A DNA stretch of 64,000 nt from Escherichia phage vB_EcoM-RPN242. The translations under genes and the position numbers were made by a program. This document shows positions 1 through 64,000 of this stretch, piece by piece. Location of the stretch: sequence record OL656110.1; one strand, written 5' to 3'. Numbering within the stretch: position 1 is the stretch's first letter; every line of letters begins with the position of its first letter. The notes below the pieces were generated by a model that searched no databases, had not been told where the DNA came from, and was given only the letters and a program-made list of their open reading frames with translations.

Positions 1-820
1 TCCAGCGATCAATACCACCGTTGTACAGTACCGTCACAGGGAGCTTGGCTTTCTCTTTGACATGGCGACCTTTCATGATGCTTATGTTGAAGTTCCAACC
101 CAGCAGATCTTTGTCTTCCTTCACCTGAGAACGGGTGATAAACCAGATCAAGTTGGAGGATAAGAAGCCCTGTTTGCCGCCTTTGATGTTAGGCTCGGCA
201 TATTGGTTGCCGATCTCATCGTAATAGGAGTTGATCCAAACACACACGAGATTTTTGCTGTTGATTTCGGGAGTCATGACACGCCAGAAGCTGTTAAGGG
301 CACGGGCGCGGGTCATGTCCTGAGTGTCGTTCCCTTTGATCGCATCTTCAACTTCCTTGGTGGAGGGAAGTTGGCTGATAGAGTCGATGAAGATTATAAC
401 ATGGTCGCCTTTCTTGACTTCCTGTAGGATCTGCAGCAAGCGGATCTTGGTCTGTTCAACGTTGTCGATCGGTACGTACAGGACGCGGTCCATGTCAATG
501 CCCATAGAGGTCCAGTAATCGGCGTTGGCACCCTTTTCTGAGTCAGCAAATACACAGATAGCGTCAGGGAACTTGTCCATGTACGCCTTGACGTCCACCA
601 GACCGAACATCGTTTTGAAGGTACGGGAATCACCCACCATCATCTTGATACCGGAGATCAGACCGCCGTCAATACGCCCAGACCATGCGATATCGATCAG
701 GGGAATACCAGTAGAACAGATGATAGACGGTTCCAGAGCGTCGGATTTGGACAGCACTGAAGCCTGGTCATCGTGTTTCTTAGCAACCTTCAGCATGCGG
801 TCCATTAATGAACTGGCCAT
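1..820 (-). CDS. uvsX: UvsX-like RecA-family recombinase (partial; C-terminal end lies beyond window start)
   Basis: Manual minus-strand translation from ATG at 820 gives MASSLMDRMLKVAKK...GIPLIDIAWSG...MMVGDSRTFKT...VCVFADSE..., collinear with T4 UvsX; no in-frame stop before position 1; AGGAAG RBS upstream. Not in ORF track because incomplete. Confidence 0.85.
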   Translation of the reverse strand, partial: MASSLMDRMLKVAKKHDDQASVLSKSDALEPSIICSTGIPLIDIAWSGRIDGGLISGIKMMVGDSRTFKTMFGLVDVKAYMDKFPDAICVFADSEKGANADYWTSMGIDMDRVLYVPIDNVEQTKIRLLQILQEVKKGDHVIIFIDSISQLPSTKEVEDAIKGNDTQDMTRARALNSFWRVMTPEINSKNLVCVWINSYYDEIGNQYAEPNIKGGKQGFLSSNLIWFITRSQVKEDKDLLGWNFNISIMKGRHVKEKAKLPVTVLYNGGIDRW

Positions 821-1347
821 TTCACTTCCTCTTTATTGTTGATCGTCGTTAATAATTCTACACCCATAACCTTCTGGGACAAAATGTTAACCGCCTCTTG
901 GATGCTCTTCAGGGACATTGTCTCAACAAGTGACGATGCGTCATTATGCCGGTCGGTTAGGTACATATTGCGCAGATTGTTGTAGTTCGTGCGGTTGATG
1001 CACGCAGTGTTCAGTGCTATATTCAGGATATACATCATCTGTTCAATGGTTACATCCTTTGGCATAGCGTGGATGTAATAGATCGAGCCTTCAAAATAGA
1101 CGTCTACCAGTTCATCTGGTATCTTGATGCCACCACCGGCATACTCTTCGATCATCCTGAACAGAGACTCTGGTTGCTCGCTGGCGATCTTATGCGTAAC
1201 AGTCGCCGAAAGACCGTCGCCTGGTTTAACAGGCCTGTTGTATTCAGTAAGGAATACATTATGTCCGCCGCCGATGATGTGCTCGGCGAATTTGGAGGAT
1301 GCCTGAGCAGCGTTCTCCGCATGGTATGAAACGACGACTGTAAACAT
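805..1347 (-). CDS. hypothetical protein (180 aa)
   Basis: Complete ORF with ATG start; 3' end overlaps uvsX start by 16 nt; no recognisable motif. Confidence 0.6.
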   Translation of the reverse strand: MFTVVVSYHAENAAQASSKFAEHIIGGGHNVFLTEYNRPVKPGDGLSATVTHKIASEQPESLFRMIEEYAGGGIKIPDELVDVYFEGSIYYIHAMPKDVTIEQMMYILNIALNTACINRTNYNNLRNMYLTDRHNDASSLVETMSLKSIQEAVNILSQKVMGVELLTTINNKEEVKWPVH

Positions 1348-1901
1348 TAGAACTCCAGGGTCAGAGGGGTTTCTGCGGACTTATCGTAATCCGCGCCACC
1401 AGCAGCACGCAGGCGATTGCGATCGTTCTTGCGTTTGTGTGCCAATATGTAAGTCTCAATGTCGATCTCCATATAAGAACACGCAGACGACAGGAAGAAC
1501 ATGAGAGTCTCAACGCAAGGATCGTTCATGAATTGCCCAAGGCGGTACGTAACATTGCGATGCCCTACAACACCCAAAGCAGATGGGGTGAATTCGCGAT
1601 TACTAAGGACTTCAAATTCTTCTTCGATCTCACCTTTGGTGCGGTCCACAAGGATGAAGCACAACATGAAGTGTACCACGTCCACCAGTTCATAAACTGC
1701 GTTCGTATGGTCAAACCCGATGTCGTTGCCATAGACCTTCCAGTCACGGGTGGTTTCATCAAGGAACTCTGCCCACTCACGATAGATGGAGTTGATGACT
1801 GCGTTCTGACTCCATACATTCTTCCACTCTTCCCCAAAGTAGGCCACGTTGGTGGCCTTTTGGAGTTCGAGCAGGCTTTTGATATGTCCTGCTGTGATCA
1901 T
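1347..1901 (-). CDS. putative all-alpha NTP pyrophosphatase (dCTPase/dimeric dUTPase/MazG-like)
   Basis: 184 aa; acidic EIEEEFE and YELVDVVHF segments and C-terminal K..N..R pattern reminiscent of T4 gp56-type enzymes; ATGA overlap with neighbour. Tentative. Confidence 0.45.
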   Translation of the reverse strand: MITAGHIKSLLELQKATNVAYFGEEWKNVWSQNAVINSIYREWAEFLDETTRDWKVYGNDIGFDHTNAVYELVDVVHFMLCFILVDRTKGEIEEEFEVLSNREFTPSALGVVGHRNVTYRLGQFMNDPCVETLMFFLSSACSYMEIDIETYILAHKRKNDRNRLRAAGGADYDKSAETPLTLEF

Positions 1902-2467
1902 TTACGTTCTCCGTAGAATTTAACGAACGGTTCCCAACCATCAAATGGATTGAGGAATTCGTAGTCCACTTTCATTTGGTCAATGAAAGCCTCTATATCG
2001 TCCTCTATGATACCAGCACGGTCGGCCTTTGAAATACGGGTGATAGGACATTTCGTACTCAGCGCCCATTCATATTCCTGAGGGGTACGCAGATCGCTCA
2101 CGATATAATGGACGTGGGGGTTCTGCTCTACCAGAGGAAGCTGGAAGCGCTTGAAGAATGCCAGGAACAGATCGGGTTGTACGTAACGCAAGCCCGTATC
2201 GCTGCCTAGATGAAGCCAGATCTGCCGTGGAGTTAAGCCCTTGGGGTTATCAGGGTGGGTGTAAGGAACGTCCTTCACGGCATCCTCTACCTCCGCTGGG
2301 AGCCATGGGTAGATGTAGTTGGCTACACGGCGCAGTTCATCAGAGAAAGAAAGGCGCTGTATGTCCATATCACCCTGTAAGTGGTGATAACTGATCAGGG
2401 ACTCCAAACAGAAGTCCTTACCGGAGCGTTTGCGCCCCGTAAAGAATTCAAGATTTGGGTACATCAT
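1898..2467 (-). CDS. deoxynucleoside monophosphate kinase (T4 gp1-like)
   Basis: 189 aa; N-terminal P-loop FTGRKRSGKDF matches T4 gp1 LSGVKRSGKDT; ATGA overlaps on both sides. Confidence 0.7.
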   Translation of the reverse strand: MMYPNLEFFTGRKRSGKDFCLESLISYHHLQGDMDIQRLSFSDELRRVANYIYPWLPAEVEDAVKDVPYTHPDNPKGLTPRQIWLHLGSDTGLRYVQPDLFLAFFKRFQLPLVEQNPHVHYIVSDLRTPQEYEWALSTKCPITRISKADRAGIIEDDIEAFIDQMKVDYEFLNPFDGWEPFVKFYGERK

Positions 2468-3510
2468 ACTACACCTTCCAGGAACTTAGGATCAACGATC
2501 TTGCGGTCAACCGGAGAATGGGTGAGCGCGGTGTTCAAGCCATGATCCTGAATCAGGTCCAGGTTAATGAGCTTTTCGTTCAGTTTGCAGTGCAGACAGT
2601 ACGCCATCTGTACAATCAGGCCGCGATCCGCATCGTATTCCTTCAGGTGGGCGACCACAGTTTCCCAAGGGCTGCCGATATCACAGTGATGAAGCACGCC
2701 AGTGAACAGATTGCGGATATGGTTCTGGTTGGTCACGTTCTTGAAGTGAATCATGGAGTTGATGAACCCAGCTTCTACTTTGGTGTCCTTCGTGATCTTT
2801 CCCAGCTGCTTCTGGCTGACTTCATTGTTGTAGTAATGAAGATTGTTAGAGAATAGCTTGTACTGACCGACATCAACATCCAGCACCCGAGCAATCACTT
2901 CCTGAAGAATAGAGAACTCAATGAAGTTGATTGAACTCATCCCCCACAGAACATCCTGTGAGCGATTGATGACCGTCAGGTTCAGACGACCTTCAACGAT
3001 GGCGAACAACAGAGCCAGGTTACACACCATGTCCTTAGTCTTCGCTTCGCCGCTCTCGCTGAACTTCGCCAGACCAGCATCCGAATCTAGAGCCGGGTCA
3101 TAGATGGTGAGGTACGCCTGGCGAGTGTTTGGGTTCTTGCGCAGGCGGTTAATAACGCTATCCAGCTGGCCATGGGCGTACAGACGCGGACCATAAGCAG
3201 CTCGCCATGTTACCCCATCATCCGAAAAGTTAGCAGCGCGAGGCAATACGCGTGACAGGAACTTTATGTCGTTGCGGCCTGACAACACCCAGAAGGTCTC
3301 GCCGATGGCAGCGATAGCCGATGAGTTGCGACCTTCAATAGAGAGCCAGCGGTCACGGATGTCGGCGACGGTTATGGTCACGCCATCAAGGAAGCGGGTG
3401 CTATCAGTATTGATTTCAGCATTACCAGGATCAGATTCGATCCCGAATTCACGGATAGCCAAGACAGCCTGCTTCAGCATGTCATTGTTGTTAATTGCTT
3501 TGATTTCCAT
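2464..3510 (-). CDS. thymidylate synthase-fold enzyme (ThyA / pyrimidine hydroxymethylase family) with ~100-aa C-terminal extension
   Basis: 348 aa; collinear with ThyA: AAIGETFWVLSG, NPNTRQAYLTIYDP, catalytic-Cys region DMVCNLALLFAIVEGRLNLTVINRSQDVLWG, then VGQYKLFSNNLHYYN; extra C-terminal domain not found in canonical ThyA. Confidence 0.8.
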   Translation of the reverse strand: MEIKAINNNDMLKQAVLAIREFGIESDPGNAEINTDSTRFLDGVTITVADIRDRWLSIEGRNSSAIAAIGETFWVLSGRNDIKFLSRVLPRAANFSDDGVTWRAAYGPRLYAHGQLDSVINRLRKNPNTRQAYLTIYDPALDSDAGLAKFSESGEAKTKDMVCNLALLFAIVEGRLNLTVINRSQDVLWGMSSINFIEFSILQEVIARVLDVDVGQYKLFSNNLHYYNNEVSQKQLGKITKDTKVEAGFINSMIHFKNVTNQNHIRNLFTGVLHHCDIGSPWETVVAHLKEYDADRGLIVQMAYCLHCKLNEKLINLDLIQDHGLNTALTHSPVDRKIVDPKFLEGVV

Positions 3511-4169
3511 CAGATACTCCCAAAATCACGACAGAGGAATGCCATCACAGCCTGGTCTACTGTTAGGCCGTGAGACTTCATCATACCCGCAGCCACCGTA
3601 GGGAACAAGTCTTTATGTCGTTGACGATGGTCATGAACTCTCTCCCACTTCTCGACCACCAGACTTTCATTGAAGTCCACACCACCGTTACGTGATTTAA
3701 CGCGGGAGATACACGTTTCAAGGGGAGTGTCCATAAAGAGCACAACCAATTCACGTGGTGGGCGTGTCAGGCGGGGGATCCAAGAACTCAATAATGTTGA
3801 TGGAATGATACCTTCGAAAATCACATCATATTTCAAGTATTCTGGTTGGTCAGCAATAGACAACGCGAACAACATCTGCTCAGTGTCCTTCAGGGAATCA
3901 ACCCCCTTGGACTTCGACTTGTCATATTTACCGATACAGACCACGTTGAACGAAGGACAGACAGTCAGCATGACCTTGCCGTTATGGGTCACGACATACG
4001 CCTGAGGATCCCTCTCCGCCAGCTGAGAAGGCACAGTGGATTTACCGCTACCATTGGAGCCTTTGACGTAGTAGATTTGCCCTCGTGCTGGGTAGATCCC
4101 CTTTACGACGGGTGGTTTAAAGAATGTGTGGACGGGGCGCTTCATCAGCCCCTTCAGGGAGTAGGACAT
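3510..4169 (-). CDS. P-loop kinase (nucleotide or DNA-base kinase candidate)
   Basis: Walker A YYVKGSNGSGKST; first ATG at 4169 with GGAG RBS (track start at 4181 is TTG); stop overlaps start of ThyA-fold gene. Confidence 0.7.
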   Translation of the reverse strand: MSYSLKGLMKRPVHTFFKPPVVKGIYPARGQIYYVKGSNGSGKSTVPSQLAERDPQAYVVTHNGKVMLTVCPSFNVVCIGKYDKSKSKGVDSLKDTEQMLFALSIADQPEYLKYDVIFEGIIPSTLLSSWIPRLTRPPRELVVLFMDTPLETCISRVKSRNGGVDFNESLVVEKWERVHDHRQRHKDLFPTVAAGMMKSHGLTVDQAVMAFLCRDFGSI

Positions 4170-4180
4170 AAACTGCTCCA

Positions 4181-4212
4181 ATAAACAAAAGGAGCTGCTA
4201 TTATAGCAGCCC
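4181..4212 (-). terminator. putative rho-independent terminator
   Basis: Hairpin gctgct-attat-agcagc (4194..4210) followed on minus strand by tccttttgtttat. Confidence 0.5.
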
Positions 4213-4244
4213 CTTCATCTATTGAACAGTTTCTGAACTTAAAT

Positions 4245-5081
4245 CTACACAGCTTTCGCTTCAGCCAGAGCCTGTGGAAGCCATTCATTGATCGCCTTAA
4301 CCAGAGACTCAGCATCAGACTCTTTGATCTTCTGACGTTTGGTGAAGGACTTACCGTTCACGTACAGACTGAAGCCCCAGCCACCGGAAACGATAGGCGC
4401 AACGTCGACATACGTATTGGTGCGGGCGTGAAGGTTTTCAGGGTTAGCCAGTTCGGTGACCGGGAACTGGAACCAACGCATGTCTGGGTTCACGTAGCTC
4501 AGGAACACGCCGGGAACAACACCAGCTTCAATCGCCGCCAAGACCGGACCGTGATTAGAAGCGCGAGCCAAGTCAACCATTTCCTCACGTTTGGTGTGAC
4601 GGCGTTTACGCTCTACCAGCGCCGCCTGCGGGGTCAGGGTCTTACCCTTCGATGCTTCTTTCAACATAGAAGACGCCAAGGAACCGATTTTCGCGTCGGA
4701 CGGCTGATTGCCTTCTTCCAGCGCCGCGTTGACTGCATCTTCAACCGCGTCTACCGGGGCGTCGGACACTGGGGCTTCACATGCATCGGCAGAGATCGGT
4801 GCTTCAGCATCAATGGTTTCAGCGACTTTCAGCGATACTTCAGCTTGGGCTTGCTCTTGGGCTTGCGCCAGAGCCTGCTGAGTTTCTTCCTTCTCTTCGG
4901 CGCTCAGACCTTCAATCAGTTCGAAGCCGTTGGCAGCCTGAAGAACACCTTCAACCATACGGCGCAGGGTAACGTTTCCGATGATCAGACCTGCTTCTTT
5001 GATTTCAGCCTGAATAGCAGCAACGTCTTTGCCTTCAATTTCAATTTTGGTTCCAGAATCCACATGAAGAATATATGACAT
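4245..5081 (-). CDS. hypothetical protein with acidic Ala/Glu/Gln-rich low-complexity centre
   Basis: 278 aa complete ORF with ATG start; segment EEKEETQQALAQAQEQAQAEV. Confidence 0.6.
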   Translation of the reverse strand: MSYILHVDSGTKIEIEGKDVAAIQAEIKEAGLIIGNVTLRRMVEGVLQAANGFELIEGLSAEEKEETQQALAQAQEQAQAEVSLKVAETIDAEAPISADACEAPVSDAPVDAVEDAVNAALEEGNQPSDAKIGSLASSMLKEASKGKTLTPQAALVERKRRHTKREEMVDLARASNHGPVLAAIEAGVVPGVFLSYVNPDMRWFQFPVTELANPENLHARTNTYVDVAPIVSGGWGFSLYVNGKSFTKRQKIKESDAESLVKAINEWLPQALAEAKAV

Positions 5082-5151
5082 AATAAAAACCCTTTCGTTA
5101 TTAAGACCGTATCCGCGGCATATTGTTGTTCTGACTGTGTAGTGAGAACAT

Positions 5152-5179
5152 AATATACTGCATTTTCATAGATGTAAAC
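5152..5179 (-). promoter_or_regulatory. sigma70-like (T4 early-type) promoter candidate
   Basis: Minus strand reads GTTTAC - 16 nt - TATATT about 70 nt upstream of the ATG at 5081, inside a 176-bp AT-rich intergenic region. Confidence 0.4.
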
Positions 5180-5257
5180 TACTTTTTATTGAAAAGAAAG
5201 TTAACACCTAAGTGTTATAAGGTGCGCGACCAAGCGGAGCGCGAACTTGCGTGAATA

Positions 5258-5545
5258 TTAACTTTCTACGTCAATATAGAAAACCATTTCCGGTGGCCAA
5301 CAATTTGTTAGCTCGACTTTTGCGAACCGTGGTTGGCAGTACGCATCAACCGACTCATCAAACAGACAGTGTTCTACATTTGCAATCATCAGATCATCAT
5401 CCACCACTTCAACAGAATGGACAATGATCTTGTGGTCATATGTCAGGCAACCGTCTAAATGCATGTTGTCGGCGCGGAGGTGTTGCATGATGAAATACTC
5501 TATGATCGACTCAAGGGCAGTCGTCAGCTTCAGATAACGTTTCAT
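5258..5545 (-). CDS. hypothetical protein
   Basis: First ATG at 5545 (MKRYLKL...) with GAGAGG RBS; track start at 5551 is GTG. Confidence 0.5.
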   Translation of the reverse strand: MKRYLKLTTALESIIEYFIMQHLRADNMHLDGCLTYDHKIIVHSVEVVDDDLMIANVEHCLFDESVDAYCQPRFAKVELTNCWPPEMVFYIDVES

Positions 5546-5565
5546 ACACACCTCTCACAGTGGAG

Positions 5566-6315
5566 TTATTTGGACAGATAGAAGTTTGGAACTTCAGGGA
5601 AATGTTCTGGTGGGATATCTACCAGAACATCCTGTTTCACCTTCCCTTCGATATCTTCGCGGATACGACGAATCACTTCTTCCTGTTGTTCTGCTGCCAT
5701 CACTTCTTCCATGGCTGAGTACAAGTTTTCTAGAATGACACCTACGTAGTTGTGGATGGCACGACAGGAGTTCTGATCATACTCCATATCCGGATGAATC
5801 GCCAGGTCGACCTGATCACGCCCTACCAGCAGATGTCCAGAAACCAGATTTATCGGGTATTTGAATACTTCACTAGATTTGACAGCAACTCCGTCGGCTT
5901 GCTTCAGCAGAAATTCGGTTTCAGAGAAGCGTTCAAGCAGTTCTGATGGGAATACCATATCGAGATTCTGACGCTTGCGACCAAAGAAGTATAGACAATG
6001 CGCCAGTTTCAGGCATGCATCGGTGGCCATCTTCATGTGTGCTTTAGCGTGTTCATAACCAGCGATCACATCACGGACATAATCGTACAGGTCGGAATGA
6101 CCAAAACGGATGTCCTCTTCGAAGCGGATTGCTGTTTCACTGTCCGGTTTCACACCCAGAACATCGAAAATATTTTGTTCACGAACGAATCTGCCGTTTC
6201 GATCGAAACCCAGAACACAACCTACTTCGAATCCACTCTTTTCAAAATTTGGGAGTTTCATATCAAGGCGAGCTGGGGTAAACTCTAACCCGAACATACG
6301 ATAAATTTGTGACAT
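5566..6315 (-). CDS. hypothetical protein (249 aa)
   Basis: Complete ORF with ATG start; no recognised motif. Confidence 0.6.
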   Translation of the reverse strand: MSQIYRMFGLEFTPARLDMKLPNFEKSGFEVGCVLGFDRNGRFVREQNIFDVLGVKPDSETAIRFEEDIRFGHSDLYDYVRDVIAGYEHAKAHMKMATDACLKLAHCLYFFGRKRQNLDMVFPSELLERFSETEFLLKQADGVAVKSSEVFKYPINLVSGHLLVGRDQVDLAIHPDMEYDQNSCRAIHNYVGVILENLYSAMEEVMAAEQQEEVIRRIREDIEGKVKQDVLVDIPPEHFPEVPNFYLSK

Positions 6316-6377
6316 GTTATAGCCTCATCATTTAGGATTACCTGTTCACGAATTATCCCTCGGAACGGGTTATAGAA

Positions 6378-7082
6378 CTATTTCTTCTTATGCATACGAC
6401 GTGCATCTTTCCACACAGACATCTGGCTCTGTTTCTGGAAGCGGGCAGTGCGCATGAAGAGAACGATCTCCCAGTACTGTGGCTCAATCTCGTAAAGCTG
6501 TGAACGGAACTGATCGGCGCGGTACAGCTTCACACAGTGATTGTACAGCGGATGGTTGGCGAAGCGCTTCAGGGCTTCCCAGGTGAGCTTCAGACGCGTC
6601 TTTGAGCGGTATGCCCGTTCGTTACGCAACTTGATCAGATCCTCAAACACCAACAGCCTGAGCTTTGGTGGCAGGTAGTGCATGTTGAGTCCCCAGAGGT
6701 ATGTTACACCCTTCTCTCCAAAGGTGATACCATCACCCTTGACAAAGTTGAAGAAGAACACCAGAGGGTACATATCCCAGTAGGGTAGTTCATTCTTCGT
6801 CAGAGCATCATATTTGAAATAGAACATACGCCCGACTATATACCGCACACCTTGTACCGGACGTTTGTGATCAGCAAACGCCTGTTTCATATGGTTGGGA
6901 CTCAGGTTGGCGTCCTTAGACACACGCTCCATGAACCACACATGCGAACGGCGGATGTTACGCTTCGCCTCTGGACCGAAGTGTTGACGGTACTTGCGGA
7001 TGTAACGCTTGACCAGCTCGGGGGCGTCCATCTCGGCCGGAAACAGCAACGGATCTTCTTCGCCAGCTGCATTCTTTGCCAT
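6378..7082 (-). CDS. hypothetical protein (234 aa, basic C-terminus)
   Basis: Complete ORF with ATG start; divergent from the plus-strand late gene at 7136. Confidence 0.6.
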   Translation of the reverse strand: MAKNAAGEEDPLLFPAEMDAPELVKRYIRKYRQHFGPEAKRNIRRSHVWFMERVSKDANLSPNHMKQAFADHKRPVQGVRYIVGRMFYFKYDALTKNELPYWDMYPLVFFFNFVKGDGITFGEKGVTYLWGLNMHYLPPKLRLLVFEDLIKLRNERAYRSKTRLKLTWEALKRFANHPLYNHCVKLYRADQFRSQLYEIEPQYWEIVLFMRTARFQKQSQMSVWKDARRMHKKK

Positions 7083-7093
7083 TTGTCAACTCC

Positions 7094-7101
7094 TATAAAT
7101 A
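7094..7101 (+). promoter_or_regulatory. T4-type late promoter box TATAAATA
   Basis: Exact TATAAATA on plus strand about 35 nt upstream of the 7136 start; a gp55-like late sigma is encoded in the window. Confidence 0.55.
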
Positions 7102-7135
7102 ATAACAGTTATTTTATTTAAGTGGAGTCCTCATC

Positions 7136-8080
7136 GTGGAAGACTATCGCAATTTTATCACACAGATGTTACAGCGGGGCTTGTCGCGCAAGAACCGCTT
7201 CAGAGTGACCATCCCTCTACCACCAGGGATCTTTGACTCCAATGCCACTCTGGCTAATGACGGAAAGGCGTACAGAACCAATTCATCTTTTGGTGACTTG
7301 TTTAAGCAGTCAGCCCGTATTGTAAACGCTTTCTTTGGAGGGACAAACCAGACGTCCCGTTCCCTTCAGATGATGTGTATGGTTGCCTCATTGCCAGGGG
7401 TTGGTATCGACACCACTCCAATGACAAACAACGGTAATCACATCAAGATGCCGAACAACAAGTCCAACGTCGACCTCGACTTGTCATTCTTATTAGCCAA
7501 TGACTATTATGAGAAGTCTGTGATGGACAAGTGGAAGAGTCTGATCTTTGATCCACACACCACCAAAATGGGATATTACGAAGACTTCGTGACTGACATA
7601 TGCATTGAACAGCTTGACACCGAAGATCAAGTGGTCCACCGCGTCTACATCGTCGAGGCTCACCCAATAAATTTCAGTTCTATTGAGCTAGATAAAGGTG
7701 CCACAGACCAGTTCAACCAGTACAACATTTCTTTCTCTTACAACAAAGTGCTTTCGGAGACAGAATATGAAACACGCAGCCTTTCCAGCGATTTTCTTCC
7801 TCTCGGCATTGCTGACGCTCTTACCAGTGGTGACTGGGAAACTGCGGCCTCAAAAGCTGGACAGCTTTATCGCAAGGTGAAAGAAGGGAACTTCACAGGA
7901 GAGGCTCTCCTGGCTTACAAACAGCTTGACCAACTTGTAAACAACCTGGCTGGGATAAGCATACAGGACTTCGAGCGCATCTCGGTAGGTATCTCTCGTG
8001 ACATCATGGGTAACGATAACCTGACGGCGGCGGAGAAGACAAGCCTGTTGGGAATATTGCAAGACGTGATGGGGAAATAA
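7136..8080 (+). CDS. tail-tube-fold structural protein (T4 gp19/gp54 family-like)
   Basis: 314 aa; GTG start at 7136 preceded by GGAG; NRFRVTIPLPPGIF ... MMCMVASLPGVGIDTTP pattern resembles the gp19/gp54 family; late promoter upstream. Confidence 0.5.
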   Translation: MEDYRNFITQMLQRGLSRKNRFRVTIPLPPGIFDSNATLANDGKAYRTNSSFGDLFKQSARIVNAFFGGTNQTSRSLQMMCMVASLPGVGIDTTPMTNNGNHIKMPNNKSNVDLDLSFLLANDYYEKSVMDKWKSLIFDPHTTKMGYYEDFVTDICIEQLDTEDQVVHRVYIVEAHPINFSSIELDKGATDQFNQYNISFSYNKVLSETEYETRSLSSDFLPLGIADALTSGDWETAASKAGQLYRKVKEGNFTGEALLAYKQLDQLVNNLAGISIQDFERISVGISRDIMGNDNLTAAEKTSLLGILQDVMGK

Positions 8081-8105
8081 AAAGCCATCCGAAGATGGCT
8101 TGTTG
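8081..8105. terminator. bidirectional hairpin terminator between convergent genes
   Basis: agccatc-cgaa-gatggct stem-loop (8083..8100) with flanking A/T runs, between the + gene ending 8080 and the - gene ending 8107. Confidence 0.5.
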
Positions 8106-8106
8106 A

Positions 8107-9129
8107 TCAGTTAGACTTGAGATACTGCTCGAATTCGTCAATGGAAGCCGTGTTTCTGGCATTCGGTTGAGACTGAGACTGAGACTGAGCCTGCGACGGC
8201 GCGGCCTGTTGCTGTTTCAGGCTGTCTTGAGCAGTTGGCTGATGTGTAGTCTGGGTGCTAGGAGCATGAGCCATCGTGGCTGCACCACCTTCAACCAGAG
8301 GCTGGTCATCAGGGATTGCCAGAACTTTGCGCAGGCGCTTTTCCAGGGAGTCGTAGTCTTTGAAGTTAGCCGGATTGAAGAATTCAAACAGGCTGTGCTC
8401 GCGAGACCAGACGTCTTCCATATACGCTTCGTCATCACTCAGCGGGGCAGGGTTCTCCCACACCACCTTACTGAAGTTTGCCACCAGACCTTCCCAGTTC
8501 CCAAACTTCTTCTGCTCGCCAAAGAGCTTCAGGTTCAGGTTGGCACCTTCCCACAGATCGAACGGATCGAATTTAGGGTCGGTTGGGAACTTAGGATTCT
8601 GCGCCTGATCCAGGATTTTCTTGATGGCGTTACCAAATTCCAGCAGGAAGACCTTGCCGTTGTTTTCCGGTACGTTGACATCTTTGATCACCAGGATGTT
8701 AGCGTAGTATTTGGTGTCGGGTAGACGTTTCTTCAGGATGTCCTTCAGCTTTTCGTCGTTCGTTTCTTTCTGCTGCGCCCACAGCGGACGGTCATGGTCG
8801 CGCACCGGATCGTCGTTGCCGAACGTCTGAGGTGAGTTCTCAATGTACCAACCACCAGGACCCTGGAACTGATGTTTCATGATCATGGCACAAGGGGTGA
8901 GGATCTGATCTTTATCGATCGTCCCTTCTTCCTGTGCCTTGAGGTCTACCAGCGGGACTGGCAGGAAGCGGATGATGTTCTCTGAGATACCATCTTTGTT
9001 CCAAGTCCATTTCCAGATGCGAGGATCCTTCTGGAAACCGGACTTCTGGCCTTGCTGTGCAAGACGCGCCTGCATAGCTTCAGTTTGCTGGCCACGGGAT
9101 GCTTTCAGACGATCGAATAAATTACCCAT
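8107..9129 (-). CDS. 32: single-stranded DNA-binding protein (T4 gp32-like)
   Basis: 340 aa; IRFLPVP, YYANILVIKDVNVPENNGKVFLLEFG and DLWEGANLNLKL match gp32 core motifs; Q/S-rich acidic C-terminal tail. Confidence 0.85.
   Translation of the reverse strand: MGNLFDRLKASRGQQTEAMQARLAQQGQKSGFQKDPRIWKWTWNKDGISENIIRFLPVPLVDLKAQEEGTIDKDQILTPCAMIMKHQFQGPGGWYIENSPQTFGNDDPVRDHDRPLWAQQKETNDEKLKDILKKRLPDTKYYANILVIKDVNVPENNGKVFLLEFGNAIKKILDQAQNPKFPTDPKFDPFDLWEGANLNLKLFGEQKKFGNWEGLVANFSKVVWENPAPLSDDEAYMEDVWSREHSLFEFFNPANFKDYDSLEKRLRKVLAIPDDQPLVEGGAATMAHAPSTQTTHQPTAQDSLKQQQAAPSQAQSQSQSQPNARNTASIDEFEQYLKSN
8168..8190. repeat. tandem hexanucleotide repeat (tgagac x ~3.8)
   Basis: Encodes the SQSQSQSQ low-complexity stretch in the gp32-like C-terminus. 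Confidence 0.6.
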
Positions 9130-9228
9130 TTCTTAATTTCCTATGTTTCCGCCCCTCAGGGCTATTCTGTTACATGTATTTTCAGTTTGCTACAAAGCGG
9201 GGTAATTATACCCCGATCTTACATTGAA

Positions 9229-9468
9229 TTAACCTTTAAGCACTTGATTTGCTGGGTCAATTTCAATAATGTCGAACACGTCCGAAAACGTCTTCTTGCC
9301 TTCGTCGTGCGTGTGATACTCAACGACGTATGAGCGACCATCAGGGGTAACGTAACGAATACGATCCGTCTGGTCGGCATGCTCGTTCAGGCTACCCACA
9401 CGCCAGCGCATAGAGCCAGGAAGAAACTCGGCAGCTTTCATTGCGCTGTAAATTGATTCTTTGCTCAT
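9229..9468 (-). CDS. hypothetical protein (79 aa)
   Basis: Complete ORF with ATG start. Confidence 0.5.
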   Translation of the reverse strand: MSKESIYSAMKAAEFLPGSMRWRVGSLNEHADQTDRIRYVTPDGRSYVVEYHTHDEGKKTFSDVFDIIEIDPANQVLKG

Positions 9469-9475
9469 AATAGAC

Positions 9476-9721
9476 CTACACTAATTTCTTGGACTTTAGC
9501 GCGTCTTTGATCAGGCGCGCATCGGAGCACTCAGCTGTCAGTCGTGACAACAATGGTGCTGTAATCATCTTTTTGACTTTGGTCTCGTCTATGTCGTTCT
9601 CTTCACAGACAGCTGCCAGAGTCTCAAGGATACTATCCTTGGTTTGGGCGGCGCGTAGTAGGACGATTTCAGAAAATAATTCTGGTGTCATCACAAGCGC
9701 TGGCTGTTTTTCTTCAGACAT
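9476..9721 (-). CDS. hypothetical protein (81 aa)
   Basis: Complete ORF with ATG start; overlaps upstream gene. Confidence 0.5.
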   Translation of the reverse strand: MSEEKQPALVMTPELFSEIVLLRAAQTKDSILETLAAVCEENDIDETKVKKMITAPLLSRLTAECSDARLIKDALKSKKLV

Positions 9722-9959
9722 CGATTGTGTTCCCCTTACCCGAACCCTTCTTTATCGTACGCAAGACGTCCTTGAAGCCATCTGGAGCTGATTGTGGTCC
9801 CTTCACCCCAGAGACAATCTTGGGAGCACCCACGACCATTTTAATCTCCCCTCCGCACTCAGTGCAGGGGTTGGATTCAGGCTCATGGCGATCTGCAATA
9901 GATTTACGCAGTGTCATCGCGTTACCACAGCCCTTGCATTGATAATCATACAGCGGCAT
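9714..9959 (-). CDS. zinc-ribbon protein (FmdB-like CxxC...CxxC)
   Basis: 81 aa; YDYQCKGCGN ... CTECGG. Confidence 0.55.
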   Translation of the reverse strand: MPLYDYQCKGCGNAMTLRKSIADRHEPESNPCTECGGEIKMVVGAPKIVSGVKGPQSAPDGFKDVLRTIKKGSGKGNTIDV

Positions 9960-10260
9960 GGAACACCCCCACAGTTGTCAGTACGAAACGTACCATAATG
10001 ATAACCAGCAACATCACTGTAGAAAACACTACACGCTTGATCATTTTATCGCGCATGTGGATGAACTGATATGAGAGGATAGCCTCGGCCTGTTGATCGG
10101 CACGAACGTTCGTGTCACGATGTGGGGACAGCGTGTAGAAGTTGATCTGGTACACATACGCATGAACCAGAGTGAAGAACGACTTCACCCAGACCAAGAC
10201 AACCACTAACAACAAAGCGAACGTCAGGAAGTTCGCCAACAACCAATAATCGACCATCAT
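9946..10260 (-). CDS. small membrane protein (two predicted TM helices)
   Basis: 104 aa; hydrophobic segments LLANFLTFALLLVVVLVWV and VVFSTVMLLVIIMV. Confidence 0.5.
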   Translation of the reverse strand: MMVDYWLLANFLTFALLLVVVLVWVKSFFTLVHAYVYQINFYTLSPHRDTNVRADQQAEAILSYQFIHMRDKMIKRVVFSTVMLLVIIMVRFVLTTVGVFHAAV

Positions 10261-10847
10261 ATACCTCTGTTGAAGTCTGGATTATTCTCAATGAAGTAAG
10301 AGCCACAAGCCATTATCGCAAATGAATCCACAAGGTCATCGATTGGCTTAGGATCCTTAACTTCCAACATATCCATTATACCGCGCATGCTAACATTGAA
10401 CAGTGACTCGAAGTGAGCGATCATGGCGTGTTTATCGGCGTTGCCCTTGTCGGTGAACATCTTCTTCACATGGGATGGCGTCACGATCTGGAAGTCGAAA
10501 TTGTTACGGCGCAGGGCTTGCTTCAACAGTGAGGTATTCTCTGCGGTCTGGCATATGTTGTTGGAATTCTTAGAGTTGCCCATAGCATACCCTTCAAGAG
10601 TGATCACATCCGGCTTCTCAGTCAACAGGACAGCCTCAGCCCATTTACAGATGTTATAGAAGCGTTCTTCTGGGGTCTCCCACTTCGGTTGCTTCATGAT
10701 AAGGATGTTCTGACGAATCTGAGTGCAGTACTTCTCCACAGTATAATATGCGTAGAAGCGCAGATGATCAAAATCAAGAGGGTCTTTATCATCCCAGAAG
10801 CACAGGGATGGACAGCCATAGGAGTAGTCGATTCCGCAATATTTCAT
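10257..10847 (-). CDS. RuvC-like Holliday junction resolvase
   Basis: 196 aa; N-terminal MKYCGIDYS, central ITLEGYAMG and C-terminal DDLVDSFAIMACG match the RuvC catalytic acidic motif arrangement. Confidence 0.5.
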   Translation of the reverse strand: MKYCGIDYSYGCPSLCFWDDKDPLDFDHLRFYAYYTVEKYCTQIRQNILIMKQPKWETPEERFYNICKWAEAVLLTEKPDVITLEGYAMGNSKNSNNICQTAENTSLLKQALRRNNFDFQIVTPSHVKKMFTDKGNADKHAMIAHFESLFNVSMRGIMDMLEVKDPKPIDDLVDSFAIMACGSYFIENNPDFNRGI

Positions 10848-10898
10848 GTAAATAGCCCATAACGAAGTTTCATTGGTGTATGGGCTATTTATGCCGGG

Positions 10899-11390
10899 TT
10901 AACGGGTGATGATTTTGCTATCAGGCAGGATCAGACCAGGGTGGTCTAGGTTCTTCTGCATCTGTTGGATACTCTGCAGGATCACGGTAGTGTCAATGTG
11001 GCGTTTCACTTTGCGCGCTTCATCACCGTAGGAGATCTGTCCCTGAGGATCTATGTAGTGGGCTGTCACAACCTGCAGATCATAACCACACTTGATCAGG
11101 TACTTAGCAATGTTGCTAACTTCGAGAGACAGGGACTCACCGTCCACACCGATGTTGGCTGAGTAGACGATTACGCCATTTTCTACTGCTTTCGGTTCAA
11201 ACAAAACCATACCAGCGATCGTCTGGATCAAAGGAACTCCCTCGGTATCGAAAGCCACCTGATCGAACGCACCGATGAACTCATCCGGCACTTTACCTTC
11301 GGCATCAGAAACTGTGTGTTTCATAAGGTCCAGAACGTGTTGTTGTACTTCCTCAATCGGAGCACGTTCAACGGGTTTTTCGTTTTGCAT
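10899..11390 (-). CDS. hypothetical protein
   Basis: Start taken at ATG 11390 (MQNEKPV...) with GGAG RBS; longer track ORF would overlap the upstream gene extensively. Confidence 0.5.
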   Translation of the reverse strand: MQNEKPVERAPIEEVQQHVLDLMKHTVSDAEGKVPDEFIGAFDQVAFDTEGVPLIQTIAGMVLFEPKAVENGVIVYSANIGVDGESLSLEVSNIAKYLIKCGYDLQVVTAHYIDPQGQISYGDEARKVKRHIDTTVILQSIQQMQKNLDHPGLILPDSKIITR

Positions 11391-11898
11391 TACTTTTCTC
11401 CAGTTCATAATCGCGCTCCACAACGTATTGGTAGACACGCATCTTAATATAGTCAGCACTGCCTGCTGAAGACAGCACCATCCATCCACTACTAAGGGCA
11501 TTCATCTTATATTGACCAACACCCTCTTGAAAATAACTTTTAATCTGTTCCAGCTTTCGCACACGATGATAATACGAGATGAGTTCGCCAATGACAATAC
11601 AATCTGGATAATGCTTGTCCAATGTATTGATGTTGCGGTGAACATACACGGGTAGAACTTCTTCATCGTCGATAGGGCTGTAGTATGGGTCTACGATGAC
11701 CACTTGTAGACCATAACGCAGCAGGTCTTTGACACCCAGCCGACAGAACTTATAATCTTCGTGTTTCATTGCCACATGGAGGATATTCTCTTTCTTGGCA
11801 TAATCGGTCAGGAAGATAAAGAAGTCTGTGTTGGGATCGGGATATTGTATAGACAGTTCTTTGCCTATTTCACTAAAACAAAATCCGCGCATTTTCAT
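11368..11898 (-). CDS. hypothetical protein (176 aa)
   Basis: Complete ORF; GAGGA RBS near start (second ATG at 11892 may be the real start). Confidence 0.55.
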   Translation of the reverse strand: MKMRGFCFSEIGKELSIQYPDPNTDFFIFLTDYAKKENILHVAMKHEDYKFCRLGVKDLLRYGLQVVIVDPYYSPIDDEEVLPVYVHRNINTLDKHYPDCIVIGELISYYHRVRKLEQIKSYFQEGVGQYKMNALSSGWMVLSSAGSADYIKMRVYQYVVERDYELEKSNAKRKTR

Positions 11899-11941
11899 TC
11901 CTCGTTATAATTACTCTTACAATATACCGTGGAGATACATT

Positions 11942-12748
11942 ATGAATTTACCATCATTGCCCAGAACAGAAAAGACATATAAAAGCGACTTTTGGCCTAC
12001 TGTGATCAAATATCGCGCCTTTACTGCGGGGCAACAAACTTTATTACTTCAGGTGTCAGATCCGCAAACGCCGATTGAAGAACGCGCGGCCATGATGGAG
12101 AGTCTCTTTAGCGAGTGTGTAAATGCAGGCGCACCTTTCAGTAAACTACCAATCGGCGTTGTTGAGGAAGTGTTCATCCGCATGCGCATGATCTCCATCG
12201 GTGAATTGATGAAGATTCGTTATAAGTGCAATAATCAGATTGAAGAAATGATCGATCTGGGAGATGGTCAAGAAAAGCACCAGATGGTTCCCTGTGAGCA
12301 GGAACTGACTCTACCTATCCCGTTGAACAACGTCAAATGCATTGCTCAGGACGGCTTCCGGGAGACGTTTGACCTGCCAGGTGGATATCACCTCAAGATG
12401 CGCCAACCTTCCTTCTCGGACGCTACGGCACTGTCTGATGCTGCAAGCGTTGAGATGATGCTGGCCACCTTTATCGACTGTCTGTACGATGATGACGGTC
12501 AGGTTTGGAAGGTTGAGAATCCTGAAGAAATCGGAATCACTCCGGAAGAGGCTACTGAGCGCCGCCGTGTGAAAGAAGCGTTTGTTGAGTGGGTGAAGGA
12601 TAACATCGAATCAGATGTTATTGACAGCGTTACGAAGAACTTCTTCCATAAAATACCGCGCATCCACTACAAGAGTTCGATCAAGTGTCCGAAATGTGGT
12701 AAGGAGCACAAAATCGAATTCAATAGTATTAATGAAATTTTCATTTAA
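11942..12748 (+). CDS. hypothetical protein with C-terminal zinc ribbon (possible baseplate-associated)
   Basis: 268 aa from ATG 11942 with GGAGATACATT RBS (track start 11828 is GTG and overlaps minus gene); C-terminal CPKCGKEH; directly upstream of gp5-like gene. Confidence 0.55.
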   Translation: MNLPSLPRTEKTYKSDFWPTVIKYRAFTAGQQTLLLQVSDPQTPIEERAAMMESLFSECVNAGAPFSKLPIGVVEEVFIRMRMISIGELMKIRYKCNNQIEEMIDLGDGQEKHQMVPCEQELTLPIPLNNVKCIAQDGFRETFDLPGGYHLKMRQPSFSDATALSDAASVEMMLATFIDCLYDDDGQVWKVENPEEIGITPEEATERRRVKEAFVEWVKDNIESDVIDSVTKNFFHKIPRIHYKSSIKCPKCGKEHKIEFNSINEIFI

Positions 12749-12895
12749 TGTTTGAAACTGATTTATTATCCTACTTCGTGATGTGTGATGAATTGAAGTT
12801 ACACGGCTATAGCATATTTGAAATCAACGAGTCGATGCCATGGCATCTTGACTTGTTAACCGAAGCCCTCAAGGTCAGGTTGTCTAAGAAACAGT

Positions 12896-12921
12896 AATCC
12901 CGCTTCGGCGGGATTTTTATT
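12896..12921 (+). terminator. rho-independent terminator
   Basis: aatcccgc-ttcg-gcgggatt stem followed by TTTTAT, about 150 nt after the stop at 12748. Confidence 0.65.
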
Positions 12922-13218
12922 GGCTTAACTGTAAAATCGGTTAACACGAACTTTCTTTACCTGAAATTGCTATAATGGGCTTGTTCCCGAGTCATTTGTT
13001 GGTGTTTGTCTGTTTTGAATCAGATTGTCAGTAAAATACCATTTTTCAAGGAGTGTTCTGGGGTGTACAGTTATTGCCTCGCCCTTATGCCTCCATGGCA
13101 TTGGAATGGTGCTGCCCGCATAGGGCGGTTTGATGAGCGAAGCGAATAGGATCGAATAAAACAAATAAAATGAACGGAAGCAGAGCTTCCTATAGTATAT
13201 AAGGCAAAATCAGCTGCG

Positions 13219-13226
13219 CATAAATA
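13219..13226 (+). promoter_or_regulatory. late-promoter-like box CATAAATA (one mismatch to TATAAATA)
   Basis: About 35 nt upstream of gp5-like start at 13261. Confidence 0.3.
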
Positions 13227-13260
13227 CCTTCAAATCCTTGTTTGACAACCGGAATTCAAT

Positions 13261-14871
13261 ATGTTAGACAATATGAGATGGTTTTACGGCACCGTTGAAG
13301 ATGTCAACGATCCAGACCAAAATGGGCGAGTTGCTGTTCGCATATATGGCGTACACACCGACGATCCCGTCCTCCTGCCTACGGACAAACTCCCATGGGC
13401 GAAGGTACTGATGCCTGCTTCAAATGCCTCCTCTGCTGGTTTAGGTTGGTCTCCAACGGGTATCATTCCTGGTACTGAGGTTATGGGGTTCGCCCTTGAC
13501 GAAGCATACCAGAATTTACGCATCACCTGGACTTGGACTGGTTCAAGCCCTACTGATGGTGCCGACACAAACCCACTGGCTCTCGGGCAGGTCGTTCAAT
13601 CTGTAGAACGTCAGGCGTACAACGCTGTCACTGACGTTCCTGTGAAACAAGAAGACGAACCACAACCAGATCCACAACCACCTGTTGGTGGGTATGATCC
13701 AGAGAAGTGGATGACAATCGCTCGTGGCGAATTGGGTATCAAGGAGTACGCCGGAAAGTTCAACAACAACCCGCGCATTATAGAATATCACAAGACAACC
13801 TCCCTTGGTGCTTCTGAAGATGAAGTGTCGTGGTGTGCGGCGTTCGTGGGTTGGGTTATGATACAGGCTGGATACACGTCTACACGCTCCGCTCTTGCCC
13901 GATCTTACCTTACATGGGGCACTCCACTGTCAGCACCACAATATGGCGCTATCGTAGTCTTCCGGCGTGGTAACAACCCTACATTTGGACACGTAGCGTT
14001 TGTGCAGAAGTTCGATGCAAACTATGTCTGGTGTATTGGTGGCAACCAATCCGATTCAGTGAAGGTCAGTCGTTTCAGACGTTCTTCGGTCTTGGGATAT
14101 CGTTGGCCTGGTCCTGCTAACACAGCCACAGCCGCGCCTGCGCAGCAGAATGGTAAATGGTCAGAACCTATCCCAGATCGTACTCCAAAGGAACAACCGA
14201 CTCCGGCTCCTACTGGGCGAGTACAGGATATTGACAACACTGGAGAGACCATGGTTCCGGCTGCGGGTGGCTCCAAATACCCGTACAATAACGTCATGGT
14301 GTCCCGAGCTGGGCATATTATGGAAGTGGATGACACCCCTGGTGGTGAACGTCTTCACTGGATGCATAAGTCTGGGTCTTACAAGCAAATGTTGCCGGAT
14401 GGTGATGTGGTCAACAAGTCCGTCAAAGACCACTATGACCTGACGATGTTCAACAAGCGTTATTATGTCGGCGGGGACCACAACCTGACGGTCAAAGGAA
14501 CTGAAGTTCAGCGCAAGACAGGTGAGGTCTATCATTTGCATTCCAACAACTACTCAAATGTGGTTGCGGGCACAGCGCTGATGAAATTCAGTGACCTAGC
14601 GGAAATGCAAGCGCAGAATATTCTGCGCATTATCTGCGAGACTCTGGAGGTCGGTGGGACATTGAAGGTTCCTAAGATTCTAACGACTGAGATAATCGCT
14701 GACAAACTGACTGTCGCTCAGACGATCAATGGTAACATCATATATGCCGAAGGTGCTGGTCGCGCTTCTTCTCTGTCAGGTGCAACCCCTGCATCCCCTA
14801 CGGGTCCGGGTGAGATTGACATCAAGGCAGAATTAAAAGACAATGGTGGTAATTTCGGCACCAAAGAGTAA
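13261..14871 (+). CDS. baseplate central spike protein (gp5/VgrG-like OB-fold N-terminus) with embedded CHAP-type cysteine peptidase domain
   Basis: 536 aa; N-terminal NGRVAVRIYGVHTDDPVLLPTDKLPWAKV; CHAP-like SWCAAFVGWVM ... GHVAFV; Gly/Val-rich C-terminal region. Confidence 0.7.
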   Translation: MLDNMRWFYGTVEDVNDPDQNGRVAVRIYGVHTDDPVLLPTDKLPWAKVLMPASNASSAGLGWSPTGIIPGTEVMGFALDEAYQNLRITWTWTGSSPTDGADTNPLALGQVVQSVERQAYNAVTDVPVKQEDEPQPDPQPPVGGYDPEKWMTIARGELGIKEYAGKFNNNPRIIEYHKTTSLGASEDEVSWCAAFVGWVMIQAGYTSTRSALARSYLTWGTPLSAPQYGAIVVFRRGNNPTFGHVAFVQKFDANYVWCIGGNQSDSVKVSRFRRSSVLGYRWPGPANTATAAPAQQNGKWSEPIPDRTPKEQPTPAPTGRVQDIDNTGETMVPAAGGSKYPYNNVMVSRAGHIMEVDDTPGGERLHWMHKSGSYKQMLPDGDVVNKSVKDHYDLTMFNKRYYVGGDHNLTVKGTEVQRKTGEVYHLHSNNYSNVVAGTALMKFSDLAEMQAQNILRIICETLEVGGTLKVPKILTTEIIADKLTVAQTINGNIIYAEGAGRASSLSGATPASPTGPGEIDIKAELKDNGGNFGTKE

Positions 14872-14944
14872 GTTGGTATAAGTTTAGTGGCAGAGGGACA
14901 GCACGTCTCTCTGCTCCTTATAGGCATCCTGAGAGGATCGCGAA

Positions 14945-15325
14945 ATGAAAGAGTATAAAGATGTCGATCTGAAGTTCGGCATGCATCCAGTGACCAAAGA
15001 TGTCACCATGAAATCAGGCGTATACGCTGTCTTGCAATCTGTGCGGAATATCGTCATGTCTTCAGTCGGGGACTGGCCCACTTATCCTGGGATCGGCGCG
15101 GGGCTTTATGGGTTGCTGGGTGAAAACACGACACCGACTATCCAGGTAGATGTGAAGAACAAAGTAGAGGACGCCATCGCCCTGTATGAACCCAGAGCAG
15201 AGGTAGAAGAAGTCACGGTGAGTCTGTCAGAGGATTACCATTCTCTGGGCGTGACCATCACATTCTATGTGGTCAACAATCCAGATCCAATAACAGACAC
15301 CGTGTGGTTGAAAAGGACGAATTAG
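14945..15325 (+). CDS. baseplate wedge protein (T4 gp25 / GPW-like)
   Basis: 126 aa; VLQSVRNIVMSSVGDWPTYPGIGAGLYGLLGE matches the gp25 family signature; directly after gp5-like gene. Confidence 0.7.
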   Translation: MKEYKDVDLKFGMHPVTKDVTMKSGVYAVLQSVRNIVMSSVGDWPTYPGIGAGLYGLLGENTTPTIQVDVKNKVEDAIALYEPRAEVEEVTVSLSEDYHSLGVTITFYVVNNPDPITDTVWLKRTN

Positions 15326-15672
15326 AATTTCGTCCTGAATGCCGGAGCCACGACTAACATGAAGTGGCTCAATAACCTGAACATCTCTTTACCGTTGAAT
15401 TGGTAGAGGATAATCATCGGCCTGACGTCAACCACTGATCCCTCCAGCTTCTTGTTCAACACAAATCTGGAACCCACACTGACCTGTCCGCGCTCTTCGT
15501 CTCCTGGTTTGTCGTAGACCACGCAACTGGTGGCATAACCGATCTGAGATCCATCCTCAGACCGCAAGGGCAGCATATGCCCTTCAGACATCAGATGATG
15601 CAGGTTTTGGTATAAACCTTTGTCTGGTATGGGGACTGCCAGCTGCATTCTCAACTCTTTGTAATCTTGCAT
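15322..15672 (-). CDS. hypothetical protein (116 aa)
   Basis: Complete ORF with ATG start; convergent with gp25-like gene (stop codons overlap). Confidence 0.5.
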   Translation of the reverse strand: MQDYKELRMQLAVPIPDKGLYQNLHHLMSEGHMLPLRSEDGSQIGYATSCVVYDKPGDEERGQVSVGSRFVLNKKLEGSVVDVRPMIILYQFNGKEMFRLLSHFMLVVAPAFRTKF

Positions 15673-15677
15673 GAGGA

Positions 15678-16139
15678 CTACTCCGCCAGGGTGATCACAA
15701 CCATATTTAAGACTGTGTCGATAGCTCGGCCTGTTTCCTCTTCATGGAGGGTTTCGGCGCGGAGGTGCACGTCGGTGATGAAATTGTCGATGTGCATTGA
15801 AGTCAGATACGGGCGGTGTTGACTGACCGGGCGGTTGACCAGAACATAATTGCGCAATGTGTTGAAGTCCTGATGAGAGCACCCCGTTGTATCGATACGA
15901 AGGAAGCGTTCGTTGTGGCTTGTCTTCAGTTCAGTTACCTTGCCGAGGTAGACCAGAGGTCCATTGCGACCGATACGGAACATAACATCAACAACAGACT
16001 TGAAGATTTCGCGTTCAATTAGTGCGGTGGGTGACCAGCAGATCTCTTCTTTGTCATCGGCGTACAGGGTGTCGATCACCAGAGGGAGTTGAATGTAACC
16101 GAAGTTGTGCATTGGGTTGGTGAGTACTTTGTTTGTCAT
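15678..16139 (-). CDS. hypothetical protein (153 aa)
   Basis: ATG start with GGGAACTATATC leader; downstream of promoter cassette D. Confidence 0.55.
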   Translation of the reverse strand: MTNKVLTNPMHNFGYIQLPLVIDTLYADDKEEICWSPTALIEREIFKSVVDVMFRIGRNGPLVYLGKVTELKTSHNERFLRIDTTGCSHQDFNTLRNYVLVNRPVSQHRPYLTSMHIDNFITDVHLRAETLHEEETGRAIDTVLNMVVITLAE

Positions 16140-16244
16140 GATATAGTTCCCGCTTTCAATTTGTGGCGAATGCCAATGAATTACTGGGAAGTATAAGCGC
16201 AGGGATTATAGAAGTAAAGCCCCTCAATGAGGGGCTTTGGCTTG
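16140..16244 (-). promoter_or_regulatory. intergenic cassette D: hairpin terminator + TTTACT-N17-TATACT promoter + conserved leader
   Basis: Hairpin agcccctc-aat-gaggggct (16218..16236); minus-strand -35 TTTACT (16213..16218), 17-nt spacer, -10 TATACT (16190..16195); leader ends GGGAACTATATCATG; homologous to cassettes at 29252, 50853 and 63197. Confidence 0.5.
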
Positions 16245-16469
16245 TCAGCGTTTAAGGCTGGCGGCGAGTCCATTAACGTCGGTCACGGTCTGGTCAGCGA
16301 GGACGATTACAGGCATCGACACGCGCGGCTTACCCGTCAACTGCTGAAGTTCTTCCAGCCGGTAATCTTTGTCCAGCTTGAGGATCTTGTGTTCCAGCCC
16401 TTTCATTTTGCACAGATTTTCGGCTGTTACACACTGAGCGCAACCTTGTTTGGAATAGATCGTAATCAT
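16245..16469 (-). CDS. nrdH: NrdH-like glutaredoxin
   Basis: 74 aa; redox motif CAQC near N-terminus (IYSKQGCAQC); immediately downstream of nrdB. Confidence 0.65.
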   Translation of the reverse strand: MITIYSKQGCAQCVTAENLCKMKGLEHKILKLDKDYRLEELQQLTGKPRVSMPVIVLADQTVTDVNGLAASLKR

Positions 16470-16478
16470 TTCTCACCT

Positions 16479-17582
16479 TTAAGCGAATTTGAGGCCATCG
16501 GATACCGAACCAGTCAGTACACCCATCAGATAATCAGGAGCTTCCGCTTCCTGCAACGCGTACTGCATTGCCTTATTATCTAGCCAGTCATTAATCCATG
16601 GGACTGGGTTCTCCTTGCGAGGTTCACCGGGATATGGATGCCCGATAGCGCCCATTCGGTGGGTTGCCAGCCAGTCTACCATCTGATGAAGGATCTTGGC
16701 GTTCAGCCCCAGGATGGAACCGTCTTTGAATAGGTAGTTCGCCCACTCCTTCTCCTGATGGACCACGTCCAGGAACATCTGGGTCATCTCACCACGCAGT
16801 TCCTCACGGATGATTGCAAAGTCGGGGTCCATACCAGGCAGGCGGTTTAGCAGCGTCTGGGTCAGGATCAGGTGATCCTGCTCATCACGGGCGATCTGTC
16901 GAATGATTTTGGCATTGCCTTCCATCTTCTTCTGGAACTGTGTGAATGCCCAAGAGCATGCAAAGGACACGTAGAAGCGAATGCCTTCCAGTGTGTTGGC
17001 AGCAAACAGAGCACGCCAGAATGCGCGTTTGGCATTCATCAGATCTTCTCGGGTGAAGATGCGTCCGGCCATACGCATGCCACTGTACTGTACCATGTCA
17101 TCGTAGTACACACTGATCTGGTGAGCGCAGTCCACGATCTCTACAACATCCAGTACGTGGTCAAACACGATACCTGGATCGTTCACAGTATTGCGCAAAA
17201 TGTGGGTGTACGATAAAGAGTGAATGGCTTCCTGACGCGTCCATTCAAGGACAGCAAACTGCATTTCAGGGGTAGACGCCCACGGACCAAACGCCTCGAA
17301 CGGAGCCGCACCCTGGATAGAGTCCAGCATGGTCTGGCGCTTCAGGTTGCTGAAGTAGACATGTTTCTCTGCTTCGTTCAGAGTAGCGAAGTCTGCCTTG
17401 TCCTTGGTGATGTCCACCTCTTCAGGACGCCAGAACTGACTGAGACCTTTCTCATACCACTTCTGTACGAATGGCCAGGCCACGACATCGTAACGCTGGA
17501 TGCTCACTGGGTCGCCGAAGAACGGTAGACCAGTGTTGTCCGAGCTTGGGTCGAATACGGAGAATTGTTTCTGTTCGCTCAT
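16479..17582 (-). CDS. nrdB: ribonucleotide reductase class Ia small subunit
   Basis: Start at ATG 17582 (MSEQKQF...); di-iron/tyrosyl-radical regions (EAIHSLSYTHIL, IRQIARDEQDHL). Confidence 0.9.
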   Translation of the reverse strand: MSEQKQFSVFDPSSDNTGLPFFGDPVSIQRYDVVAWPFVQKWYEKGLSQFWRPEEVDITKDKADFATLNEAEKHVYFSNLKRQTMLDSIQGAAPFEAFGPWASTPEMQFAVLEWTRQEAIHSLSYTHILRNTVNDPGIVFDHVLDVVEIVDCAHQISVYYDDMVQYSGMRMAGRIFTREDLMNAKRAFWRALFAANTLEGIRFYVSFACSWAFTQFQKKMEGNAKIIRQIARDEQDHLILTQTLLNRLPGMDPDFAIIREELRGEMTQMFLDVVHQEKEWANYLFKDGSILGLNAKILHQMVDWLATHRMGAIGHPYPGEPRKENPVPWINDWLDNKAMQYALQEAEAPDYLMGVLTGSVSDGLKFA

Positions 17583-17583
17583 G

Positions 17584-17877
17584 TTATGCCTTGCCTTCGT
17601 GGAGTTTGATCTGTTCAGTGGTGATGTAATTCTTGATGTTAACAACAAAATCCTGGCGTTTGTCTGCAGGTAATTTGCTGAGGTCTAGAAGGATGTGAGT
17701 ACGGTTCACAGTATCCATTGGATCCGTGTAATTCAACGGGATAGCCGTGACTTCGCCGCCGTTGTGCCAAGCAGTGGCCACCTTCACGTTGCGGAGAACA
17801 TTCTCCGCTTCCATTTTGCTGTTGTGTTCGAGCAAGATACCTGGTTGGCCAGGGACTAACAATAACGTTTGGAACAT
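17584..17877 (-). CDS. hypothetical protein (97 aa) between nrdA and nrdB
   Basis: Complete ORF with ATG start. Confidence 0.5.
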   Translation of the reverse strand: MFQTLLLVPGQPGILLEHNSKMEAENVLRNVKVATAWHNGGEVTAIPLNYTDPMDTVNRTHILLDLSKLPADKRQDFVVNIKNYITTEQIKLHEGKA

Positions 17878-17946
17878 ATAGAACTCCTGATGAATAGGGG
17901 TGATCTCTCACCCCTGATGATATAACGGTAGTAGGTTTAGACCAAT

Positions 17947-20229
17947 TTATACAACACAGCTGTCGCACTGAGTTTCCTCAGCCTGTTTCAGCTCTTCGTC
18001 TTCCTTGGCGTCCTTGTTTGTGTTGTAATACAGAGTCTTGCCACCCCACATATAGAACGACAGGATATCCTGCATCATCTTGGCGCGAGGGATCTTGCTG
18101 TCAGGGTACTTCTCTGGGTCATACCACGTGTTGGTACTGATGGACTGGTCAACCCAGCGCTGGATGACAGCAGCGGTCTTCAGGTACTCAATACAGTCCA
18201 GGTCCCACTTGAGGTCATACATCGGTCCAAGGGTCTCAACGTCCGGGACGACCTGCTTATAAGTGCCGTCCTTGCTACCCTTGATGCTCACCAAGCCCTT
18301 CGGTGGCTCAATGCCGTTCGTTGCGTTGAGGACCTGTGAGGAGCTTTCGGTAGGGGCTACTGCCAGCAGGGTGGCGTTTCGGATACCATAGGTCTTCAGA
18401 TTATCCTTCAACCCATCCCAATCCAGCCCGTATGCCATCCCTTCTGGCTTCTTGCCATTTGGTAGGATATCAAGTGGAAGCGGCTGAAGGTCGGCGGTGA
18501 CCTGCCCATTATTGTGGATGGTTCCGCGTTTACACGCCCCGAACTTCATAGCCAGACGGTTGGACGCCTTGACCAGATAGAAGTGCAGGTGTGCCATCCA
18601 CGCATCCAGCATTTCAAGACCAGCTGGTGAGCCATAGCCCGTGAAGTTCTTGGCCAAGAAGTGAGCCACATTCACGATACCAACACCCAGAGGACGATAG
18701 TCTTCAACAGCTTTACGAGCCTGAATCGCTGGATAGTCCTGATATTCCAACAGCATGTCCAGCGCAGACACCAACACGAACGCCACGTCTTCCATTTCCG
18801 TAGGATCTTCGAACGCTGTCAGGTTGAAGGAAGCCAGGGTGCACAGAGCCACGCGCCCGTTTTCATCGTTGTACTGCTCAAACTCACGGGTCGGCAGGGC
18901 GATTTCTAAACAAAGATTTGAAGAATAAATCGTGTCTAGGTTGAATGGACTGTACTCATTCATGTGATCGACAAACGCGATGTAGATGCGGCCTGTGTCT
19001 GAACGCTGGTCTAACAGCATCTGGAACACCTCTTCTGCCTGCAACTTTTTAGCACGAACCAAACCAGCATCGGCGGCCTTGATCATGTTCTCATACAGAG
19101 TACGGAACTTGTCAACGTCAGCGAAGTATGCTTCATACATTTCGCGGTTGTCTTTCGGGTCGAACAGATACAGAGGCTGCTTGGCAACCAGGCGCTCAAA
19201 CATCACGCGGTTGATCTGAATGCCATAGTCGATACGGCGTTCGCGGTTTTCTTCAGTACCACGGTTGTTCTTCAGAACAACAACGTCATCGAACTGGTAA
19301 TGCCACAGAGGGATGTACGCTGTTGCTGCACCACCACGAATGCCGCCCTGAGAGCAAGATTTGAGTGCCCCAGTGAGATACTTGATGAATGGGATCAGGC
19401 CTGTGTGAACCATCTCTCCGCCGCGAATAGGACTACCAATCCCACGGATTGCCCCGACATCGAAGCCGATACCCGCACGTTTGGACACATAGTCAACGAT
19501 GGTCTTGGCTGTTGCGTTGATAGAGTTCAGGGTGTCATCAGTCTTGATTAACACACAGGAACTGAACTGACGGGTAGGAGTACGAACACCTGCCATAATC
19601 GGGGTGGGAAGACTGAACTTGCCTGTGCTGGCATATTCATAGAACTTTTTCACCATCTCCAGGCGGCTGGCTTTGTCCCAGTTAGAGAACAACGCCATGG
19701 CGATGCCCATGTACATGACCTGAGGGGTTTCGTAGAAGATCTTGCTGTCTTTCTTGGAACGGTCGCGCAACAGGTACTTCTCAGTCAGCTGACCCATGGC
19801 CGCCCACGTGAAGTTCTTATCGCGTTTGTGATTGATGACATCGTTCAGCTCGTTGAACTCTTCGGTCGTGTAGAGATCAAGGAACTCACGATCATACACG
19901 CGCTGTTTGATGTTCTTGACGAAGATGTCCAGCAGGTGAGGCGGCTTGTACTGACCGTAGACAGCCTTGCGCAGATCATACGACTTCAGACGAGCAGCCA
20001 CATACTGGTAATTGGGTTTGTCTACAGAGATCAGTGAAGCCGCAGCCTGGATGAGGATATCCTGAATGCGATCTGTTCTCATGTTGTCGGTGAACTGAAT
20101 CTTCGATGCAGCGATCACCTCTGACATTGACACACCAGACAGGCCATCACAGGCGCGGTCTACGACTGCGTGTAGTTTCTCAATATCAAATGGGACAGAA
20201 GATCCGTCACGTTTTATAACGTTAATCAT
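17947..20229 (-). CDS. nrdA: ribonucleotide reductase class Ia large subunit
   Basis: 760 aa; collinear with E. coli NrdA (KRDGS, PNYQYVAARL, LPTPIMAGVRTPTRQFSSCVLI, SCSQGGIRGGAAT, NLCLEIALPT, C-terminal CDSC). Confidence 0.95.
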   Translation of the reverse strand: MINVIKRDGSSVPFDIEKLHAVVDRACDGLSGVSMSEVIAASKIQFTDNMRTDRIQDILIQAAASLISVDKPNYQYVAARLKSYDLRKAVYGQYKPPHLLDIFVKNIKQRVYDREFLDLYTTEEFNELNDVINHKRDKNFTWAAMGQLTEKYLLRDRSKKDSKIFYETPQVMYMGIAMALFSNWDKASRLEMVKKFYEYASTGKFSLPTPIMAGVRTPTRQFSSCVLIKTDDTLNSINATAKTIVDYVSKRAGIGFDVGAIRGIGSPIRGGEMVHTGLIPFIKYLTGALKSCSQGGIRGGAATAYIPLWHYQFDDVVVLKNNRGTEENRERRIDYGIQINRVMFERLVAKQPLYLFDPKDNREMYEAYFADVDKFRTLYENMIKAADAGLVRAKKLQAEEVFQMLLDQRSDTGRIYIAFVDHMNEYSPFNLDTIYSSNLCLEIALPTREFEQYNDENGRVALCTLASFNLTAFEDPTEMEDVAFVLVSALDMLLEYQDYPAIQARKAVEDYRPLGVGIVNVAHFLAKNFTGYGSPAGLEMLDAWMAHLHFYLVKASNRLAMKFGACKRGTIHNNGQVTADLQPLPLDILPNGKKPEGMAYGLDWDGLKDNLKTYGIRNATLLAVAPTESSSQVLNATNGIEPPKGLVSIKGSKDGTYKQVVPDVETLGPMYDLKWDLDCIEYLKTAAVIQRWVDQSISTNTWYDPEKYPDSKIPRAKMMQDILSFYMWGGKTLYYNTNKDAKEDEELKQAEETQCDSCVV

Positions 20230-20312
20230 GGTGTTCCTCGGGTTTGTTTACGCAGGTTTTATTATACGCCGCCATCGTAGATTGAAGGCGGCAGGGAGGG
20301 TTGGCGAGTTAC

Positions 20313-21155
20313 TTAAATGTCATACAGATCGTTGACTTCCAGCATCAGGCGGGTGAAGTCGCCGCGCCCGTTGCGGTCAGACTTGTCGAACTCGATGATA
20401 CTGAACGGCTGAACCCATTCAGGGTACTCATCACCGACGCCAACACCATCGATCTTCAGGGTTCCGGCCTCCAACTTGGCGTTGAAGTCGCGGAAGGAAC
20501 TGACGTACTTTTCAAGGGCGCTGTCGCGCAGGCGCTTGTTGGACTGTTTGATGTCACCGTTGACGAAGATGTAAGTCGAGTCGGATGCGCGGGTCAGTAG
20601 GTTCTTCAGCTGCTCCATATCACATTCCTGCGCTTCTTCAATGATCAGGAAGGTGTCGTCGAAGGTCATCCCCTTGATGGTCTCCAGATCCTGGATCTCA
20701 ATAATCCGCTTCTCCCACAGATAGTTGAAGAAACCGTCGCTACCTGTGTCGGTCTTCAGCACCTTCTTCAGCGTCTGAATCAGGGGCATCAGATATGGCA
20801 TCAGCTTTTCGTATGTGTCGCCAGGACGGAAGCCTGCAGTCTGGCCTGTTGGCAGCGGAGAGCGCGTGATGACGATCTTACTGACCACTTTATCGATCAG
20901 GAGCTTGGCGGCGGCTGAGGCACCACAATACGATTTACCTGTGCCTGCCGGGCCGATTGCGATGGTGAGGTTTTCTTCAAGAGCAGATTGATACGCGAGG
21001 TTCTGATTTTCTGAGAGGCCATTGAACGGAGCGATTCTGAAGTCACCTTTAGAGAACTTCATCCAGTCATCTTCTTTCTGGATTGTCTCTTTCTTACGTG
21101 CTGACTTGGTCTTGCCCGCTGGCTTCTTACTTACAACTTTGGTGGCAGATTGCAT
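20313..21155 (-). CDS. phoH: PhoH-like ATPase
   Basis: 280 aa; ENQNLAYQSALEE ... GPAGTGKSY Walker A and PhoH-type downstream regions. Confidence 0.85.
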   Translation of the reverse strand: MQSATKVVSKKPAGKTKSARKKETIQKEDDWMKFSKGDFRIAPFNGLSENQNLAYQSALEENLTIAIGPAGTGKSYCGASAAAKLLIDKVVSKIVITRSPLPTGQTAGFRPGDTYEKLMPYLMPLIQTLKKVLKTDTGSDGFFNYLWEKRIIEIQDLETIKGMTFDDTFLIIEEAQECDMEQLKNLLTRASDSTYIFVNGDIKQSNKRLRDSALEKYVSSFRDFNAKLEAGTLKIDGVGVGDEYPEWVQPFSIIEFDKSDRNGRGDFTRLMLEVNDLYDI

Positions 21156-21221
21156 GGGAACCTTCCTATATCTCAGGGTGTCATCACCTCTAATTAAGGT
21201 GACAACCCCAGCATACCTGAG

Positions 21222-21254
21222 GATTGGATAAAGAAAAGGCCGTTTCCGGCCTTT
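21222..21254 (-). terminator. rho-independent terminator
   Basis: aaggccg-tttc-cggcctt hairpin (21236..21253) followed on minus strand by TTTTCTTTATCC. Confidence 0.65.
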
Positions 21255-21257
21255 GAG

Positions 21258-22052
21258 TTAACTGAAACTCTTGTATGCTGCTGCGAGCTTCGTGTCGTAC
21301 TGGTTCTTGGCATACGCCGGACCATTATAGCGCCGCGCAAACTCAGCCCAGTTCTTGTCCTTCAGAGCCTGCCAGAGCTTGGCGTCAGCCTTGATGAACT
21401 TCACGAATGCCATCAAATGAGCACGTTCTCCTGTCAGGAAGTCGTTGAACATCTCCTTGGCGTTGGCATATCCACAGACCTGGCAGTTGAATCCCATGAT
21501 CTGGAAGAGACCGTAAGAGGCGCTCTCGTACGCACAATCCTCATCAATGTTGATGGCCGCATGAAGTCGATCCAACTCCGCGTCGCCGCCCGTGTACCCG
21601 CCTGCAGAAGGGTTGACCAACGTCGGGTACATATGTCCCATGGCATTCGCCCGAGCCTGTCCGAACTTCGCCATCAGCTTTTTATACATGATGTGGCGCT
21701 CAAATAATGTCTTGATCTTACCTGACTTGGTGAAGCCCGTGCCGCGCGACTCAACCTGATTCACCGCCTTGACAGAGGCAAGGTCAACACCCAGATCGTT
21801 AGCAGCATCAATCAGGTCTGACTCAGTTAGATGATCCTGATGGGCGTCTCCGGCGTTGCGAATAGCATAGGAGGTCTTTGGACCCACGATACCATCAATG
21901 ACAAGCCCCGCACCCGCCTGAACAGTCTTGACGGCGTTCTCTGTTGCCTTGCCAAAGATACCATCAGCGACGAGGGTGAAGCCGATTTTGTTGAGGCTAT
22001 CCTGAAGTGCCTTCACTTCAGTACCACGGTTGCCAAATTTTAGAATGGCCAT
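21258..22052 (-). CDS. endolysin: N-terminal peptidoglycan-binding domain + C-terminal muramidase-like domain
   Basis: Start at ATG 22052 with GGAGG RBS; PG-binding-like LKFGNRGTEVKALQDSLNKIGF...DGIFGKATENAVK; C-terminal YGLFQIMGFN region resembling DUF3380-type N-acetylmuramidases. Confidence 0.7.
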   Translation of the reverse strand: MAILKFGNRGTEVKALQDSLNKIGFTLVADGIFGKATENAVKTVQAGAGLVIDGIVGPKTSYAIRNAGDAHQDHLTESDLIDAANDLGVDLASVKAVNQVESRGTGFTKSGKIKTLFERHIMYKKLMAKFGQARANAMGHMYPTLVNPSAGGYTGGDAELDRLHAAINIDEDCAYESASYGLFQIMGFNCQVCGYANAKEMFNDFLTGERAHLMAFVKFIKADAKLWQALKDKNWAEFARRYNGPAYAKNQYDTKLAAAYKSFS

Positions 22053-22121
22053 AAGAAAATACCTCCACAATGAATGCAGAGGTATTTAAAGTGAAAGTGA
22101 ACTACTTGAGGGAGTGGTGTA

Positions 22122-22457
22122 CTACATTTCTTTGAGCAGCGTTGCCATAAATTCCACCTTCTGGCGCAAACTGATATACGCTTCCGGAGCCGATTTGCCA
22201 CGCCCTTCTAATGAATCCCACCCGATGATTTTCGCCGACCAAAGTTTCTCATACTGATGGTAGGTCATCAAAAACGACTTACGACACATTTTGATGTCTG
22301 CGCCTTCTATGTTTCTGAGTATTTCCCAGTCCACCTGGCCCAAAGAAATTTTGAGTTCATACAGAGCCAATCTTGACAATTCCAAGTTATTCTTTGGAGT
22401 GCCTTCTGGTTTACCTGGCTCTGTTATGGCCAAAGCCTCTTGTTTTGTTAGTTTCAT
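22122..22457 (-). CDS. hypothetical protein (111 aa)
   Basis: Start at ATG 22457 (MKLTKQ...), ATGA overlap with upstream gene; longer track ORF is an out-of-frame extension. Confidence 0.5.
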   Translation of the reverse strand: MKLTKQEALAITEPGKPEGTPKNNLELSRLALYELKISLGQVDWEILRNIEGADIKMCRKSFLMTYHQYEKLWSAKIIGWDSLEGRGKSAPEAYISLRQKVEFMATLLKEM

Positions 22458-22642
22458 CTTGCTATCACCACTGGCATAACTTCGCTGAAGGACGTACGAA
22501 CTTCGGCGTCGTACCCGTATTTTTCCAGGACTGCCAACATCGCCTGCTCGAGTTCCTCTTGGAACTGAGGGAAGACTTTGTTCGGAATGCGGTCGGCAAC
22601 CCAGAGAGCGCCTGCTGAGGCTTGGATGACTGCGCGGGGCAT
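22454..22642 (-). CDS. hypothetical protein (62 aa)
   Basis: ATG start with strong AGGAGA RBS. Confidence 0.5.
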   Translation of the reverse strand: MPRAVIQASAGALWVADRIPNKVFPQFQEELEQAMLAVLEKYGYDAEVRTSFSEVMPVVIAR

Positions 22643-22664
22643 GGTAATCTCCTACCAAAAATCT

Positions 22665-22690
22665 GAATGGGAGGGGAGGTAACTCCCCTT
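22665..22690 (-). terminator. rho-independent terminator
   Basis: ggggag-gtaa-ctcccc hairpin (22673..22688) followed on minus strand by a T-rich run. Confidence 0.55.
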
Positions 22691-22705
22691 TGTTACACGT
22701 CGGGA

Positions 22706-23194
22706 TTAGGCCAGTTTGCTCACCAGAGCTTCAACTGCGTCGGCGCTCAGTTTACCCATTTTGACGTACTGAGCTTTTGCTTCACCACCAGCCGCTTTCA
22801 CGATGTCGGTGTTGTCGTACCCCTTCTTAGGGAATACCATCACAGAGAAGGAACCGTTGTTCAGCGGGTTCAGCTGGATGCGACCTTTACCGACTACGAT
22901 GGTGCCGTAAGTTTCGGTGTTTGCTTCGACAATGTGGATGTCGTGACCCAGGTTTTTCAGCATACCAACTTTGTCGGCAGTCTTAGCAACCACAGCTTTG
23001 TCAACCACAACCTGCTCTACCAGGGTGAAGCCGTTAGTCGATTTCACTTTACCGTTCAGCAGGTTCATGAAGGAAGTTTTGCCACCAGTGAAGCCAGCCG
23101 CCTGAGCGATGCGGAACATTTCAACTTTAGCAACTTCGGTGTTCAGTTCGAAAGAGATGGTGCCGTTGGTGATCAGAGTTTTGGTAGTAGCCAT
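22706..23194 (-). CDS. hypothetical protein (162 aa), probably highly expressed
   Basis: Start at ATG 23194 with GAGGAATTACATC leader; flanked by a terminator downstream and an AT-rich structured upstream region. Confidence 0.6.
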   Translation of the reverse strand: MATTKTLITNGTISFELNTEVAKVEMFRIAQAAGFTGGKTSFMNLLNGKVKSTNGFTLVEQVVVDKAVVAKTADKVGMLKNLGHDIHIVEANTETYGTIVVGKGRIQLNPLNNGSFSVMVFPKKGYDNTDIVKAAGGEAKAQYVKMGKLSADAVEALVSKLA

Positions 23195-23340
23195 GATGTA
23201 ATTCCTCATAATGTAGTTGGTTCATTTCACTTTTCATTCGGCGGTGTGTTGCCGCCCTATGTGAACTATAATAGTGCATCATTATTGAAGAGTAAAGTCT
23301 TTTTCAATAATTTTTTAAAATATTTTTGAAGTATTTTAAA

Positions 23341-23361
23341 AGGCCTCATTCGACGAGGCCT
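23341..23361 (-). terminator. hairpin terminator candidate
   Basis: aggcctc-gtcgaat-gaggcct palindrome followed on minus strand by TTTTAAAATAC. Confidence 0.45.
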
Positions 23362-23435
23362 GGAGGGAGGTGATGTGAAGTAAAAAGTTTTAGCTCGGGC
23401 GAAATCTTACAAACTCGCGAGCCAATTCGGCCTGT

Positions 23436-23597
23436 TCAGCACTGATTGGTTCCCCATGGAAGTCCACCTGACCATTCTTCCAGCCGTGGATGAAACTCGG
23501 AGACTCTTCCCCAGATAGGACATACCCCTTCACGAGATTTCAAGTACCCCCGCACGACCTCTCCGTCGTCCAGTTTGTTCAGTTCTTCTAACGTCAT
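23436..23597 (-). CDS. small ORF (53 aa) with apparent +1 frame continuation
   Basis: ATG at 23597 (ATGA overlap with primase stop, GAGGAAAG RBS); frame 1 stops after 53 codons but protein-like reading continues in the +1 frame to about 23384. Confidence 0.3.
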   Translation of the reverse strand: MTLEELNKLDDGEVVRGYLKSREGVCPIWGRVSEFHPRLEEWSGGLPWGTNQC

Positions 23598-24652
23598 CGC
23601 ACTTTCCTCAGTTCAGCGAATTGTAATGATGCGGCCATACCTTGGTAAACGTTCTTGGCGATTAGCTTCAGGAGGTCTTGTATGGACATGTTGCCCTTTG
23701 ATGGCATGACCATGTCGTTGATATCCTTCCAAGGAACGTCTGGTGGGAACAGTACAACCTTGACACCTTTATCTATCATCTTCTGAATACCGTCACACAC
23801 CTGTGGGTTCCGGTACTGATTATCAGGGATATAAATGTCTCCCTTCACGCTCAGTAGATCAGCGTCGGCCGATGCAAGACAGTTGGGTAGGAACAGGCTG
23901 TCAATCGGACCTTCCACAACCAGCTTGGTCTTGTGAATGTTTACCCGGTCTTCACCATACACCTTAGTGTCTTCATCCTTGGGCTTGACTGTTGCGTAGC
24001 GCAGTGTCGCATTCTTGTCGAATGCACGCCCCTGAACGATCTTCATCCGCCCATCTTGCGTCCAGAATGGGATTACCAGGCGCTCGTCATCGGGAATTTT
24101 CAGTTGCTTCTCAGGGTTCGTTTCGAACTGGAGTAGATCCTGGCGGAAGTGTTGTGTGTAATACAGGAGGGACAAAGTGCTCTCCGGCAGTCCACGCCAC
24201 TGTACGTACTGTCGAGCCTTATGGTCAGGCGGTAGCAGATCAAGCCGTAGCATATTGCCGAGGAGGCTCTCGTCGCGTTTCGCCGCCACTGAGCCAATAC
24301 GGGCGGTCTGTGTCAGCTTTGGCAGCGGCTTCAGGGAAGGAAGTGGTCTGTCCGACGTATCACCCAGCAGACGGAACTTCTCCATGTTGTACTCTGTTGA
24401 GAGGCGTTCGTCGAACTTCTTCAGCCAGAACTCAAATGACCAGCCATTCATCTGGTTGCAGTTGTGGCATTTGAACCGGAAGCAGTCATGATCCCGATCA
24501 TAGAAGAAGTATCCACGGCGCTTGTTAGCAGACTTCGTGGAGTCACCACACAGGGGACAACGGAAGTTCGCAACAGAACCCACGCGCTCCCACTTGAACT
24601 TGTCAAGGCGGGGCGATACGTTGTTGATAAATTGCTCGTCAAGAAATTTCAT
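23594..24652 (-). CDS. 61: DNA primase (T4 gp61-like; zinc ribbon + TOPRIM)
   Basis: Start at ATG 24652 (TAATG overlap); zinc motif RCPLCGDS...CHNC; TOPRIM LVVEGPIDSLFL; collinear with T4 gp61. Confidence 0.8.
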   Translation of the reverse strand: MKFLDEQFINNVSPRLDKFKWERVGSVANFRCPLCGDSTKSANKRRGYFFYDRDHDCFRFKCHNCNQMNGWSFEFWLKKFDERLSTEYNMEKFRLLGDTSDRPLPSLKPLPKLTQTARIGSVAAKRDESLLGNMLRLDLLPPDHKARQYVQWRGLPESTLSLLYYTQHFRQDLLQFETNPEKQLKIPDDERLVIPFWTQDGRMKIVQGRAFDKNATLRYATVKPKDEDTKVYGEDRVNIHKTKLVVEGPIDSLFLPNCLASADADLLSVKGDIYIPDNQYRNPQVCDGIQKMIDKGVKVVLFPPDVPWKDINDMVMPSKGNMSIQDLLKLIAKNVYQGMAASLQFAELRKVR

Positions 24653-25263
24653 TAGATCTTCGGCCTCTGGAACACTTCGGTCACAGTATAGTCTACACCA
24701 CGACTTTGAGCTATACACAGTTGACGCCAAGCCCCATACAGGATATTCTGCTCCCCGGCAGTGTTGCGCTCAAAGTGGGCGAAGCCGTCGAGGAGTTCCA
24801 TGTAGCTACGCATATGCCGGGTAACGGTTCTTCCTCTCTTGATCTGTTCATCAAGGTACTTCTGATAATGCTCTGGTGATGACAATGAAGAGTACTGCAT
24901 GTCTGGCACATGAACTGGCATCAGGGACTTGCGGGGTGTGAAGTAGAACAACCCCCACTTTGGTGGCAGGTCTTCAACCCTGATCACGTCCTGAGGGCAG
25001 ACATAAAAGCGGTATGCGCCCATCCCTGTTGTGGGGTCCATCCGATGGGGCTTCTTCTTGTCGGTAAGGAAATCAGAGCGAGACACCTTCACTTCCATCA
25101 GGATAGAGCAACCGCCGGAACGGAACCCGATGGCATCAGGTGATTCTTTGTTGTCAAACGAATTTGGCTCGATGAAGACAGCGCCGCAGTTCATGCGACC
25201 GCGCAGGTAGTTGGCCGCGATTTCACATCCTTCGCGGTGTGACGGGATAAAGATTTTGCTCAT
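24652..25263 (-). CDS. PD-(D/E)xK nuclease-fold protein
   Basis: Start at ATG 25263 (MSKIFIP...); D ... EVK arrangement (PDAIGF ... ILMEVKVS). Confidence 0.4.
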   Translation of the reverse strand: MSKIFIPSHREGCEIAANYLRGRMNCGAVFIEPNSFDNKESPDAIGFRSGGCSILMEVKVSRSDFLTDKKKPHRMDPTTGMGAYRFYVCPQDVIRVEDLPPKWGLFYFTPRKSLMPVHVPDMQYSSLSSPEHYQKYLDEQIKRGRTVTRHMRSYMELLDGFAHFERNTAGEQNILYGAWRQLCIAQSRGVDYTVTEVFQRPKI

Positions 25264-25319
25264 TGTCCTTTCCTTTCGGTGAATAATGAGCAAATTATAT
25301 GCCTTTATTTCGTATTGAC

Positions 25320-25673
25320 TTACGACAGCTGCTTCAGTTTGTAGATCGTCTGATAACACAGTGTCTTGATATCGTCAAGAGTGCTCTGAAGGTGGGAGTC
25401 ACACTGCTTGTAGATGCCATCGACGTCTATCACCACACTATTAATATAGGAGATAGGGTCTGGGTTGTACAATTTGATATTCTCGAATGATGGAACATAC
25501 TGACCACCCGCACCGATGTATGCTTCGGTAAACGTGTCCAGCAAGTCCTCTAGACCCCCGTAGAACTCCCCGAGTGCCTTGTGCTTGGCATAGGACGTTG
25601 TAACGAAGTGTAAGGCATGAGAGTGGGCTATAGCAAGCAGTCCACGGTTGATGAAAATACTCGCATTGACCAT
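25320..25673 (-). CDS. hypothetical protein (117 aa)
   Basis: Start at ATG 25673 (MVNASIF...) downstream of terminator hairpin. Confidence 0.5.
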   Translation of the reverse strand: MVNASIFINRGLLAIAHSHALHFVTTSYAKHKALGEFYGGLEDLLDTFTEAYIGAGGQYVPSFENIKLYNPDPISYINSVVIDVDGIYKQCDSHLQSTLDDIKTLCYQTIYKLKQLS

Positions 25674-25684
25674 GATTTGTTTCC

Positions 25685-25720
25685 TCAGAAAAAGAAATCC
25701 CCCTGTATTTAGGGGGATTG
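25685..25720 (-). terminator. rho-independent terminator
   Basis: atccccc-tgtattta-gggggat hairpin (25697..25718) followed on minus strand by TTCTTTTTCTG. Confidence 0.6.
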
Positions 25721-25758
25721 TAATCACTGTTTGACCAGAGTCATCTTGATAGTTTCAC

Positions 25759-26064
25759 TTAGTCTTTGTCGGCAGACTTGCCAAAGAAGAATTCGAAACC
25801 GTCATGGACAACAACGACTTCCTGACCTTGGGAGATACCGTGAGTCTGGTCTGGGGTCAGTTTCACCTTGATAGTGTTGCCGTTGGTTAACTCCAGGTTG
25901 TAGACATCCGCCTGATTGTCAGGGGTGATCTGGGTCACGGTAGCACCGGAGCACCACTGAGTGCCGTCAGCTTGCTTGGTGATGGATACGGTCTTACCCT
26001 GGACACCAGCATGGGTCTGAGGTTTAGCGGCTTGTTCTTTAAAATATTCGATAAACGGTTTCAT
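25759..26064 (-). CDS. hypothetical late protein (101 aa)
   Basis: ATG start with GAGGAG RBS; TATAAATA late box 24 nt upstream on the coding strand. Confidence 0.6.
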   Translation of the reverse strand: MKPFIEYFKEQAAKPQTHAGVQGKTVSITKQADGTQWCSGATVTQITPDNQADVYNLELTNGNTIKVKLTPDQTHGISQGQEVVVVHDGFEFFFGKSADKD

Positions 26065-26087
26065 CTTAATCTCCTCGGGATTTCAGT

Positions 26088-26095
26088 TATTTATA
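26088..26095 (-). promoter_or_regulatory. T4-type late promoter box TATAAATA (minus strand)
   Basis: Plus strand reads tatttata at 26088..26095; abuts hairpin agcccc-cgaa-ggggct (26096..26111), which may terminate the upstream 906-aa gene. Confidence 0.55.
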
Positions 26096-26119
26096 AGCCC
26101 CCGAAGGGGCTTTCGATGA

Positions 26120-28840
26120 TCAGATCTTAATCTGCATGTTGCCACCCAGGGACTGCTCGTACTCGCTGTATGCGCCTTCCCCGTAGTCTCGTGCCCACTG
26201 GTCAGACTGCTGGGCGCTATCCAGAGTCATCAGGTTTGGTTCAGTCGGGTTGTAACCCTTGGACTTCGCATCCCGGTACAGAGTCTGCAGGTACTGGTTG
26301 GCGCGGTCAATCTGAGATTTGAACTCGCGATATGCCCCTTCAGTTGTGTTGCGGCGGAAGGTGATATCCCAGTCCACGTTCAGAGTCTGACCATCACGGC
26401 TTGCATAGATCTGCCAATCCAGGTCGCGGCCTTTTGGTGCGTTGTCGCGGATGGAGTCGGCGTATGCCGCAAGGTCGGCACCAGTCTTCTTCGCAGTACT
26501 CGACTCTTTCTCCAGTCTCTCGGTTTCTTTGGACAGGATACCCAACATAAATTCATTAGTGCGGCGATCCGCCATGTCGTACCCGCGCCAAAGGACTGAA
26601 CCGTTGTTGTCAACAGAAATGTCGTCCAAAAATACTTGTTTCGGATTATACGACGTGCTTTTCAGAGTTTGTATATTCCGAGATATCATTTCCATTTTAG
26701 AAGAAATTTCATCGATCACGGCCTGAACAATATCTTTCTTCAAAGTAAGTTCATATGTCTTCGGATTGTTCAGGGTACGACCTTTATTGGATACAATAGG
26801 CGTGATCGCCACTTTGCCTTTGTCGTAGTAATAGGTCACATTCGTGGTCAATACAGCACCATCATACTTCCCAGTTTTCGGGAAATTGACGCCAGACCAA
26901 GTGATGGACATACCGTTGACAGTCTCACCAAACACCATGGCGTTGCTTGGTATATTCAGGGTTCCAGAGTTGACCAGATCAGCGCCTTGGGCATTCAGGT
27001 CGATAGAACCATAGATGGCCCCGGTAATACGATCTTTCAGCATCAGGGTCTTGTCGCCCTTCTCTGGGATGATTTCCAGCGGGTGCTTGCCACGCGGAGG
27101 TTCTTTGATGAGTTCCAGTAGAGCAGTTTTCCCTGGCTTCACACGATTCAGGACAGCGTCGGACACTGTCAGAGTCCAGTTTGCGGTTTCCACATAACCC
27201 CAGCCCCGAGAACGGCGAATGGCTTTGATAGGATATGGAGCGCTTGTTGGCACTGCGCTAATTTCCCATTTGCCAGTGTACTGGGTCTTGGCAACCTCAA
27301 AGATGGACGCAATTACCGCATTGGCGACGTCACGGGCGCTACCTTTGGCCACGTTCTCCTCTTCAGCAATTTCGCTGAAAACTGAGTATTGAACGAAACC
27401 AGCGAGGACGTTTGTGAAGTTGACAACGATAACCAACCCGCCTGCTGTCGTGTAACGACCAGCGCCCACACGACGGATGTTTTCACCAGGAAGAATAGAA
27501 GTGTCCAGCCCAACGTTGGTATCAATGATACCCAGAACACGAGCGATGAAACCACTGTTACGTAATTGATCAACACTGGTTGCACCCTCGGTCGAATCCG
27601 ATGCGGATTTAGACACTTTGTTCAACTTGATAGAGACAAGGGTTTCCCCGTTGACACCGATGATATCCCATTCAGTACCCTGCTCGTTCGAGATGCGAGC
27701 AGTCTTGCGCTTTGAATTGATGGCACCTTCGTAACGCCCGTTCTTGACTACAACAGAGGCTGTGGCAGCATCAGTAGCACTTGCTGCATTTGAAAAGTCT
27801 GGGTCAGAAATACTGATGTCGACGTCACCGTTTTGAGAACGCATGCGAACGCCGTTTTTGAATCGTTCCACGTTTACTTCTCGAGCACCAAGTCGTTTGG
27901 CATCAATAACAGCAGTTCCAGAACCGATAATGTTGGCTGGGTTATTTCTGTCTGAACTGTTTTGAGAACCTTTCCAAAATTTTGTGGACGCTGTGGTGAA
28001 ATCATTCAGGATACTGATAGGGACTTGTGGTAATTTCAACTGACGAGCAATGAAATCAGCACTTTGCCCACGCACAGGTTTCTCATTCATGTATGCGCCA
28101 ACATACACACCCGGCTCATTGTAGTGGGGAGCGATATTTGCCGTGTTCATGCGGCCTCTCTCCTTACCAGCCCATAACAACATGGGCTGATCTCCGTTTG
28201 AAGTTAATTTCCATCCGTTGGAATTATCAACAGAAGATGACACACCCACATCCGGAGTATTGTTCTGAACCGGAACGTCACCGACCTTGTCTGGATCATC
28301 CCAGGTGATACCCTGCATCTTCGGACCGTCGAATACCTGAGCCGGATCTTTACCCTTGCGGACCAGCCACACATAACCACGGTCAGGGACAGGCGCGTAG
28401 GTCAGGTCCATGACATTCAGTTTCTGTTTCAGGCCGGACTGGCGGATGATCTTAGGAATCAGGGTCATACCGCGATCCAGCGCTTTCTTCGAGAAGTTGA
28501 CAGCAAAGCCATCGATGGTTTTGCCCAGAGGAGTCGCCATGAATTGTTTGGTCGCTTCGATCATGGAAGCGATAACGCGCATTGGGTTCTTGAAGCGAGC
28601 GATGGCGTCAGGATAGACGGAGCCGCGCTTCTGGCCGATGAAAACCTGACGAACACTCTTACCCAGCCCCTGAGGGGTATAGAACTGAATACGGTATTCC
28701 TTTTCATCTTCGTCGACGAAGGTGAAGAACACATCGCCTGCGTTCTTCTTACCCATGGTCAGCTCATACGGAGCGGAGTTGAACGCTTCGTCCAACTGAT
28801 CTCTTTCCTGCATGAACTGGAGGAAACTTAGCTTTGACAT
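26120..28840 (-). CDS. large hypothetical protein (906 aa), possible virion/ejected protein
   Basis: Complete ORF with ATG start and AGGAGATATAAA leader; no nucleotide-binding or catalytic motif recognised. Confidence 0.7.
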   Translation of the reverse strand: MSKLSFLQFMQERDQLDEAFNSAPYELTMGKKNAGDVFFTFVDEDEKEYRIQFYTPQGLGKSVRQVFIGQKRGSVYPDAIARFKNPMRVIASMIEATKQFMATPLGKTIDGFAVNFSKKALDRGMTLIPKIIRQSGLKQKLNVMDLTYAPVPDRGYVWLVRKGKDPAQVFDGPKMQGITWDDPDKVGDVPVQNNTPDVGVSSSVDNSNGWKLTSNGDQPMLLWAGKERGRMNTANIAPHYNEPGVYVGAYMNEKPVRGQSADFIARQLKLPQVPISILNDFTTASTKFWKGSQNSSDRNNPANIIGSGTAVIDAKRLGAREVNVERFKNGVRMRSQNGDVDISISDPDFSNAASATDAATASVVVKNGRYEGAINSKRKTARISNEQGTEWDIIGVNGETLVSIKLNKVSKSASDSTEGATSVDQLRNSGFIARVLGIIDTNVGLDTSILPGENIRRVGAGRYTTAGGLVIVVNFTNVLAGFVQYSVFSEIAEEENVAKGSARDVANAVIASIFEVAKTQYTGKWEISAVPTSAPYPIKAIRRSRGWGYVETANWTLTVSDAVLNRVKPGKTALLELIKEPPRGKHPLEIIPEKGDKTLMLKDRITGAIYGSIDLNAQGADLVNSGTLNIPSNAMVFGETVNGMSITWSGVNFPKTGKYDGAVLTTNVTYYYDKGKVAITPIVSNKGRTLNNPKTYELTLKKDIVQAVIDEISSKMEMISRNIQTLKSTSYNPKQVFLDDISVDNNGSVLWRGYDMADRRTNEFMLGILSKETERLEKESSTAKKTGADLAAYADSIRDNAPKGRDLDWQIYASRDGQTLNVDWDITFRRNTTEGAYREFKSQIDRANQYLQTLYRDAKSKGYNPTEPNLMTLDSAQQSDQWARDYGEGAYSEYEQSLGGNMQIKI

Positions 28841-28915
28841 TTTATATCTCCTGACTGAATTAACGGCGGTTTCTTCTAATTAGCGAAACCAAAAGGGAGC
28901 GTCAGCCCCCTTATC

Positions 28916-29251
28916 TTATTTTTGAACTTGGGCTACAGACATCGCCCAGAGCGGGAGGGTGTGGGGGTCCAGGGCTTCCAGTAGATATTCGACGCGCTCT
29001 GACATGATACCTTCAGGGAAGTTTACTTCTTCTGGTTCGTTGTTGGCCGTCCAACCCAAGGTCAGTCCTTCAGCGTGATGGATGATATAAACGAAGTCGC
29101 CCGATTCGTAGTCCTTTTCCATCAGGGAGAAGAAATCTTCCATTTCTTCGTCGGAGAAGTAGTAGATGCGAGGTACGGAGCCGTCAGCAAAGTGCTCAGC
29201 ACCCTGGAAGGCAAACATGTCATCGGCGGTGAAGTTCTTGAGTTGTGTCAT
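28916..29251 (-). CDS. hypothetical acidic protein (111 aa)
   Basis: First ATG at 29251 (MTQLKNF...) with AGGAACTATATC leader; track start is TTG. Confidence 0.5.
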   Translation of the reverse strand: MTQLKNFTADDMFAFQGAEHFADGSVPRIYYFSDEEMEDFFSLMEKDYESGDFVYIIHHAEGLTLGWTANNEPEEVNFPEGIMSERVEYLLEALDPHTLPLWAMSVAQVQK

Positions 29252-29357
29252 GATATAGTTCCTGCTATTCAAGTTGGTGTCGTACTGCTTATGGAATGAA
29301 GTATAGGGAAGGATATTGAAGAAGTAAAGGGGCGAAAGCCCCTTTTATTGAATTATT
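29252..29357 (-). promoter_or_regulatory. intergenic cassette A: hairpin terminator + TTTACT-N17-TATACT promoter + conserved leader
   Basis: Hairpin ggggc-gaaa-gcccc (29329..29342); minus-strand -35 TTTACT (29323..29328), 17-nt spacer, -10 TATACT (29300..29305); 20-nt block 29286..29305 identical to 63331..63350. Confidence 0.5.
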
Positions 29358-29996
29358 TTACGGCGTCGGATTCACAACCGGAATGTGGGATCGAATACCT
29401 GCGATGATGTCCTTCAGCTGAGGCTTCCATCCATCCACCAAACGGGGTAGAGCGATAGCACCAGGCTGAACTAAAATGATGTCGCTGCCTGTGATATTGT
29501 GCTGAGGGAACTGGGCAAGGTACTGCTCCATGGTGACACCCTCATCAATCAGAACCGCACCGACGTCAGACGATGCGTAGGTTGCACCCAGACCGTCAAC
29601 ACCCCACGCCAAAATACCCCAGTCAGGGATGTTGGCTTCAGATGTGATAGTGAATCCAAACACGGTGTTCAGTGATGTAAAGGAGTAGACATCGTGGGTG
29701 ATGTCATACACCAGATACCCCTTGGTCAGCATATCGGCAAAGATCGCGTCCGTATCGCCAGCAGTCGGAGTCGGTACAGTAAACAACAGCTCGCCATCAG
29801 GAGGAGCAGGGTATGTGCTGAGGGCATAGAGGCACCATGCGTCAATACACTTCTTGATAAATGCCTCCGGTGCGACATAATCAGCAAGGCGAACCGTACC
29901 TGAGTACTCGGATACGATGATGCCTTCCTTCGCACCCTGTAGAGCAATGAAGACCAAGATATGTTCATATCCGGCCTGAGATGGAGTGATGTTCAT
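29358..29996 (-). CDS. hypothetical protein (212 aa)
   Basis: Start at ATG 29996 (MNITPSQ...), overlapping the upstream stop. Confidence 0.55.
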   Translation of the reverse strand: MNITPSQAGYEHILVFIALQGAKEGIIVSEYSGTVRLADYVAPEAFIKKCIDAWCLYALSTYPAPPDGELLFTVPTPTAGDTDAIFADMLTKGYLVYDITHDVYSFTSLNTVFGFTITSEANIPDWGILAWGVDGLGATYASSDVGAVLIDEGVTMEQYLAQFPQHNITGSDIILVQPGAIALPRLVDGWKPQLKDIIAGIRSHIPVVNPTP

Positions 29997-30610
29997 TATC
30001 TTGTCCTCTTCAGTTTCTCTATTGTGTGCTTGTTCATGGTGATCACCTGAGGATCTACCTCGGAGATGGTCCGGCCTTCGAAGGACACACATTTCTGAAG
30101 ATATTTAGCTTTCTTCACGACGTCGGCAGCATAAGCGTTCGATGCAGGATTACGGGCGAAGCCAGCATTGTAAGAGGAGAGGGATTTGCGGATATTCTGA
30201 TTGTGATAGGTCAGCCAGAACTGCATCTCATCGAGGGCGGCTTGCGCGGCATATTCTTGGTCGGTCAGCAACTTTATAGCGACATTGGCATAGCACTTGC
30301 GATTCTTACAACCTTCGCGATCACCAACTGTCTTCACCTTGTTCTGAAAGGCTCCCATGTTGGCCGCCTTGAGGTCGTATCGCATTGACACTACATCTTC
30401 ACCAGCGCGGCTCTCTCGCCAAGATATGGCGGCCAGAGTGTAGCCAAGATCTTGTGTCTTGCCTACGTGATAGGCGGTTGCCAGCGTATTAAGTTGTTGC
30501 TCGGAGAAATTATAATCGCATTGGGTGGTACTTTGGGAAGCGTGCACATTCCCGCTGGCAATGGTAAAGGTCACGGACAAGGCCATGGCCTTCAACGTTG
30601 TCATCGTCAT
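29996..30610 (-). CDS. secreted SLT-domain protein (lytic transglycosylase-like) with signal peptide
   Basis: 204 aa; N-terminal signal-like MTMTTLKAMALSVTFTIASGNVHA; SLT motifs LAAISWRESRAGED (catalytic ES) and SSYNAGF. Confidence 0.6.
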   Translation of the reverse strand: MTMTTLKAMALSVTFTIASGNVHASQSTTQCDYNFSEQQLNTLATAYHVGKTQDLGYTLAAISWRESRAGEDVVSMRYDLKAANMGAFQNKVKTVGDREGCKNRKCYANVAIKLLTDQEYAAQAALDEMQFWLTYHNQNIRKSLSSYNAGFARNPASNAYAADVVKKAKYLQKCVSFEGRTISEVDPQVITMNKHTIEKLKRTR

Positions 30611-30707
30611 GATGGCGTTCCTTATGTTTTGTCGACTTGCAGCTCGCTTGAGCCTCCTGACAGGGGTTAAAAGATAAAGGGCACGTGGTATTTAGTGCCC
30701 TTCAGCC

Positions 30708-30992
30708 TCATTCGTAGATGAGGTGGTAGGATTCCTCGATACACTCCAGCCAGCCGTAGACGAACTGTAGAGGGTCATCCCATGCCGTCTTGGTCGCGAC
30801 GGTAAAGTTGCCGTCCAGGATCTGCATATCTTGGTACTTGTTGAAAGCGAGTACAGCATCAACCACAATCAGGCCGCCCTGCTCAAGATAACGATTCGGA
30901 GTGACGGTCACTTGGTAATGAGGATTCCTGCGATTCCATATCTCCACAGCAATGTCACAGGATTCCTGAATTTCATCTTTGTTTTCTGACAT
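30708..30992 (-). CDS. hypothetical protein (94 aa)
   Basis: Complete ORF with ATG start. Confidence 0.5.
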   Translation of the reverse strand: MSENKDEIQESCDIAVEIWNRRNPHYQVTVTPNRYLEQGGLIVVDAVLAFNKYQDMQILDGNFTVATKTAWDDPLQFVYGWLECIEESYHLIYE

Positions 30993-31302
30993 ACGTTTGT
31001 CTCAGATGTTCGGTAAAGGATTTACCCAGCTTGCGGAATAGTTTAATACGACCAATGACTTTGACGTAAACATCTCCGTGGCAGGGGCGCGGCTTACACC
31101 AGCACCCCAATACCTTCCCGTCAAGATCAAGGAGTTCATCCTCAGTGATATCCCCTTTAATCAGGCGCACATACAGGTCGTCCTCAAACAGTTCGATACA
31201 GACGCCTCGTCCATGGTCTTTGACCTCAAACGGGTTCCCCCATTTACCAGGCCGACCAATGTAGACGTCATATGGCTCCTTCTTGAAGTGGACGACTTTC
31301 AT
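30973..31302 (-). CDS. DUF4326-like protein
   Basis: 109 aa; YDVYIGRPGKWGNPF ... LGCWCKPRPCHGDV pattern typical of DUF4326. Confidence 0.5.
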   Translation of the reverse strand: MKVVHFKKEPYDVYIGRPGKWGNPFEVKDHGRGVCIELFEDDLYVRLIKGDITEDELLDLDGKVLGCWCKPRPCHGDVYVKVIGRIKLFRKLGKSFTEHLRQTYVRKQR

Positions 31303-31304
31303 TT

Positions 31305-31463
31305 CAGGATTTGACCTGCAAGTAGATAACAGAACCAGACAGAGAACCCGAGATACCCCAGTGCTTTCAGGTAGTTTTTCCTTTCGACTTCACGAGAAAA
31401 CGCAACGATGTCAATGATGCATGCAAAGACCAGGATTGCGAGTTTAATTTGTTCGTAGTCCAT
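31305..31463 (-). CDS. small membrane protein (about 52 aa)
   Basis: Manual translation MDYEQIKLAILVFACIIDIVAF...; below the track length cutoff; sits exactly between flanking genes. Confidence 0.35.
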
Positions 31464-31465
31464 GA

Positions 31466-33802
31466 TCAATCCTTCTTGATAACTTCAGTCAGGCCGTTTC
31501 GCAGGCCGTAGCGAATGTTGTGTTGGAAGTATTCCTGGAACTCCTGTTCGCGCTGGCTAATAACAAACAGGTTGTTCCCGCCGAACTTATGCTTCAACAT
31601 CTCAACAGATTCCTGCACCCCGCGCTCGCTCATGTTCTCAAGGATCTCGTCCAGCACGAACAGGTTACATTGTACAGACGCCTTGAGGTTAGCCACATCG
31701 CGCAGAGCTAATGTTACAGCCAGGTTCAGACGACTGCGCTGGCCAGTAGACAGGGAGAAGATACTCTGTCCTTTGCGACCTGCTGCGCTCATGGTGATCT
31801 CAAAGGTATCGTCAACAACGATGTCCAAGAACATGTTGAGGGCTTCAAGATACTCGTTGATCTTGCTATTGAGGAATGGCAAGTACAGGGCGATGATACG
31901 CGCCTTGGTCTGGTCATCCTTCAAGAAGAACAGCAGGTGCTGTAAGTCCTGGAGTTCCTCATCTGCATCTTCACGGAGTTCATACAGAGCCTCCAGTTCA
32001 CCTTCCAACGCAGCGATAGAGTTCTCCAGGTCGGTGGTAGGTGTTGGCTGTACAGCCAGTTTACGCTCCAGATCGGCAATAGACGCCACGAGAGGAGCAC
32101 GACGGGCTTTCAGCTCGGCGATCTTATCATCGACGGCTTTAATCCCGCTGACGGCATTCTCTCGCGTCTGTTGCAGCGAAGCAGTGATATCTTCAAAACG
32201 AACGTTCAGTGCCTTACGGATGTCAAGGATCTTCTGTTGGCATTCACGGTTCAGCGAATTACACTCAATCGTGGCGGCATCATGAAAACCTTGAATATCA
32301 CGGCGCAGCTGCTTGATGTTGTCAACGATTTCGTCGGCCTGCTTGCGCATGGCATCCAGTTCAGCATCCAACACAGCAATGTCAGCAACCAGCTTGTCGT
32401 CCTGAGCCTTGTGATCATCGATCAGGACATTGATATCGGCGGTAACTTTGTCCAGTTGATCTAACTTCGACTGTAGTTCCTGGATCTGAGGATTGTACTC
32501 ACTCTCAATCCGCGCCTTGGTGTCATCAGACACCAGTTGGGTACATGTTGGGCAAGTCCCCATATCGTGGAAGCGCTTGATGGCCGACTGATGCCCCTCC
32601 ATTTCAGTCTGGAACTTGATACGGAAGTTCTCACCCTGCTGGCGGCGCTGAATAGCAGCGTTCAGGGTGTCCAGGTTTGTGTTGCGCTCGGTGAGCAGGG
32701 TGTTCTTGCGTTCGGCCACTGTAAAGGCGCGGTCACGCAAGACCTGAAGATCATGCTCCGCAGTAGACACTTCGATGCGCTCATAATCGTCAGCCTTGTC
32801 CTGCGCGGCGTCCTTCACCGCCTGGATCTTGGCATCAAAGTCTTTCTTGACAGCCTCGATCTCCACCATGGATTCATCATGCAGGCGGCTTTCTACCGTC
32901 TTCATTTCCTGGGTGGCTTCAAACTCCACAGCCGTGAGGCGGGTGCGCTCTTCATTCTGGGCGGCGATGTCAGCGTCTAGGGAAGTCAGGGCTTCCTGTT
33001 GCTGTACAAGGATATCGGCCGACTGCTGTTGGATAAGGGCATTGGACCGCTCTATCTGCTGTAGCTGCGTCTTCTTGTTGGTGCGGTCAACAACCTTCAA
33101 CGCACATTCATTCGCGATCGTGTCCAGCTTTTCGTTCGCTTTCTTGATGGCAGCCTTGACATCTTCGTTCATCAGGCTGAAGAAGCCCAAATCCCAGATA
33201 GTCTCCACCATGGCGCGGCGGTCGGCTGTGTACATCTCCGTGAACGGAATGAACTTCTCTTTGCCCAGCACCAGAGAGTTCTCAAACATCTTCTGGTCCA
33301 CGCCGATGAGGTTCACGATGTACTTGTTCATGTCGGCTTTGGCTGCTTCGTTATCGATCTGCAACCACTTGCCGTCCACCATCTGGTAGACTTCAACAAA
33401 GTCAGGTTTAATGCCACGGCGAACCTTCCATTCGCTACCACGGCAGGCAAACTCCACCTCACCCACACATTCCTTGCGGCTCTGTGAGTTAACCAGACCT
33501 GCCTTCTTCTCCTTCTTGCTGTATGTGTCGTTGTACAGTACGAAAAACAGCAGCCATACCAGCATCGTGGATTTACCCGCGCCGTTGTCATCAGACGTAA
33601 CAAGGGTGGCCGGGTTGCGCTGATAATCAATCTCCATGAACTGATTGCCGATGGAGCGGAAGTTCTTGGCGCGGCCTTTGCGGAAGGTCAGTTTGTGTGT
33701 AACAACGTTACGCACTTCAAATGGGACTTCAACCTCGACCGGGGCGTCGGCTTCCTTCAAAAGATTACCAAATTTGGTCAAGATATCTGTGCTCTGAGTC
33801 AT
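31466..33802 (-). CDS. 46: recombination nuclease subunit, SbcC/Rad50-like ATPase (T4 gp46-like)
   Basis: Start at second ATG 33802 just after gp47 stop; Walker A DDNGAGKST, long coiled coil with CPTC zinc hook, signature LSTGQRSR, Walker B LFVLDE. Confidence 0.85.
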   Translation of the reverse strand: MTQSTDILTKFGNLLKEADAPVEVEVPFEVRNVVTHKLTFRKGRAKNFRSIGNQFMEIDYQRNPATLVTSDDNGAGKSTMLVWLLFFVLYNDTYSKKEKKAGLVNSQSRKECVGEVEFACRGSEWKVRRGIKPDFVEVYQMVDGKWLQIDNEAAKADMNKYIVNLIGVDQKMFENSLVLGKEKFIPFTEMYTADRRAMVETIWDLGFFSLMNEDVKAAIKKANEKLDTIANECALKVVDRTNKKTQLQQIERSNALIQQQSADILVQQQEALTSLDADIAAQNEERTRLTAVEFEATQEMKTVESRLHDESMVEIEAVKKDFDAKIQAVKDAAQDKADDYERIEVSTAEHDLQVLRDRAFTVAERKNTLLTERNTNLDTLNAAIQRRQQGENFRIKFQTEMEGHQSAIKRFHDMGTCPTCTQLVSDDTKARIESEYNPQIQELQSKLDQLDKVTADINVLIDDHKAQDDKLVADIAVLDAELDAMRKQADEIVDNIKQLRRDIQGFHDAATIECNSLNRECQQKILDIRKALNVRFEDITASLQQTRENAVSGIKAVDDKIAELKARRAPLVASIADLERKLAVQPTPTTDLENSIAALEGELEALYELREDADEELQDLQHLLFFLKDDQTKARIIALYLPFLNSKINEYLEALNMFLDIVVDDTFEITMSAAGRKGQSIFSLSTGQRSRLNLAVTLALRDVANLKASVQCNLFVLDEILENMSERGVQESVEMLKHKFGGNNLFVISQREQEFQEYFQHNIRYGLRNGLTEVIKKD

Positions 33803-33803
33803 G

Positions 33804-34919
33804 TTATGCATCCAGTTTGTTCAGGCGTTGTTGGGCAGCATTATAGAAGTGCTCTGCCAGTTTACAGACGTTGTCGGGGCGCTGAATGTTGTTCCCGGCG
33901 CGGATATCCTTCTTCAGGACTTCCACCGCATCGGTCGCCACCATCTCTTCGGTGACCTCAACCTTCTCGGCAGCAACAGTAATCGTCCGGTCGATGAAGT
34001 TGTAGTCAATGCACTTACAGCGCTTCATGGCATCACAGAACTTTTCATAATGCTTAGCATTGTCACGGTTCTGTACAATAACCTTAACAATTTGCCCTTC
34101 AATACCCAAGCCTGTGTTCAACCATTCCGGGTCGATCCAATTACCTTCTTCATCAGATGACAACTTGGTGTAATCATATTCCACATAGCGGAACAGCGTC
34201 TGGTGCTCGGCGTTCGGGATAAAGATCTCACCACCACGCATGTCGTCCACATAGAAGCCACGGTTAGTGCCGTCTTTGTAGTCTTCCCAGTTCAGGTGAT
34301 ATGGAGTCCCAATATATTGAATGTTACCTTCCATCGAACGGGTATGGAAATGGCCCGTGTCGACCCTGGTAAACTTGGAAAGCAGAGCAACGTCGATCTG
34401 ACCGTGATCACAAGTAGAAGACTGGTACATTTTGAACCCCGCCAGCTCCAGATGCGCAAAACAGTACTCGGCGTCTGTATCTTGTATCGCTTTAATAGAC
34501 GCATCATAGTTCTCCTTGTTGATCCAAGGCAGCAGCAGAGTCTTGACACCCTCGATCATCACTTCGGTCGGTTCGCTGTAATAGCAGTACACATCCGGGT
34601 CGAGTTCGTTCAGGTAGGATGGCCAGTTGATGCGGTTGGACTCTTCCAGGGTGATGTCATGGTTGCCCACGATGCCATTCCACTTGATACCAGCCGCTTT
34701 CAACGCAGGGGTGAGTTCATCCTTCAGCCAGTCTTTGTCGCGCCCGTACATGAATTTGCGGACATCAAACGTATCACCGAACTGCCAGACCTCTTTGATA
34801 TCAGAGTCGGCAAGTTCAGGAATGAAATAATTGATAAGATAGTTCTTGATGAAGTCGCGAACGTATCGAGAACCATTACGGCTCCCGATATGCAGATCGC
34901 CAATTTTAGCAATCGCCAT
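33804..34919 (-). CDS. 47: recombination nuclease subunit, SbcD/Mre11-like phosphoesterase (T4 gp47-like)
   Basis: 371 aa; phosphoesterase motifs GDLHIG, GDTFD, GNHD, GHFH. Confidence 0.8.
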   Translation of the reverse strand: MAIAKIGDLHIGSRNGSRYVRDFIKNYLINYFIPELADSDIKEVWQFGDTFDVRKFMYGRDKDWLKDELTPALKAAGIKWNGIVGNHDITLEESNRINWPSYLNELDPDVYCYYSEPTEVMIEGVKTLLLPWINKENYDASIKAIQDTDAEYCFAHLELAGFKMYQSSTCDHGQIDVALLSKFTRVDTGHFHTRSMEGNIQYIGTPYHLNWEDYKDGTNRGFYVDDMRGGEIFIPNAEHQTLFRYVEYDYTKLSSDEEGNWIDPEWLNTGLGIEGQIVKVIVQNRDNAKHYEKFCDAMKRCKCIDYNFIDRTITVAAEKVEVTEEMVATDAVEVLKKDIRAGNNIQRPDNVCKLAEHFYNAAQQRLNKLDA

Positions 34920-35697
34920 TGTTCTTTTTCTCCCGTTCTTCTAATCTTTGTTTGAGGGCTTCCCAATCTGGTTCCATCGCACAGATATCATCTTCCAGAT
35001 TGAATTGGGTTTTGCCGAAGTCTTGATCTGAATTGTCTTCGGCCTGCGCTGTTACCGTATTCTTAGCCTGCGCCATGTATTGAAGTATGCCTTTCGCAAT
35101 CTTTTTATTCGATTCTGCGAGACGAGCTGCCTCCACCTTCTCTCGCTCCTTCTGCCTTTGAGCGTCCTTTTTGTTCTCAAAGTTGCCGATACGTTCACGG
35201 AAGTCCATGCCAATTCCTGTAGCATCAACAAAGACCTCTTGTTGGAAGTCGGGATCGTCTGCCAGGCCTGCGAACCCACCCGCCTCTTCAAATGAGCGCA
35301 ATTTAATGTACGTGTGCTCTTCTTCGATATTCAGTTTACGAGCGAATGATCGATCAGCACACATGGTCACCCAAGAGAAGAAGTTGATCTTCCCTTTCTT
35401 TCCAATGTGTTCGACGTCAAATGTGTGGAGGTAGCGCAAGATGTTGACTATTGCTTCAGAGACCATGTCTTCACGGAAGGGATAGTCGCGATAGTTGTAG
35501 CGGGTGCTCATCTTGGTGATGATGCGCTGGACCTGTAGAGCAACATAGTTGGGGATCTTTGGAAGCCTGGTGCCTTCAGCCAGAGCCTTCTTACGAGCAG
35601 GGATCCAATCACGAAGGATACTGATGACACGCTCGTTATCTTCGTCTGTGAAATATTTGACGACATTCTCCCCTCTGTCCACGAAGTTCATTCCCAT
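34906..35697 (-). CDS. 55: late-transcription sigma factor (T4 gp55-like)
   Basis: 263 aa; NYVALQVQRIITKMSTRYNYRDYPFREDMVSEAIVNILRYLHTFD aligns with the T4 gp55 core; lies upstream of gp47/gp46 as in T4. Confidence 0.7.
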   Translation of the reverse strand: MGMNFVDRGENVVKYFTDEDNERVISILRDWIPARKKALAEGTRLPKIPNYVALQVQRIITKMSTRYNYRDYPFREDMVSEAIVNILRYLHTFDVEHIGKKGKINFFSWVTMCADRSFARKLNIEEEHTYIKLRSFEEAGGFAGLADDPDFQQEVFVDATGIGMDFRERIGNFENKKDAQRQKEREKVEAARLAESNKKIAKGILQYMAQAKNTVTAQAEDNSDQDFGKTQFNLEDDICAMEPDWEALKQRLEEREKKNNGDC

Positions 35698-35708
35698 TAT
35701 GAAATCCC

Positions 35709-36236
35709 TCAGATACCGATAAATTCATCAAAAGATCCAACAACCTTCTTCACCGAGATCTTGTCATTCTCAATCAGGAAGTTGCTGTCGTTTTTGGCTG
35801 CTGTGGCCCAGTCATCGGCAAGTTCGTTGCCTTCGTGCCCCGCATGACCCTTAACCCATTTTAGTTCAACATCACAAATTGAACAAACGAGATCATAGAT
35901 TCTGAACAGATCTTTGATGAGTTCAACGTTCTTTTCTGGGAAACCCTGATACTCCCACTTCGCTCGCCATTCGGTGACGCTCTTGATAGCATATTGGCTG
36001 TCAGACCAAATTGTTGCCTTTGGTATTCTGCGCTCACCCTTTCCTGAGAATGCCCACAGTAGCTTCAATGCGTTGGTCACACCCAACAACTCGGCGATAT
36101 TGTTAGTGGACGGGGGAGGTAGATGACCGAAGAACACCTTCCATTGCATACCCGTTATTGGCCTGATGACAAATGCCCATCCTGCGGCCTGGTTGGTCTT
36201 CGGGTTAGAACCCCCGTCAGAATAAATTTCTATCAT
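35709..36236 (-). CDS. rnhA: ribonuclease HI (RnhA-type)
   Basis: Start at ATG 36236 (MIEIYSDGG...); DEDD catalytic pattern YSDGG, NNIAELLGV, IWSDSQY, KGHAGHEGNELAD. Confidence 0.85.
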   Translation of the reverse strand: MIEIYSDGGSNPKTNQAAGWAFVIRPITGMQWKVFFGHLPPPSTNNIAELLGVTNALKLLWAFSGKGERRIPKATIWSDSQYAIKSVTEWRAKWEYQGFPEKNVELIKDLFRIYDLVCSICDVELKWVKGHAGHEGNELADDWATAAKNDSNFLIENDKISVKKVVGSFDEFIGI

Positions 36237-36238
36237 GA

Positions 36239-36246
36239 TATAAATA
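36239..36246 (+). promoter_or_regulatory. T4-type late promoter box TATAAATA
   Basis: Exact TATAAATA 36 nt upstream of the plus-strand ATG at 36282. Confidence 0.5.
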
Positions 36247-36281
36247 TCCCAAACTGGTTTTATAGAAAGAGGAATGAAACT

Positions 36282-37049
36282 ATGGCACCCCGCGCATATC
36301 GTTTCAGTCTCACCGCCCCGCAGATTGAGCAATTGCTCCTCTCTATCTATGATGCTATCAAGTCAGAAGATATCATCTATGATTATGCTGCAGGTGGGAC
36401 TGCTGGACAAGTCGCAGCAGCTTCTGCTGTCAAGAACATGTGGTTGAAGCTCAACGAGATGGTGACAGGCCAAGGTCTCAAAGATGCCATCAACGATGCA
36501 GAAGACAGCAACGTGTTCACCGACTATTATAAGTCTTTACTGGATCGCGAAGGTTGGAAATTTATTGGATCTCCAGCAGATGAACTTCAGCGAGGCGACA
36601 TCGATACCTCGAACTTCAAAGGTGGTGAGGTCATTCTACTTCAGAAGAACGCTTCGGGCAACCCAGAATTCCAATACTGGAAGCGAACCCCTGTTGCTGG
36701 GGGTGATCCTACCTTTGCATGGGCTTCGGTCTATGAAGGGAACTCCAATGATTCCAGCATAGAGATTCCCGTGGTTGGCACCAGCGTACTCAAGGACATC
36801 CCCAAGGCACTCTTCCATATGATCGAGTTCAGAGTGCATGTCTACGATGAGACACTGGGTCATTGGCAAGACACCGACGGGAAGGTAGGGTATCGTGGCG
36901 AGGATCTGATCTACAGTGTATACAACCATATTCAGACCAAACCTCTCGCCACCATTGACTTCAGCCAAGATACGGACAATATGACGGTTTCTGTAACGTC
37001 GTTGGAACCGAATGTCAAGTGCCATCTGTCCTTCGTTGCGGGTTACTAA
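36282..37049 (+). CDS. hypothetical late protein (255 aa), possibly structural
   Basis: ATG at 36282 with AGAGGAATGAAAC leader; lone plus-strand gene inside a minus-strand block; late promoter upstream. Confidence 0.6.
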   Translation: MAPRAYRFSLTAPQIEQLLLSIYDAIKSEDIIYDYAAGGTAGQVAAASAVKNMWLKLNEMVTGQGLKDAINDAEDSNVFTDYYKSLLDREGWKFIGSPADELQRGDIDTSNFKGGEVILLQKNASGNPEFQYWKRTPVAGGDPTFAWASVYEGNSNDSSIEIPVVGTSVLKDIPKALFHMIEFRVHVYDETLGHWQDTDGKVGYRGEDLIYSVYNHIQTKPLATIDFSQDTDNMTVSVTSLEPNVKCHLSFVAGY

Positions 37050-38764
37050 ACCTCAAACACGGCATCAGTGAACCAAGCGGGGAAGAACTCTGGGTTGCGC
37101 ATCATCAGTGATTCAAAAGAAGAATCAAGGATGTACGTCGCAGCCCAGTCATTCACACCCCTGACCGAACGCCCACACATCTGAACGATACGCAGTACCG
37201 CCATCCTGAAGTACGCCGATGGGTCCACGCTGTTGACGTGGGCCACCAGAGGATCACCAAGGTAATCATATGGCACCTTGATCAAGATCTGAAATCGACT
37301 ATAATCGCCTTTGAAGTCATACCCCTCTTCCATGGCCGGACTGGCGATGACACAAGGCGTCTTCGTCCTGAACGCGTGTTCCATGATGTCCATCAGAGCC
37401 TTACGAGTACGAGGAACGTGAATCATATTCCGGTACTTACTGAACTTTTGTAGAGCCAGGGCGCGGTCATAACTGACTGTGTGAATGATGCCAGACTGCC
37501 CAGGGTGGAACGCGATAATTTCATCCACGTATTCAGCCAGCTTCTTCATCTCGTAGTCGCCCATGTTCGCTGTCATCTTCATGATGGGCATGTAGTTGAC
37601 TTTCCGGTTCTCAATCGGGATAGGGTTGCCGATCTGTATCTTGTGGTACTCACCCTCGCGGATACCCAGTGACCGGGCGTACGAGTCAATCCCACAAATG
37701 GTAGCCGACATGTGGACGTGGTAGTCACCCTTGCGGAACAGACCGAACTGGGATACATCAGAGGCGATGACAGGCTTGAACTGAATCATACCCTTGTCCT
37801 TCTCCTGTACGATGAAAGTGCTGGCGTTGGTCTGCCCCATGATACCACAGTAGTCGCTGAGGTTGTGAAGATTATCAATAATATCAGACAGCTTCATCAC
37901 CTGGGCTTCAGTCAGGCGCTCGTCCTCTACCAGTTCCTCAAGAGTTTCCAATAGGGCTTCAACCTTGCCATACAGTTCATCAAATATCGCATGCATCTCA
38001 CCAGACAGGGAATACAGCTTGCCCAATTCGTAGTTCTCTGTGCGGATGATGATATCCTTGATGGTCTCCACGATAGGCACTCCCTCGGGGATCGTAAGCA
38101 ACCCTTCCACAGCCTTTATGTTGTATTCCATGATAGTATGCTCTAGGAGCGTAGAGGGCATCTTATGACACTCGTCAAGGATCAGCATATCGGCACGGTT
38201 TTCCGGCTTCATACAAATCGTCGTACACATCTCCACCATCATGGCGGCGTTGGTGCAGCGCAGGGAGGAGACGTCGGTCCACTGTCTACGCGCCTGAACA
38301 TATGGGCAACGATTCTTACTACAGTGGCCATCACGGCATGCCATACGGCACTGAATGGCGTTGTAGTATAGGTCGGGACTGATGTGGCAACGATAGTTCT
38401 TCTTGCCCTTCAGGATGTCTATCGCCACGGCTTTCTCTGCTGCATACTGATCCTGTAAACCTTTGGTCGGCGTCGTGATAGACGTGCGGAACTGACCATA
38501 CGGGTTGTGCTCAAGAACCAAATGGCGAAGCACGTTATGGATGGTAGTGCCGATGAGGGATTTACCTACACCAGTCGGAGCCTCGATGATCACGTGTTTG
38601 AATTTCTTATTCACAAGGGCATCGATGGCTTCAACGATGCATTCCATCTGGCCGGGGTTGGCGGTGTCATACGGGAAGAACTCAGTGGCAAGAGACTTGA
38701 TGCGGTCTATGCTGACTGGTCCGACGCCGTTAAGCGCCTTGGTATATTGGTTGAATGCTGTCAC
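37046..38764 (-). CDS. DinG/XPD-like superfamily-2 DNA helicase with Fe-S cluster cysteines
   Basis: 572 aa; GTG start preceded by AGGAGGA; Walker A APTGVGKS, DECH box LILDECH, four-Cys cluster YRCH...CRMACRDGHCSKNRC. Confidence 0.7.
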   Translation of the reverse strand: MTAFNQYTKALNGVGPVSIDRIKSLATEFFPYDTANPGQMECIVEAIDALVNKKFKHVIIEAPTGVGKSLIGTTIHNVLRHLVLEHNPYGQFRTSITTPTKGLQDQYAAEKAVAIDILKGKKNYRCHISPDLYYNAIQCRMACRDGHCSKNRCPYVQARRQWTDVSSLRCTNAAMMVEMCTTICMKPENRADMLILDECHKMPSTLLEHTIMEYNIKAVEGLLTIPEGVPIVETIKDIIIRTENYELGKLYSLSGEMHAIFDELYGKVEALLETLEELVEDERLTEAQVMKLSDIIDNLHNLSDYCGIMGQTNASTFIVQEKDKGMIQFKPVIASDVSQFGLFRKGDYHVHMSATICGIDSYARSLGIREGEYHKIQIGNPIPIENRKVNYMPIMKMTANMGDYEMKKLAEYVDEIIAFHPGQSGIIHTVSYDRALALQKFSKYRNMIHVPRTRKALMDIMEHAFRTKTPCVIASPAMEEGYDFKGDYSRFQILIKVPYDYLGDPLVAHVNSVDPSAYFRMAVLRIVQMCGRSVRGVNDWAATYILDSSFESLMMRNPEFFPAWFTDAVFEV

Positions 38765-38811
38765 TTTCTTCCTCCTATGGGATTCGCCTTTAGTTTAACC
38801 GATTCCCAGGA

Positions 38812-38850
38812 ACGAAAAAGCCGGAGCATTGTACTCCGGCTTTCTCTTTT
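38812..38850. terminator. bidirectional rho-independent terminator
   Basis: agccggag-cattgta-ctccggct hairpin (38819..38841) with T-run on plus strand and A-run on the other side. Confidence 0.65.
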
Positions 38851-38892
38851 GCCATACCCTGATTGCAGAGCCTGGCCGCGCGTCAGATAGAA

Positions 38893-39171
38893 TTACTTGC
38901 CGTTGGCAGCGTTCTTCAGACCTTCGCCCACTTTGAATTTCACAACGTTTTTCGCCGCGATCTGAATGGTCTGGCCGTTCAGAGGGTTGCGACCTTCACG
39001 CGCTTCTTGGTGTTTCACTTCGAACGCACCGAAGCCAACCAGCTGTACAGATGCGCCTGCAGCAACTGCAGTTTTAACACCGTCGATAAAGGATGCCACT
39101 ACTTTCTCCGCTTCGCCTTTGGTGATATTCTGGGTCGAAGCAATGTGGGCAACAAATTCAGTACGATTCAT
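38893..39171 (-). CDS. HU/IHF-family DNA-binding protein
   Basis: 92 aa; MNRTEFV ... FGAFEVKHQEAREGRNPLNGQTIQIAAKNVVKFKVGEGLKNA, the HU beta-arm signature. Confidence 0.8.
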   Translation of the reverse strand: MNRTEFVAHIASTQNITKGEAEKVVASFIDGVKTAVAAGASVQLVGFGAFEVKHQEAREGRNPLNGQTIQIAAKNVVKFKVGEGLKNAANGK

Positions 39172-39264
39172 CTGGATTTCTCCGTTGGGTTAATGTTTAC
39201 TTTCATGTTCACTACAAGAGGACTACATCTTACCTAACAAAACATATTGAATAAAGCGAAATTA

Positions 39265-39513
39265 TTAGCCTTTCGCCACGTCTTCAGTCGTCATCGTGCC
39301 ATAACATCCACAGCGTTCACAAATCACTCTGACGCAAGGCTTAAAAGTCTGAATATTAGTCACAGGAACGTTCACCGCCTTTGAAGAAACTTGCATTTCG
39401 CGGACTTCAACCCGTTGTTCGGCCAGGCGCTCATCGTCCAAGAAGGTGATCGTCTTGTGAGAACAACGCATTGACGATTCACCAACCCAGATTATTGCCA
39501 TGTTGGGACTCAT
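39265..39513 (-). CDS. hypothetical protein (82 aa) with CxxC pair
   Basis: Complete ORF with ATG start; ICERCGCYG. Confidence 0.45.
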   Translation of the reverse strand: MSPNMAIIWVGESSMRCSHKTITFLDDERLAEQRVEVREMQVSSKAVNVPVTNIQTFKPCVRVICERCGCYGTMTTEDVAKG

Positions 39514-39788
39514 GATTTGACCTCCGATTTGGAGATTAACGATTCCATCTCCTGACGACCAATGACAGTCTCAACTTTGTCTTCTTCAACCATCATTTCA
39601 TTCAGAAGATCGTACCCCAGGACTTGTACACCAAAAGACTTTTTGTTCAGTTCTGCCTCAATATTGAGAACTCGCTGAACCGTCAGGCCACCGGAAGAGA
39701 ACGGTACTGGATAGAAGGCGGAACGCACTTGGACACACCCATTTACGCTGTAACGAACCAGCAAGACATCACACCATACGCCAGCCAT
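39510..39788 (-). CDS. hypothetical protein (92 aa)
   Basis: Complete ORF with ATG start. Confidence 0.45.
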   Translation of the reverse strand: MAGVWCDVLLVRYSVNGCVQVRSAFYPVPFSSGGLTVQRVLNIEAELNKKSFGVQVLGYDLLNEMMVEEDKVETVIGRQEMESLISKSEVKS

Positions 39789-39789
39789 G

Positions 39790-40452
39790 TCACACCTCCA
39801 CCGCGTGAGACTTCAGGAGTTCATCAATCTCTTTCTGCCCCATGTATGAGAACGGGGTGCGCTGGTAGAACGCCCAGAGTACTAACTGGACAACAGCACG
39901 GGAACGGGTTTCGGCCGTCATCACCAGGCCACTGAAATGAGGAGACTCAGCTGTCCATTGTATCTCTTCGCCCAGGTCTTGATTACAGGTCACCGAGATG
40001 CGGAACTTGTTGCACAGATTGTCGACTTCTTTGTACGCATCGGTAGACACACGAAGTTGTTCCGAATGTGCCCACGGAGTTGTGACGATTCTTTCACCCA
40101 TCACTTTATCAGAGATAAACCAATCAATACATTCGGTAAACTCACTAAAATGGTCTATACGATAAATGCAGTCTCCCCCTTCCATAGAACGCATGGCATG
40201 ATAGCGAGAGTCGATTTCGTTGTTGTGCATCGCGTTGAAGTCGATGAACACGCGACGCGCCAGCACAACGTCTTCTGGTTGAAGTGCCAGGAAATCGTTC
40301 AGGCGGCTATAATGGAGGATATTGGAACCGTCGTGGCCACGTGTGCAATATGCGTAATAGCTACCGATACGGGCGTGGGCAATATAAGACAACGGGGCGA
40401 AGAATAATCCGTCAGGATCAGGACCGACGATAATAGAATAAAGTTTTTCCAT
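39790..40452 (-). CDS. hypothetical protein (220 aa)
   Basis: First ATG at 40452 (MEKLYSI...) with ...ACTATATC leader; track start is TTG. Confidence 0.5.
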   Translation of the reverse strand: MEKLYSIIVGPDPDGLFFAPLSYIAHARIGSYYAYCTRGHDGSNILHYSRLNDFLALQPEDVVLARRVFIDFNAMHNNEIDSRYHAMRSMEGGDCIYRIDHFSEFTECIDWFISDKVMGERIVTTPWAHSEQLRVSTDAYKEVDNLCNKFRISVTCNQDLGEEIQWTAESPHFSGLVMTAETRSRAVVQLVLWAFYQRTPFSYMGQKEIDELLKSHAVEV

Positions 40453-40508
40453 GATATAGTCACTCAAATGAAAGGGCAGCTTTATGATAAGCCGCCCGAG
40501 GTTATTGA

Positions 40509-41375
40509 TTATTGGAAATCGCCAACATACATATTCAGCTTGTCGTCCCAGTTCAGAACGACACGGATCGTTCCAGTATCTTCTGGGAAGGTCAGTTTGT
40601 CACACATGGCGCGATTAACATAAGTCCCGCTCTGGTTGACGTTGTAGTCCTTGCCTTGCATGATACCAAAACGCTTGAAGTCGCGAGTGACCATCATGTT
40701 CAGAGTTGTCCAAGGGATTGCATCGCGCAGGGCTTTGCACAGGACGATCTTGCCATCCGACCTGAACGACACAAACAGCTCGTTGGCGACACGACGGCGA
40801 GTAGGCGGTTCAAGTTCACGCAGGGAAATGAATTGTGAATTCTTTACCTTTTCTGCCAGCGCCTGTACTTCTGCTGGATCCGGCTTGAACGGCTCCACTG
40901 AAGAGTCAGACTTCATCACAACGTCACCCTTGCGCTTCTCGACCAATTGCTCCACAGCCTTTTGACTCACGGGCGGGAGGTATTTGGACTTAGGAACAAC
41001 CGCTGGCTTGATGACAGGGCTTGCATCTGGTTTCGCCTTTGGGGTACTCCGAGCCGCACGCAGCTTTTCCTGGGCTTCCAGAATGCGCTCTTGACGAGAA
41101 AGCGGAGCCTTTGGGGTGATCTTCGTACTGAAGTCAGAAACGCCGACCCAGTCACCCTGGTCATTACGCTTGGCCACCAGAGTCAGTTTGTGGATGATAC
41201 CCTGAAGTTTGCTCTCACGTAAGTTGTCGGCATACCAGAACTTCGCGCCCATCTCGAACTTCTCGGCGAAGATCACGCGAGCGTCTTCGTGTACCAACAT
41301 AACTTTGGCTGCGTTGGGGGCAAAAGCCTTATTCTTTTCGATAATCGCCGCAGCGATTGTTTTGGTCAGGAGCAT
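40509..41375 (-). CDS. hypothetical protein with Lys/Pro-rich linker
   Basis: 288 aa from ATG 41375 (track start GTG at 41378); central KAKPDASPVIKPAVVPKSKYLPP. Confidence 0.55.
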   Translation of the reverse strand: MLLTKTIAAAIIEKNKAFAPNAAKVMLVHEDARVIFAEKFEMGAKFWYADNLRESKLQGIIHKLTLVAKRNDQGDWVGVSDFSTKITPKAPLSRQERILEAQEKLRAARSTPKAKPDASPVIKPAVVPKSKYLPPVSQKAVEQLVEKRKGDVVMKSDSSVEPFKPDPAEVQALAEKVKNSQFISLRELEPPTRRRVANELFVSFRSDGKIVLCKALRDAIPWTTLNMMVTRDFKRFGIMQGKDYNVNQSGTYVNRAMCDKLTFPEDTGTIRVVLNWDDKLNMYVGDFQ

Positions 41376-41414
41376 CACAGTGTATTCCTTCAGTTCACAA
41401 TGTAGGGCTAAATT

Positions 41415-41741
41415 TTAACCCGAAACTTTATTTTGAAATCCGACAAAGTCCTGGGCAATCCCCCGGCAATACATCAGGTCTTTCTTCGTTTGTGGACTGT
41501 TGTCAGCCGCAGTCAGCATCATGGGAAGGTCCAGCGCATTCTCTATCTGATCAACACTGAACAGATCAAGGCGCTTCAGCTCTCCCTCGAAGTCAGACAG
41601 TAGGATAGATGTGTCTTTGTCATCTGGGTGGAACTGCTGATACGTCTCCATCCATGCCACACATGTGTTCAGTTTGGACGGCGGCGCAGCGTTTACACAC
41701 CCGGCTATCAGTACCATCAAGAGCAGGATTTTACATTTCAT
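41415..41741 (-). CDS. putative lipoprotein
   Basis: N-terminal MKCKILLLMVLIAGC with lipobox L-I-A-G-C. Confidence 0.55.
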   Translation of the reverse strand: MKCKILLLMVLIAGCVNAAPPSKLNTCVAWMETYQQFHPDDKDTSILLSDFEGELKRLDLFSVDQIENALDLPMMLTAADNSPQTKKDLMYCRGIAQDFVGFQNKVSG

Positions 41742-42427
41742 CACTCGTTCTCCTTCATCATATTGTCGCAGTCAACACGAGTCTGCTGAAGTTCGCGCGA
41801 CATGCGAGGATCATCAAGGTTCACGCTCAGATTCGTGGCCAGGTCTTTCAGACCGTTCTGAACCCTGTCTTCAAAGTAATAATCGTTCTCAACCAGCCAG
41901 GCTCTGAGACCAAGAGCGCGGGTGCGCCATTCCTTCTTCAGGACGCGATCAGAGGTCTGCGTAGCGCTGTATTCGAATACTTTGATGCACTGGTTGCCAT
42001 CGTTGATAAGGTTCAGGTGGCGGCGACCAACCTGCACACCCTTCTGTAATGCCGGAGAAGGGAGCGAACGGCACTGTCTTACGGTCATTCGGCCTTGGGT
42101 GCCCATTCGGCCAGTCATGATCAAATCGCCAGCCTCCATGCCTCCACGGTTAAATTCGTCGTCATTGAGGTAGCCTTTGAGGTTATAGGCTCCCTGTTTG
42201 TAACGGTTGAACTCAATTCCGGCATTGACGACAGCAGTGGAGACGTTGCCTGTGTTCCAGAGTTCAGCGAAGTTCTCTATGGAACCAGACTTGTCGATGG
42301 CAACCGCCTGGGAGAACCCAGCACAATAGGAAAGGTCGGACCACAGTTTATCACCTGTGGAGTTCAGCTTGGCAGCGGCGGGTAATGCCAGACCAGCCAG
42401 CACAACCCCGAGGATTAAACGTTTCAT
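41741..42427 (-). CDS. secreted/periplasmic hypothetical protein
   Basis: Start at ATG 42427 (MKRLILGVVLAGLALPAAA...), a signal-peptide-like N-terminus. Confidence 0.5.
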   Translation of the reverse strand: MKRLILGVVLAGLALPAAAKLNSTGDKLWSDLSYCAGFSQAVAIDKSGSIENFAELWNTGNVSTAVVNAGIEFNRYKQGAYNLKGYLNDDEFNRGGMEAGDLIMTGRMGTQGRMTVRQCRSLPSPALQKGVQVGRRHLNLINDGNQCIKVFEYSATQTSDRVLKKEWRTRALGLRAWLVENDYYFEDRVQNGLKDLATNLSVNLDDPRMSRELQQTRVDCDNMMKENE

Positions 42428-42506
42428 GGCGATTCTCCTTATTTCATTGGATGAAATGATAGGCGGCTCACCATGATGAGTAAAGGGTTTCAATAAACTA
42501 TCGTAT

Positions 42507-42956
42507 TCAGAAACGGGTATCGCTGACCGTTCTGTATCGCACACCCTGAAACTGTTTAGCGAGTTTAACAAATTCCATCGCTGGCAAATCAACTTTGTAG
42601 ACCTTCATGCGCTGTTTGCCATCCATGTTCAACGCAGCGACAAATCGGTGAGAACCGTCAATAACGTAATTGTCAGAAGACACCCAAACTCGACCCATAG
42701 GTTTCTTATTTCTGATCTGCTTCATAATCTTCCAGACCTTCATTTTATTGATTTCGTTCTGGGTGAGACGAAGCATTTTGATGGGCACTTGCACAGCATC
42801 TATGGACACGCCGTTGTCTTCAAGATATTTGTGAAAATCTTCTTGTTTGTCGGCATCGATTTGTGGCATAGAAGAACGAGAAAGCCCGAGGTTCCCAACA
42901 GGAATCCTCAGGCCGTTAATGATGTTCAACCAGTCAATAAAGGATGTAAGGAACAT
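42507..42956 (-). CDS. ParB/sulfiredoxin-fold nuclease-like domain protein
   Basis: 149 aa; LRLTQNE ... YVIDGSHRFVAA resembles the ParB N-terminal domain signature. Tentative. Confidence 0.4.
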   Translation of the reverse strand: MFLTSFIDWLNIINGLRIPVGNLGLSRSSMPQIDADKQEDFHKYLEDNGVSIDAVQVPIKMLRLTQNEINKMKVWKIMKQIRNKKPMGRVWVSSDNYVIDGSHRFVAALNMDGKQRMKVYKVDLPAMEFVKLAKQFQGVRYRTVSDTRF

Positions 42957-42988
42957 GACACACCTCGGGATATAGGGTTATCCCTTAG

Positions 42989-43180
42989 TTAGCGCATCCA
43001 TCGATCCTTTCTCTCTTTCTCCTTGCGTTCGCGACGTTTCTGGTCGGATCGTAATAACCAATAGAAGAAGTTCCCACCCAAGATGAAAACCACCGCGATT
43101 ATTACTAGGACACCCTTCACAATTTCCCAAACCAATTCTTTATCCAAATTACACCTCGTCTTCTTCAGGTCCACCGTCAA
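42989..43180 (-). CDS. possible small membrane protein (63 aa)
   Basis: Single TM-like segment plus basic C-terminus; track start is TTG and no upstream ATG exists. Confidence 0.25.
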   Translation of the reverse strand: MTVDLKKTRCNLDKELVWEIVKGVLVIIAVVFILGGNFFYWLLRSDQKRRERKEKERKDRWMR

Positions 43181-43436
43181 TCAGGATACGAGCGGTGTCG
43201 AAAGTTTCCCCGCCCGTGTTCAGCAGCTTGGTCAGATCGTCAAGATATCGGACCGTACCAAGATCAGATGACCGCGATATAAACTCCAGCATGCCATACA
43301 ACGCTGTTTGGAATCGGCTGTTATCGATATCGTTCTTTATTACCATCAGGCGCAAGATGTTCTCTGACTGAGTATGGTCAACACACGCCTTGTCTCTGAT
43401 CATCTCCTTGATAGAACTTCTCTCTGATGGTGTCAT
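43149..43436 (-). CDS. hypothetical protein (95 aa)
   Basis: Complete ORF with ATG start. Confidence 0.45.
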   Translation of the reverse strand: MTPSERSSIKEMIRDKACVDHTQSENILRLMVIKNDIDNSRFQTALYGMLEFISRSSDLGTVRYLDDLTKLLNTGGETFDTARILIDGGPEEDEV

Positions 43437-43807
43437 AACGTACCCCCGACAGAGATCAAGAACTCTTCTTGCATGGTCTTGACCGGGTGGTGGTTGCGGG
43501 TTTCGAACATGAAGCCCCAGCCACCGTCGGCGACGTTGCCAAAGGTCTTGACGCCAAAGGACTTCGTCCCGTTAGAGCAGGAATAGATGTCCAGGACGTA
43601 TGGGCTACCCTGATTGTCGATCCCACGATTCACGTCGTCTGATACGCAGCGCTCAATCATCTTCCCGTTCTTATACAGAACGAGGTCTTGGCCATACGCC
43701 TTGAAAGCATAAACACCGTTGGTAGACACTCCGGTGATGACAGGAGGGGCGGAAACAGCAGCAAAGGAAGCGCCCAGCAGAGCAACAGCGAGGATTAACT
43801 TTTTCAT
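43433..43807 (-). CDS. secreted hypothetical protein
   Basis: Start at ATG 43807 (MKKLILAVALLGASFAAVSA...) with AGAGACTATATC leader. Confidence 0.55.
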   Translation of the reverse strand: MKKLILAVALLGASFAAVSAPPVITGVSTNGVYAFKAYGQDLVLYKNGKMIERCVSDDVNRGIDNQGSPYVLDIYSCSNGTKSFGVKTFGNVADGGWGFMFETRNHHPVKTMQEEFLISVGGTL

Positions 43808-43866
43808 GATATAGTCTCTTGGTTTCAAATGGGCGGGGTAATCATACCCCGCCCAAAGTTATAGAA

Positions 43867-44106
43867 TTAACTGATGTGCTTCAGAAGAGCGAAGAGGATC
43901 GCGGCCTTGGCCTTTACCTTTCCCACGATGCCTGTCTCGACATCAACTTCTTCAGCAACCCACTCTTTGCCTTTCTTGCTGATGATCACGTCACGGCGCT
44001 GTGCGTAGACTTCTTTGGTCGCATACACACGACGGAACCCTTTAGCGCGGAGCAATCCCCAATTACGATCAATTTCTACTGAGGTTTCTACCATTTTGTT
44101 CTTCAT
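43867..44106 (-). CDS. hypothetical protein (79 aa)
   Basis: Complete ORF with ATG start. Confidence 0.45.
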   Translation of the reverse strand: MKNKMVETSVEIDRNWGLLRAKGFRRVYATKEVYAQRRDVIISKKGKEWVAEEVDVETGIVGKVKAKAAILFALLKHIS

Positions 44107-44189
44107 GATATAATCTTACCTTTCAACCCGGTGAACCCATCGTTCGCCAGTTATTGAATAATAGGACATTCCTTAGAGGAAGTAAACCC

Positions 44190-44223
44190 CTAAAAGTAAA
44201 AATCCCCAACGTTTGTTGGGGAC
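44190..44223 (-). terminator. rho-independent terminator
   Basis: tccccaac-gttt-gttgggga hairpin (44203..44222) followed on minus strand by TTTTTACTTTTA. Confidence 0.7.
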
Positions 44224-44228
44224 TTCTG

Positions 44229-44552
44229 TTATTTGCGCAGGGCAACCACGAGTTCAGCGAGTTCACCAATGGTCGGGTCATCACCTTTACTACCCAGCCA
44301 ACCGTCGTCGATTTCGACCTGAAACTCTTCTTCTAGTTCCATTACGATTTCGATGGCATCCAGTTCGTCACCGCCGAGGTCTTTCTTGGTACGGAGACCA
44401 GCCAGCTTGTCCAGGGCGTCCTCGTTCTGAGATGCCACGTCGTCCAGCAATTTGCGCTTGTCATCGTCACGCCACAGATCCATATTCAGATTGTCAGTGG
44501 CGTACTGAGCCAGATGACGCATGACTTCAACATATGTTGGTTTACTGCTCAT
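44229..44552 (-). CDS. acyl-carrier-protein-fold protein lacking the phosphopantetheine serine (DSL -> DEL)
   Basis: 107 aa; KKDLGGDELDAIEIVMELEEEFQVEIDD parallels E. coli ACP [27 protein letters not shown]; DNA reads gac-gaa-ctg-gat, so Glu replaces the carrier Ser. Confidence 0.55.
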   Translation of the reverse strand: MSSKPTYVEVMRHLAQYATDNLNMDLWRDDDKRKLLDDVASQNEDALDKLAGLRTKKDLGGDELDAIEIVMELEEEFQVEIDDGWLGSKGDDPTIGELAELVVALRK

Positions 44553-44555
44553 GCT

Positions 44556-44590
44556 ACTTCTCCCAAAGAAAGGCGGGTTGCCCCGCCCGT
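44556..44590 (-). terminator. hairpin terminator/attenuator in leader of ACP-like gene
   Basis: ggcggg-ttgcc-cccgcc hairpin (44572..44588) followed on minus strand by CTTTCTTTGGG, about 20 nt upstream of the ATG at 44552. Confidence 0.5.
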
Positions 44591-44594
44591 TGGA

Positions 44595-46796
44595 TTAGAT
44601 TTTGATTTCTTTCTCTGTCAGTTCGGCAGTGACCTTGTACTTCACGCCATCCACTTCAACTTCCATGGTGGACTCTTCCAGGTCGAGGTCGGTGAACCAG
44701 CCGTGGCCAGCAACGATACCATACACCACTTTAGACAGTGTCTTGTTCAGGGCACGGACTTCGGTGATGGCCGCCTTGGCAGCAGCGTCGATCCAGTTTT
44801 CGATCAGCTGTTTCTGTAAGGCTTCAGGCACGGCAGTGATCATAGGAGACTTCACGAATGCTTCGTACTCTTTCAGAGCATTGGCGATGAACAAGTCACC
44901 AGCATTGAGTTTCTTGTTCTCTGCGATCTTCTTCTGTACTGCCGCGATGCTCGGTAGTGAAGACGCCCCGGCGATCTTCACGTTCAGCTCACGGCTCATG
45001 TAGAAGTCGGTAGACTCTTTGGTCTCAGTCTTCGGTGAGAAGCCGTAATCGCGGATGCCGTAGGAGGACAGGAACTCGGCCGCCTCAGCGCCGTACTGTA
45101 CTGCCAGGCCTTTGGCGTTACCCTTACCAACCAGGGCGTCTCGATAGAACTTCAGCACCTTCTGCTTGCCTTTCAGGGCTTCCAGACGGACATTATCCGC
45201 AAAGAACTGAGCAGCACTGATGTTCTTGACCATGGCGCGGTTGACCAGCGGTACGCTTTCCAGGTTCAGGACAAACACTTCCGGACCACCAAACACGTGG
45301 ACGCCCATTTCGATCAGCTTCTGTACAACTTCGATATCAGCCTTGAACGGCAGAGTCTTCACGTTAATGATACCGTCTTTGACGATGGTGTAGTTGCGCC
45401 ACTGGAAAGTATCCAGTTCTTCAGGCAGGCCAAACTTCTTCTGTGCGAATTCAGGCACAGCCACAGTACCGTGTTGAATTGTACGCACACTGATGTTCGG
45501 GCGCTCGGAGTTATAGACCAAATCACTGATTGGCACAACACCCAGATCGTTGGTAGGTTCGAACGTCGGGTTCCACTCTTCGTGCTCTGCCAGCTTGAGA
45601 GCCAGGGCTTTACGCTCTTCTTTGGACTGAGCATTCGCGATCTGTTCTGCCAGCTTGTCTTCGGTGTCGTCGGTTTTCTGCACAGTACCGCGCCCGATGC
45701 TCTTGTAGGAGAACATCGGATGCTTGGTAGCAACAGGCACACCAGCTTCAGCCAGGTACGTCAGAACATCAACGACGGTCGTCGCATCTTCGGCCGGAAC
45801 CAGGTCATAGTCAATACCGTCAACGCCGCGCAGCTGGTCATCAACGATGGCCTGGGTCAGATCGTTCTTGATGTTGGAGTAGTCCTGCTTGGTGAAGCAG
45901 TTGCTGTACTGTTTGATGAAGCGAACGTCGCCCGTCTTCTTCAGCGCAGCCCAAACCAGATCTGCGTCCATAGTGTGTACGCCGTAGAACGCCAGCACGT
46001 ATGCCGCCTGGATGTCCGCCAGGCTATCCATCTGGTCGATCATGTTAGGGTTTACAACCCACAGCTTGGTGACGCTCTCAGGGATGCTCACGTGGCCGAT
46101 AGGATGGTCTTCATCCGGCTGTACCGCCAGAACAGTTGCTACGCCGTTTTCAACATAGATAGCGTGGGTGTATAGCAGAGGCACATCAACAACCACCTTC
46201 GGTACTGATGACTTCAGCACGTTTTCCAGTTCGGTCTGGTATTCGGTCTGACCTTCGGCAAACACGTGAGTAGCACCAGAGCGTTCGGCCATCTGCGTCA
46301 GCAGTTCACGGTTACAGTGCCAGCCGTATTCGATAAATGTAATGTTATCGAAAGCAAATGGCAGGGTCTCAGCAACCAGTAGAATTTCGTTGGTACGCCA
46401 GCAGTTGTCATACCCGTCAGTCATGAACGCCAGGTTGTTGACGTAGCCAGGTTTCTTCAGGTCACGCGCAGTATCCATCGCCAGTTTCAATGGCTCAACG
46501 AATCCAGTACATCCGGACGGTTGCAGGAAGCGATCGATCAGTTTGTTCAGCTCGCTCAGGTCAGACGCAGCACCAACCTGGCGGCCAGCGAACACAGTGC
46601 CAAAGTCGCCTTTGGATGAGAAGTATAGAACACTTACAGTGTCTTCCGGTTTCACCAGGGAAGGCAGGTTCTCCTTCAGGTGCTTGCGGACTTCAGGAAG
46701 CGCACGGTACATAGAGCCGGAAATGTCTACAACGATTACATGGTTGGACGGAGCAGCAGTCGCAACCGCATTCTTAAATTCTAATGATTCAATCAT
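44595..46796 (-). CDS. large von Willebrand factor A (MIDAS) domain protein
   Basis: 733 aa from ATG 46796 (MIESLEFKN...); N-terminal vWA motifs HVIVVDISGSM (DxSxS) and FMTDGYDN; about 550 aa of unassigned C-terminal sequence. Confidence 0.65.
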   Translation of the reverse strand: MIESLEFKNAVATAAPSNHVIVVDISGSMYRALPEVRKHLKENLPSLVKPEDTVSVLYFSSKGDFGTVFAGRQVGAASDLSELNKLIDRFLQPSGCTGFVEPLKLAMDTARDLKKPGYVNNLAFMTDGYDNCWRTNEILLVAETLPFAFDNITFIEYGWHCNRELLTQMAERSGATHVFAEGQTEYQTELENVLKSSVPKVVVDVPLLYTHAIYVENGVATVLAVQPDEDHPIGHVSIPESVTKLWVVNPNMIDQMDSLADIQAAYVLAFYGVHTMDADLVWAALKKTGDVRFIKQYSNCFTKQDYSNIKNDLTQAIVDDQLRGVDGIDYDLVPAEDATTVVDVLTYLAEAGVPVATKHPMFSYKSIGRGTVQKTDDTEDKLAEQIANAQSKEERKALALKLAEHEEWNPTFEPTNDLGVVPISDLVYNSERPNISVRTIQHGTVAVPEFAQKKFGLPEELDTFQWRNYTIVKDGIINVKTLPFKADIEVVQKLIEMGVHVFGGPEVFVLNLESVPLVNRAMVKNISAAQFFADNVRLEALKGKQKVLKFYRDALVGKGNAKGLAVQYGAEAAEFLSSYGIRDYGFSPKTETKESTDFYMSRELNVKIAGASSLPSIAAVQKKIAENKKLNAGDLFIANALKEYEAFVKSPMITAVPEALQKQLIENWIDAAAKAAITEVRALNKTLSKVVYGIVAGHGWFTDLDLEESTMEVEVDGVKYKVTAELTEKEIKI

Positions 46797-47004
46797 TGTT
46801 CTCTTCGCCTTGTGCGTAAGGGTTAAGTTCAGACTCATCAGCGGCTTCGATGCGCGTCTTTACAGAGTCCAGCATATTGTTGATAAACTCACGAGACTGC
46901 TCCAGCTGAGCCAAGAGCACATCCTTTGGAGCATAGTTCTGAATGCAAGCCGGAATACTTTCAGACGTCGCCTTCAGGTCGGTAAAACATTCTTTCAGTA
47001 TCAT
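46789..47004 (-). CDS. hypothetical protein (71 aa)
   Basis: Complete ORF with ATG start; overlaps vWA gene start by 8 nt. Confidence 0.45.
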   Translation of the reverse strand: MILKECFTDLKATSESIPACIQNYAPKDVLLAQLEQSREFINNMLDSVKTRIEAADESELNPYAQGEENND

Positions 47005-47086
47005 TTGATCTCACTTAACAGAGACGACACCCTGTTGGGATTTAATAGCGGTCTTCACGCGCCAGGGGTGATAGAATCACCGTAGA

Positions 47087-47320
47087 TCAGGCCGATGTGC
47101 TCATCCAACAGGAAGTGCCCAGTTTCAAAGATCTCCCACAGGCGCTGGATAGAGCCAACCGCTTCTGAACGTCTGATGATTTGATGTGAGCATCAATCAC
47201 CACGTTCTGAACATGGCCGATAGGGATACCAGATTTTTGAATCTTGATATGTTCCTCACCACCTGGGAAGGTGAAGTGTTTGTAGAACACATCTTGGTCG
47301 TTCAATTTCAAACGAAACAT
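47087..47320 (-). CDS. hypothetical protein; reading frame appears to continue in another frame
   Basis: 77-aa ORF with ATG start; after about residue 47 a protein-like continuation (RSEAVGSIQRLWEIFETGHFLLDEHIGLIYGDSITPGA) exists in a different frame ending near 47055. Confidence 0.4.
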   Translation of the reverse strand: MFRLKLNDQDVFYKHFTFPGGEEHIKIQKSGIPIGHVQNVVIDAHIKSSDVQKRLALSSACGRSLKLGTSCWMSTSA

Positions 47321-47428
47321 AATGTAACCTCATGGTGTATTGTACAGCCGTATTATACTGTGATGTACAAATTGAAACGCCCAGCATTTACGCTGGACGT
47401 TATTGATATTGAAAAGGTTTTGACAAAC

Positions 47429-47662
47429 TCAGGATTTGGAGGAAGCGCCCTTCCATGTCTGACGTTTGTAGTGGGAAGCCATGGCCATCGACCCGGCGTA
47501 TTGCGTTTCACCCCTGACCACCACAGCCACAACCAGCTTATGTCGTAACAGGAAGTCCAGACCTGACTTAGACGGGATATCGCCAATGCTCAGTGGACCA
47601 CGATTGTACAGGGCATACATGGTGTCAAGCGCCGCCCCGGTAAAGATAATCTCTTTAGACAT
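47429..47662 (-). CDS. hypothetical protein (77 aa)
   Basis: Start at internal ATG 47662 (MSKEIIF...). Confidence 0.4.
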   Translation of the reverse strand: MSKEIIFTGAALDTMYALYNRGPLSIGDIPSKSGLDFLLRHKLVVAVVVRGETQYAGSMAMASHYKRQTWKGASSKS

Positions 47663-47669
47663 GGCGGTC

Positions 47670-47975
47670 TCACTTAAACGAGTCAACGATGGATGTAAGA
47701 ATTTCGGGGGTGGGTTTGGCGTCTTGTGGTTCACGGAAACCCACCTTTGCGATGCGGCCCAAGACATTGTACACTTCGCGCGGAAGGGTGTCTACGACCG
47801 TGTCCGACATGAACGCCACGTCTTCTTGGATGGCGTTGTATTCGGCCAGTTTAGCCAGTTCTGATTCTACCAGGGACTTCAGCTTTTGCAATGGGTCGTT
47901 GCAATAGTTGAGACGGTTGCAGTTGGTGAGCGCCTGAGTTAGATTCTCAAACGCTTCTTGTATTTCCTTTGACAT
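47670..47975 (-). CDS. hypothetical protein (101 aa)
   Basis: Start at ATG 47975 (MSKEIQEAF...). Confidence 0.45.
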   Translation of the reverse strand: MSKEIQEAFENLTQALTNCNRLNYCNDPLQKLKSLVESELAKLAEYNAIQEDVAFMSDTVVDTLPREVYNVLGRIAKVGFREPQDAKPTPEILTSIVDSFK

Positions 47976-48357
47976 TGATATGTGCCTCGTATTGTTGACA
48001 GACAACAACTACTTTACGGCACATGTCGATATCGAACAAGCCAATATGACACTCACGCTTCTTTATCCCCAGCTTATGCGCCAGCCAACTATAAGCGTCG
48101 CTCCTGCTCCTCTCTCCGCTTTTCCACAATGGGTCAAACGATCTATGGGCTTCCTGCTTAGCAGCACGGAGAGCGGCATTCGCCATCCTTCCCAAAGGTT
48201 GTCTGCCGTCGCCATGGGTATGGCAACCGACACGGGCATCACATGGAGTGCACACCCAGAACTTCAGATTGCGGAGGTCAGGGCGATGAGGGTAGAGAAC
48301 ATCACCACCGACGAATTCGGCTGGGAGGCCGCAGTAATCACAAATGACAGGTTTCAT
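47947..48357 (-). CDS. zinc-ribbon protein (DUF3268-like)
   Basis: Start at ATG 48357 (MKPVICDYCGLPAEFVGG...); second Cys cluster CTPCDARVGCH. Confidence 0.5.
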   Translation of the reverse strand: MKPVICDYCGLPAEFVGGDVLYPHRPDLRNLKFWVCTPCDARVGCHTHGDGRQPLGRMANAALRAAKQEAHRSFDPLWKSGERSRSDAYSWLAHKLGIKKRECHIGLFDIDMCRKVVVVCQQYEAHINVKGNTRSV

Positions 48358-48417
48358 ATTCTTTGTCCAAAAGAAACCCCGCACATGGCGGGGTTGCTCA
48401 GGCTGAGGTCAGACAGA

Positions 48418-48789
48418 TTATTTCAGGAGTGCTTCCAGTTCTTCAACAGATTTGCTTTCCAGCTCTTGCTGTTTCTTACGTTGGATCAGCTCCAGGATAA
48501 CCTGGTTGTTCGCCTTACGCTCTGCCGCTTCTCTGCTGTCGTCACGTTCTTTCAGCTTAACGCCGATGATGTGCTTGACAACGTCGAAGCGCAGCTGCAG
48601 TTCGGAGTCAACGTTGCTTTTGGTACCAATGAAATCTTCTTCATCGGTTTCTGCTGCTTTCACCTGACGGCTCAGACCTTTCGCCATTTCGTTCAGGGCA
48701 GTCAGGCTCAGGTCCCAGACCTGCTCAACAGACAGCAGACCTTTGTTAGACTCGAAGCGCAGTTTCATACGGGTTGCTTTATCAAACAT
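48418..48789 (-). CDS. hypothetical coiled-coil protein (123 aa)
   Basis: Complete ORF with ATG start; charged helical C-terminus. Confidence 0.5.
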   Translation of the reverse strand: MFDKATRMKLRFESNKGLLSVEQVWDLSLTALNEMAKGLSRQVKAAETDEEDFIGTKSNVDSELQLRFDVVKHIIGVKLKERDDSREAAERKANNQVILELIQRKKQQELESKSVEELEALLK

Positions 48790-48833
48790 TTTACTATCCT
48801 CAATGATGAATGGGTTACAATTTCAAATCAGGT

Positions 48834-50852
48834 TTAGAACACAACTTTCACAGTGCGGTTGAACGAACCGCTCACCTTCACGAACACGTGGTTGCGTTGG
48901 GTGGTAGAGAAGCCCAGACCGGACAGCTGCTCAGTGCTTGGCTGTACTTTAATCTTACCACCTAACATTTCAAAAACCTTGCGGTGTTTATCAAGTTCCG
49001 GCTTCAGATATTCGTTATAGAAACCACGGGTGCCGACAGGGTTAGCACAACCTTCCAGGATGAAGAACACGTGCTTGTTGCCAGTCTGCTCGCCGTCCCA
49101 ATGGTTTGGTGAGTTCAGAACCAGCTGTACCTTCTGGAAGACGGAGGTCTTGATGCCCCAGATTTCCTGAGAGCGAGCGTCGTCTTTCAGGGTAGAACTG
49201 ATGTCAACCACCTGACCAGCGCGAACCTGAACCACAACAGCCAACGTGCGATCTTTGTTGCCCAGGCCAGGGTGTGAGAAGCGCTTAGTCTGGCCTTTGT
49301 ATTCAACTTCGATTTCGAAACCAACGTCACAGGTTTCACGCTTGTTGAAGTTGGTGACATAGAACTCATAATTCCCGTCACGCAACTTGCGTTCATCGCT
49401 AAAGAAGATGTTCTCCACCGGACGGCGGTTTGGATCAATGCCGTCCATACCGTTCATGTCGATGTCCAGAGTTGCGCCAGTTGTCGAACGACGGTTGCGA
49501 AAATATACGTGGTTGTGAAGAGGATCGTTCATGCTCAGATCCAGGTCGTCGTTGTTATGCCAAGCCAGTGACACGCGGAGGAAGCTGTCGACATTGCCGC
49601 CTGCGGTCTTCACGCGCTCTTTGATGGAGTCGGCCACTTCGCCATTGTACGACCAGCTGAAGCCGTTGTTCCACTTGAACAGGTTAGGAGCGCCTGCGGT
49701 AGCCGGAGCGATCAGGGACATCAGGTTGCCAATGTGAGAGTTTTCGACCAGCACTTCTAGGGAATGCGCCTTTGGCAACACGTTGGTCAGGAAGTCGTCG
49801 ATCGTGATCTCTTCAACCTTGTCCAGGGACTTTGTCGGAGTCTTCACTTCAGACGCCAGCTGAGCAAACGGGTCCATCTTCTTCTGAGCTGCCAGATCGG
49901 CGAACAGAACGTTGTTGATGGTCAGATCGTCATACACGGCATAACGGCGACCCAGTGAATCAGTCAGACCCAGCGCTTCGACTTCTTTCTGCGCGTTTTC
50001 AATCATCGACTTCGTGACCAGCGCGGTTGGGCGCTTGTAGTTCGTCGGAGCGACTTTGGCTTCAAAGGACTTCACGGCGGTTTCCAGATCCCGGCCTTCA
50101 TTGAGGTCTACCAGCAGAGAGCCAATCACGGTATTACGAATGCCGTGAGGGGTATGACCGTTTGCACGGTAGCCAGTGCGCCAAGCCCACAGAGCGCGTT
50201 TCTCTTCTGCAGTTTGTTCGTACAGGGTCTTGTTCACCACGAACGCCTGCACTGCCGCTTTGTGCTCTTCACCGCGATACAGAGAATTCTGGTCGATCAA
50301 TTCCAGAACGATTTCAGCCGATTCCAGAGACAGTTCACGCAGGCCGCGCTCAAACACTTCAATCGCCTGGCGGATTTCACCCTTCTTAGAAGCGATGGTA
50401 TCTGCCCGCAGAACATAGCTGCTCAGCAGGTCGGTGTGGAAGTGGTTGTAGGTGCGGACAATACCGTCTTTCATTTCGTGATTCGACCCAACACCAACTT
50501 TCTTGGTGTCGTTGAAGTACACGTCGACGATTGCGTGCTGCTTAACATATGCTGACAGCGCCGCAGCGACAACGTCGTATTCGTTACCCAACTGAATGTT
50601 ATCCCAGATAGAGATCACGTTCAGGTCGGAGTCGATGGTGACCACACCGCCGATGTTACGGATGAATTGTTTACAGCAGGTGCAGTCGTGCTCGGTACGC
50701 TCACGATAAAGCGGGTTAGTGCCAGCAGGGAAAGAAGACAGATACAGATCCCACAGAGCATCTTTATCGATGTTGGTCATGAACAGACCAGTTGCTGACA
50801 TGGCCCGCACGTTATTGTTGACAGCTACTGCGAAGGACTTAAAATCTGACAT
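48834..50852 (-). CDS. large hypothetical protein (672 aa) with N-terminal Cys cluster
   Basis: ATG start with AGGAAGATTACATC leader; HDCTCCKQF near N-terminus; no Walker or polymerase motifs recognised. Confidence 0.7.
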   Translation of the reverse strand: MSDFKSFAVAVNNNVRAMSATGLFMTNIDKDALWDLYLSSFPAGTNPLYRERTEHDCTCCKQFIRNIGGVVTIDSDLNVISIWDNIQLGNEYDVVAAALSAYVKQHAIVDVYFNDTKKVGVGSNHEMKDGIVRTYNHFHTDLLSSYVLRADTIASKKGEIRQAIEVFERGLRELSLESAEIVLELIDQNSLYRGEEHKAAVQAFVVNKTLYEQTAEEKRALWAWRTGYRANGHTPHGIRNTVIGSLLVDLNEGRDLETAVKSFEAKVAPTNYKRPTALVTKSMIENAQKEVEALGLTDSLGRRYAVYDDLTINNVLFADLAAQKKMDPFAQLASEVKTPTKSLDKVEEITIDDFLTNVLPKAHSLEVLVENSHIGNLMSLIAPATAGAPNLFKWNNGFSWSYNGEVADSIKERVKTAGGNVDSFLRVSLAWHNNDDLDLSMNDPLHNHVYFRNRRSTTGATLDIDMNGMDGIDPNRRPVENIFFSDERKLRDGNYEFYVTNFNKRETCDVGFEIEVEYKGQTKRFSHPGLGNKDRTLAVVVQVRAGQVVDISSTLKDDARSQEIWGIKTSVFQKVQLVLNSPNHWDGEQTGNKHVFFILEGCANPVGTRGFYNEYLKPELDKHRKVFEMLGGKIKVQPSTEQLSGLGFSTTQRNHVFVKVSGSFNRTVKVVF

Positions 50853-50966
50853 GATGTAATCTTCCTGTTTCAGTTCAAATGTGCGCCCCGTTTGCCAGGG
50901 CGCTTCGTTTAAGTGAGGTCAGTATACGCTGGATTGAGTTATTGAAGAACGAAGTAAAGGGAATCT
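50853..50966 (-). promoter_or_regulatory. intergenic cassette C (degenerate copy): TTTACTTCGTTCTTCAATA ... TATACT plus leader hairpin
   Basis: Minus strand carries CCCTTTACTTCGTTCTTCAATAACTCAATCCAGCGTATACT (TATACT = 50921..50926) and leader hairpin gcgccc-cgtttgcca-gggcgc (50883..50903); -35/-10 spacing is non-canonical. Confidence 0.35.
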
Positions 50967-51955
50967 TTATTCAGAAGAACCATATCGTTCTGTCCATTTA
51001 GGACATTTCAAAGGTTCCCACCCTCTATTGAAACGTTCGATAATGCTGTTTGTCGCATTAAAAGCCTTCAGGTCTTTTGTTCTGTACACATGCATGAGGG
51101 CTTCCGCTCTTTTCATTGTTTTTATTGCTTCAAGGAATTTATCAGCTTTTGACCAATACGCATCATTGTCGGGGTTCCATTTACCCTTCTCCCAAGGCAT
51201 CTTAGCCAACATGCCTTTCTGAGCGTTTTCTTTCTGTTTGGCGCGTTGCTCTGGTGTGAATGAGTTGGTTAAGTCCTTCCCATAATTGGGATTGAGTTCC
51301 CCAAGTTTAGCTTTACTGGCACGTTCAGAAAATTGTTCTAAATCTATGTTGGCGCGGCGTTTCTCTAAAACCCGCCTTTTATATTCAGGATCAGAAGCCA
51401 TCCTTTCATGGATTTTCATCAATCCTTTGGTAATTTTCTTGACTTGCTCTGGGGTTCTCTTATATCCATATTGGGGATTATTCTTTCCTCTTCTCCCATA
51501 CATTGGGTTGTTTGCCCCGACGCATTTGGAGACACCCTTTGTGAGTTTGGATATTCTTTGTCCAAATTCTTTCCTTAACTTTTCGTAAAGGTGAGAATTA
51601 AATTTTATACCCGTTGGTGTATACCTACCCCCACGGCTCATCAAAAGAACAGCATATACCATATCAGAATTCGGGAAAGCCAAGGCCAAGCATACATGGA
51701 CAAGATAATGTTGTCTGCCTGTTAATCGAACCAAATTTATCTTATCTTTAGAATATTCAGGGAACATGCTCTTGGGAAGGATGTGGTGCAATTCAGTGTA
51801 GTCACCATCAGAATATTTGAAAGATTGAACCATCATCAAATACTTCTTGATGAAATGCGGTTTACCGCCTTTAGAAATCAATAATTCGTAAAACATAACA
51901 GGAACTCCAAATGAAAGTTCCTGTTATAATATACTTTCTTAACTCACAAAGTAAG
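50860..51955 (-). mobile_element. free-standing homing-endonuclease insertion (candidate mobile element)
   Basis: AT-rich island holding only the HNH gene, inserted between two conserved-looking genes and bounded by intergenic AT-rich sequence on both sides. Confidence 0.45.
50967..51896 (-). CDS. HNH homing endonuclease with NUMOD-like repeats
   Basis: 309 aa; HNH core ELHHILPKS ... N ... H; repeated NPMYGRRGKNNPQYG and NPNYGK motifs; ATG start with GGAG RBS. Confidence 0.75.
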   Translation of the reverse strand: MFYELLISKGGKPHFIKKYLMMVQSFKYSDGDYTELHHILPKSMFPEYSKDKINLVRLTGRQHYLVHVCLALAFPNSDMVYAVLLMSRGGRYTPTGIKFNSHLYEKLRKEFGQRISKLTKGVSKCVGANNPMYGRRGKNNPQYGYKRTPEQVKKITKGLMKIHERMASDPEYKRRVLEKRRANIDLEQFSERASKAKLGELNPNYGKDLTNSFTPEQRAKQKENAQKGMLAKMPWEKGKWNPDNDAYWSKADKFLEAIKTMKRAEALMHVYRTKDLKAFNATNSIIERFNRGWEPLKCPKWTERYGSSE

Positions 51956-53149
51956 TTACTTTTTAAATAAATTTAGTAGGTTTTTAGAACCAGATGTCGC
52001 TTTAGGTTGTCCTTCCCCATCGTATCCAACCTTCCCGCGCGGTTTTTTACCTTGCTGTACAGCCTCTACACAACGGGTATATTTCTGAAGTTCACAAAAC
52101 ATATTTTCTCCTGCCATTATATTTAAATGGCGATCCCAAGGCTCTTCCACAGACCAAAATTCTTCCCTGTTATACCCAAGAGGACCATAAACTGCGTCCT
52201 GGTTGTCCCGTAGCCAGAAGATGCATTCTTCGTGGGTCATACCGTCTTTGTTCAGGAACAGCAGATCAATACCTGCGCGACAGCCTGGTCCAGCAACCGT
52301 GAAGTGGTTCTCACTGAAAGGATATTCAGGAATGTAAGTGAAGTCTACCCAGATCTGATAGGCCAGGAATGGACCAAGCCCTTCGATGTCGTCATACATG
52401 CGCTGGTATACTTCCAAAGGAGTACCAAGGCGCAGCAGGTCATGGAAATAATTTGGATACTTGTTGACGAATGCCTTCAGGGAGCGGATGACACGCATTG
52501 GCATGTACGGTTCCCAACCTTCGATGGTGTAGAAGTCCGGCTCTGCTTCGGCTATCGCCTTGGCTTCTTTATAATCCATGTTCTGGGTTGAACCGTCTTT
52601 ACAGATCAGATTCACCATCATCCCACCGAAGCGCTGCTCCTTGTGGTTGACAACCATCTCAGGGAAAGCCAGGCATTGCTTCAGGCCGCCCGTGTTGAAG
52701 GCATTGGTGAATACCTTACCGCCGTCGGCCTCGAACTTCTGAAGTCGTTCGCGGGTTGCATCGAGGTTGATCTCGGCGAATTCTTTGATCGTCATCGCGC
52801 CGCCGATAGCCTGGATTGGATCCCAGAGGTTGAACATGCGGAACATCACGCAGTTGAACATCTTGTCGGCCATACCCAGAGCATCGTTGTTGACAATGTT
52901 GTTGATCAGGTTGAGAGACTGCCTGTCGTGCTCTCTCCGGACATTACAGAACTTGACCTGCCGTAGTATGGGATTATCAGTCCAAGGAGCAGGAAGGCGC
53001 TGGACGTCCTTCTTGACGTGGATCTGATAACGATCGCGCATCCATTCGTAAGACAGGCGGGTATGGGTCGGACTGAGAACCGGTTTGGCCGACTTTATCT
53101 TTTCTTCACGGACACCGCAGTACGGGACGTCTAGGGCTTTATCTTTCAT
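51956..53149 (-). CDS. hypothetical enzyme-sized protein (397 aa)
   Basis: ATG start with AAGAGGATACC leader; no motif recognised. Confidence 0.65.
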   Translation of the reverse strand: MKDKALDVPYCGVREEKIKSAKPVLSPTHTRLSYEWMRDRYQIHVKKDVQRLPAPWTDNPILRQVKFCNVRREHDRQSLNLINNIVNNDALGMADKMFNCVMFRMFNLWDPIQAIGGAMTIKEFAEINLDATRERLQKFEADGGKVFTNAFNTGGLKQCLAFPEMVVNHKEQRFGGMMVNLICKDGSTQNMDYKEAKAIAEAEPDFYTIEGWEPYMPMRVIRSLKAFVNKYPNYFHDLLRLGTPLEVYQRMYDDIEGLGPFLAYQIWVDFTYIPEYPFSENHFTVAGPGCRAGIDLLFLNKDGMTHEECIFWLRDNQDAVYGPLGYNREEFWSVEEPWDRHLNIMAGENMFCELQKYTRCVEAVQQGKKPRGKVGYDGEGQPKATSGSKNLLNLFKK

Positions 53150-53217
53150 GGTATCCTCTTAGAATACGAAAACAGAGGCCATTATAGCCTCTGTTGTTTA
53201 GTGAATAACTGTATATC

Positions 53218-54090
53218 TTAATCGATACGGGTCAGTTGGGTGATAGATGATTGCACTGGGCTGGCCACATAGATACGGACGTTGGCTTTCCATTCACCCC
53301 AGATCAACGGCAGAGTTGGGAAGTTGTCTTCATTGAAAACAAACACGGGAATGTAGCTCTCGACTGTTTCGCCAGAGAACGCCTGAAAGCCCATCTTGGT
53401 GTATCCCATGATCTCGTCAATAAAATCGAACGGAGCGAAGGCAACACCAGCGTGTTCGTTAGAACCGAGCTGGCCTGGAATGGCCGTGCCCGTCAGAATG
53501 ATTTCGGTGATCTGGCGCTTAGGCTCGGTGGTCAACATATCAGAGAAGTCAGGCTCTTTGAAGGTTGCCATGTTCTTCAGGAACTTGCCAGCCGGGTACT
53601 CTTTGCCGTCGACAGTGATGGTGTCCACCACTTTGATGCACGCCTGAGGGAATTCCCCTTCGATGCGCAGACTTTCGCGTGGGAAGCCTTTGTTGTAGTA
53701 GTAATCCAGTGCAGGCACAACTTCACCTTCATTACGGATGAACTTGCTCATGTTAGAGGCATACACGCGCTGTAGGCATTCGTCACCGTCGAAACCAGCA
53801 ATATGAGCCACACCGTCGTTGACTGTTGTGATGTCGCCCTGGGCGTCCATGATCTGGCGCATGATGTCTTTGATGTCGACAACAACGGGTTCTTTCAGGA
53901 CTCGCGGAGATGCAGTGAACTCAATTTTCACCTCGTGGTCGAAATACGCCGCTTCCAGCAGTTCACGGGTTTCTTCCAGCACCAGTTTCGCCTGATTGCG
54001 GATCTTACCAAAGTCGGGCGATGTGACGTCGCCCTTTGCATTACCGAAAGCCAGATTCAGATTCACGTTCTTGGAAAATGTAGTTGTCAT
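53218..54090 (-). CDS. hypothetical protein (290 aa) immediately downstream of regA
   Basis: Complete ORF with ATG start; occupies the position where T4 carries gene 43. Confidence 0.65.
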   Translation of the reverse strand: MTTTFSKNVNLNLAFGNAKGDVTSPDFGKIRNQAKLVLEETRELLEAAYFDHEVKIEFTASPRVLKEPVVVDIKDIMRQIMDAQGDITTVNDGVAHIAGFDGDECLQRVYASNMSKFIRNEGEVVPALDYYYNKGFPRESLRIEGEFPQACIKVVDTITVDGKEYPAGKFLKNMATFKEPDFSDMLTTEPKRQITEIILTGTAIPGQLGSNEHAGVAFAPFDFIDEIMGYTKMGFQAFSGETVESYIPVFVFNEDNFPTLPLIWGEWKANVRIYVASPVQSSITQLTRID

Positions 54091-54106
54091 AATATAGCGA
54101 CTCCAG

Positions 54107-54571
54107 TTATTCGCTTTTTGCCTTTGTAGGCCGGATGATGTATTTTGGAACCAGCTTCCATTCAGGAACCTGATCGTGTTTAACCACTTTAATGCGAGAC
54201 ATATCGGCTGCTTCGGTGACCTGCTCAGGATGAATGACCTTCACCATGTTCCACTGCTCCAGCAGCTTGATGATTCGGTTCATCCTCAGGACATCTTCGC
54301 GGTTAAATCCGTTGTAATGCCCGTCCAGCATAAATAGATGCTTAAAGTGGACGATATAATACTTACCACACTTATGAAGAATATGGCAAGTCTGATACAG
54401 AGTATTCGGCTCTTGGCGCGTGTTTACCCCAATTCGACTCAGTGTTTCCTTGATCCCCAGAAATATACCTGGCCGATCTTGGTTCAATTGAACTTCAACC
54501 ATACAATCAACGATGCTGGCCTCATCGTTGACTGCTGAAATATTCAATATGTCTAGCGTATTACGCGCCAT
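54107..54571 (-). CDS. regA: translational repressor RegA
   Basis: 154 aa; LYQTCHILHKCGKYYIVHFKHLFMLDG and PEWKLVPKY match T4 RegA. Confidence 0.8.
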   Translation of the reverse strand: MARNTLDILNISAVNDEASIVDCMVEVQLNQDRPGIFLGIKETLSRIGVNTRQEPNTLYQTCHILHKCGKYYIVHFKHLFMLDGHYNGFNREDVLRMNRIIKLLEQWNMVKVIHPEQVTEAADMSRIKVVKHDQVPEWKLVPKYIIRPTKAKSE

Positions 54572-54600
54572 GACTCATTCCCCTTTTACAATAGTTTGAA

Positions 54601-55056
54601 CTATTTAGCCTTGCGCGGTTTCGCTTTGGCGTTCAGCTCAGTGCGTCTCATCTTCTCGCGTATCTCGGCCAGGACTTCCTTCGGCAAGAAACGGACGTAC
54701 TCCGATGCCTTCTCCATGCTGATGTAGAAGTACTCTGAGAGTAACTTCACGTCAGGATCAATCGGACCTTTCTTAGACCATTTATCGTAGCGTTTCCGAG
54801 CCGGAATGGTGTAAAAGGCATATGACCATTGCATCCATGGAGTGATAGCATGTAGCTTATTCATCTGTTGCGCAGCCACTAGAGTGTCTTTGCTCTGAGC
54901 TAAACCACGCCGCGTCATAAACGGGTCGAATCCTTTCAACACTTCTGGGTCATCAGACCGCAAAAGGTTTTCTTTGCTGCTGTTCAGAGCAGCCAGGTAA
55001 TCGAACAATCCAAGGGCGGCCATAATATCACTTCCACTTGATGTTGAGCATGACAT
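54601..55056 (-). CDS. clamp-loader small subunit (T4 gp62-like), start uncertain
   Basis: Assigned by synteny between gp44 and regA; first start codon overlaps gp44 by 29 nt, alternative ATG at 55023. Confidence 0.5.
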   Translation of the reverse strand: MSCSTSSGSDIMAALGLFDYLAALNSSKENLLRSDDPEVLKGFDPFMTRRGLAQSKDTLVAAQQMNKLHAITPWMQWSYAFYTIPARKRYDKWSKKGPIDPDVKLLSEYFYISMEKASEYVRFLPKEVLAEIREKMRRTELNAKAKPRKAK

Positions 55057-56017
55057 TGGTCAGGAAAAACACGGCATGCAGCCAGACATCGCCGACTTGA
55101 CGGTGTTCAATCTGAGACTGACCACATACGCATACCAGATCAGGGATAGACTCATTCTGAACCAACATTTGCTTCTCTTTATCCTGTGGTACACAGAACT
55201 GGAAGAAGCGGGAATAGAAGTCTTCAGTGATATAGTTCTGGTTGTCGGTCACCCACTGCTTCATCCCAGCCCAGTCATTATCCTTCAACATATCCACCAA
55301 CATGCCCATATCGGCCGATTTTAACACAGCCAGTGCACGTTCGTCAATCTTGCCGTAAGTGGTGACGTTATCCTGTAGAACACCCATGATGCGGCGGTTA
55401 TCAGGGAAATGGCGCTTGACAATAGCAGCCAACACAGGAGGGTCATACTCAACACCTTCGCAGCGAAGGATTTCAGCACAGCGGCGCATGAACTGAAGTT
55501 TGACCTCATCAGCCTCGGTCTCATTCCAGATAAAGTCGATTTCACGGCAACGAGAGCGCAGAGGTTCGTTCACACGTTGCTTGGCGTTGGTGGTCAGGAT
55601 GAATGAACAGTTCTTGGAGACCTTCTCCACAATACCCTTCAGCGACTCCTGTGCCGCCATAGACAGACGCTCTACTTCGTCGAGGATAACGACTTTGCGA
55701 CCACCGAATACGCTCACACCAGTAGAGTACTGAATCACGCGGTCACGGATAACGTCGATGCTGTTGTCCAGGGATGCGTTGATCATCAGTGGTTGCTTAC
55801 AACCGATTTCATTACACACGGCCAGGGCGGAGGTAGTCTTGCCAGTACCAGGCTGAGGGGAGTAGAACAGCATAGACGGGATGTTGCCGTTGCCGCTGGT
55901 GATGTAGCCATGGATTTTAGCGCGGACGTCTTGAGGGATGATAATCTCGTCCAGGTTGTCAGGGCGGAAGCGGTTTTCCCATGCATACTGGTCTTTTACA
56001 ATTGTGATATTAGACAT
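55028..56017 (-). CDS. 44: clamp-loader ATPase (T4 gp44-like, RFC family AAA+)
   Basis: 329 aa; collinear with T4 gp44: NRFRPDNLDEII, Walker A SPQPGTGKTT, VVILDEVE, SRCREI. Confidence 0.9.
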   Translation of the reverse strand: MSNITIVKDQYAWENRFRPDNLDEIIIPQDVRAKIHGYITSGNGNIPSMLFYSPQPGTGKTTSALAVCNEIGCKQPLMINASLDNSIDVIRDRVIQYSTGVSVFGGRKVVILDEVERLSMAAQESLKGIVEKVSKNCSFILTTNAKQRVNEPLRSRCREIDFIWNETEADEVKLQFMRRCAEILRCEGVEYDPPVLAAIVKRHFPDNRRIMGVLQDNVTTYGKIDERALAVLKSADMGMLVDMLKDNDWAGMKQWVTDNQNYITEDFYSRFFQFCVPQDKEKQMLVQNESIPDLVCVCGQSQIEHRQVGDVWLHAVFFLTNVMLNIKWK

Positions 56018-56098
56018 TTTCAGCCTCGTGTAGAAGAATCATTTCAAATAGGCGGGGAACGCCCCGCCCACACATTATAGCATCAGGCTGGAGATTGA

Positions 56099-56767
56099 TT
56101 ACTCAATCTGTGCGCCGACGAAGTAATTGATCGTCGCGTCGGATGATTGGAAGTTCACCATCTGTAGATCAGCACAGGCACGCAGAGTGTAGTTGCCTTC
56201 GATCATTTTCAGGTTGGCAACATCCAGCGGCATTACGAAGTCCGGCAGCGCGGTTTCGCCCAGCTCAACAGTGTAGTTGTTGGAGTTGTCCAAGGTAGTG
56301 GTGGTTGCAACCAGGCGAGTTTTGCCACCCTGAGCAACCAGGCGCACAGTCTTGTGTCCGAGGGTAGAGCAGGCGCGGGTCAGTTCTTTCATCTTCTCTG
56401 GAGTGATGATCGCTTCAAAGTCAACAGACGGCAGTTCAATGGTGTCAGCCGGGACAACCGTGAGTTCTTTAGCAGAACGCCAGAATTGCAGCTGAGAGCT
56501 TTCGCCTTTCAACAGGATGTAGTCCTGATGGAATTCGGCTTTGGCACCTTTGAAGGAAGGTAGGCGCTGGATGGCCAGAAGTTTGGTCAGGTCCAGAATC
56601 GGGAACTCAAACGGGAAGTCTTCTTCGATCTGCGCCACGGCGATCACAGTAGAAGAATCATTAATACTGCGCAGCATCTTACCCGGTGTCAGAACGATAG
56701 ATGGGTTGATGGTCTCAAAGTTGGCCAGCAACTGAAGTGTACGTTCGGAGAGAGTGATCTCTTGCAT
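56099..56767 (-). CDS. 45: sliding clamp (T4 gp45-like)
   Basis: 222 aa; N-terminal TLQLLANFETINPSIVL parallels T4 gp45 TALLKNFATINSGIML; position upstream of gp44/gp62/regA as in T4. Confidence 0.75.
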   Translation of the reverse strand: MQEITLSERTLQLLANFETINPSIVLTPGKMLRSINDSSTVIAVAQIEEDFPFEFPILDLTKLLAIQRLPSFKGAKAEFHQDYILLKGESSQLQFWRSAKELTVVPADTIELPSVDFEAIITPEKMKELTRACSTLGHKTVRLVAQGGKTRLVATTTTLDNSNNYTVELGETALPDFVMPLDVANLKMIEGNYTLRACADLQMVNFQSSDATINYFVGAQIE

Positions 56768-56900
56768 TTGTATGTATCCTCAAAATATAGTGGGGGTTCA
56801 AGTCATGTTTGACGCAATCTAGTATCGCTGTGTTTTGTTTATAGAACAAGTGGCAAATTGCGCTACGCGTTATTAATAAATGCCTTCGGCATTTATGGAC

Positions 56901-56947
56901 TTTATTAAAGATAATAACCTTTATTAAAGATAATAATCTTTATTAAT
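56901..56947. repeat. tandem palindromic iterons (TTTATTAAAGATAATAA x2 plus partial third copy)
   Basis: Copies at 56901..56917 and 56920..56936 are identical, 19-bp period; each unit is TTATTA-aaga-TAATAA; lies in a 361-bp AT-rich region between divergent genes. Confidence 0.7.
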
Positions 56948-56979
56948 CCTATTCGCTTCGCTCATAAAACAAATACTCG

Positions 56980-57009
56980 TTGTTCGCTAACGCTCACAAC
57001 TCGTATAAT
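56980..57009 (+). promoter_or_regulatory. sigma70-like promoter candidate for plus-strand gene
   Basis: TTGTTC - 18 nt - TATAAT (57004..57009), about 120 nt upstream of ATG at 57129. Confidence 0.35.
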
Positions 57010-57128
57010 ACCACGCCATTGTTCAACAAGAAAGCAGTTTTTATTCAACAGCAAAATTAATTTATTTGGTCTAAACATGCACGCGAAATAATATGTATGT
57101 CATGTTAACCAACACACGAGAGTAATAT

Positions 57129-57500
57129 ATGAAACAGTTCGTAGGTTTATACGCAGTCGGGTGTAGTAAGCCAGACGCCAACCTCACCACAGGTCAATTT
57201 ATCACAGGCACCCCAGTTTATCTGACACAGCTGGCGTCAGACAAGAACTTACCATCGGAACCGCGATTTGTCCCCCTTGGCTTGATGACAGGCCTGAAAG
57301 TTGGTCTGTATGTCGGCGTTGTGACGTTTGAAAACGGCATCGAAGCGAAGGTTCTGCCATTCAAATTGGGTAGTGAACAAATGCTGAAGGATACGATCAG
57401 TGAACACCTGAACTCACAATGTCTGGCTTCTCTGGATAAATTGTTCGGCGTAGTATCTGATGAAGGCGAGGCCACCCCCGCCTATGTGAATCAAGATTAA
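57129..57500 (+). CDS. hypothetical protein (123 aa)
   Basis: Complete plus-strand ORF with ATG start; convergent with uvsW (overlapping stops). Confidence 0.5.
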   Translation: MKQFVGLYAVGCSKPDANLTTGQFITGTPVYLTQLASDKNLPSEPRFVPLGLMTGLKVGLYVGVVTFENGIEAKVLPFKLGSEQMLKDTISEHLNSQCLASLDKLFGVVSDEGEATPAYVNQD

Positions 57501-59005
57501 TCGTGATTACCCAGCGCCACCTTCATGAACTCCACAGGGTGGCGCTCTGCCAGGTAAAACTTGTAACGCTCATGAGAGTGCCTAAGAGCGTGGTTCGTGC
57601 TGGCGTTATACGATGCATCATCCACTAAGTCCCATATCCACGCGACGTCCTTAGAGGAGTGCTGACGCATCAGACGACCCAATGTCTGTATGACGCGGAT
57701 ATATGACTTGCTCGGGTGTGCCAGTACAAGGTGGTGTAGCTTCTTGATCGACACTCCCTGCTGCATTGTCCCGTATGATGCCAACAGGGTGATGTCCTCT
57801 CCATCCTCCATCGCTTTCTGTATGCGGCGGCGGTCTTCGATCTTCACTTCCCCGTTGATGACAAACACGTTGGGCTTGACTGCGCTCAGCATATCATACA
57901 CGACCATCATGTGACCATCAATACGCTCGAACATGATGGCCACGTTTCCTTTCAGATTCAGTGCCATCTTGGCGATCAGTTCGTTGCGGGACTGGTGTGT
58001 AATAAGGTATTCTATTTCCTTGGAATAATCCCCGTCTAGACCAACAGCATCCGCCGGAGTGTGCTTCAGCTGGATCATCTTCACTTTGATGTCAGTGGCG
58101 TACCCGAGATTGATAAGATCGCGAGCCGTGATGATCTTATGGTACGCCCCGAAGTGAGCCACCACCTGAAGCCCGGCAACTTTGGTGTTCGCCAGCGTAC
58201 CTGTAACCCCCAGGCGCTGGTCGGCATAGATGCAGTTGTTCAGGATGTAAGACAGTTTCTCAGACTTGGAGGTGTGCACTTCATCCACCACGATATCACC
58301 GAACTGGTGGAACCATTCCTTCGGCTGGTCTTGAATGCCCTGCCATGTGCTGATGACGATTGGTTTGCTGATCTCCTTTGTCGCGCCCTCAAAAATCAGC
58401 TGGGTGTTAACAACGGGCTTCCAATCACTGCCATGAGCATACTCTTCGAAGTTGTCGTACAGCTGAGTGACTAGGTGGATTGACGGCACCACGATAAGCG
58501 TCTTCAGAGGACTTTCGAGAGCTTCTCTGCGCCGCCTGTAGTACCGCGCCATGACATACAGAATAAAGGACTTACCGGCACTCGTAGCCAGTTCACAGAC
58601 GCATCTGGTTTGACGCATAGCCTTGGCGATGGTGTCGTATTGGTAGTCACGAGTCTCGGCATCGATATATTCGTGATTTTCGGTGCGGATCTTTGGATGC
58701 AGACTGTCGATGAAGTCACGGATTTCTTCATCTGGGATGTCCTGAATGTACTTCAGTGCCGGATCCAGTTCAATGGTGTATCCGTTGTTCTTACAGAACT
58801 TAAATACCTCAAACAGCAGACCGATATCGATTAGACCAGATGACTTGGTAAATAGGCGGACAACCCCGTCCCATTTAGAAAAGGGGTTGGGAACGAAGTT
58901 CGGGTCTTCGAATTTGAAGTAGTCATTAAGTTCTTCCCTGATAGAAAGATCTGCGATGCAACGCATGCGGACTTCGTTAACCTTAACAATCTGAATGTCT
59001 GCCAT
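57497..59005 (-). CDS. uvsW: UvsW-like SF2 DNA/RNA helicase
   Basis: Start at ATG 59005 (MADIQIVKV...); collinear with T4 UvsW: Walker A ELATSAGKSF, DEVH box IVVDEVH, KLHHLVLAHP, QTLGRLMR. Confidence 0.8.
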   Translation of the reverse strand: MADIQIVKVNEVRMRCIADLSIREELNDYFKFEDPNFVPNPFSKWDGVVRLFTKSSGLIDIGLLFEVFKFCKNNGYTIELDPALKYIQDIPDEEIRDFIDSLHPKIRTENHEYIDAETRDYQYDTIAKAMRQTRCVCELATSAGKSFILYVMARYYRRRREALESPLKTLIVVPSIHLVTQLYDNFEEYAHGSDWKPVVNTQLIFEGATKEISKPIVISTWQGIQDQPKEWFHQFGDIVVDEVHTSKSEKLSYILNNCIYADQRLGVTGTLANTKVAGLQVVAHFGAYHKIITARDLINLGYATDIKVKMIQLKHTPADAVGLDGDYSKEIEYLITHQSRNELIAKMALNLKGNVAIMFERIDGHMMVVYDMLSAVKPNVFVINGEVKIEDRRRIQKAMEDGEDITLLASYGTMQQGVSIKKLHHLVLAHPSKSYIRVIQTLGRLMRQHSSKDVAWIWDLVDDASYNASTNHALRHSHERYKFYLAERHPVEFMKVALGNHD

Positions 59006-59033
59006 ACAAAATCTCCCAAGGATTATGGGGTAT

Positions 59034-59780
59034 TTAGTGATCCGGCCAGACTCCGTTTTGTTCTTTATCCATGCGATGATACAGACGAACACGCTCAAAC
59101 ATCTTTGTCAGAATGTCATCACGGTTGAACTCAATGACGGTTGGTAGAGGGGAAGACTCGTTGGCGATCACGTTGATGAGGCGGGTGATCTTGACGCCGA
59201 ACATCTGCTGGAACATGACCGAATATAAGCACAGCTGGATACTGTAATCCTCGATCATGCCCCGCGTCTTCATGGTGTTCGATGTCTTGAAGTCGATGAC
59301 AGCAGGTTTACCCTCATAAACCCCGATAAGGTCTACACGACCTGCAAGACCAAGCACCTCACTATATAATGGGATCTCCTGAGCATAGATCTTTGTCATC
59401 TTGTTCAGGTAAGGGAACAGCTGCTTGAACATGAACATGTATTCGCCAGCCGCTTCCAACACTTCTTTCATTGGGCGGTTCTTTAGATACAGTTCACACG
59501 CAAGGTGCAGCTTCTCCCCTCGGTCAGCACAGCGCATGGTCTCAAGATCAGCGGCCTCTGCGCCCAGCTTCTTCCTCCAAGACTCAAGCCATTCATGATC
59601 TCCAGTGCGTCCCAGCATAGTCGTGACGGATGTCAGTTTTACACCAGACGGTGAAACGTAATGACGACCATTCTCCGTCGTAACACACTCCAGTTCCTTA
59701 TGAGGAAGTTCGTATTGCTGGAATGTGTAATGACGGTTTTCGAAGTCATTCAGCTTGCGTAGATCCTGGAGAGATGCCAT
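59034..59780 (-). CDS. PD-(D/E)xK nuclease family protein (RecB/Cas4-like fold)
   Basis: 248 aa; GRVDLIGVYEGKPAVIDFKTSN ... QLCLY arrangement. Confidence 0.45.
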   Translation of the reverse strand: MASLQDLRKLNDFENRHYTFQQYELPHKELECVTTENGRHYVSPSGVKLTSVTTMLGRTGDHEWLESWRKKLGAEAADLETMRCADRGEKLHLACELYLKNRPMKEVLEAAGEYMFMFKQLFPYLNKMTKIYAQEIPLYSEVLGLAGRVDLIGVYEGKPAVIDFKTSNTMKTRGMIEDYSIQLCLYSVMFQQMFGVKITRLINVIANESSPLPTVIEFNRDDILTKMFERVRLYHRMDKEQNGVWPDH

Positions 59781-59795
59781 TATGTGTGATCCTCG

Positions 59796-60248
59796 TTATA
59801 CACCATCAATATATTTTCTCCACTCAATAGCATTTTTCACTTCGTATCCCAGTTTGTTCAGGCGATCCAAACAAGTCTCTATGAACTTGACTTTTGCTTT
59901 TTGTTCTTGTAACAGAACAGACAACTCCACATAGTCATCGTCTGCTTTGACCCATGTATCTAGGTCAGACTTCAGGGGGCGAACCTTCAGGGGGCGATCT
60001 GCGTAGATGTTAGGGGGTAACTCCCCTGCATAGTAGCGGCGCAGATAGAGATCGATTTGGCGGAAGCGCCCGTTGAGAAATTCAAGATAACGTCCCTCGC
60101 GCAGATAATGCCGCTGTACAGCCATCCAAGAGCGCCCGATTTTCAGTGAGATCTGGTCAAGGTTCATGTCTTCTGGGTCCACTGTGATCAGCGGCTCCAG
60201 TTCGTTCATGATGTCCTCGGTAGCCATTGTCTGTAGTTGTTCTTTCAT
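59796..60248 (-). CDS. uvsY: UvsY-like recombination mediator
   Basis: 150 aa; similarity of the C-terminal half to T4 UvsY and conserved position next to uvsW. Confidence 0.55.
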   Translation of the reverse strand: MKEQLQTMATEDIMNELEPLITVDPEDMNLDQISLKIGRSWMAVQRHYLREGRYLEFLNGRFRQIDLYLRRYYAGELPPNIYADRPLKVRPLKSDLDTWVKADDDYVELSVLLQEQKAKVKFIETCLDRLNKLGYEVKNAIEWRKYIDGV

Positions 60249-60290
60249 AAAATATCCCAGCTTGTCAATGTCATAGAATTATACCGCATT

Positions 60291-60791
60291 TCATGGATTA
60301 GAATCAATCGCCTTCCCAACAGATAGTGGAACCAGCTGTTGGAACTTGAAGGTCACTGTCGTCACCAGCTGAGGTACAGCCGCGTCTACGTCCACCAGTA
60401 CGTTGTCCAAAGCAGTCGGGCGGGCTTCCTCCAGCACTAGAGTGAGGCCAATCGGTCGGTTGAGGTTATCCAGCAATTCAATGGTAATGTCCTTGCTGAC
60501 AGGCAAATCCTTGCCGACGTTGCTGGTAATCCATTGGTGGATCTGTAACCATGATTTCCAGTCCTCGTCTATAACGAAAGTAAATACGACGGGATCATAG
60601 GTTAAACGCTCTGAAGGTATAGAAACCAACACGTCACCAGGAGACGGACCATCGATGCCTTCGGAGTACACCCCTGGTATACTGAAGTCGTGGATGTTAC
60701 GGGTTAGGAGTACAAGGTCTCCGATAGTCAGACGCCACTTATCGGACGCCGCGAAATTAGGGTTTTCGTTCTTGAATTGTACGTTGGACAT
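60291..60791 (-). CDS. hypothetical protein (166 aa; possible tail-tube-like fold); start uncertain
   Basis: Taken from ATG 60791 (MSNVQFKNE...); track ORF extends to a GTG at 61094, which would overlap the divergent plus-strand ORF. Confidence 0.45.
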   Translation of the reverse strand: MSNVQFKNENPNFAASDKWRLTIGDLVLLTRNIHDFSIPGVYSEGIDGPSPGDVLVSIPSERLTYDPVVFTFVIDEDWKSWLQIHQWITSNVGKDLPVSKDITIELLDNLNRPIGLTLVLEEARPTALDNVLVDVDAAVPQLVTTVTFKFQQLVPLSVGKAIDSNP

Positions 60792-61062
60792 AATAGCACC
60801 TTTGCTGTGGAGATATTTTGTGACCCTGATGCGCGGGATCAGTAGATTGTTGTTGGCATGCTCGATGCTCTTGTTTACGAGCTGTCGCATCTTTGTCACG
60901 CCAATAATTTCTGTTTCCGAACTCTGGAACCCAGAAGTGCGCACTGTACCTGTGACGTTGTCGGCCAGCGTTCCCACTTGTAACAAGGGTATGCTGGACA
61001 TCATCGTGCAAGAGTTCCAGCCCTTCCAGAAGCTCGTACCTTTAGGTTGCTTTGATGAGAAC

Positions 61063-61470
61063 ATGAGCACCCTCAAGCCATACTGGAAGACCACAATTCC
61101 TCTCCTGCGGCATGGCGATGAAGGGAAGATTCCATACCTATCAGCAAGTATTTATTACTCTCAGAACAACAGCATCATTATCACTTTTAATCCATCATTC
61201 CATGCCAAGCTGAAGCAACACATGGTTGGGCGACTGGATACAACATCAGATATAATCGTGACGTTCAAGATCATGAATGACTCGGATAAACCAGTACGAA
61301 TCGCAACTCAGGGTGTGTTCGTTAACAACGACGCGGTTGGAAATGGGATGAGTATCTTTGAAGTTAACCCAGGGGGAACGATCTTGATCAGACTGAGTAA
61401 TGTGGGTGTGAACTCCCTGCTGTTGGATGGCATCGAACCAGTGGGAGTTCTTCCGGCGCGGGAGCACTGA
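61063..61470 (+). CDS. hypothetical protein (136 aa)
   Basis: ATG at 61063 (MSTLKPYW...); convergent with the minus gene ending 61471. Confidence 0.4.
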   Translation: MSTLKPYWKTTIPLLRHGDEGKIPYLSASIYYSQNNSIIITFNPSFHAKLKQHMVGRLDTTSDIIVTFKIMNDSDKPVRIATQGVFVNNDAVGNGMSIFEVNPGGTILIRLSNVGVNSLLLDGIEPVGVLPAREH

Positions 61471-62241
61471 TTACTTCAGCGCGTTCTTCAGATTATCGGA
61501 ACCAATGCTGTTGATGACACCTCCGGCGCAGATATCTTTCGCCCACTCTGAGATCACGTTGGCAAAAGAGAAGTTAAGACACTTACCAACCATGTCTTGG
61601 ATATGGGCTAACTCTGCTGCAATACCGTTCGTGATGTCCTGAGCAATAGAGGCTACTGATGCGACAGCAGTGTCGATGGCCTGAGTAACTTCAGCAGCCA
61701 GTGCCTGAATAGCATCAAGACCAGCACCGACGCCCTGAGCTACCAACTCAGCCAGCTCATTCATCTTGTTTGTGATAGTTGTGAGAACACTTTGCATGGT
61801 GTTGATCCACTGTTTGCCGAGGTTCTGAATAACCCCAAATGCATTATTGATCAGATCACAGTTGTTCGGTTCTCGACCTATAGACTTCAGGGCGGACTTA
61901 TACGACACAGATGTACCGATGCGGGAATATGCCTCGTTCACTGACTGGTCGCCATAGTTGTTCAAAGTAGTGATGCTGTTGTTGGCTGAGTTGAACATTG
62001 CTGTAGATTCGTTGAGTTTGGCTGTAGTCAACCCACCTGCCGTCAGCGCTTCCTGAATCTGCGCATTTCCGGTGTTAGCCAGTGACGCTGTAGTCGCCTT
62101 ACCACTGGTGATTAACCCCTGTGAGGCGCTGCTGAGGGACGGGAGAGGATTGGTAAAGGCGTTGCCCTGTGATAGGGCGTCATAGATCTGTGCGTTCATA
62201 AGAAAATACCCCCATGGATGATGGGGGTATTTAGGGATCAT
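61471..62241 (-). CDS. hypothetical Ala/Thr/Ser-rich protein (256 aa)
   Basis: ATG start overlapping upstream small gene stop (ATGA); hairpin atacccccat-catc-catgggggtat inside the first codons. Confidence 0.55.
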   Translation of the reverse strand: MIPKYPHHPWGYFLMNAQIYDALSQGNAFTNPLPSLSSASQGLITSGKATTASLANTGNAQIQEALTAGGLTTAKLNESTAMFNSANNSITTLNNYGDQSVNEAYSRIGTSVSYKSALKSIGREPNNCDLINNAFGVIQNLGKQWINTMQSVLTTITNKMNELAELVAQGVGAGLDAIQALAAEVTQAIDTAVASVASIAQDITNGIAAELAHIQDMVGKCLNFSFANVISEWAKDICAGGVINSIGSDNLKNALK

Positions 62242-62408
62242 GGTAGTTTGTAAACGAAGTTGGACCAGAACTTACGAACAAACTTCTTGACATAAACCAT
62301 TCGGTTGGCGTATTCCCCATCCTTCAGGTCATTGTAGGTCTCGATCCCTACCGCGCCCAAGAAGTACGCCGTGAAGATATAGCAGAACAGATTGATGACG
62401 ACAAACAT
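62238..62408 (-). CDS. small membrane protein (56 aa)
   Basis: Manual translation MFVVINLFCYIFTAYFLGAVG...; GGAGATACATC leader; below track cutoff. Confidence 0.4.
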   Translation of the reverse strand: MFVVINLFCYIFTAYFLGAVGIETYNDLKDGEYANRMVYVKKFVRKFWSNFVYKLP

Positions 62409-62448
62409 GATGTATCTCCGCTGTGTGTACTCAATTATTTATGGTATG

Positions 62449-62871
62449 TTACAAAAGGCGCTTGGTCTTCGGCTTACCCATTAGAGTGATATCCACAGGC
62501 AGGCCAGCTTTCTTGCAACGGTTGATCATGTCCAGGGTGCCAGTGGACGAACCATCCCACATCGCAATCGGATACACTTCCAGCTTGGTCTGTCTGACGA
62601 GATCCAATGCCTTGTCTAACATGTCCTGATTGCGTTTGTTGCCCATCCCTTTCCCATACTTTTCATAATAGCTCGGAGGTATTGGCATAGGAGTGATATG
62701 AACATAATTGATTTCAGCCCAGTCACGGCAAATCTTGTCCACACCAGAGGCTTCACCCTCAATCAGTGTATAGACCTCACGAGGATCGAGGAGTTCGTCC
62801 AGCTTGGCGAATACCTTATCCCGCTCGGTGATTGAGCGGGAACCCGTAATGAGAACGATATACTTCTTCAT
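62449..62871 (-). CDS. SLOG/DUF2493-like Rossmann-fold protein
   Basis: Start at ATG 62871 (MKKYIVLITGSRSITERD...); EGEASGVDK motif typical of YspA/DprA-like SLOG domains. Confidence 0.5.
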   Translation of the reverse strand: MKKYIVLITGSRSITERDKVFAKLDELLDPREVYTLIEGEASGVDKICRDWAEINYVHITPMPIPPSYYEKYGKGMGNKRNQDMLDKALDLVRQTKLEVYPIAMWDGSSTGTLDMINRCKKAGLPVDITLMGKPKTKRLL

Positions 62872-62875
62872 AGAA

Positions 62876-63196
62876 TCACAGCGCCCCAAGATTGCCGATT
62901 ACGTACAGGGAGCACAGAGGAGTACCTGACGAACGAGGTTCGATCGTCATCCCGCTCAGGCGGATCAGTTCCAGTAAGCCGTCAGTGGTCTGATACGCGC
63001 GTGTCGAACCGTTCGGTCGATATAGCTCCAGCTCAGTTCGCCCTTCCTTTATTGCATTTCGAATGCGAGTGAACACACTGTGGTCGCCGAACTTCTGTTT
63101 CAGAAGATCCAGCTTGGTGGTCAGGCGGCGACGTGGTTTGCGCGCACGAGGGTTCTCTTTTACGACCGCTTCTAAAATCGGGATGCTGTTAGCCAT
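62876..63196 (-). CDS. hypothetical protein (106 aa)
   Basis: Complete ORF with ATG start and AGAGGA RBS. Confidence 0.5.
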   Translation of the reverse strand: MANSIPILEAVVKENPRARKPRRRLTTKLDLLKQKFGDHSVFTRIRNAIKEGRTELELYRPNGSTRAYQTTDGLLELIRLSGMTIEPRSSGTPLCSLYVIGNLGAL

Positions 63197-63398
63197 GATA
63201 AAGTCCTCTATTTGTAGGGGATAGGGTATGCGGTTAACATACCCTGTTCAAAGGTTTAGAACAAATTGCTGCAATGTTACTTTGTAACGAGAGTGGTGAT
63301 AGTTCCTTCATTTCAGAGTCAGTGTTGTGCTGCTTATGGAATGAAGTATACGGGGTTTATTGAAGAATTAAACCCCGTATATTGAATAAATTTAAAAT
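63197..63398 (-). promoter_or_regulatory. intergenic cassette B: TTTAAT-N16-TATACT promoter + conserved leader
   Basis: Minus-strand -10 TATACT (63345..63350) and -35 TTTAAT (63367..63372); 20-nt block 63331..63350 identical to 29286..29305; leader contains ATGAAGGAACTATCACC and a hairpin before the 63196 start. Confidence 0.45.
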
Positions 63399-63635
63399 TT
63401 ATTTGAAGCGATCAGGAAGGGTGTCGTGAACCTCGGCGCTCAGCACCAGAAACTTACCATCCGTCGTTGGGAAGCAATAGTCTTTCTTGATGTGACGCAA
63501 GTGTTCAGCTACAGCTGCTACGCAGTCATCTGTCACGTCGGTCTTCTCACCAACCCACATGCTGGTTTTGGTGTTCAACCTGCCCTGGAATATAGTACCA
63601 GTGAGAGGACTTGCGCCGATCTTTTTGATAATCAT
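63399..63635 (-). CDS. hypothetical protein (78 aa)
   Basis: Complete ORF with ATG start. Confidence 0.45.
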   Translation of the reverse strand: MIIKKIGASPLTGTIFQGRLNTKTSMWVGEKTDVTDDCVAAVAEHLRHIKKDYCFPTTDGKFLVLSAEVHDTLPDRFK

Positions 63636-63643
63636 GTTTAACC

Positions 63644-64000
63644 TCAGTTGTTAACGCGGAATGCCGCCGGATACCCACCTGGATGCCCTTCTCCGGTCAC
63701 GAAGACCTCGTACCGGGCACCTTTAACCAAACCAGGCAAATTGCCTGAGTCAAGCAGATAGCGGATTTTATCCATAGTCTCCATCCAGGACTTAGCAGGT
63801 TCGGCCTCGGCCTCCCCACGGTTGATTTTGATCACACCCTCTGAATAATACTTCCCATTGTCCTTCATGTAGTACAGCTTGACATCGATAAACTGTGGGG
63901 ATGGAACTTCTGTCCAACCCTCATCGTTCAAATCCTGGCGATCATTGTCGAAACTCTGAAAATCAACATCACCGCATGCCAGGCGATAATCTTTGAATTT
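63644..64000 (-). CDS. hypothetical protein (partial; N-terminus beyond window end)
   Basis: In-frame reading continues without a stop from 63931 to 64000 (track start is TTG). Confidence 0.45.
   Translation of the reverse strand, partial: KFKDYRLACGDVDFQSFDNDRQDLNDEGWTEVPSPQFIDVKLYYMKDNGKYYSEGVIKINRGEAEAEPAKSWMETMDKIRYLLDSGNLPGLVKGARYEVFVTGEGHPGGYPAAFRVNN

Follow-up and report, generated by a model that had tools for sequence, protein, structure and literature searches.

Profile and sequence comparison identify the minus-strand gene at 29996..30610, which comes from a ViI-like phage, as the orthologue in Ackermannviridae of T4 vs.1 (phrog_600). The 204-aa product, encoded in a window of 64,000 nucleotides (the whole stretch of DNA analysed here), is probably an accessory murein glycosidase of the periplasm, an exported Vs.1 orthologue which serves neither as the endolysin nor as an entry enzyme. 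Neither the gene family nor its similarity to SLT domains is new: the family was already known, and the SLT similarity was published in 2006, in a report that cites earlier work.

The identification as a Vs.1-family, GH23/SLT-like murein glycosidase gene draws on family and domain profile matches, AF2 and dN/dS. The open reading frame starts with ATG, and a Shine-Dalgarno sequence (AAGGA, minus strand, 30619..30623), invariant in two alignments, lies 8 nt 5' of this codon. The gene is real and under strong purifying selection, with dN/dS values of 0.07-0.20 against four orthologues. Residues 7-179 of the protein match positions 4-176 of the 178 in the phrog_600 profile (E 1.7e-59). By BLASTP, T4 Vs.1 is 29% identical to it over 171 aa (E 2e-18), and the tblastn match in T4 falls on vs.1, which has regB and vs on either side. 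The T4, Felix-like and Vibrio homologues are all assigned to phrog_600, T4 Vs.1 itself with an E-value of 2.1e-68.

The Vs.1 family comprises 817 clusters at 50% identity, and its homologues are found in 2,127 phage records of T4-like, Felix-O1-like and ViI-like myoviruses; it is confined to large virulent myoviruses that infect diderms. A scan of genome contigs with one peptide pattern, a search of low sensitivity, returned a single bacterial locus, located on a 178-kb Flagellimonas contig. This contig, with PhoH and thymidine kinase aboard, looks phage-derived itself. The 204-aa protein has no match in NCBIfam. The neighbours of the homologues are (i) regB and vs in T4; (ii) rIIB and pnk in Felix-like phages; and (iii) the DUF7270 gene in Ackermannviridae, while Vibrio phage K368 presents yet another gene neighbourhood; no conserved partner gene was seen across these four. 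In GenBank, homologues of vs.1 are frequently mislabelled "RegB". The RegB endoribonuclease label was considered here and rejected, the sole PHROG match being phrog_600 and T4 regB being the adjoining gene (phrog_1323); the labels "RegB", "endoribonuclease" and "MltF" on genes of this family are wrong. In several deposited records, moreover, the gene is given a truncated start, so that both signal peptide and catalytic Glu are lost.

The protein has the lysozyme-like, alpha-helical fold of GH23. Its match to Pfam SLT (PF01464; E 3.8e-4) scores 20.5 bits, below the gathering score of 21.3 bits; all 13 aligned relatives match the same profile at E-values up to 0.1, the best being 1.4e-5. The SLT motifs which the first-pass annotation had described as intact are indeed present: (i) Glu66-Ser67, within ISWRES, where the glutamate (codon 30413..30415, minus strand) is invariant in 151/151 family representatives; (ii) motif II, here G86-A-F-Q89 and G-x-[FY]-[HQ] among the 151 representatives; and (iii) motif III, Y147-N148-A149-G150, within SSYNAG (30161..30172, minus strand). 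Among the same representatives, Y147, G150 and Y160 are each conserved in 150 of 151, and N148 in 132. Glu66 aligns with the E-S motif glutamate of EtgA and g-type lysozyme, which is the catalytic residue of both. An enzyme of GH23/SLT fold with an intact catalytic Glu is hence supported in silico. As no second conserved carboxylate was found near E66 among the aligned representatives (D79 is not conserved), the enzyme most probably acts as a lytic transglycosylase rather than as a hydrolase. No enzymology of any member of the family was found in the searchable literature.

The signal-peptide-like N-terminus, also claimed from the first reading, holds up under a heuristic assessment of the n/h/c layout. 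Codons 1-24 (MTMTTLKAMALSVTFTIASGNVHA; 30539..30610, minus strand) encode a predicted Sec (SPase I) signal peptide made up of MTMTTLK, AMALSVTFTIA and SGNVHA, with cleavage predicted before Ser25 and SQ following the cut. It contains one basic residue (K7), an 11-residue hydrophobic core and a -3/-1 site formed by V22-H-A24 ahead of S25. The core is short and only moderately hydrophobic, with a mean Kyte-Doolittle value of 1.85 (about the level of MalE); this and the single Lys of the n-region count against the preferred reading. AF2 leaves residues 1-27 unstructured (pLDDT below 50). By the same heuristic, 138 of the 151 family representatives have a comparable N-terminal hydrophobic segment, usually with an AXA-type site and a Cys after it. 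A lipobox (L-[AS]-[GA]-C) is absent, C31 being preceded by T-T-Q, and only 3/151 representatives have one. Cys31 and Cys174 co-occur across the representatives (both in 67, neither in 53; p 2.5e-13). Given the family-wide N-terminus and these co-varying cysteines, the protein is very probably exported to the periplasm.

According to the mechanism proposed here, a precursor of 22.8 kDa would be made first and exported by Sec, with signal peptidase I cutting after VHA24. Oxidation in the periplasm would then provide the mature protein with a Cys31-Cys174 disulfide and a clade-specific Cys101-Cys106 disulfide, the mature form being a soluble, basic (pI about 9.2) GH23 enzyme of 20 kDa. With Glu66 as its single acid/base, this enzyme would cleave MurNAc-GlcNAc bonds of the host sacculus, acting from the periplasmic side without need of the holin-endolysin pathway. 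As a non-essential accessory, it may nick or loosen murein in the course of infection, with a modest gain in phage yield or lysis efficiency.

All fitness data that bear on this role were obtained with T4 or SUSP1 rather than with an Ackermannviridae phage. In T4, vs.1 is represented by an early RNA and a middle protein; it is non-essential by transposon mutagenesis (46/52 sites hit) and, in CRISPRi-ART, it is "Semi-Fit" (mean 0.81, p 0.099), while the SUSP1 homologue is "Not Fit". Searches of the literature on vs.1 function found only the 2006 domain note and genome-wide screens, and nothing was found on Ackermannviridae transcriptomes. The early RNA and the non-essentiality of T4 vs.1 make it unlikely that the gene encodes a primary signal-dependent lysis enzyme, as the first-pass annotation had suggested. 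That annotation had further associated the gene with the modulation of the gp5 lysozyme of T4 by Spackle, and with a gp5-like spike carrying CHAP in place of a lysozyme. The spike was correctly described (13261..14871, plus strand; Gp5_OB and a CHAP peptidase domain), but the association is not supported, since both T4, whose spike protein gp5 is a lysozyme, and Felix-O1-like phages carry Vs.1, so that the presence of Vs.1 is independent of the type of spike enzyme.

Downstream of the SLT-like gene lies the DUF7270 gene (29358..29996, minus strand; 212 aa); mass spectrometry has confirmed its orthologue as a protein of the virion. The stop codon of the former shares 1 nt with the ATG of the latter, and through this overlap the DUF7270 gene is translationally coupled to the SLT-like gene. 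The pair overlaps by 1 nt in at least five genera, and a GC-rich hairpin (29323..29349, strand not assigned) ends the two-gene unit. Upstream, at 30675..30704 (minus strand), there is a terminator-like hairpin with a GGGCAC/GTGCCC stem, a T-run and CTAAATAC in its loop; the latter is possibly a late-promoter -10 element placed inside a terminator. In CRW-SP2 the stem is swapped compensatorily and the TAAATA loop is kept. The only twin of this hairpin in the window, at 25696..25719, is 5' of a virion-protein gene. Together with the pairing, the hairpin could indicate late expression and a tighter link to lysis than in T4.

These features underlie the proposal, on balance quite unlikely, that the protein is a second true lysis enzyme, made late with DUF7270, exported by Sec and either cleaved or held by a SAR-like tether, and quiescent until holin triggering depolarises the membrane. 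The unit shared with the gene of a virion (hence late) protein, the loop element with its twin, and the uncharged stretch of residues 8-31, rich in Ala, Ser, Thr and Gly, are all in its favour. However, a core of 11 residues cannot make up a SAR transmembrane helix, for which it is too short, and a canonical VHA/S site comes after it. Moreover, a complete endolysin is encoded elsewhere, as the first reading had noted (21258..22052, minus strand; PG_binding_1 and the N-acetylmuramidase domain PF11860), with a late-promoter-like element of its own. No T4-type TATAAATA was found within 200 nt 5' of the SLT-like gene, and the loop of the Klebsiella-phage version of the hairpin reads TAATTA. Gene e mutants of T4 fail to lyse although vs.1 is present, and T4 vs.1 itself, early and dispensable, speaks against the proposal as well.

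A part in phage-phage or phage-host conflict, in which the periplasmic enzyme would modify murein or target incoming particles and thereby modulate lysis from without, superinfection or a host defence linked to the envelope, has a low probability. It would agree with the early expression in T4, with the confinement of the family to its particular phages and hosts, and with the position of the Felix-O1-like homologue directly 3' of rIIA-rIIB; in addition, the authors of CRISPRi-ART count vs.1 among the unknown genes that may conceal anti-defence functions. Nevertheless, no conserved partner gene was seen, the neighbours vary among phage groups, and glycan cleavage offers no obvious route to exclusion.

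It is very improbable that the protein is a virion-associated enzyme that helps the tail through the murein and complements the CHAP spike peptidase. SLT-type virion lysins are common in phages, T4 Vs.1 weakly matches phrog_2013 ("lytic tail protein", E 9.8e-6) and the product of the adjacent gene is in the virion. Yet, in the literature on orthologues, to which the data on virion content belong, ORF086 of LIMEstone1 is not among the 39 virion proteins that mass spectrometry identified, whereas its neighbour ORF085 (DUF7270) is; this absence is weak evidence, because gp4 and gp53 were missed too. Similarly, Vi01_097c lacks the "phage associated" label that 096c and 094c have; the virion proteome of phiD3, with only 10 proteins identified, is uninformative. 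Both orthologue records run counter to a place in the virion, which the first-pass annotation had named as evidence against its own proposal. Besides, an export signal common to the family cannot be squared with assembly in the cytoplasm, the protein is a small stand-alone domain without an attachment module, and T4 has Vs.1 besides the gp5 lysozyme. Finally, a catalytically dead protein of lysozyme fold, binding murein or another enzyme as a scaffold or inhibitor, would suit the marginal Pfam SLT similarity and a family of no demonstrated activity, but can hardly be credited when the catalytic Glu and the SLT signature residues are invariant or nearly so in 151 divergent representatives, the pattern expected from selection for catalysis.

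The region upstream of the gene deserves separate description. An island of nucleotide-level conservation (30529..30707, minus strand) spans the 5' leader together with the terminator hairpin before it and some 27 codons after it. Its identity to Kuttervirus and Klebsiella phages is 0.90-1.00, compared with 0.5-0.8 in the flanks, and synonymous change is frozen within it (23/0 vs 61/77, p 6.5e-8). The leader and the signal-peptide codons are thus frozen at the nucleotide level. Two candidate causes were set aside: (i) an antisense ORF (plus strand, 30525..30677; 50 aa), whose frame is shifted by leader indels of 1-2 nt and whose C-termini differ; and (ii) a stable RNA structure over the leader and early codons, which an MFE z-score of +0.86 does not support. 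No Rfam family was found for that same region. The leader contains a hairpin, GGCTC-AAGC-GAGCT (30641..30654, minus strand), with an invariant stem and a variable loop in eight Ackermannviridae; since the stem is invariant, it shows no covariation. None of the leader motifs recurs elsewhere in the window, and no sigma-70-type promoter was found 5' of the SLT-like gene. The coordinates given for a LIMEstone1 "late promoter" at the corresponding site point to CTCATC and seem shifted.

A broader and unlikely proposal is that Vs.1 enzymes form a distinct, holin-independent class of murein enzymes, exported before lysis, which would pre-nick the sacculus or condition the envelope. The ViI-like phages would gate the synthesis of these enzymes through the TAAATA-in-terminator loop, the GGCUC/GAGCU hairpin and the frozen signal-peptide codons, tying export to the production of DUF7270.

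In any case, the accessory periplasmic role preferred here concerns one of the few widely conserved gene families of the T4 superfamily whose biochemistry can be confidently predicted, even if the biological role is still inferred. Among the T4 genes whose function is purely unknown, only five are "Semi-Fit", vs.1 being one of them, and the role of Vs.1 is a small gap dating back to the 2006 report and the studies cited there; nothing in the present findings will surprise the specialist. A small, basic muralytic domain, predicted to be periplasm-adapted and disulfide-stabilised, may perhaps be of some interest for the engineering of enzybiotics.

Several known systems can be compared with the 204-aa protein. 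EtgA shares only about 17% sequence identity with it, and the second carboxylate of EtgA, Asp60, reported as conserved, is missing here. EtgA-type enzymes serve secretion or conjugation machines (IpgF, IagB, VirB1 and P19 are further specialised small lytic transglycosylases), whereas no envelope-spanning machine is encoded beside this gene. Unlike Slt70, MltF, MltC, MltE and MltD, all of them bacterial family-1 lytic transglycosylases of GH23, the protein has no superhelical, LysM or ABC-like domains and, lacking a lipobox, it does not belong with the lipoprotein transglycosylases of the Mlt type; its motif II is G-A-F-Q where theirs is G-L-M-Q, and it scores under the gathering cut-off of Pfam SLT. 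What makes g-type (goose-type) lysozyme a hydrolase is a set of Asp residues for which the Vs.1 family has no conserved counterpart.

As for phage enzymes, fOg44 Lys44, P1 Lyz and phage 21 R are Sec-exported or SAR endolysins. The protein resembles them as a phage murein hydrolase that is predicted to reach the periplasm without a holin. But those enzymes are the sole endolysin of their phages and are encoded in lysis cassettes, while here a canonical endolysin is encoded separately and the T4 orthologue is early and non-essential. The short core with its cleavage site also differs from the weakly hydrophobic, uncleaved transmembrane domain of ~18-20 residues that defines SAR endolysins; the predicted export signal and the separate endolysin distinguish the protein from canonical holin-dependent endolysins; and the literature on its LIMEstone1 and Vi01 orthologues tends to set it apart from virion-associated lysins. 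With regard to T4 Vs.1 (UniProt P13311), the Ackermannviridae version differs in having four Cys where T4 Vs.1 has none, in a C-terminal helical extension of ~30 aa, ending in KLKRTR, which is not in T4 Vs.1, and in lacking the 15-aa insert that T4 Vs.1 carries after the first helix. Both are of the same size class, have a signal-peptide-like N-terminus and share the E-S, G-x-F-Q, S-Y-N-x-G and Y motifs.

The gene at 29996..30610 of the window (minus strand) encodes a 204-aa protein, starts at the first ATG past an in-frame stop, and has an AAGGA Shine-Dalgarno sequence ahead of it. Since its dN/dS is 0.07-0.20 versus four orthologues, it is to be regarded as a real gene under selection. This region shares 97-98% identity with Agtrevirus-type Ackermannviridae (e.g., Escherichia phages A221, PC3, and YX22), and the gene order is the same as in Shigella phage AG3, Dickeya phage LIMEstone1, and Salmonella phage Vi01. 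Elsewhere in the window, a 5-hmdU DNA kinase helical domain (PF18723; 51956..53149, minus strand) hints at thymidine hypermodification, a pathway typical of ViI-like phages.

The motifs noticed in the first-pass annotation are indeed present, as E66-S67 (in ISWRES) and Y147-N-A-G150, together with G86-A-F-Q89 and Y160. The protein itself matches the Pfam SLT domain weakly (E 3.8e-4, 20.5 bits; cut-off 21.3), and 13/13 aligned relatives match it too. An AlphaFold model based on 17 homologues has high confidence (pLDDT >90) across residues 28-204, residues 1-27 being disordered. The protein falls in phrog_600 ('unknown function'; E 1.7e-59), which takes in homologues from T4, a Felix-like phage, and Vibrio K368 alike. 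By tblastn, relatives were found in 2,127 phage records belonging to: (i) Ackermannviridae; (ii) T4-like Straboviridae (phages of Escherichia, Klebsiella, Acinetobacter, Aeromonas, and Vibrio); and (iii) Felix-O1-like phages. The T4 counterpart is vs.1, flanked by regB and vs (BLASTP against T4 Vs.1, E 2e-18). An exhaustive profile search yielded 817 clusters (50% identity), of which 553 score E <=1e-10; among the best 150 of the 817, length is mostly 160-200 aa. Among 151 family representatives, E66 is invariant and S/T67 universal, while Y147, G150, Y160, and Q39 are each found in 150. The family looks restricted to large virulent myoviruses infecting Gram-negative hosts, the sole 'bacterial' locus found being a 178-kb contig with phage-type genes. 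In this contig (Flagellimonas marina, NZ_JBHSCL010000010.1), which looks like a large phage genome within the assembly, PIN-PhoH, thymidine kinase, and macro-domain-like ORFs surround the family member.

The gene is, then, a member of an already known family, and the AG3 and Bue1 records already name it 'Vs.1 conserved hypothetical protein'. Other GenBank labels vary ('lytic transglycosylase', 'SLT domain-containing protein', 'putative transglycosylase', 'MltF', 'RegB'). Many records carry RegB-type labels ('RegB', 'endoribonuclease', 'site-specific RNA endonuclease'), as in two further phage loci (L004 10416..11030; L007 2501..3118). The RegB identity is wrong, the 204-aa protein having no RegB homology, and probably arose because vs.1 adjoins regB in T4. 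In AG3 (L001 4296..4913) and Bue1 (L011 1501..2100), the deposited CDSs start at an internal Met and, at 130 aa, lack both the catalytic Glu and the signal peptide; each genome has an intact full-length ORF (204 aa in AG3, 199 aa in Bue1).

Regarding export, the N-terminus consists of MTMTTLK, the hydrophobic core AMALSVTFTIA, and SGNVHA, with predicted cleavage before SQ. Its hydrophobicity is similar to that of the MalE signal peptide, a comparison given by way of illustration only. Judging from its sequence, the core is not long enough to anchor the protein in a membrane, and no lipobox was found in this N-terminus. A hydrophobic N-terminal segment precedes the first conserved column in 138/151 representatives, as a rule with an AXA-type site and a Cys, in that order, behind it; T4 Vs.1 has MRKALLAGLLAISMMAHS|SEH and the Felix-like homologue MKKLILGLCLMFTAHLSYA|VDC. 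Cys31 and Cys174 are both present in 67 representatives, both absent in 53, and single in 31 (Fisher p 2.5e-13, sequences counted irrespective of phylogeny), and such joint gain and loss is as expected from a disulfide in an oxidising compartment. Cys101 and Cys106 form a clade-specific pair. Export and disulfides are thus predicted from sequence: the precursor would be exported via Sec, cleaved by signal peptidase, and folded oxidatively.

The LIMEstone1 orthologue, ORF086 ('putative RegB'), is not among the 39 proteins that ESI-MS/MS identified in virions (PMC3296691), which is weak evidence in agreement with an exported protein; gp4 and gp53 were likewise missed (PMC3296691). The DUF7270 protein ORF085, whose ATG overlaps the stop codon of ORF086, was detected in virions with 4 peptides (PMC3296691). 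In the Vi01 record, its orthologue Vi01_096c is labelled 'phage associated protein', which we interpret as marking mass-spectrometry detection, and Vi01_097c, the Vs.1-family orthologue, is only a 'conserved uncharacterised protein'. Nearby, a 906-aa ORF (26120..28840, minus strand; phrog_3867, without Pfam domain) corresponds to a large virion protein: Vi01_094c, its counterpart, bears the label 'phage associated protein', and this stretch is divided in LIMEstone1 between ORF081 and ORF082, each a confirmed virion protein.

The Vs.1-family and DUF7270 genes overlap by 1 nt and make up a unit of two genes, an arrangement kept in Agtrevirus, Limestonevirus, Kuttervirus, Miltonvirus, Nezavisimistyvirus, and one Klebsiella Ackermannviridae phage, with hairpins at both ends. 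Upstream of the gene, neither a sigma-70-like promoter nor TATAAATA was found. A terminator-like hairpin there (30675..30704, minus strand) has CTAAATAC in its loop; the sole comparable one in the window (25696..25719, minus strand) stands ahead of the orthologue of LIMEstone1 ORF078. In both, the loop contains TAAATAC and a T-run follows the hairpin, and both lead into operons with a gene whose LIMEstone1 orthologue encodes a virion protein detected by mass spectrometry (ORF085; ORF078). In CRW-SP2, the stem arms are swapped for another complementary pair and the loop motif is retained. This pattern points to a possible late-promoter -10 within the loop of a terminator; the Klebsiella phage loop, which reads TAATTA at this position, counts against such a reading. 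So does the lack of the upstream hairpin in Miltonvirus and Nezavisimistyvirus, where a DUF4326/NrdA.1-like gene directly precedes the Vs.1-family gene.

From ~30707 to 30529 (minus strand), the hairpin, leader, and first ~27 codons, which encode the signal peptide, form an island with 0.90-1.00 identity to Kuttervirus and Klebsiella phages, whereas adjacent coding DNA is only 0.5-0.8 identical and synonymous sites are otherwise saturated (gene dS ~1.5-1.7). Counting only codons with identical amino acids, those within codons 1-27 are identical in 23/23 cases versus Mooltan (61/138 elsewhere; p 6.5e-8), 20/21 versus the Klebsiella phage (p 2.4e-5), and 16/19 versus CRW-SP2 (p 0.003). A leader hairpin (GGCTC-loop-GAGCT) has a constant stem and variable loop in eight phages; in Miltonvirus it falls within the upstream coding region, so protein coding may account for part of its conservation in that genus. 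As explanations, an antisense ORF, a stably folded RNA, a repeated motif, and an Rfam family were each examined and rejected. This frozen segment is a curiosity.

As for function, Nolan et al. (2006; PMC1524935) pointed out, with reference to earlier PSI-BLAST work, that vs.1 is similar to SLT, and suggested 'some role in cell lysis'. Time-resolved omics classes T4 vs.1 RNA as early and its protein as middle (PMC9697503 supplements). The gene is non-essential in HIDEN-SEQ transposon mutagenesis, with 46/52 sites hit (bioRxiv 10.1101/2025.11.20.689424 supplement), and 'Semi-Fit' in CRISPRi-ART (mean 0.81, KS p 0.099), as one of five T4 genes that combine this rating with a purely unknown function (PMC11879866 supplements). 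The Felix-like SUSP1 homologue was rated 'Not Fit'. T4 gene e mutants fail to lyse and, in consequence, Vs.1 alone cannot bring about lysis. In Felix-O1-like phages, such as Felixounavirus warpig (2417..2965), the homologue directly follows rIIA-rIIB, and i-spanin and o-spanin genes lie ~1.2 kb downstream; rII genes occur in every phage group seen with the family, a correlation through shared ancestry.

The mature product would be a soluble periplasmic GH23 enzyme cutting glycan strands by means of Glu66, a holin-independent accessory that loosens or nicks the sacculus during infection. Candidate benefits are: (i) faster or more complete lysis; (ii) growth of the infected envelope; and (iii) a part in conflict with rival phages or with host defences. 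Biochemically, the prediction is an ordinary one, and the in vivo role is a small question. The catalytic motif locally and strikingly matches that of g-type lysozyme; no second conserved carboxylate was found in the family alignment (D79 is variable), which favours lytic-transglycosylase chemistry over hydrolysis.

The first-pass observation is borne out, and its interpretation is partly right: the protein is a predicted exported GH23 enzyme, separate from the endolysin (21258..22052, minus strand; PG_binding_1 and N-acetylmuramidase domains), and probably no virion component. The gp5-like spike does carry CHAP, beside Gp5_OB (13261..14871, plus strand), as had been noted, but the proposed connection with Spackle and this spike is unsupported, because the presence of a Vs.1 homologue is independent of spike-enzyme or endolysin type: in Ackermannviridae it occurs with a spike carrying CHAP and a muramidase of the PF11860 family, and in T4 it stands alongside the gp5 lysozyme and the gene e endolysin.

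Follow-up and report, generated by a model that had tools for sequence, protein, structure and literature searches.

Late promoters of phage T4 carry the octamer TATAAATA; gp55 and gp33 together read it, and the gp45 clamp provides the activation. In the T4 virion, the C-terminal domain of gp9 is the coaxial docking site of the long tail fibre (PMC3004832). Phages of the Ackermannviridae are stated in a review to be without gp9-gp11, and the tailspike TSP4 of phage CBA120 carries an N-terminal gp9/gp10-like module, XD1 (PMC8825819, PMC8432352). It is from the anchor domain of TSP4 that the branched complex of four tailspikes arises. The locus closest to the one described here belongs to Dickeya phage LIMEstone1: the late promoter and the structural status of its ORF093, 92% identical to our protein, were already published in 2012 (HE600015; Adriaenssens et al. 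2012, PMC3296691), and the structural status was confirmed again by proteomics in 2024. What is new here is that the C-terminal end of the protein resembles gp9, the tail-fibre socket protein of T4.

An isolated plus-strand gene

The window that we analysed is a 64 kb stretch (64,000 nucleotides) of Escherichia phage vB_EcoM-RPN242 (OL656110.1). The phage shows 99.4% identity to Escherichia phages PC3 and PH4 and is a ViI-like, Agtrevirus-type member of the Ackermannviridae. The gene under study starts with the ATG at 36282 and ends with the TAA at 37047..37049 (Table 1). A first-pass annotation of the sequence had placed it between RNase H and a DinG-like helicase and overlapping the helicase stop; this arrangement was confirmed, the two gene ends sharing 4 nt. 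On the other side, the divergent gap between RNase HI and the gene is only 45 nt. The gene was also described as a lone plus-strand gene, which is correct for 15326..48045, where it is the sole plus-strand gene between gp25 (14945..15325) and 48046, but not for the window, which has further plus-strand genes at 7136, 11942, 12748, 13261, 14945, 57129 and ~60991 (that at 48046 is doubtful). The phrog_3833 profile matched the protein over its full length (residues 1-255, E 4e-160), and orthologs were identified as LIMEstone1 ORF093, AG3 orf124, Vi01 CBW37973 and Sajous1 gp203. The order RNase HI (-), this gene (+), helicase (-) was found in 9 genomes of 7 genera, and in unclassified Vibrio phages as well.

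Table 1. Coordinates of the gene, its flanking elements, other boxed genes and the late transcription proteins in the window
Feature	Position	Strand	Basis
CDS, 255 aa, phrog_3833, virion protein by orthology	36282..37049	+	profile match, synteny, ortholog proteomes
N-terminal two-thirds, aa 1-156: helices 12-20, 48-57, 64-72, 81-90, then beta strands	36282..36749	+	AF2
C-terminal beta-sandwich, aa 157-254, homologous to T4 gp9 C-terminal domain (PF23618, T4_gp9_10_C)	36750..37043	+	AF2, Foldseek, hhalign, hmmsearch
Late-promoter box TATAAATA, T4 gp55-type extended -10, no -35	36239..36246	+	exact match; LIMEstone1 annotation; conserved position
Predicted late transcription start AAA, 5-7 nt past box	36251..36253	+	T4 late-promoter geometry and sequence
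Shine-Dalgarno AAAGAGGAA; GAGG core ends 9 nt before ATG	36266..36274	+	sequence
RNase HI, divergent neighbour; start codon 2 nt from box	35709..36236	-	PF00075, phrog_531
DinG/Rad3-type helicase, convergent neighbour; 4 nt common to both gene ends	37046..38764	-	ResIII/DEAD/Helicase_C_2
GC-rich hairpin between A-run and T-run, bidirectional terminator	38817..38843	.	homologous LIMEstone1 site annotated terminator
Box TATAAATA, 34 nt before gp54-like tail-tube initiator gene (7136..8080)	7094..7101	+	exact match
Box CTTAAATA, 32 nt before gp2 (6378..7082), back to back with 7094 box	7113..7120	-	motif match
Box CATAAATA, 34 nt before gp5 (13261..14871)	13219..13226	+	motif match
Box CCTAAATA in CCCCC/GGGGG hairpin loop, 32 nt before ORF078-like gene (25320..25673)	25704..25711	-	motif match
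Box TATAAATA, 23 nt before 101-aa gene, directly after GC hairpin	26088..26095	-	exact match
101-aa gene, N-terminal half of relatives' 189-aa virion protein (LIMEstone1 ORF080)	25759..26064	-	homolog comparison
gp33-like late co-activator	9476..9721	-	phrog_254, E 3e-20
gp55-like late sigma factor	34906..35697	-	phrog_234, E 3e-52
gp45-like sliding clamp	56099..56767	-	phrog_223, E 1e-64

The putative late-promoter box and its distribution in the window

The exact TATAAATA reported ahead of the gene is present at 36239..36246. Its upstream placement stands; the gap to the ATG is 35 nt, the 36 nt first given being the distance measured from the final base of the box. We found the exact octamer three times in the 64 kb, at 7094..7101 (+), 26088..26095 (-) and 36239..36246 (+), where 0.67 occurrences are expected by chance. 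Since 2 of 100 shuffles also reached three, the count of exact boxes alone is weak evidence, marginally above chance. Their placement is stronger evidence than their count. All three lie in intergenic DNA, which makes up 8% of the window (p ~5e-4), and a start codon follows each of them 23-35 nt downstream. In an unbiased hexamer scan, TAAATA ranked first in the zone from -16 to -70 upstream of genes, with 12 of its 24 occurrences in that zone against 0.9 expected (p 2.5e-10); 12 of the 24 were intergenic (p 7e-8). Boxes across the window end 23-38 nt before start codons, and the genes that bear them belong to T4 late classes (gp54, gp5, gp2, endolysin, resolvase and virion proteins).

The two further exact boxes named in the first-pass annotation were found where it had put them, both ahead of orthologs of confirmed virion proteins. 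For LIMEstone1, the record lists the gp54 ortholog, ORF50, as a 'confirmed structural protein', and AG3 'Porf072' has the same sequence as the box at 7094..7101. The LIMEstone1 record likewise has a late promoter ahead of ORF080, also a 'confirmed structural protein', whose counterpart in the window, the 101-aa gene, has been shortened by a deletion of about 273 nt. A late promoter is annotated at LIMEstone1 ORF078 as well, another confirmed structural protein, and AG3 'Porf084' is nearly identical to the region of the box at 13219..13226, with one base different upstream of the box. A general rule by which every plus-strand gene of the window would be late or structural was discarded: the genes at 57129 and ~60991 have no box, and neither of the corresponding LIMEstone1 proteins, ORF121 and ORF128, has been confirmed as structural, ORF121 being annotated with a 'middle promoter'.

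The box of our gene is annotated as a 'putative late promoter' in the LIMEstone1 record (GenBank HE600015). At the same position beside the RNase HI start, TATAAATA was found in Limestonevirus, Taipeivirus, Nezavisimistyvirus and Miltonvirus, TATAAGTA in Kuttervirus and CTAAATA in two Vibrio phages; Vibrio phage 1.255.O has no clear box at the homologous site. The box position is kept across seven genera, and the box is retained although the proteins in some Ackermannviridae genera are only ~27-34% identical. The flanks diverge between genera whereas the box stays conserved. The exact octamer, on which the first-pass annotation had relied, is the wrong criterion: the working consensus in this phage is looser than TATAAATA, namely NTAAATA, and Kuttervirus has its variant at this very site. 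Because the Kuttervirus ortholog is nevertheless abundant in virions, either the box tolerates change or another signal contributes.

A sigma-70-type promoter was sought on the plus strand in the 45-nt gap upstream of the ATG, and none was found. The candidates considered, for this gene and for an internal minus-strand promoter of RNase HI and gp55, reached no more than weak 9/12 matches, a level also expected in shuffled sequence, and were rejected.

Proposed late transcription

Late transcription of the T4 type, as the earlier annotation had proposed, is supported by the presence of gp55, gp33 and gp45 in the window together with the enrichment of TAAATA upstream of genes and the conservation of the box across genera. 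Judging from its sequence context, the gene is probably transcribed late from a T4-style promoter. Host RNA polymerase with gp55 and gp33, activated by the DNA-loaded gp45 clamp, would recognise TATAAATA at 36239..36246, would require no -35 element and would start near 36252. The gene is oriented opposite to the early/middle minus-strand operon around it (helicase, followed by RNase HI, gp55, gp47 and gp46), so that early minus-strand transcripts would cross it in antisense. Terminator-like sites on the plus strand after 37049 were sought, with none before 38817, and the late transcript may therefore continue in antisense into the helicase gene, at most to 38817..38843. A literature search returned no paper that combined Ackermannviridae, 'late genes' and RNA-seq, and no 5'-end data.

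Virion status of the protein

LIMEstone1 ORF093 was detected in the virion proteome with 8 unique peptides and 40.8% coverage (PMC3296691). For Sajous1 gp203, the Kuttervirus ortholog, purified virions yielded 39 spectra, a number exceeding those of gp5 and of the neck protein (PMC10892097). The earlier expectation that the gene is probably structural is thus confirmed for orthologs in the published virion proteomes of two phages, and by orthology we regard the 255-aa protein as a virion component. In the band-based mass spectrometry of AG3, orf124 was not among the listed proteins.

A C-terminal domain related to T4 gp9

AF2 predicted the C-terminal beta-sandwich with pLDDT above 90, and the top PDB match of both AF2 models in Foldseek was T4 gp9 (1qex_A, E about 5e-7). 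Matches in BFVD include the gp9+10 fusion of Aeromonas phage 65 and tail-fibre proteins. When the protein family was compared with gp9 by hhalign, the E value fell as the family was deepened (0.073, 0.01, 6.6e-5 and, over the full length, 2.3e-8), and the comparison of the domain only gave an E value of 1.2e-12 (Prob 97.8%); Prob was 95-98% for the deepest full-length and the domain-only comparisons. When every PDB sequence was searched with the family profile by hmmsearch, gp9 was the only significant match (E 5.8e-4). These results demonstrate that the C-terminal domain of the protein is homologous to the domain of gp9 formed by residues 169-272. The relationship is a distant one, since the Pfam model PF23618 itself gave no match.

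For residues 1-156, no relative was detected outside the protein's own family. Confidence in AF2 was low over aa 1-87; the first model was poor over the N-terminal 60%, and the second was better for residues 90-150 only. Comparison of aa 1-156 with gp9 1-174 by hhalign gave an E value of 0.13, no better than the cross-controls (0.05-0.35), and neither T4_gp9_10_N (PF07880; gp9 residues 7-168) nor T4_gp9_10_C matched at any threshold. The N-terminal part being without significant similarity to gp9 and Pfam without a match, the protein is not a full gp9 ortholog. Otherwise Pfam returned sub-threshold noise only (DUF4859), NCBIfam nothing, and PHROGs 'unknown function'. Single-sequence and shallow-profile searches of PDB sequences gave no match, none of the solved Ackermannviridae chains in the PDB matched by sequence, and a second, profile-based homolog search added two sequences only. 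An early hhalign pairing of TDYYK/DDIDT with TGYYQK/HDIDTS of gp9 was discarded as evidence: with deeper profiles and separated domains the N-terminal part is not significant, and the short motif FTD..K..L also occurs as tandem repeats in unrelated long proteins, Pfam scans of which were uninformative.

Alternative explanations

We consider it likely that a single explanation covers these data, namely that the gene encodes a 255-aa virion component with a gp9-homologous C-terminal domain and is transcribed late in the gp55 manner. The octamer might instead be AT-rich intergenic DNA or part of the RNase HI 5' region, with another promoter (sigma-70-like or middle-type) in place of a gp55-dependent one. 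The count of exact boxes, barely above chance, would fit this, as would the G in the Kuttervirus box and LIMEstone1 ORF121, another lone plus-strand gene, for which a middle and not a late promoter is annotated; moreover, just 2 nt separate the box from the start codon of RNase HI, and conservation of the box could therefore partly reflect the 5' end of that gene. We nonetheless think such an origin improbable, because only 45 nt are available for another promoter, the plus strand upstream of the ATG contains no sigma-70-like promoter, the region has no more promoter-like sites than shuffled sequence would give, the box is conserved between divergent flanks, and TAAATA is the most enriched upstream hexamer, at a tight 23-38 nt from starts that include those of gp5, gp54, gp2 and confirmed virion proteins. 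Far less probable still is that the protein is not structural at all, but acts in morphogenesis or is simply an abundant late product carried along when particles are purified. Both proteomes do contain non-structural proteins (DNA ligase, PhoH, gp44 and terminase), but such contaminants are represented by 1 peptide or by 1-4 spectra each, against 8 peptides with 41% coverage and 39 spectra for the orthologs of our protein. In addition, these detections come from two different genera and laboratories, and the other proteins known to carry the gp9-type domain are virion proteins.

Within the reading of a late virion component, the place of the protein in the particle can be viewed in two ways. 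The protein may be a baseplate adaptor. In the fullest version of this reading it would be the missing counterpart of gp9: a trimeric socket at the baseplate rim that would sit with its lineage-specific N-terminus on the gp7 homolog, dock an appendage with its C-terminus (the anchor domain of TSP4 being the most interesting candidate, or else the prongs), and, like gp9 in T4, couple receptor binding to contraction of the sheath. That fullest version is in our judgement rather unlikely. Somewhat better placed, and still tentative, is the alternative that the protein is a virion component other than a gp9-like baseplate socket, its beta-sandwich being a generic module of fibre and spike proteins; it could then be located, with the same tentativeness, in the neck or collar, in the prong-like structures found below the baseplate, or on the head or tail as decoration. 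The relation to gp9 is confined to roughly 100 C-terminal residues, and Foldseek also matched podovirus tailspike and tail-fibre structures, as BFVD did many tail-fibre proteins, so that a position in the particle cannot be read from the fold. The gene also lies far from the baseplate and tailspike clusters, and the Ackermannviridae have prong structures of unknown composition according to a review (PMC11721090). On the other hand, gp9 itself was the best match in both Foldseek runs and in the hmmsearch against PDB sequences, and the protein is gp9-like in length and in the order of its elements (helical N-terminus, beta middle, C-terminal beta-sandwich), with the boundary near residue 160-170. 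A homolog of gp7, the partner of gp9 in T4, is moreover among the virion proteins of LIMEstone1.

Significance

Simple rules carry over to the ViI-like phages: a T4-type box, a late sigma factor and opposing gene orientation together correctly picked out virion genes among 'hypothetical proteins'. The gp9-type domain bears on the statement that the Ackermannviridae lack gp9-gp11. How their branched tailspike complex is attached to the baseplate, and how contraction is triggered, may be approached through this protein, which is a concrete candidate link because it is a conserved, fairly abundant virion protein and bears the domain by which the trigger protein of T4 docks fibres. Phages of this family serve in biocontrol and in the engineering of host range.

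Comparison with known systems

Compared with LIMEstone1, nothing substantive differs. The 45-nt upstream region including the box is identical, and the RNase HI and helicase neighbours and the 4-nt tail-to-tail overlap are the same; the phage of the window is of another species or genus, Agtrevirus-like and closest to PC3 and PH4. With the late promoters of T4 the locus shares the octamer, the lack of a -35 element and the same three proteins. Its boxes likewise precede genes for virion proteins, for lysis and for functions related to packaging, of which some lie within early operons but in the opposite direction. In contrast to T4, the predicted promoter consensus of the window is shorter and looser, NTAAATA, with C/T before TAAATA and often pyrimidines after it, and TATAAGTA would be tolerated in Kuttervirus and CTAAATA used in the Vibrio members.

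The protein resembles T4 gp9 (PDB 1QEX/1S2E; PF07880 and PF23618) in its homologous C-terminal beta-sandwich, in size (255 against 288 aa), in the similar order from a helical N-terminus through a beta middle to the sandwich, and in being a virion protein. It differs from gp9 in that no relationship is detectable over its N-terminal and middle parts and Pfam gives no match, and in that its gene is isolated, whereas the gp9 gene adjoins genes 8 and 10. As the Ackermannviridae are without long tail fibres of the T4 type, any docking partner must differ. Like our protein, TSP4 of CBA120 is an Ackermannviridae virion protein that contains a domain related to gp9; it was absent among the Foldseek matches listed for our protein. 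In TSP4, however, residues 1 to about 217 resemble the N-terminal and middle part of gp9, whereas the protein described here has the complementary C-terminal piece.

Gene layout around the lone plus-strand gene

The gene map of the window was the vB_CECAV_050 annotation carried over by tblastn. Over 3.1 kb around the gene under study, a 255-aa ORF of family phrog_3833, the Escherichia phages PC3 and PH4 were 99.4% identical to the window, and Agtrevirus-type Ackermannviridae (Ag3, Marshall, Maynard, vB_CECAV_050) showed 94-99% identity. Genes for replication, recombination and nucleotide metabolism on the minus strand fill almost the entire window, in a block broken by a few plus-strand islands. 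Among mapped genes, the 255-aa gene is the only plus-strand one from 15326 to 48045. The first-pass annotation had described it as a lone gene behind a late-promoter-like box, placed between RNase HI and a helicase whose stop it overlaps; both observations are confirmed. The start as listed (36123) was rejected because the extension overlaps RNase HI. The true start is the ATG at 36282, which has a good Shine-Dalgarno sequence in front, and the annotations of all relatives agree with this version. The divergent gap to RNase HI is 45 nt, and 2 nt separate the box from the RNase HI start codon.

Features of the window discussed in the text
Feature	Position	Strand	Remark
Exact box TATAAATA	7094	+	gp2/gp54-like gap; faces gp54
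Late-type box CTTAAATA	7113..7120	-	gp2/gp54-like gap
gp54-like	7136..8080	+	plus-strand island
gp26-like	11942..12748	+	plus-strand island
Small ORF		+	plus-strand island between gp26-like and gp5
gp5	13261..14871	+	plus-strand island
gp25	14945..15325	+	plus-strand island
TAAATA box	15702..15709	-	inside coding sequence
CCTAAATAC	within 25695..25720	-	loop of CCCCC/GGGGG hairpin
Exact box TATAAATA	26088	-	directly after GC hairpin GCCCCTTCGGGGGC (26096..26115)
RNase HI	start 36236	-	PF00075
Exact box TATAAATA	36239	+	upstream of 255-aa gene
255-aa gene	36282..37049	+	plus-strand island
DinG/Rad3-type helicase	37046..38764	-	4-nt overlap with 3' end of 255-aa gene
Terminator-like hairpin	38817..38843	both	A-run on one side, T-run on the other
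ORF	48046..48837	+	plus-strand island
TAAATA box	54600..54607	-	inside coding sequence
phrog_4255 gene	57129..57500	+	island, lone in minus-strand block
TAAATA box	59029..59036	-	inside coding sequence
phrog_3832 gene	~60820/60991..61470	+	island, lone in minus-strand block

Neither of the other two lone plus-strand genes has a late box ahead of it. Like the 255-aa gene, the phrog_4255 gene has a 4-nt overlap with the stop of the minus-strand gene after it, and its ortholog in Dickeya phage LIMEstone1 is annotated with a 'middle promoter'. The start codon of the phrog_3832 gene is uncertain (159, 216 or 271 aa); a signal peptide is predicted for the LIMEstone1 ortholog of ~60991..61470. Within a variable region (47005..48837), the vB_CECAV_050 'minor head protein' gene has no counterpart, and 47321..48045 holds no mapped gene. 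The ORF at 48046..48837 is annotated in vB_CECAV_050 but may be spurious, because it has neither a PHROG family match nor a box.

Evidence that the upstream box is a probable late promoter

The window holds three exact copies of TATAAATA and no others. Against 0.67 expected, with at least three copies in 2 of 100 shuffles, the count by itself is weak evidence. Their positions are stronger evidence, because all three are intergenic, although intergenic DNA makes up 8% of the window (p ~5e-4), and a start codon lies 23-35 nt downstream of each. We also ranked hexamers by enrichment in the zone -16 to -70 upstream of mapped genes, with no motif presupposed. TAAATA ranked first, with 12 of its 24 copies in the zone versus 0.9 expected (p 2.5e-10); TATAAT, the sigma-70 -10 hexamer, ranked third. 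TAAATA was intergenic in 12 of 24 copies (p 7e-8), and 11 of these 12 faced a start codon, at a distance of 23-38 nt in 10. The box-marked genes include gp54-like, gp5, gp2, the endolysin, a RuvC-type resolvase and orthologs of the LIMEstone1 virion proteins ORF078 and ORF080, and they fall in the late classes of T4. All of gp55, gp33 and gp45 are encoded in the window.

The box beside the RNase HI start codon is kept even where the proteins encoded next to it are only ~27-34% identical to that of the window. Limestonevirus, Taipeivirus, Nezavisimistyvirus and Miltonvirus have TATAAATA at this position, Kuttervirus (ECML-4, Sajous1) has TATAAGTA, and Vibrio phages SD25 and YC have CTAAATA; among the genomes compared, only Vibrio phage 1.255.O has no clear box there. 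These variants indicate that the family consensus is less strict than the octamer of T4, approximately NTAAATA with pyrimidines after it, in agreement with the consensus given in the AG3 and LIMEstone1 genome papers. The CBA120 genome paper stated that no late recognition sequence had been identified. The 45-nt gap contains no sequence that fits a sigma-70-type promoter. Taken together, the sigma and accessory genes, the hexamer enrichment, the late-class genes and the conservation support the box as a late promoter, and T4-type late transcription, as the first-pass annotation had proposed. A literature search for Ackermannviridae, 'late genes' and RNA-seq together found no paper; late timing of the 255-aa gene and its transcription start site are what we infer.

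Transcription through the locus

If T4 geometry is assumed, late transcripts would start at ~36251-36253 with a 5' UTR of ~30 nt. Past 37049 there is no plus-strand terminator-like site before the hairpin at 38817..38843, whose homologous site is annotated as a terminator in the LIMEstone1 record HE600015, and the late transcript would cover the helicase gene in antisense over ~1.8 kb unless Rho acts. No convincing minus-strand promoter was found inside the 255-aa gene; therefore, RNase HI, gp55, gp47 and gp46 are probably read by transcripts crossing it antisense. All the syntenic genomes examined share the opposed layout with tail-to-tail overlap, apart from Serratia phage 2050H1, in which the two genes abut. 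The hairpin also separates the gene for an HU-like DNA-binding protein from the helicase gene, so that the helicase would need its own promoter in 38765..38816, or read-through.

Boxed genes with orthologs among virion proteins

The first-pass reading of the three boxed genes as late and probably structural was right and already known; promoter statistics, conservation and proteomics of orthologs support it. The 45-nt upstream region in HE600015 is identical to that of the window. The record has a 'minus_10_signal, putative late promoter' at this place, and ORF093 (92% identical to the 255-aa protein) bears the label 'unknown structural protein; confirmed structural protein'. LIMEstone1 ORF93 was detected with 8 unique peptides and 40.8% coverage (PMC3296691). 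In Kuttervirus Sajous1 we identified gp203 as the ortholog; the 2024 proteome of virions purified on CsCl counted 39 spectra for it, more than for the neck protein (33), baseplate tail tube protein (24) or tail lysozyme (20) (PMC10892097). The LIMEstone1 counterparts of the other two boxed genes, ORF50 (gp54) and ORF080, are both confirmed structural, and the record marks a late promoter at the box ahead of ORF080. The published AG3 'Porf072' is the 7094 box with the same sequence, and 'Porf084' corresponds to the gp5 box, with one base different upstream of the box.

Within 25674..26064 (-), the 101-aa gene behind the 26088 box (25759..26064) corresponds to residues 1-100 of a virion protein that has 189 aa in relatives (LIMEstone1 ORF080, vB_CECAV_050 cecavS50_083). 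Through a deletion of ~273 nt, the C-terminal 88 residues are gone and the following late box, CCTAAATA (25704..25711), has come near. Other phages may also have the short form, as suggested by a separate short family (phrog_33165, 104 positions). Two minus-strand boxes are joined to GC hairpins (25695..25720 and 26096..26115), an arrangement that resembles terminator-promoter coupling from one virion gene to the next. The gene at 25320..25673 (-) is labelled 'starvation-inducible transcriptional regulator' by homology (phrog_858); this label is doubtful, because it is the ortholog of ORF078, a virion protein confirmed by mass spectrometry, and a late box lies in front. The phrog_3867 gene at 26120..28840 (-) encodes 906 aa versus 1024 aa in vB_CECAV_050, and the counterpart region of LIMEstone1 holds two confirmed structural proteins of far smaller size (ORF081, ORF082); its product looks like a size-variable virion protein.

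Two back-to-back late-type boxes lie in the 53-nt divergent gap (7083..7135) between gp2 (-) and gp54-like (+). LIMEstone1 and AG3 assign the single annotated box of this gap to gp2, whereas the exact octamer of the window faces gp54. TAAATA boxes at 54600, 59029 and 15702 precede the starts of regA, a Dda/UvsW-like helicase gene and a hypothetical gene by 25-31 nt, and may serve non-structural genes as internal late promoters; at the equivalent of 59036, LIMEstone1 has an annotated late promoter.

A C-terminal domain shared with T4 gp9

In standard libraries the 255-aa protein matched only phrog_3833, 'unknown function', with no Pfam or NCBIfam family and no PDB sequence relative. AlphaFold2 models from 31 and then 33 homologs gave a confident C-terminal beta-sandwich (residues ~160-254, pLDDT >90), moderate confidence for 90-150 and poor confidence for 1-87. 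The best Foldseek match in PDB for both models was T4 gp9, the baseplate wedge tail-fibre connector (1qex_A, E ~5e-7), followed by a Klebsiella phage KP1/Lilla1 baseplate chain and podovirus tailspike and tail-fibre structures; BFVD matches besides orthologs included the Aeromonas phage 65 gp9+10 fusion and many tail-fibre proteins.

We compared the gp9 family alignment (A2) with alignments of the 255-aa family of rising depth (A1; A3, with Vibrio orthologs; A5, to which an exhaustive HMMER search contributed representatives). With deepening profiles hhalign gave E-values of 0.073, 0.01, 6.6e-5 and 2.3e-8 (the last at Prob 95%), and residues ~157-254 aligned to gp9 171-280 in the single-sequence, A3 and A5 comparisons. 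The N-terminal part of the longer A1 alignment was rejected as evidence. When the proteins were split, the C-terminal parts matched at E 1.2e-12 (Prob 97.8%), and the N-terminal 156 residues versus gp9 1-174 gave E 0.13, the same as cross-controls. An hmmsearch of A5 against all 177,635 PDB sequences returned gp9 as the sole significant match (E 5.8e-4). The profile, structure and hmmsearch matches therefore demonstrate that the C-terminal domain is homologous to that of gp9. In Pfam terms the common piece is T4_gp9_10_C (PF23618); T4_gp9_10_N (PF07880) is not detectable, and gp9 orthology of the whole protein is not demonstrable.

By sequence, residues 62-88 (window 36465..36545, GLKDAIN..SNVFTDYYKSLLD) resemble a fibre-type repeat motif, N-x-F-T-D-x-x-K-x-x-L. 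The exhaustive profile search found long metagenomic proteins (~530-965 aa) in which this segment matches 6-9 tandem repeats and for which Pfam scans were uninformative; two other multi-stretch matches of the profile involve different segments.

Possible role at the baseplate

The protein is conserved in every genus examined and fairly abundant in particles, and a gp7 homolog was found in the LIMEstone1 virion (PMC3296691). Our best guess is an adaptor, putatively trimeric, at the baseplate periphery, whose C-terminal domain would hold a putative appendage partner. A serious rival is that it sits elsewhere in the virion, since gp9-C-like folds are common to many fibre and spike proteins. What this analysis adds is the quantified looser box consensus, the recognition of the 101-aa product as a virion protein cut short, and the gp9 C-terminal domain, from which comes a testable idea on how appendages attach to the Ackermannviridae baseplate. 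A 2024 review described the peripheral proteins gp9-gp11 as absent from these baseplates (PMC11721090). The only gp9 likeness reported so far in the family is in tailspike TSP4, whose N-terminal part resembles the N-terminal and middle part of gp9, whereas the 255-aa protein has the complementary domain.

Follow-up and report, generated by a model that had tools for sequence, protein, structure and literature searches.

A phage-borne HU-family protein of canonical type in an Ackermannviridae genome with thymidine hypermodification genes

Introduction

Why would a virulent phage with genes for thymidine hypermodification carry an HU gene of its own? SPO1 TF1, the HU of another large phage, favors hydroxymethyluracil (hmU) DNA. 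An initial annotation of the 64,000-nucleotide stretch of Escherichia phage vB_EcoM-RPN242 DNA analyzed here (sequence record OL656110.1; called the window throughout) recognized an HU/IHF signature at 38893 to 39171, brought the gene into relation with TF1, and proposed it both as a marker of thymidine modification and as a candidate binder of iterons at 56901 to 56947. Using sequence and structure comparisons, we asked what kind of DNABII protein this gene encodes, whether it goes together with modified DNA, and which DNA it would serve. The reading that we prefer, with a probability of about 0.6, is a canonical HU-type DNA-bending protein that is abundant, homodimeric, and non-specific and that serves the phage's own DNA. 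The features on which the analysis draws are listed in Table 1.

Table 1. Coordinates of the features discussed, numbered from the first nucleotide of the window
Feature	Position	Strand	Evidence or remark
HU-family (DNABII) CDS	38893..39171	minus	ATG-initiated ORF, 92 codons plus stop
Shine-Dalgarno GGAG, 8 nt before the HU ATG	39180..39183	minus	Sequence; invariant in 6 loci, five genera
Conserved element GCTTTATTCAATA-N7-TAGGTAAGATGTAGTCCTCTTGTAGTGAAC upstream of HU	39207..39257	minus	Six-genome alignment, five genera
Direct repeat TGTAGT-N5-TGTAGT upstream of HU	39211-39227	minus
Weak sigma-70-like pair upstream of HU	TTTATT 39250-39255, 17 nt, TAAGAT 39227-39232	minus
Intrinsic terminator hairpin between HU and helicase	38810..38846	.	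Terminator scan
Rad3/DinG-type helicase, downstream neighbor of HU	37046..38764	minus	PF13307, PF04851, PF00270
dUTPase_2 protein	1347-1901		Thymidine-modification context
Thymidylate-synthase-family protein, presumed dUMP hydroxymethylase	2464..3510	minus	PF00303, E = 1e-15
5-hmdU DNA kinase	3510..4181	minus	PF18748, E = 3.8e-109; homolog of ViI gp67
Protein with 5-hmdU DNA kinase (HMUDK) helical domain	51956..53149	minus	PF18723, E = 1.8e-78
Repeat array, two copies of CTTTATTAAAGATAATAAC plus a partial third	56900-56947

Results

The gene encodes an HU-family protein

The HU/IHF signature was borne out from end to end. Residues 1 to 90 of the protein align with model positions 1 to 90 of the 90 in Pfam family PF00216 (Bac_DNA_binding) at an E value of 6.1e-30, and the score of 103.8 bits compares with a cut-off of 22.4 bits. 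The protein also matches PHROG 379 ("DNA binding protein") at an E value of 4e-36, and solved HU/IHF chains among the PDB sequences align with it over their full length (E values of 1e-21 to 1e-18). An AlphaFold2 model, for which 54 homologs served as input, has a mean pLDDT of 95.9 and places helices at residues 3 to 13, 18 to 37, and 83 to 89 and strands at residues 42 to 81. This predicted order of helix, helix, sheet with a long arm, and helix is the expected DNABII fold. Foldseek agreed, superposing the model on HU/IHF structures, 1P71 and 1IHF among them, with a probability of 1.00 and TM scores of 0.78 to 0.90. In its pI of 9.7 and net charge of +4, the protein resembles E. coli HU.

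The ORF is a real gene under selection and not a chance ORF. Compared with its orthologues in three other genera, it has a dN/dS of 0.09 to 0.13, indicating purifying selection, at synonymous sites that are nearly saturated in these comparisons (dS of 1.1 to 1.6). On the opposite strand, a longer ORF (38863..39237) is the codon-aligned mirror frame of the HU gene, an expected artifact.

The protein is a canonical HU and not a TF1 orthologue

To place the protein within the family, we compared it with the NCBIfam models of the four E. coli paralogs. The scores were 72.9 bits for IHF-alpha, 69.7 for HU-beta, 67.9 for IHF-beta, and 67.3 for HU-alpha, and the respective equivalog cut-offs are 111, 157, 115, and 162 bits. 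Because all four scores fall below their cut-offs, the protein is a member of the DNABII family but an orthologue of none of the four. Its nearest cellular relatives are HUs of Flavobacteriia (53% identity, in a search that favors shared 5-residue words), followed by B. subtilis HBsu (43%), E. coli HU-alpha and HU-beta (40 to 41%), SPO1-type TF1 (38%), and IHF-alpha and IHF-beta (28 to 30%). The likeness to bacterial HUs (E. coli HupA/HupB, HBsu, and Anabaena HU) extends to length (92 versus 90 to 92 amino acids) and fold (TM scores of 0.78 to 0.87), but unlike them, this gene is carried by a virulent phage with hypermodification genes. A recent capture of the host gene, which would make the protein an E. 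coli HU orthologue, was rejected on the same identity of 40 to 41% and on the shortfall from the HU-alpha and HU-beta cut-offs (67.3 versus 162 bits and 69.7 versus 157 bits).

This distance from the host proteins also bears on a host-directed role, in which the phage HU would act on the host nucleoid or poison host HU by forming heterodimers with it. SPO1 Gp46 reportedly targets host HU and would be a precedent for phage attack on that protein, and the conserved GFGxF dimer core makes heterodimers conceivable. However, the protein is only 40 to 41% identical to E. coli HU-alpha and HU-beta, and the same protein is kept, at 74 to 97% identity, in phages of Dickeya, Salmonella, Klebsiella, and Serratia. 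We therefore regard a host-directed effector as quite improbable.

Next, we examined individual residues. The protein has the GFGxF dimer core, Arg58, the Gly60-Arg61-Asn62-Pro63 arm tip, Gly66, and Lys86, all of which are canonical for HU. In an alignment of 19 HUs of the clade, G46, G48, F50, G60, R61, N62, and P63 are invariant and F47 and R58 nearly so. Two positions are specific to the clade: Gln55 stands for the usual arm residue Arg55 in nearly all members, and Ackermannviridae HUs have Arg3 instead of Lys3. Further along the arm, Gln67 and Gln70 take the place of the Lys found in reference HUs. Because Gln55 replaces Arg55, the DNA-binding properties may differ from those of a textbook HU.

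For TF1 (PDB entries 1WTU and 1EXE), the reference sequence came from Bacillus phage Goe2. The special relation to TF1 did not survive this comparison: at 38% identity, the protein is no closer to TF1 than to cellular HUs, and the E value against PDB sequences is 4e-11 for TF1 versus about 1e-20 for bacterial HUs (8e-20 for B. anthracis HU). Where TF1 has Phe61, the window protein has Arg61, and neither the Leu48/Asn49 pair that replaces GFG in TF1 nor its Gln66 is present. In addition, TF1 runs to 99 amino acids with a 9-residue C-terminal helix/tail, whereas the window protein, with 92 amino acids, ends 2 residues past the HU core. What the two have in common is their setting: each is the single-copy HU of a large virulent myovirus with a 5-hmdU route for its thymidines, and each gene has a replication gene as its neighbor (the DNA polymerase gene for tf1 in Goe2 and the helicase gene here). 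Given that the canonical HU residues are kept and the TF1 peculiarities are missing, the protein is a canonical HU, neither a TF1 orthologue nor a recent host capture. The TF1 analogy is good only in the sense of a phage that combines hmU-derived DNA with an HU of its own.

HU is a core gene in a conserved replication neighborhood

Over the 4 kb around the HU gene, the window is 98.6% identical to Escherichia phage YX22, 96 to 98% identical to several other coliphages, including AV101, and 92% identical to Shigella phage Ag3. Judged by sequence similarity, the phage is Agtrevirus-like and belongs to subfamily Aglimvirinae of the Ackermannviridae. A tblastn search found HU at an identity of at least 60% in about 269 phage records, with one HU place per genome in each Ackermannviridae record listed; the window likewise holds one DNABII gene. 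Since this count is close to those for the 5-hmdU DNA kinase (about 266), the gp45 intergenic region (273), and the helicase (about 281), HU belongs to the core genes of the enterobacterial Ackermannviridae.

The locus has a conserved layout of variable small ORFs, HU, terminator, helicase, and a convergent gene, and the order of HU, terminator, and helicase is kept in Limestonevirus, Kuttervirus, Taipeivirus, and Miltonvirus. The wider neighborhood is a replication/recombination block that comprises the helicase, RNase H, gp55, gp46, primase, RNR, clamp, clamp loader, and UvsW.

In LIMEstone1, the convergent gene beyond the helicase encodes a protein confirmed as structural, which would suit HU as a virion protein that travels with the packaged genome and condenses DNA or is injected. 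African swine fever virus (ASFV) offers a precedent in that it reportedly packages the HU-like protein pA104R. Against such a role, mass spectrometry of LIMEstone1 virions found 39 proteins, the record flags ORF093 as structural and not ORF095, the HU orthologue, and the HU gene lies in the replication block and not in the structural block. We consider it highly improbable that HU is a virion protein.

HU does not mark thymidine hypermodification

The marker idea presupposed a phage that modifies its thymidines, and genes for hypermodification are indeed present in the window (Table 1). ViI gp67 was used for the in vitro reconstitution of 5-(2-aminoethoxy)methyluridine (5-NeOmdU) (PMC5889632), and Kutter 2011 grouped the thymidylate-synthase homolog of ViI, CBA120, and AG3 with dUMP hydroxymethylases (PMC3184105). 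5-NeOmdU at about 40% of T has been shown for ViI and reported for CBA120 (PMC5889632, PMC11721090), and homologs of the window's genes produce it from 5-hmdU after replication (PMC5889632, PMC11721090, PMC3184105). Read from its genes, the DNA of the window phage would be modified via 5-hmdU, probably with the chemistry of ViI and CBA120.

We then determined whether HU and the kinase go together more widely by searching for homologs of both in 50,697 phage records, for which organism lists start at 10 records. The two coincided only in this phage family. HU is not the marker that it had been proposed to be: of the kinase-positive records from Pseudomonas (54) and Vibrio (45) phages, at most 10 of each can be HU positive, as both genera stay below the threshold of the HU list, and at most 6 of the 94 HU-positive Ralstonia phage records can carry the kinase, whose list does not include Ralstonia. 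On this record-level evidence, the association between HU and the kinase is lineage-specific. Because most kinase-positive Pseudomonas and Vibrio phages are without HU, a dedicated HU is not required for hypermodification. Vibrio phage K471, in which both the kinase and the helicase are present, has no HU gene directly upstream of the helicase, the place where the enterobacterial genera have theirs, and the paper on phiW-14 and SP-15 mentions no HU-type protein.

DNABII genes are common cargo in viruses (537 phage records match at an E value of ≤1e-5), and other HU-bearing phages are mostly without thymidine hypermodification genes. SPbeta YonN, the HUs of temperate Ralstonia and Burkholderia phages, and ASFV pA104R are 30 to 40% identical to the window HU and are not syntenic with it.

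These distributions have to be weighed together with the comparison to TF1 when asking whether the window HU is a TF1-like specialist, that is, a transcription or replication regulator that discriminates self by preferring 5-NeOmdU phage DNA over host DNA. The window has the hypermodification genes, about 40% of T is 5-NeOmdU in ViI-like phages (PMC11721090, PMC5889632), the core genes of the family include both HU and the 5-hmdU kinase, and the arm has the clade-specific changes Gln55, Gln67, and Gln70. With just 40% identity to host HU, the protein is also not a redundant recent copy. Furthermore, the preference of TF1 reportedly acts via DNA flexure and not via base contacts (Grove et al. 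1996 J Mol Biol 260:196). Such a mechanism would be open to any HU. However, the identity of 38% and the PDB E value (4e-11 versus 1e-20 for bacterial HUs) give TF1 no privileged place; Phe61, Leu48/Asn49, Gln66, and the C-terminal tail of TF1 are all missing; K471 has the kinase and helicase without an HU directly upstream of the latter; and most kinase-positive Pseudomonas and Vibrio phages do without HU. We regard a TF1-like specialist as possible, with the odds clearly against it.

The HU gene appears to be its own, highly expressed transcription unit

Upstream of HU lies a block of about 50 nt that is conserved over five genera and has the cross-genus form GCTTTATTCAATA-N7-TAGGTAAGNTGTAGTCCTCTTGTAGTGAAC. 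Within this element a 13-mer is invariant, and TAAnnT is retained in all six genomes from the five genera. Both GTTAGGTAAG and TGTAGT-N5-TGTAGT were found at the HU locus only within the window. The element is presumably the HU gene's own promoter/operator. A sigma-70 consensus scan of positions 38600 to 39600 called no promoter upstream of HU, and the authors of the LIMEstone1 genome annotated none upstream of the orthologue there. The only hit of that scan lay downstream of HU, within the terminator region.

Several candidate signals were rejected. The upstream motif is not a recurring phage promoter, as GCTTTATTCAATA with up to 2 mismatches gave 2 matches in the window versus 1.25 expected. 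A promoter search by k-mer over-representation returned mainly coding repeats; ACTATAT(CATG), which came out of that work, is a lead only. As for structure in the HU leader RNA, RNAalifold paired GCUUUAUUC with the start-codon region GAAUGAAUCG with no covariation, single-sequence folds of the leader were no stabler than shuffles (z of -0.6 to +1.35), and an Rfam search gave no match for it.

At the other end of the gene, each of the six orthologous loci has a GC-rich hairpin with a U-run behind it; the folding energies are -20 to -24 kcal/mol, and the stem sequences differ from one another. Conservation was judged by folding each sequence separately, since a MAFFT alignment put the arms out of register. 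A terminator is annotated at this position in LIMEstone1, and we read the hairpin 3' of HU as a genuine terminator by its sequence. Because an A-run lies on one side of the hairpin and a T-run on the other, it could work in both directions.

Codon use was measured as the fraction of classical E. coli optimal codons. HU has a fraction of 0.75, which ranks first among the 56 ORFs of the window (median, 0.55). For comparison, the sliding clamp has 0.70 and a 340-amino-acid ORF at 8107 to 9129 has 0.65; the AV101 gene that corresponds to the latter by position is annotated as an ssDNA-binding protein. The top rank indicates high expression of HU, although over 91 codons the fraction is a noisy proxy for abundance. 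In the literature searched, we found no expression, binding, or genetic data on the HU of any Ackermannviridae phage and nothing relevant on Ackermannviridae transcriptomics.

The repeats at 56900 to 56947 resemble sites for another kind of regulator

The repeats sit in a 362-bp divergent region between the sliding-clamp gene (56099 to 56767, minus strand) and a 123-amino-acid ORF. This gp45 upstream region, present in 273 records, has a mean column identity of 84% over four genera, but its least conserved part in Kuttervirus and Taipeivirus is the repeat segment. The second copy of the repeat, a tandem duplication of 19 bp, is missing from Ag3 and Limestonevirus. Each unit is internally palindromic (TTATTA-N4-TAATAA), as would be expected for a sequence-specific dimeric regulator and as is typical of helix-turn-helix dimers. 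In the 64 kb, sites matching the E. coli IHF consensus WATCAANNNNTTR numbered 1 versus 2.3 expected, a count that covers the E. coli consensus alone and leaves room for a different specificity; none lies at the repeats or at the HU promoter.

One pattern seemed to connect the two loci. CTTTATTMAA has 3 matches versus 0.15 expected, in the HU upstream region and in both "iteron" copies and nowhere else in the window. We rejected it as a link, since the pattern had been derived from those very sequences, which makes the argument circular, and the shared part comes to just 7 to 9 nt. The second copy is private to this lineage, and no computational result connects HU with the iterons that it had been suggested to bind.

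A related possibility is that HU is a site-specific, IHF-like factor that organizes an origin or promoter from defined sites, either the 19-bp repeats or the TGTAGT repeats. DNABII proteins with a site preference can be homodimeric, as Hbb and TF1 are. Likeness to IHF itself is seen in the fold, with TM scores of 0.83 to 0.90 to 1IHF, and in the last strand, where a "VVxF" motif is similar to that of IHF-alpha. The NCBIfam score for IHF-alpha (72.9 bits) is about that for HU-beta (69.7 bits). Conservation adds to this, in that the gp45 upstream region is unusually conserved (84%, 273 records) and the HU upstream element is invariant and unique in the window. However, IHF is a pair of alpha and beta paralogs, and this phage has a single DNABII gene, whose product is 28 to 30% identical to the IHF subunits versus 40 to 53% to HUs. 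IHF consensus sites are not enriched in the window, with the one site against 2.3 expected lying elsewhere than at the repeats. The 19-bp duplication that gave the second repeat copy is private and falls in the least conserved segment for Kuttervirus and Taipeivirus, and the TTATTA-N4-TAATAA palindrome is of the helix-turn-helix type. Finally, a codon bias this strong suggests that the protein is made in stoichiometric and not in regulatory amounts. Taken together, these points make an IHF-like role hardly probable.

Discussion

In the canonical reading that we prefer, the single gene copy would mean a homodimer, whose two beta-ribbon arms would wrap the minor groove while intercalation of Pro63 kinks the DNA. 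Minor-groove binding and proline intercalation are known from co-crystals of HU and IHF with DNA (1P71 and 1IHF). The protein would be made in large amounts in the replicative phase from its own transcription unit and would act as a non-sequence-specific architectural factor in replication, recombination, late transcription, and condensation before packaging. Because the HU fold reads the minor groove and the 5-NeOmdU chains at C5 lie in the major groove, a hypermodified genome should be tolerated.

We also considered whether a preference for 5-NeOmdU DNA has arisen in the Ackermannviridae HU independently of TF1, so that it forms a self-marking phage "chromatin," which we think unlikely. The preference would then come from altered flexibility or charge and not from base contacts, and the Arg55-to-Gln and Lys-to-Gln changes in the arm might be part of the adaptation. 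HU might even hide sites from the DNA kinase and thereby shape the partial (about 40%) hypermodification. If this were true, large virulent phages with C5-pyrimidine modification would have recruited DNABII proteins repeatedly and convergently.

As it stands, the HU gene is ordinary, and its value lies in its context, a phage family with a positively charged thymidine hypermodification in which HU belongs to the core genes and is apparently highly expressed. Should HU tell modified from unmodified DNA, the TF1 principle would have a second, independent example, and there would be a way into the organization, replication, and transcription of a hypermodified genome. Such discrimination would matter because the promoters of ViI-like phages and their temporal control are so far poorly defined (PMC3184105). 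Otherwise, the gene is simply a phage-borne supply of HU.

The gene is already known, being annotated across hundreds of Ackermannviridae genomes, and proteins 100% identical to it have been deposited, for example, from vB_EcoM-ZQ1 and PH4. Existing records label it "DNA binding protein," "DNA-binding protein HU-beta," or "transcription factor 1"; the last of these labels, found in some GenBank records, is a name transfer.

Thymidine hypermodification genes

Two minus-strand segments of the window encode thymidine hypermodification functions (see table). The first holds genes for dUTPase_2, for a homolog of thymidylate synthase (presumably a dUMP hydroxymethylase), and for a 5-hmdU DNA kinase (HMUDK) that matches PF18748 with an E value of 4e-109, together with a kinase-like ORF. 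The HMUDK helical-domain protein is encoded separately in the second segment (PF18723; E value, 2e-78). Given this gene set, we consider that the phage DNA very probably carries 5-NeOmdU, as does that of phage ViI. Orthologues of the 3510-4181 kinase are wrongly labelled "terminase small subunit" in many related GenBank/RefSeq records, and other records of 5-hmdU DNA kinase orthologues carry a "thymidylate kinase" or "baseplate hub" label. Adjoining the helical-domain gene is a 309-amino-acid ORF with a NUMOD3 motif (50967-51896, minus strand), probably a free-standing homing endonuclease.

Locations of features in the window
Feature	Position	Strand	Remarks
Thymidine hypermodification genes	1347-4181 and 51956-53149	-	
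Helicase downstream of HU	37046-38764	-	GTG start in every genus compared
Antisense ORF	38863-39237	+	124 codons; longer than the HU gene
Near-palindromic motif TTATTCAATA (or TTATTCAACA)	39245-39257 (-), 44152 (-), 57040 (+), 63380 (-)		
82-aa ORF and 92-aa DUF7425 protein	within 39265-39788	-	
Divergent intergenic region	56768-57128		362 bp; upstream of sliding-clamp gene; holds the repeats
Conserved hairpin AAATGCCTTCGGCATTT	56877-56893		directly upstream of the repeats
"Iteron" repeats	56900-56947		19-nt unit CTTTATTAAAGATAATAAC, two copies and a partial one
Predicted sigma-70 promoter	56980-57009	+	near consensus, TTGTTC-18 nt-TATAAT

The HU locus

The variable part of the HU locus lies directly upstream of HU, at 39265-39788 with the 82-aa ORF and the DUF7425 protein, where the megablast alignment to coliphage AV101 and most other relatives splits in two. 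At this position, AV101 has a single annotated gene of 441 bp (146 codons), and in other genera its place is taken by small, unrelated ORFs with the labels superinfection exclusion, endolysin, or lipoprotein. On the downstream side, the helicase has a segment rich in cysteines, CHISPDLYYNAIQCRMACRDGHCSKNRCPYV, suggestive of an Fe-S helicase of the XPD/DinG type, and its homologs reach viruses of Vibrio, Pseudomonas, Rhizobium, and haloarchaea.

The long ORF antisense to HU was rejected as a gene. Its frame is the codon-aligned mirror of HU, in which a stop requires a TTA, CTA, or TCA codon in the sense frame, and it is free of stops in all six genera; it is open because of HU codon bias, as expected of a mirror-frame by-product.

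In the HU leader (39172-39262, minus strand), the invariant GCUUUAUUC has its complement in GAAUGAAUCG, the region of the start codon, and the two pair in the minimum-energy fold of at least three of six genomes. Covariation in this pairing was absent among the six genomes, and the leader folds were no more stable than shuffled sequences. The arrangement recalls T4 genes whose start site is hidden in read-through transcripts.

Intergenic region and recurring motifs

Ahead of the sliding-clamp gene, the divergent intergenic region matches coding sequence in its degree of conservation (84% column identity across four genera; 273 records). Each unit of the repeats that the initial annotation called iterons is a palindrome, TTATTA-N4-TAATAA; the second of the two full copies, a tandem duplication, does not occur in Shigella phage Ag3 or Limestonevirus. 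The predicted promoter is kept in Agtrevirus, Limestonevirus, Kuttervirus, and Taipeivirus and is oriented towards a 123-amino-acid ORF at 57129-57500.

All four copies of the near-palindromic motif are apparently intergenic and oriented to the downstream gene; a larger promoter architecture shared around these sites was sought and not found. The k-mer ACTATATCATG(A) has four copies on the gene-rich minus strand (16136, 29248, 40450, and 43804), at least two of them at a candidate start codon, and CCCACTATATTTTGAGGA lies at 56785 (minus strand) ahead of the sliding-clamp start. For ViI-like phages, a 2011 paper reported that the late promoter had yet to be identified (PMC3184105). ACTATAT, found eight times on the minus strand of the window versus twice on the plus strand, and the ACTATATCATG k-mer may represent a late-promoter-like box.
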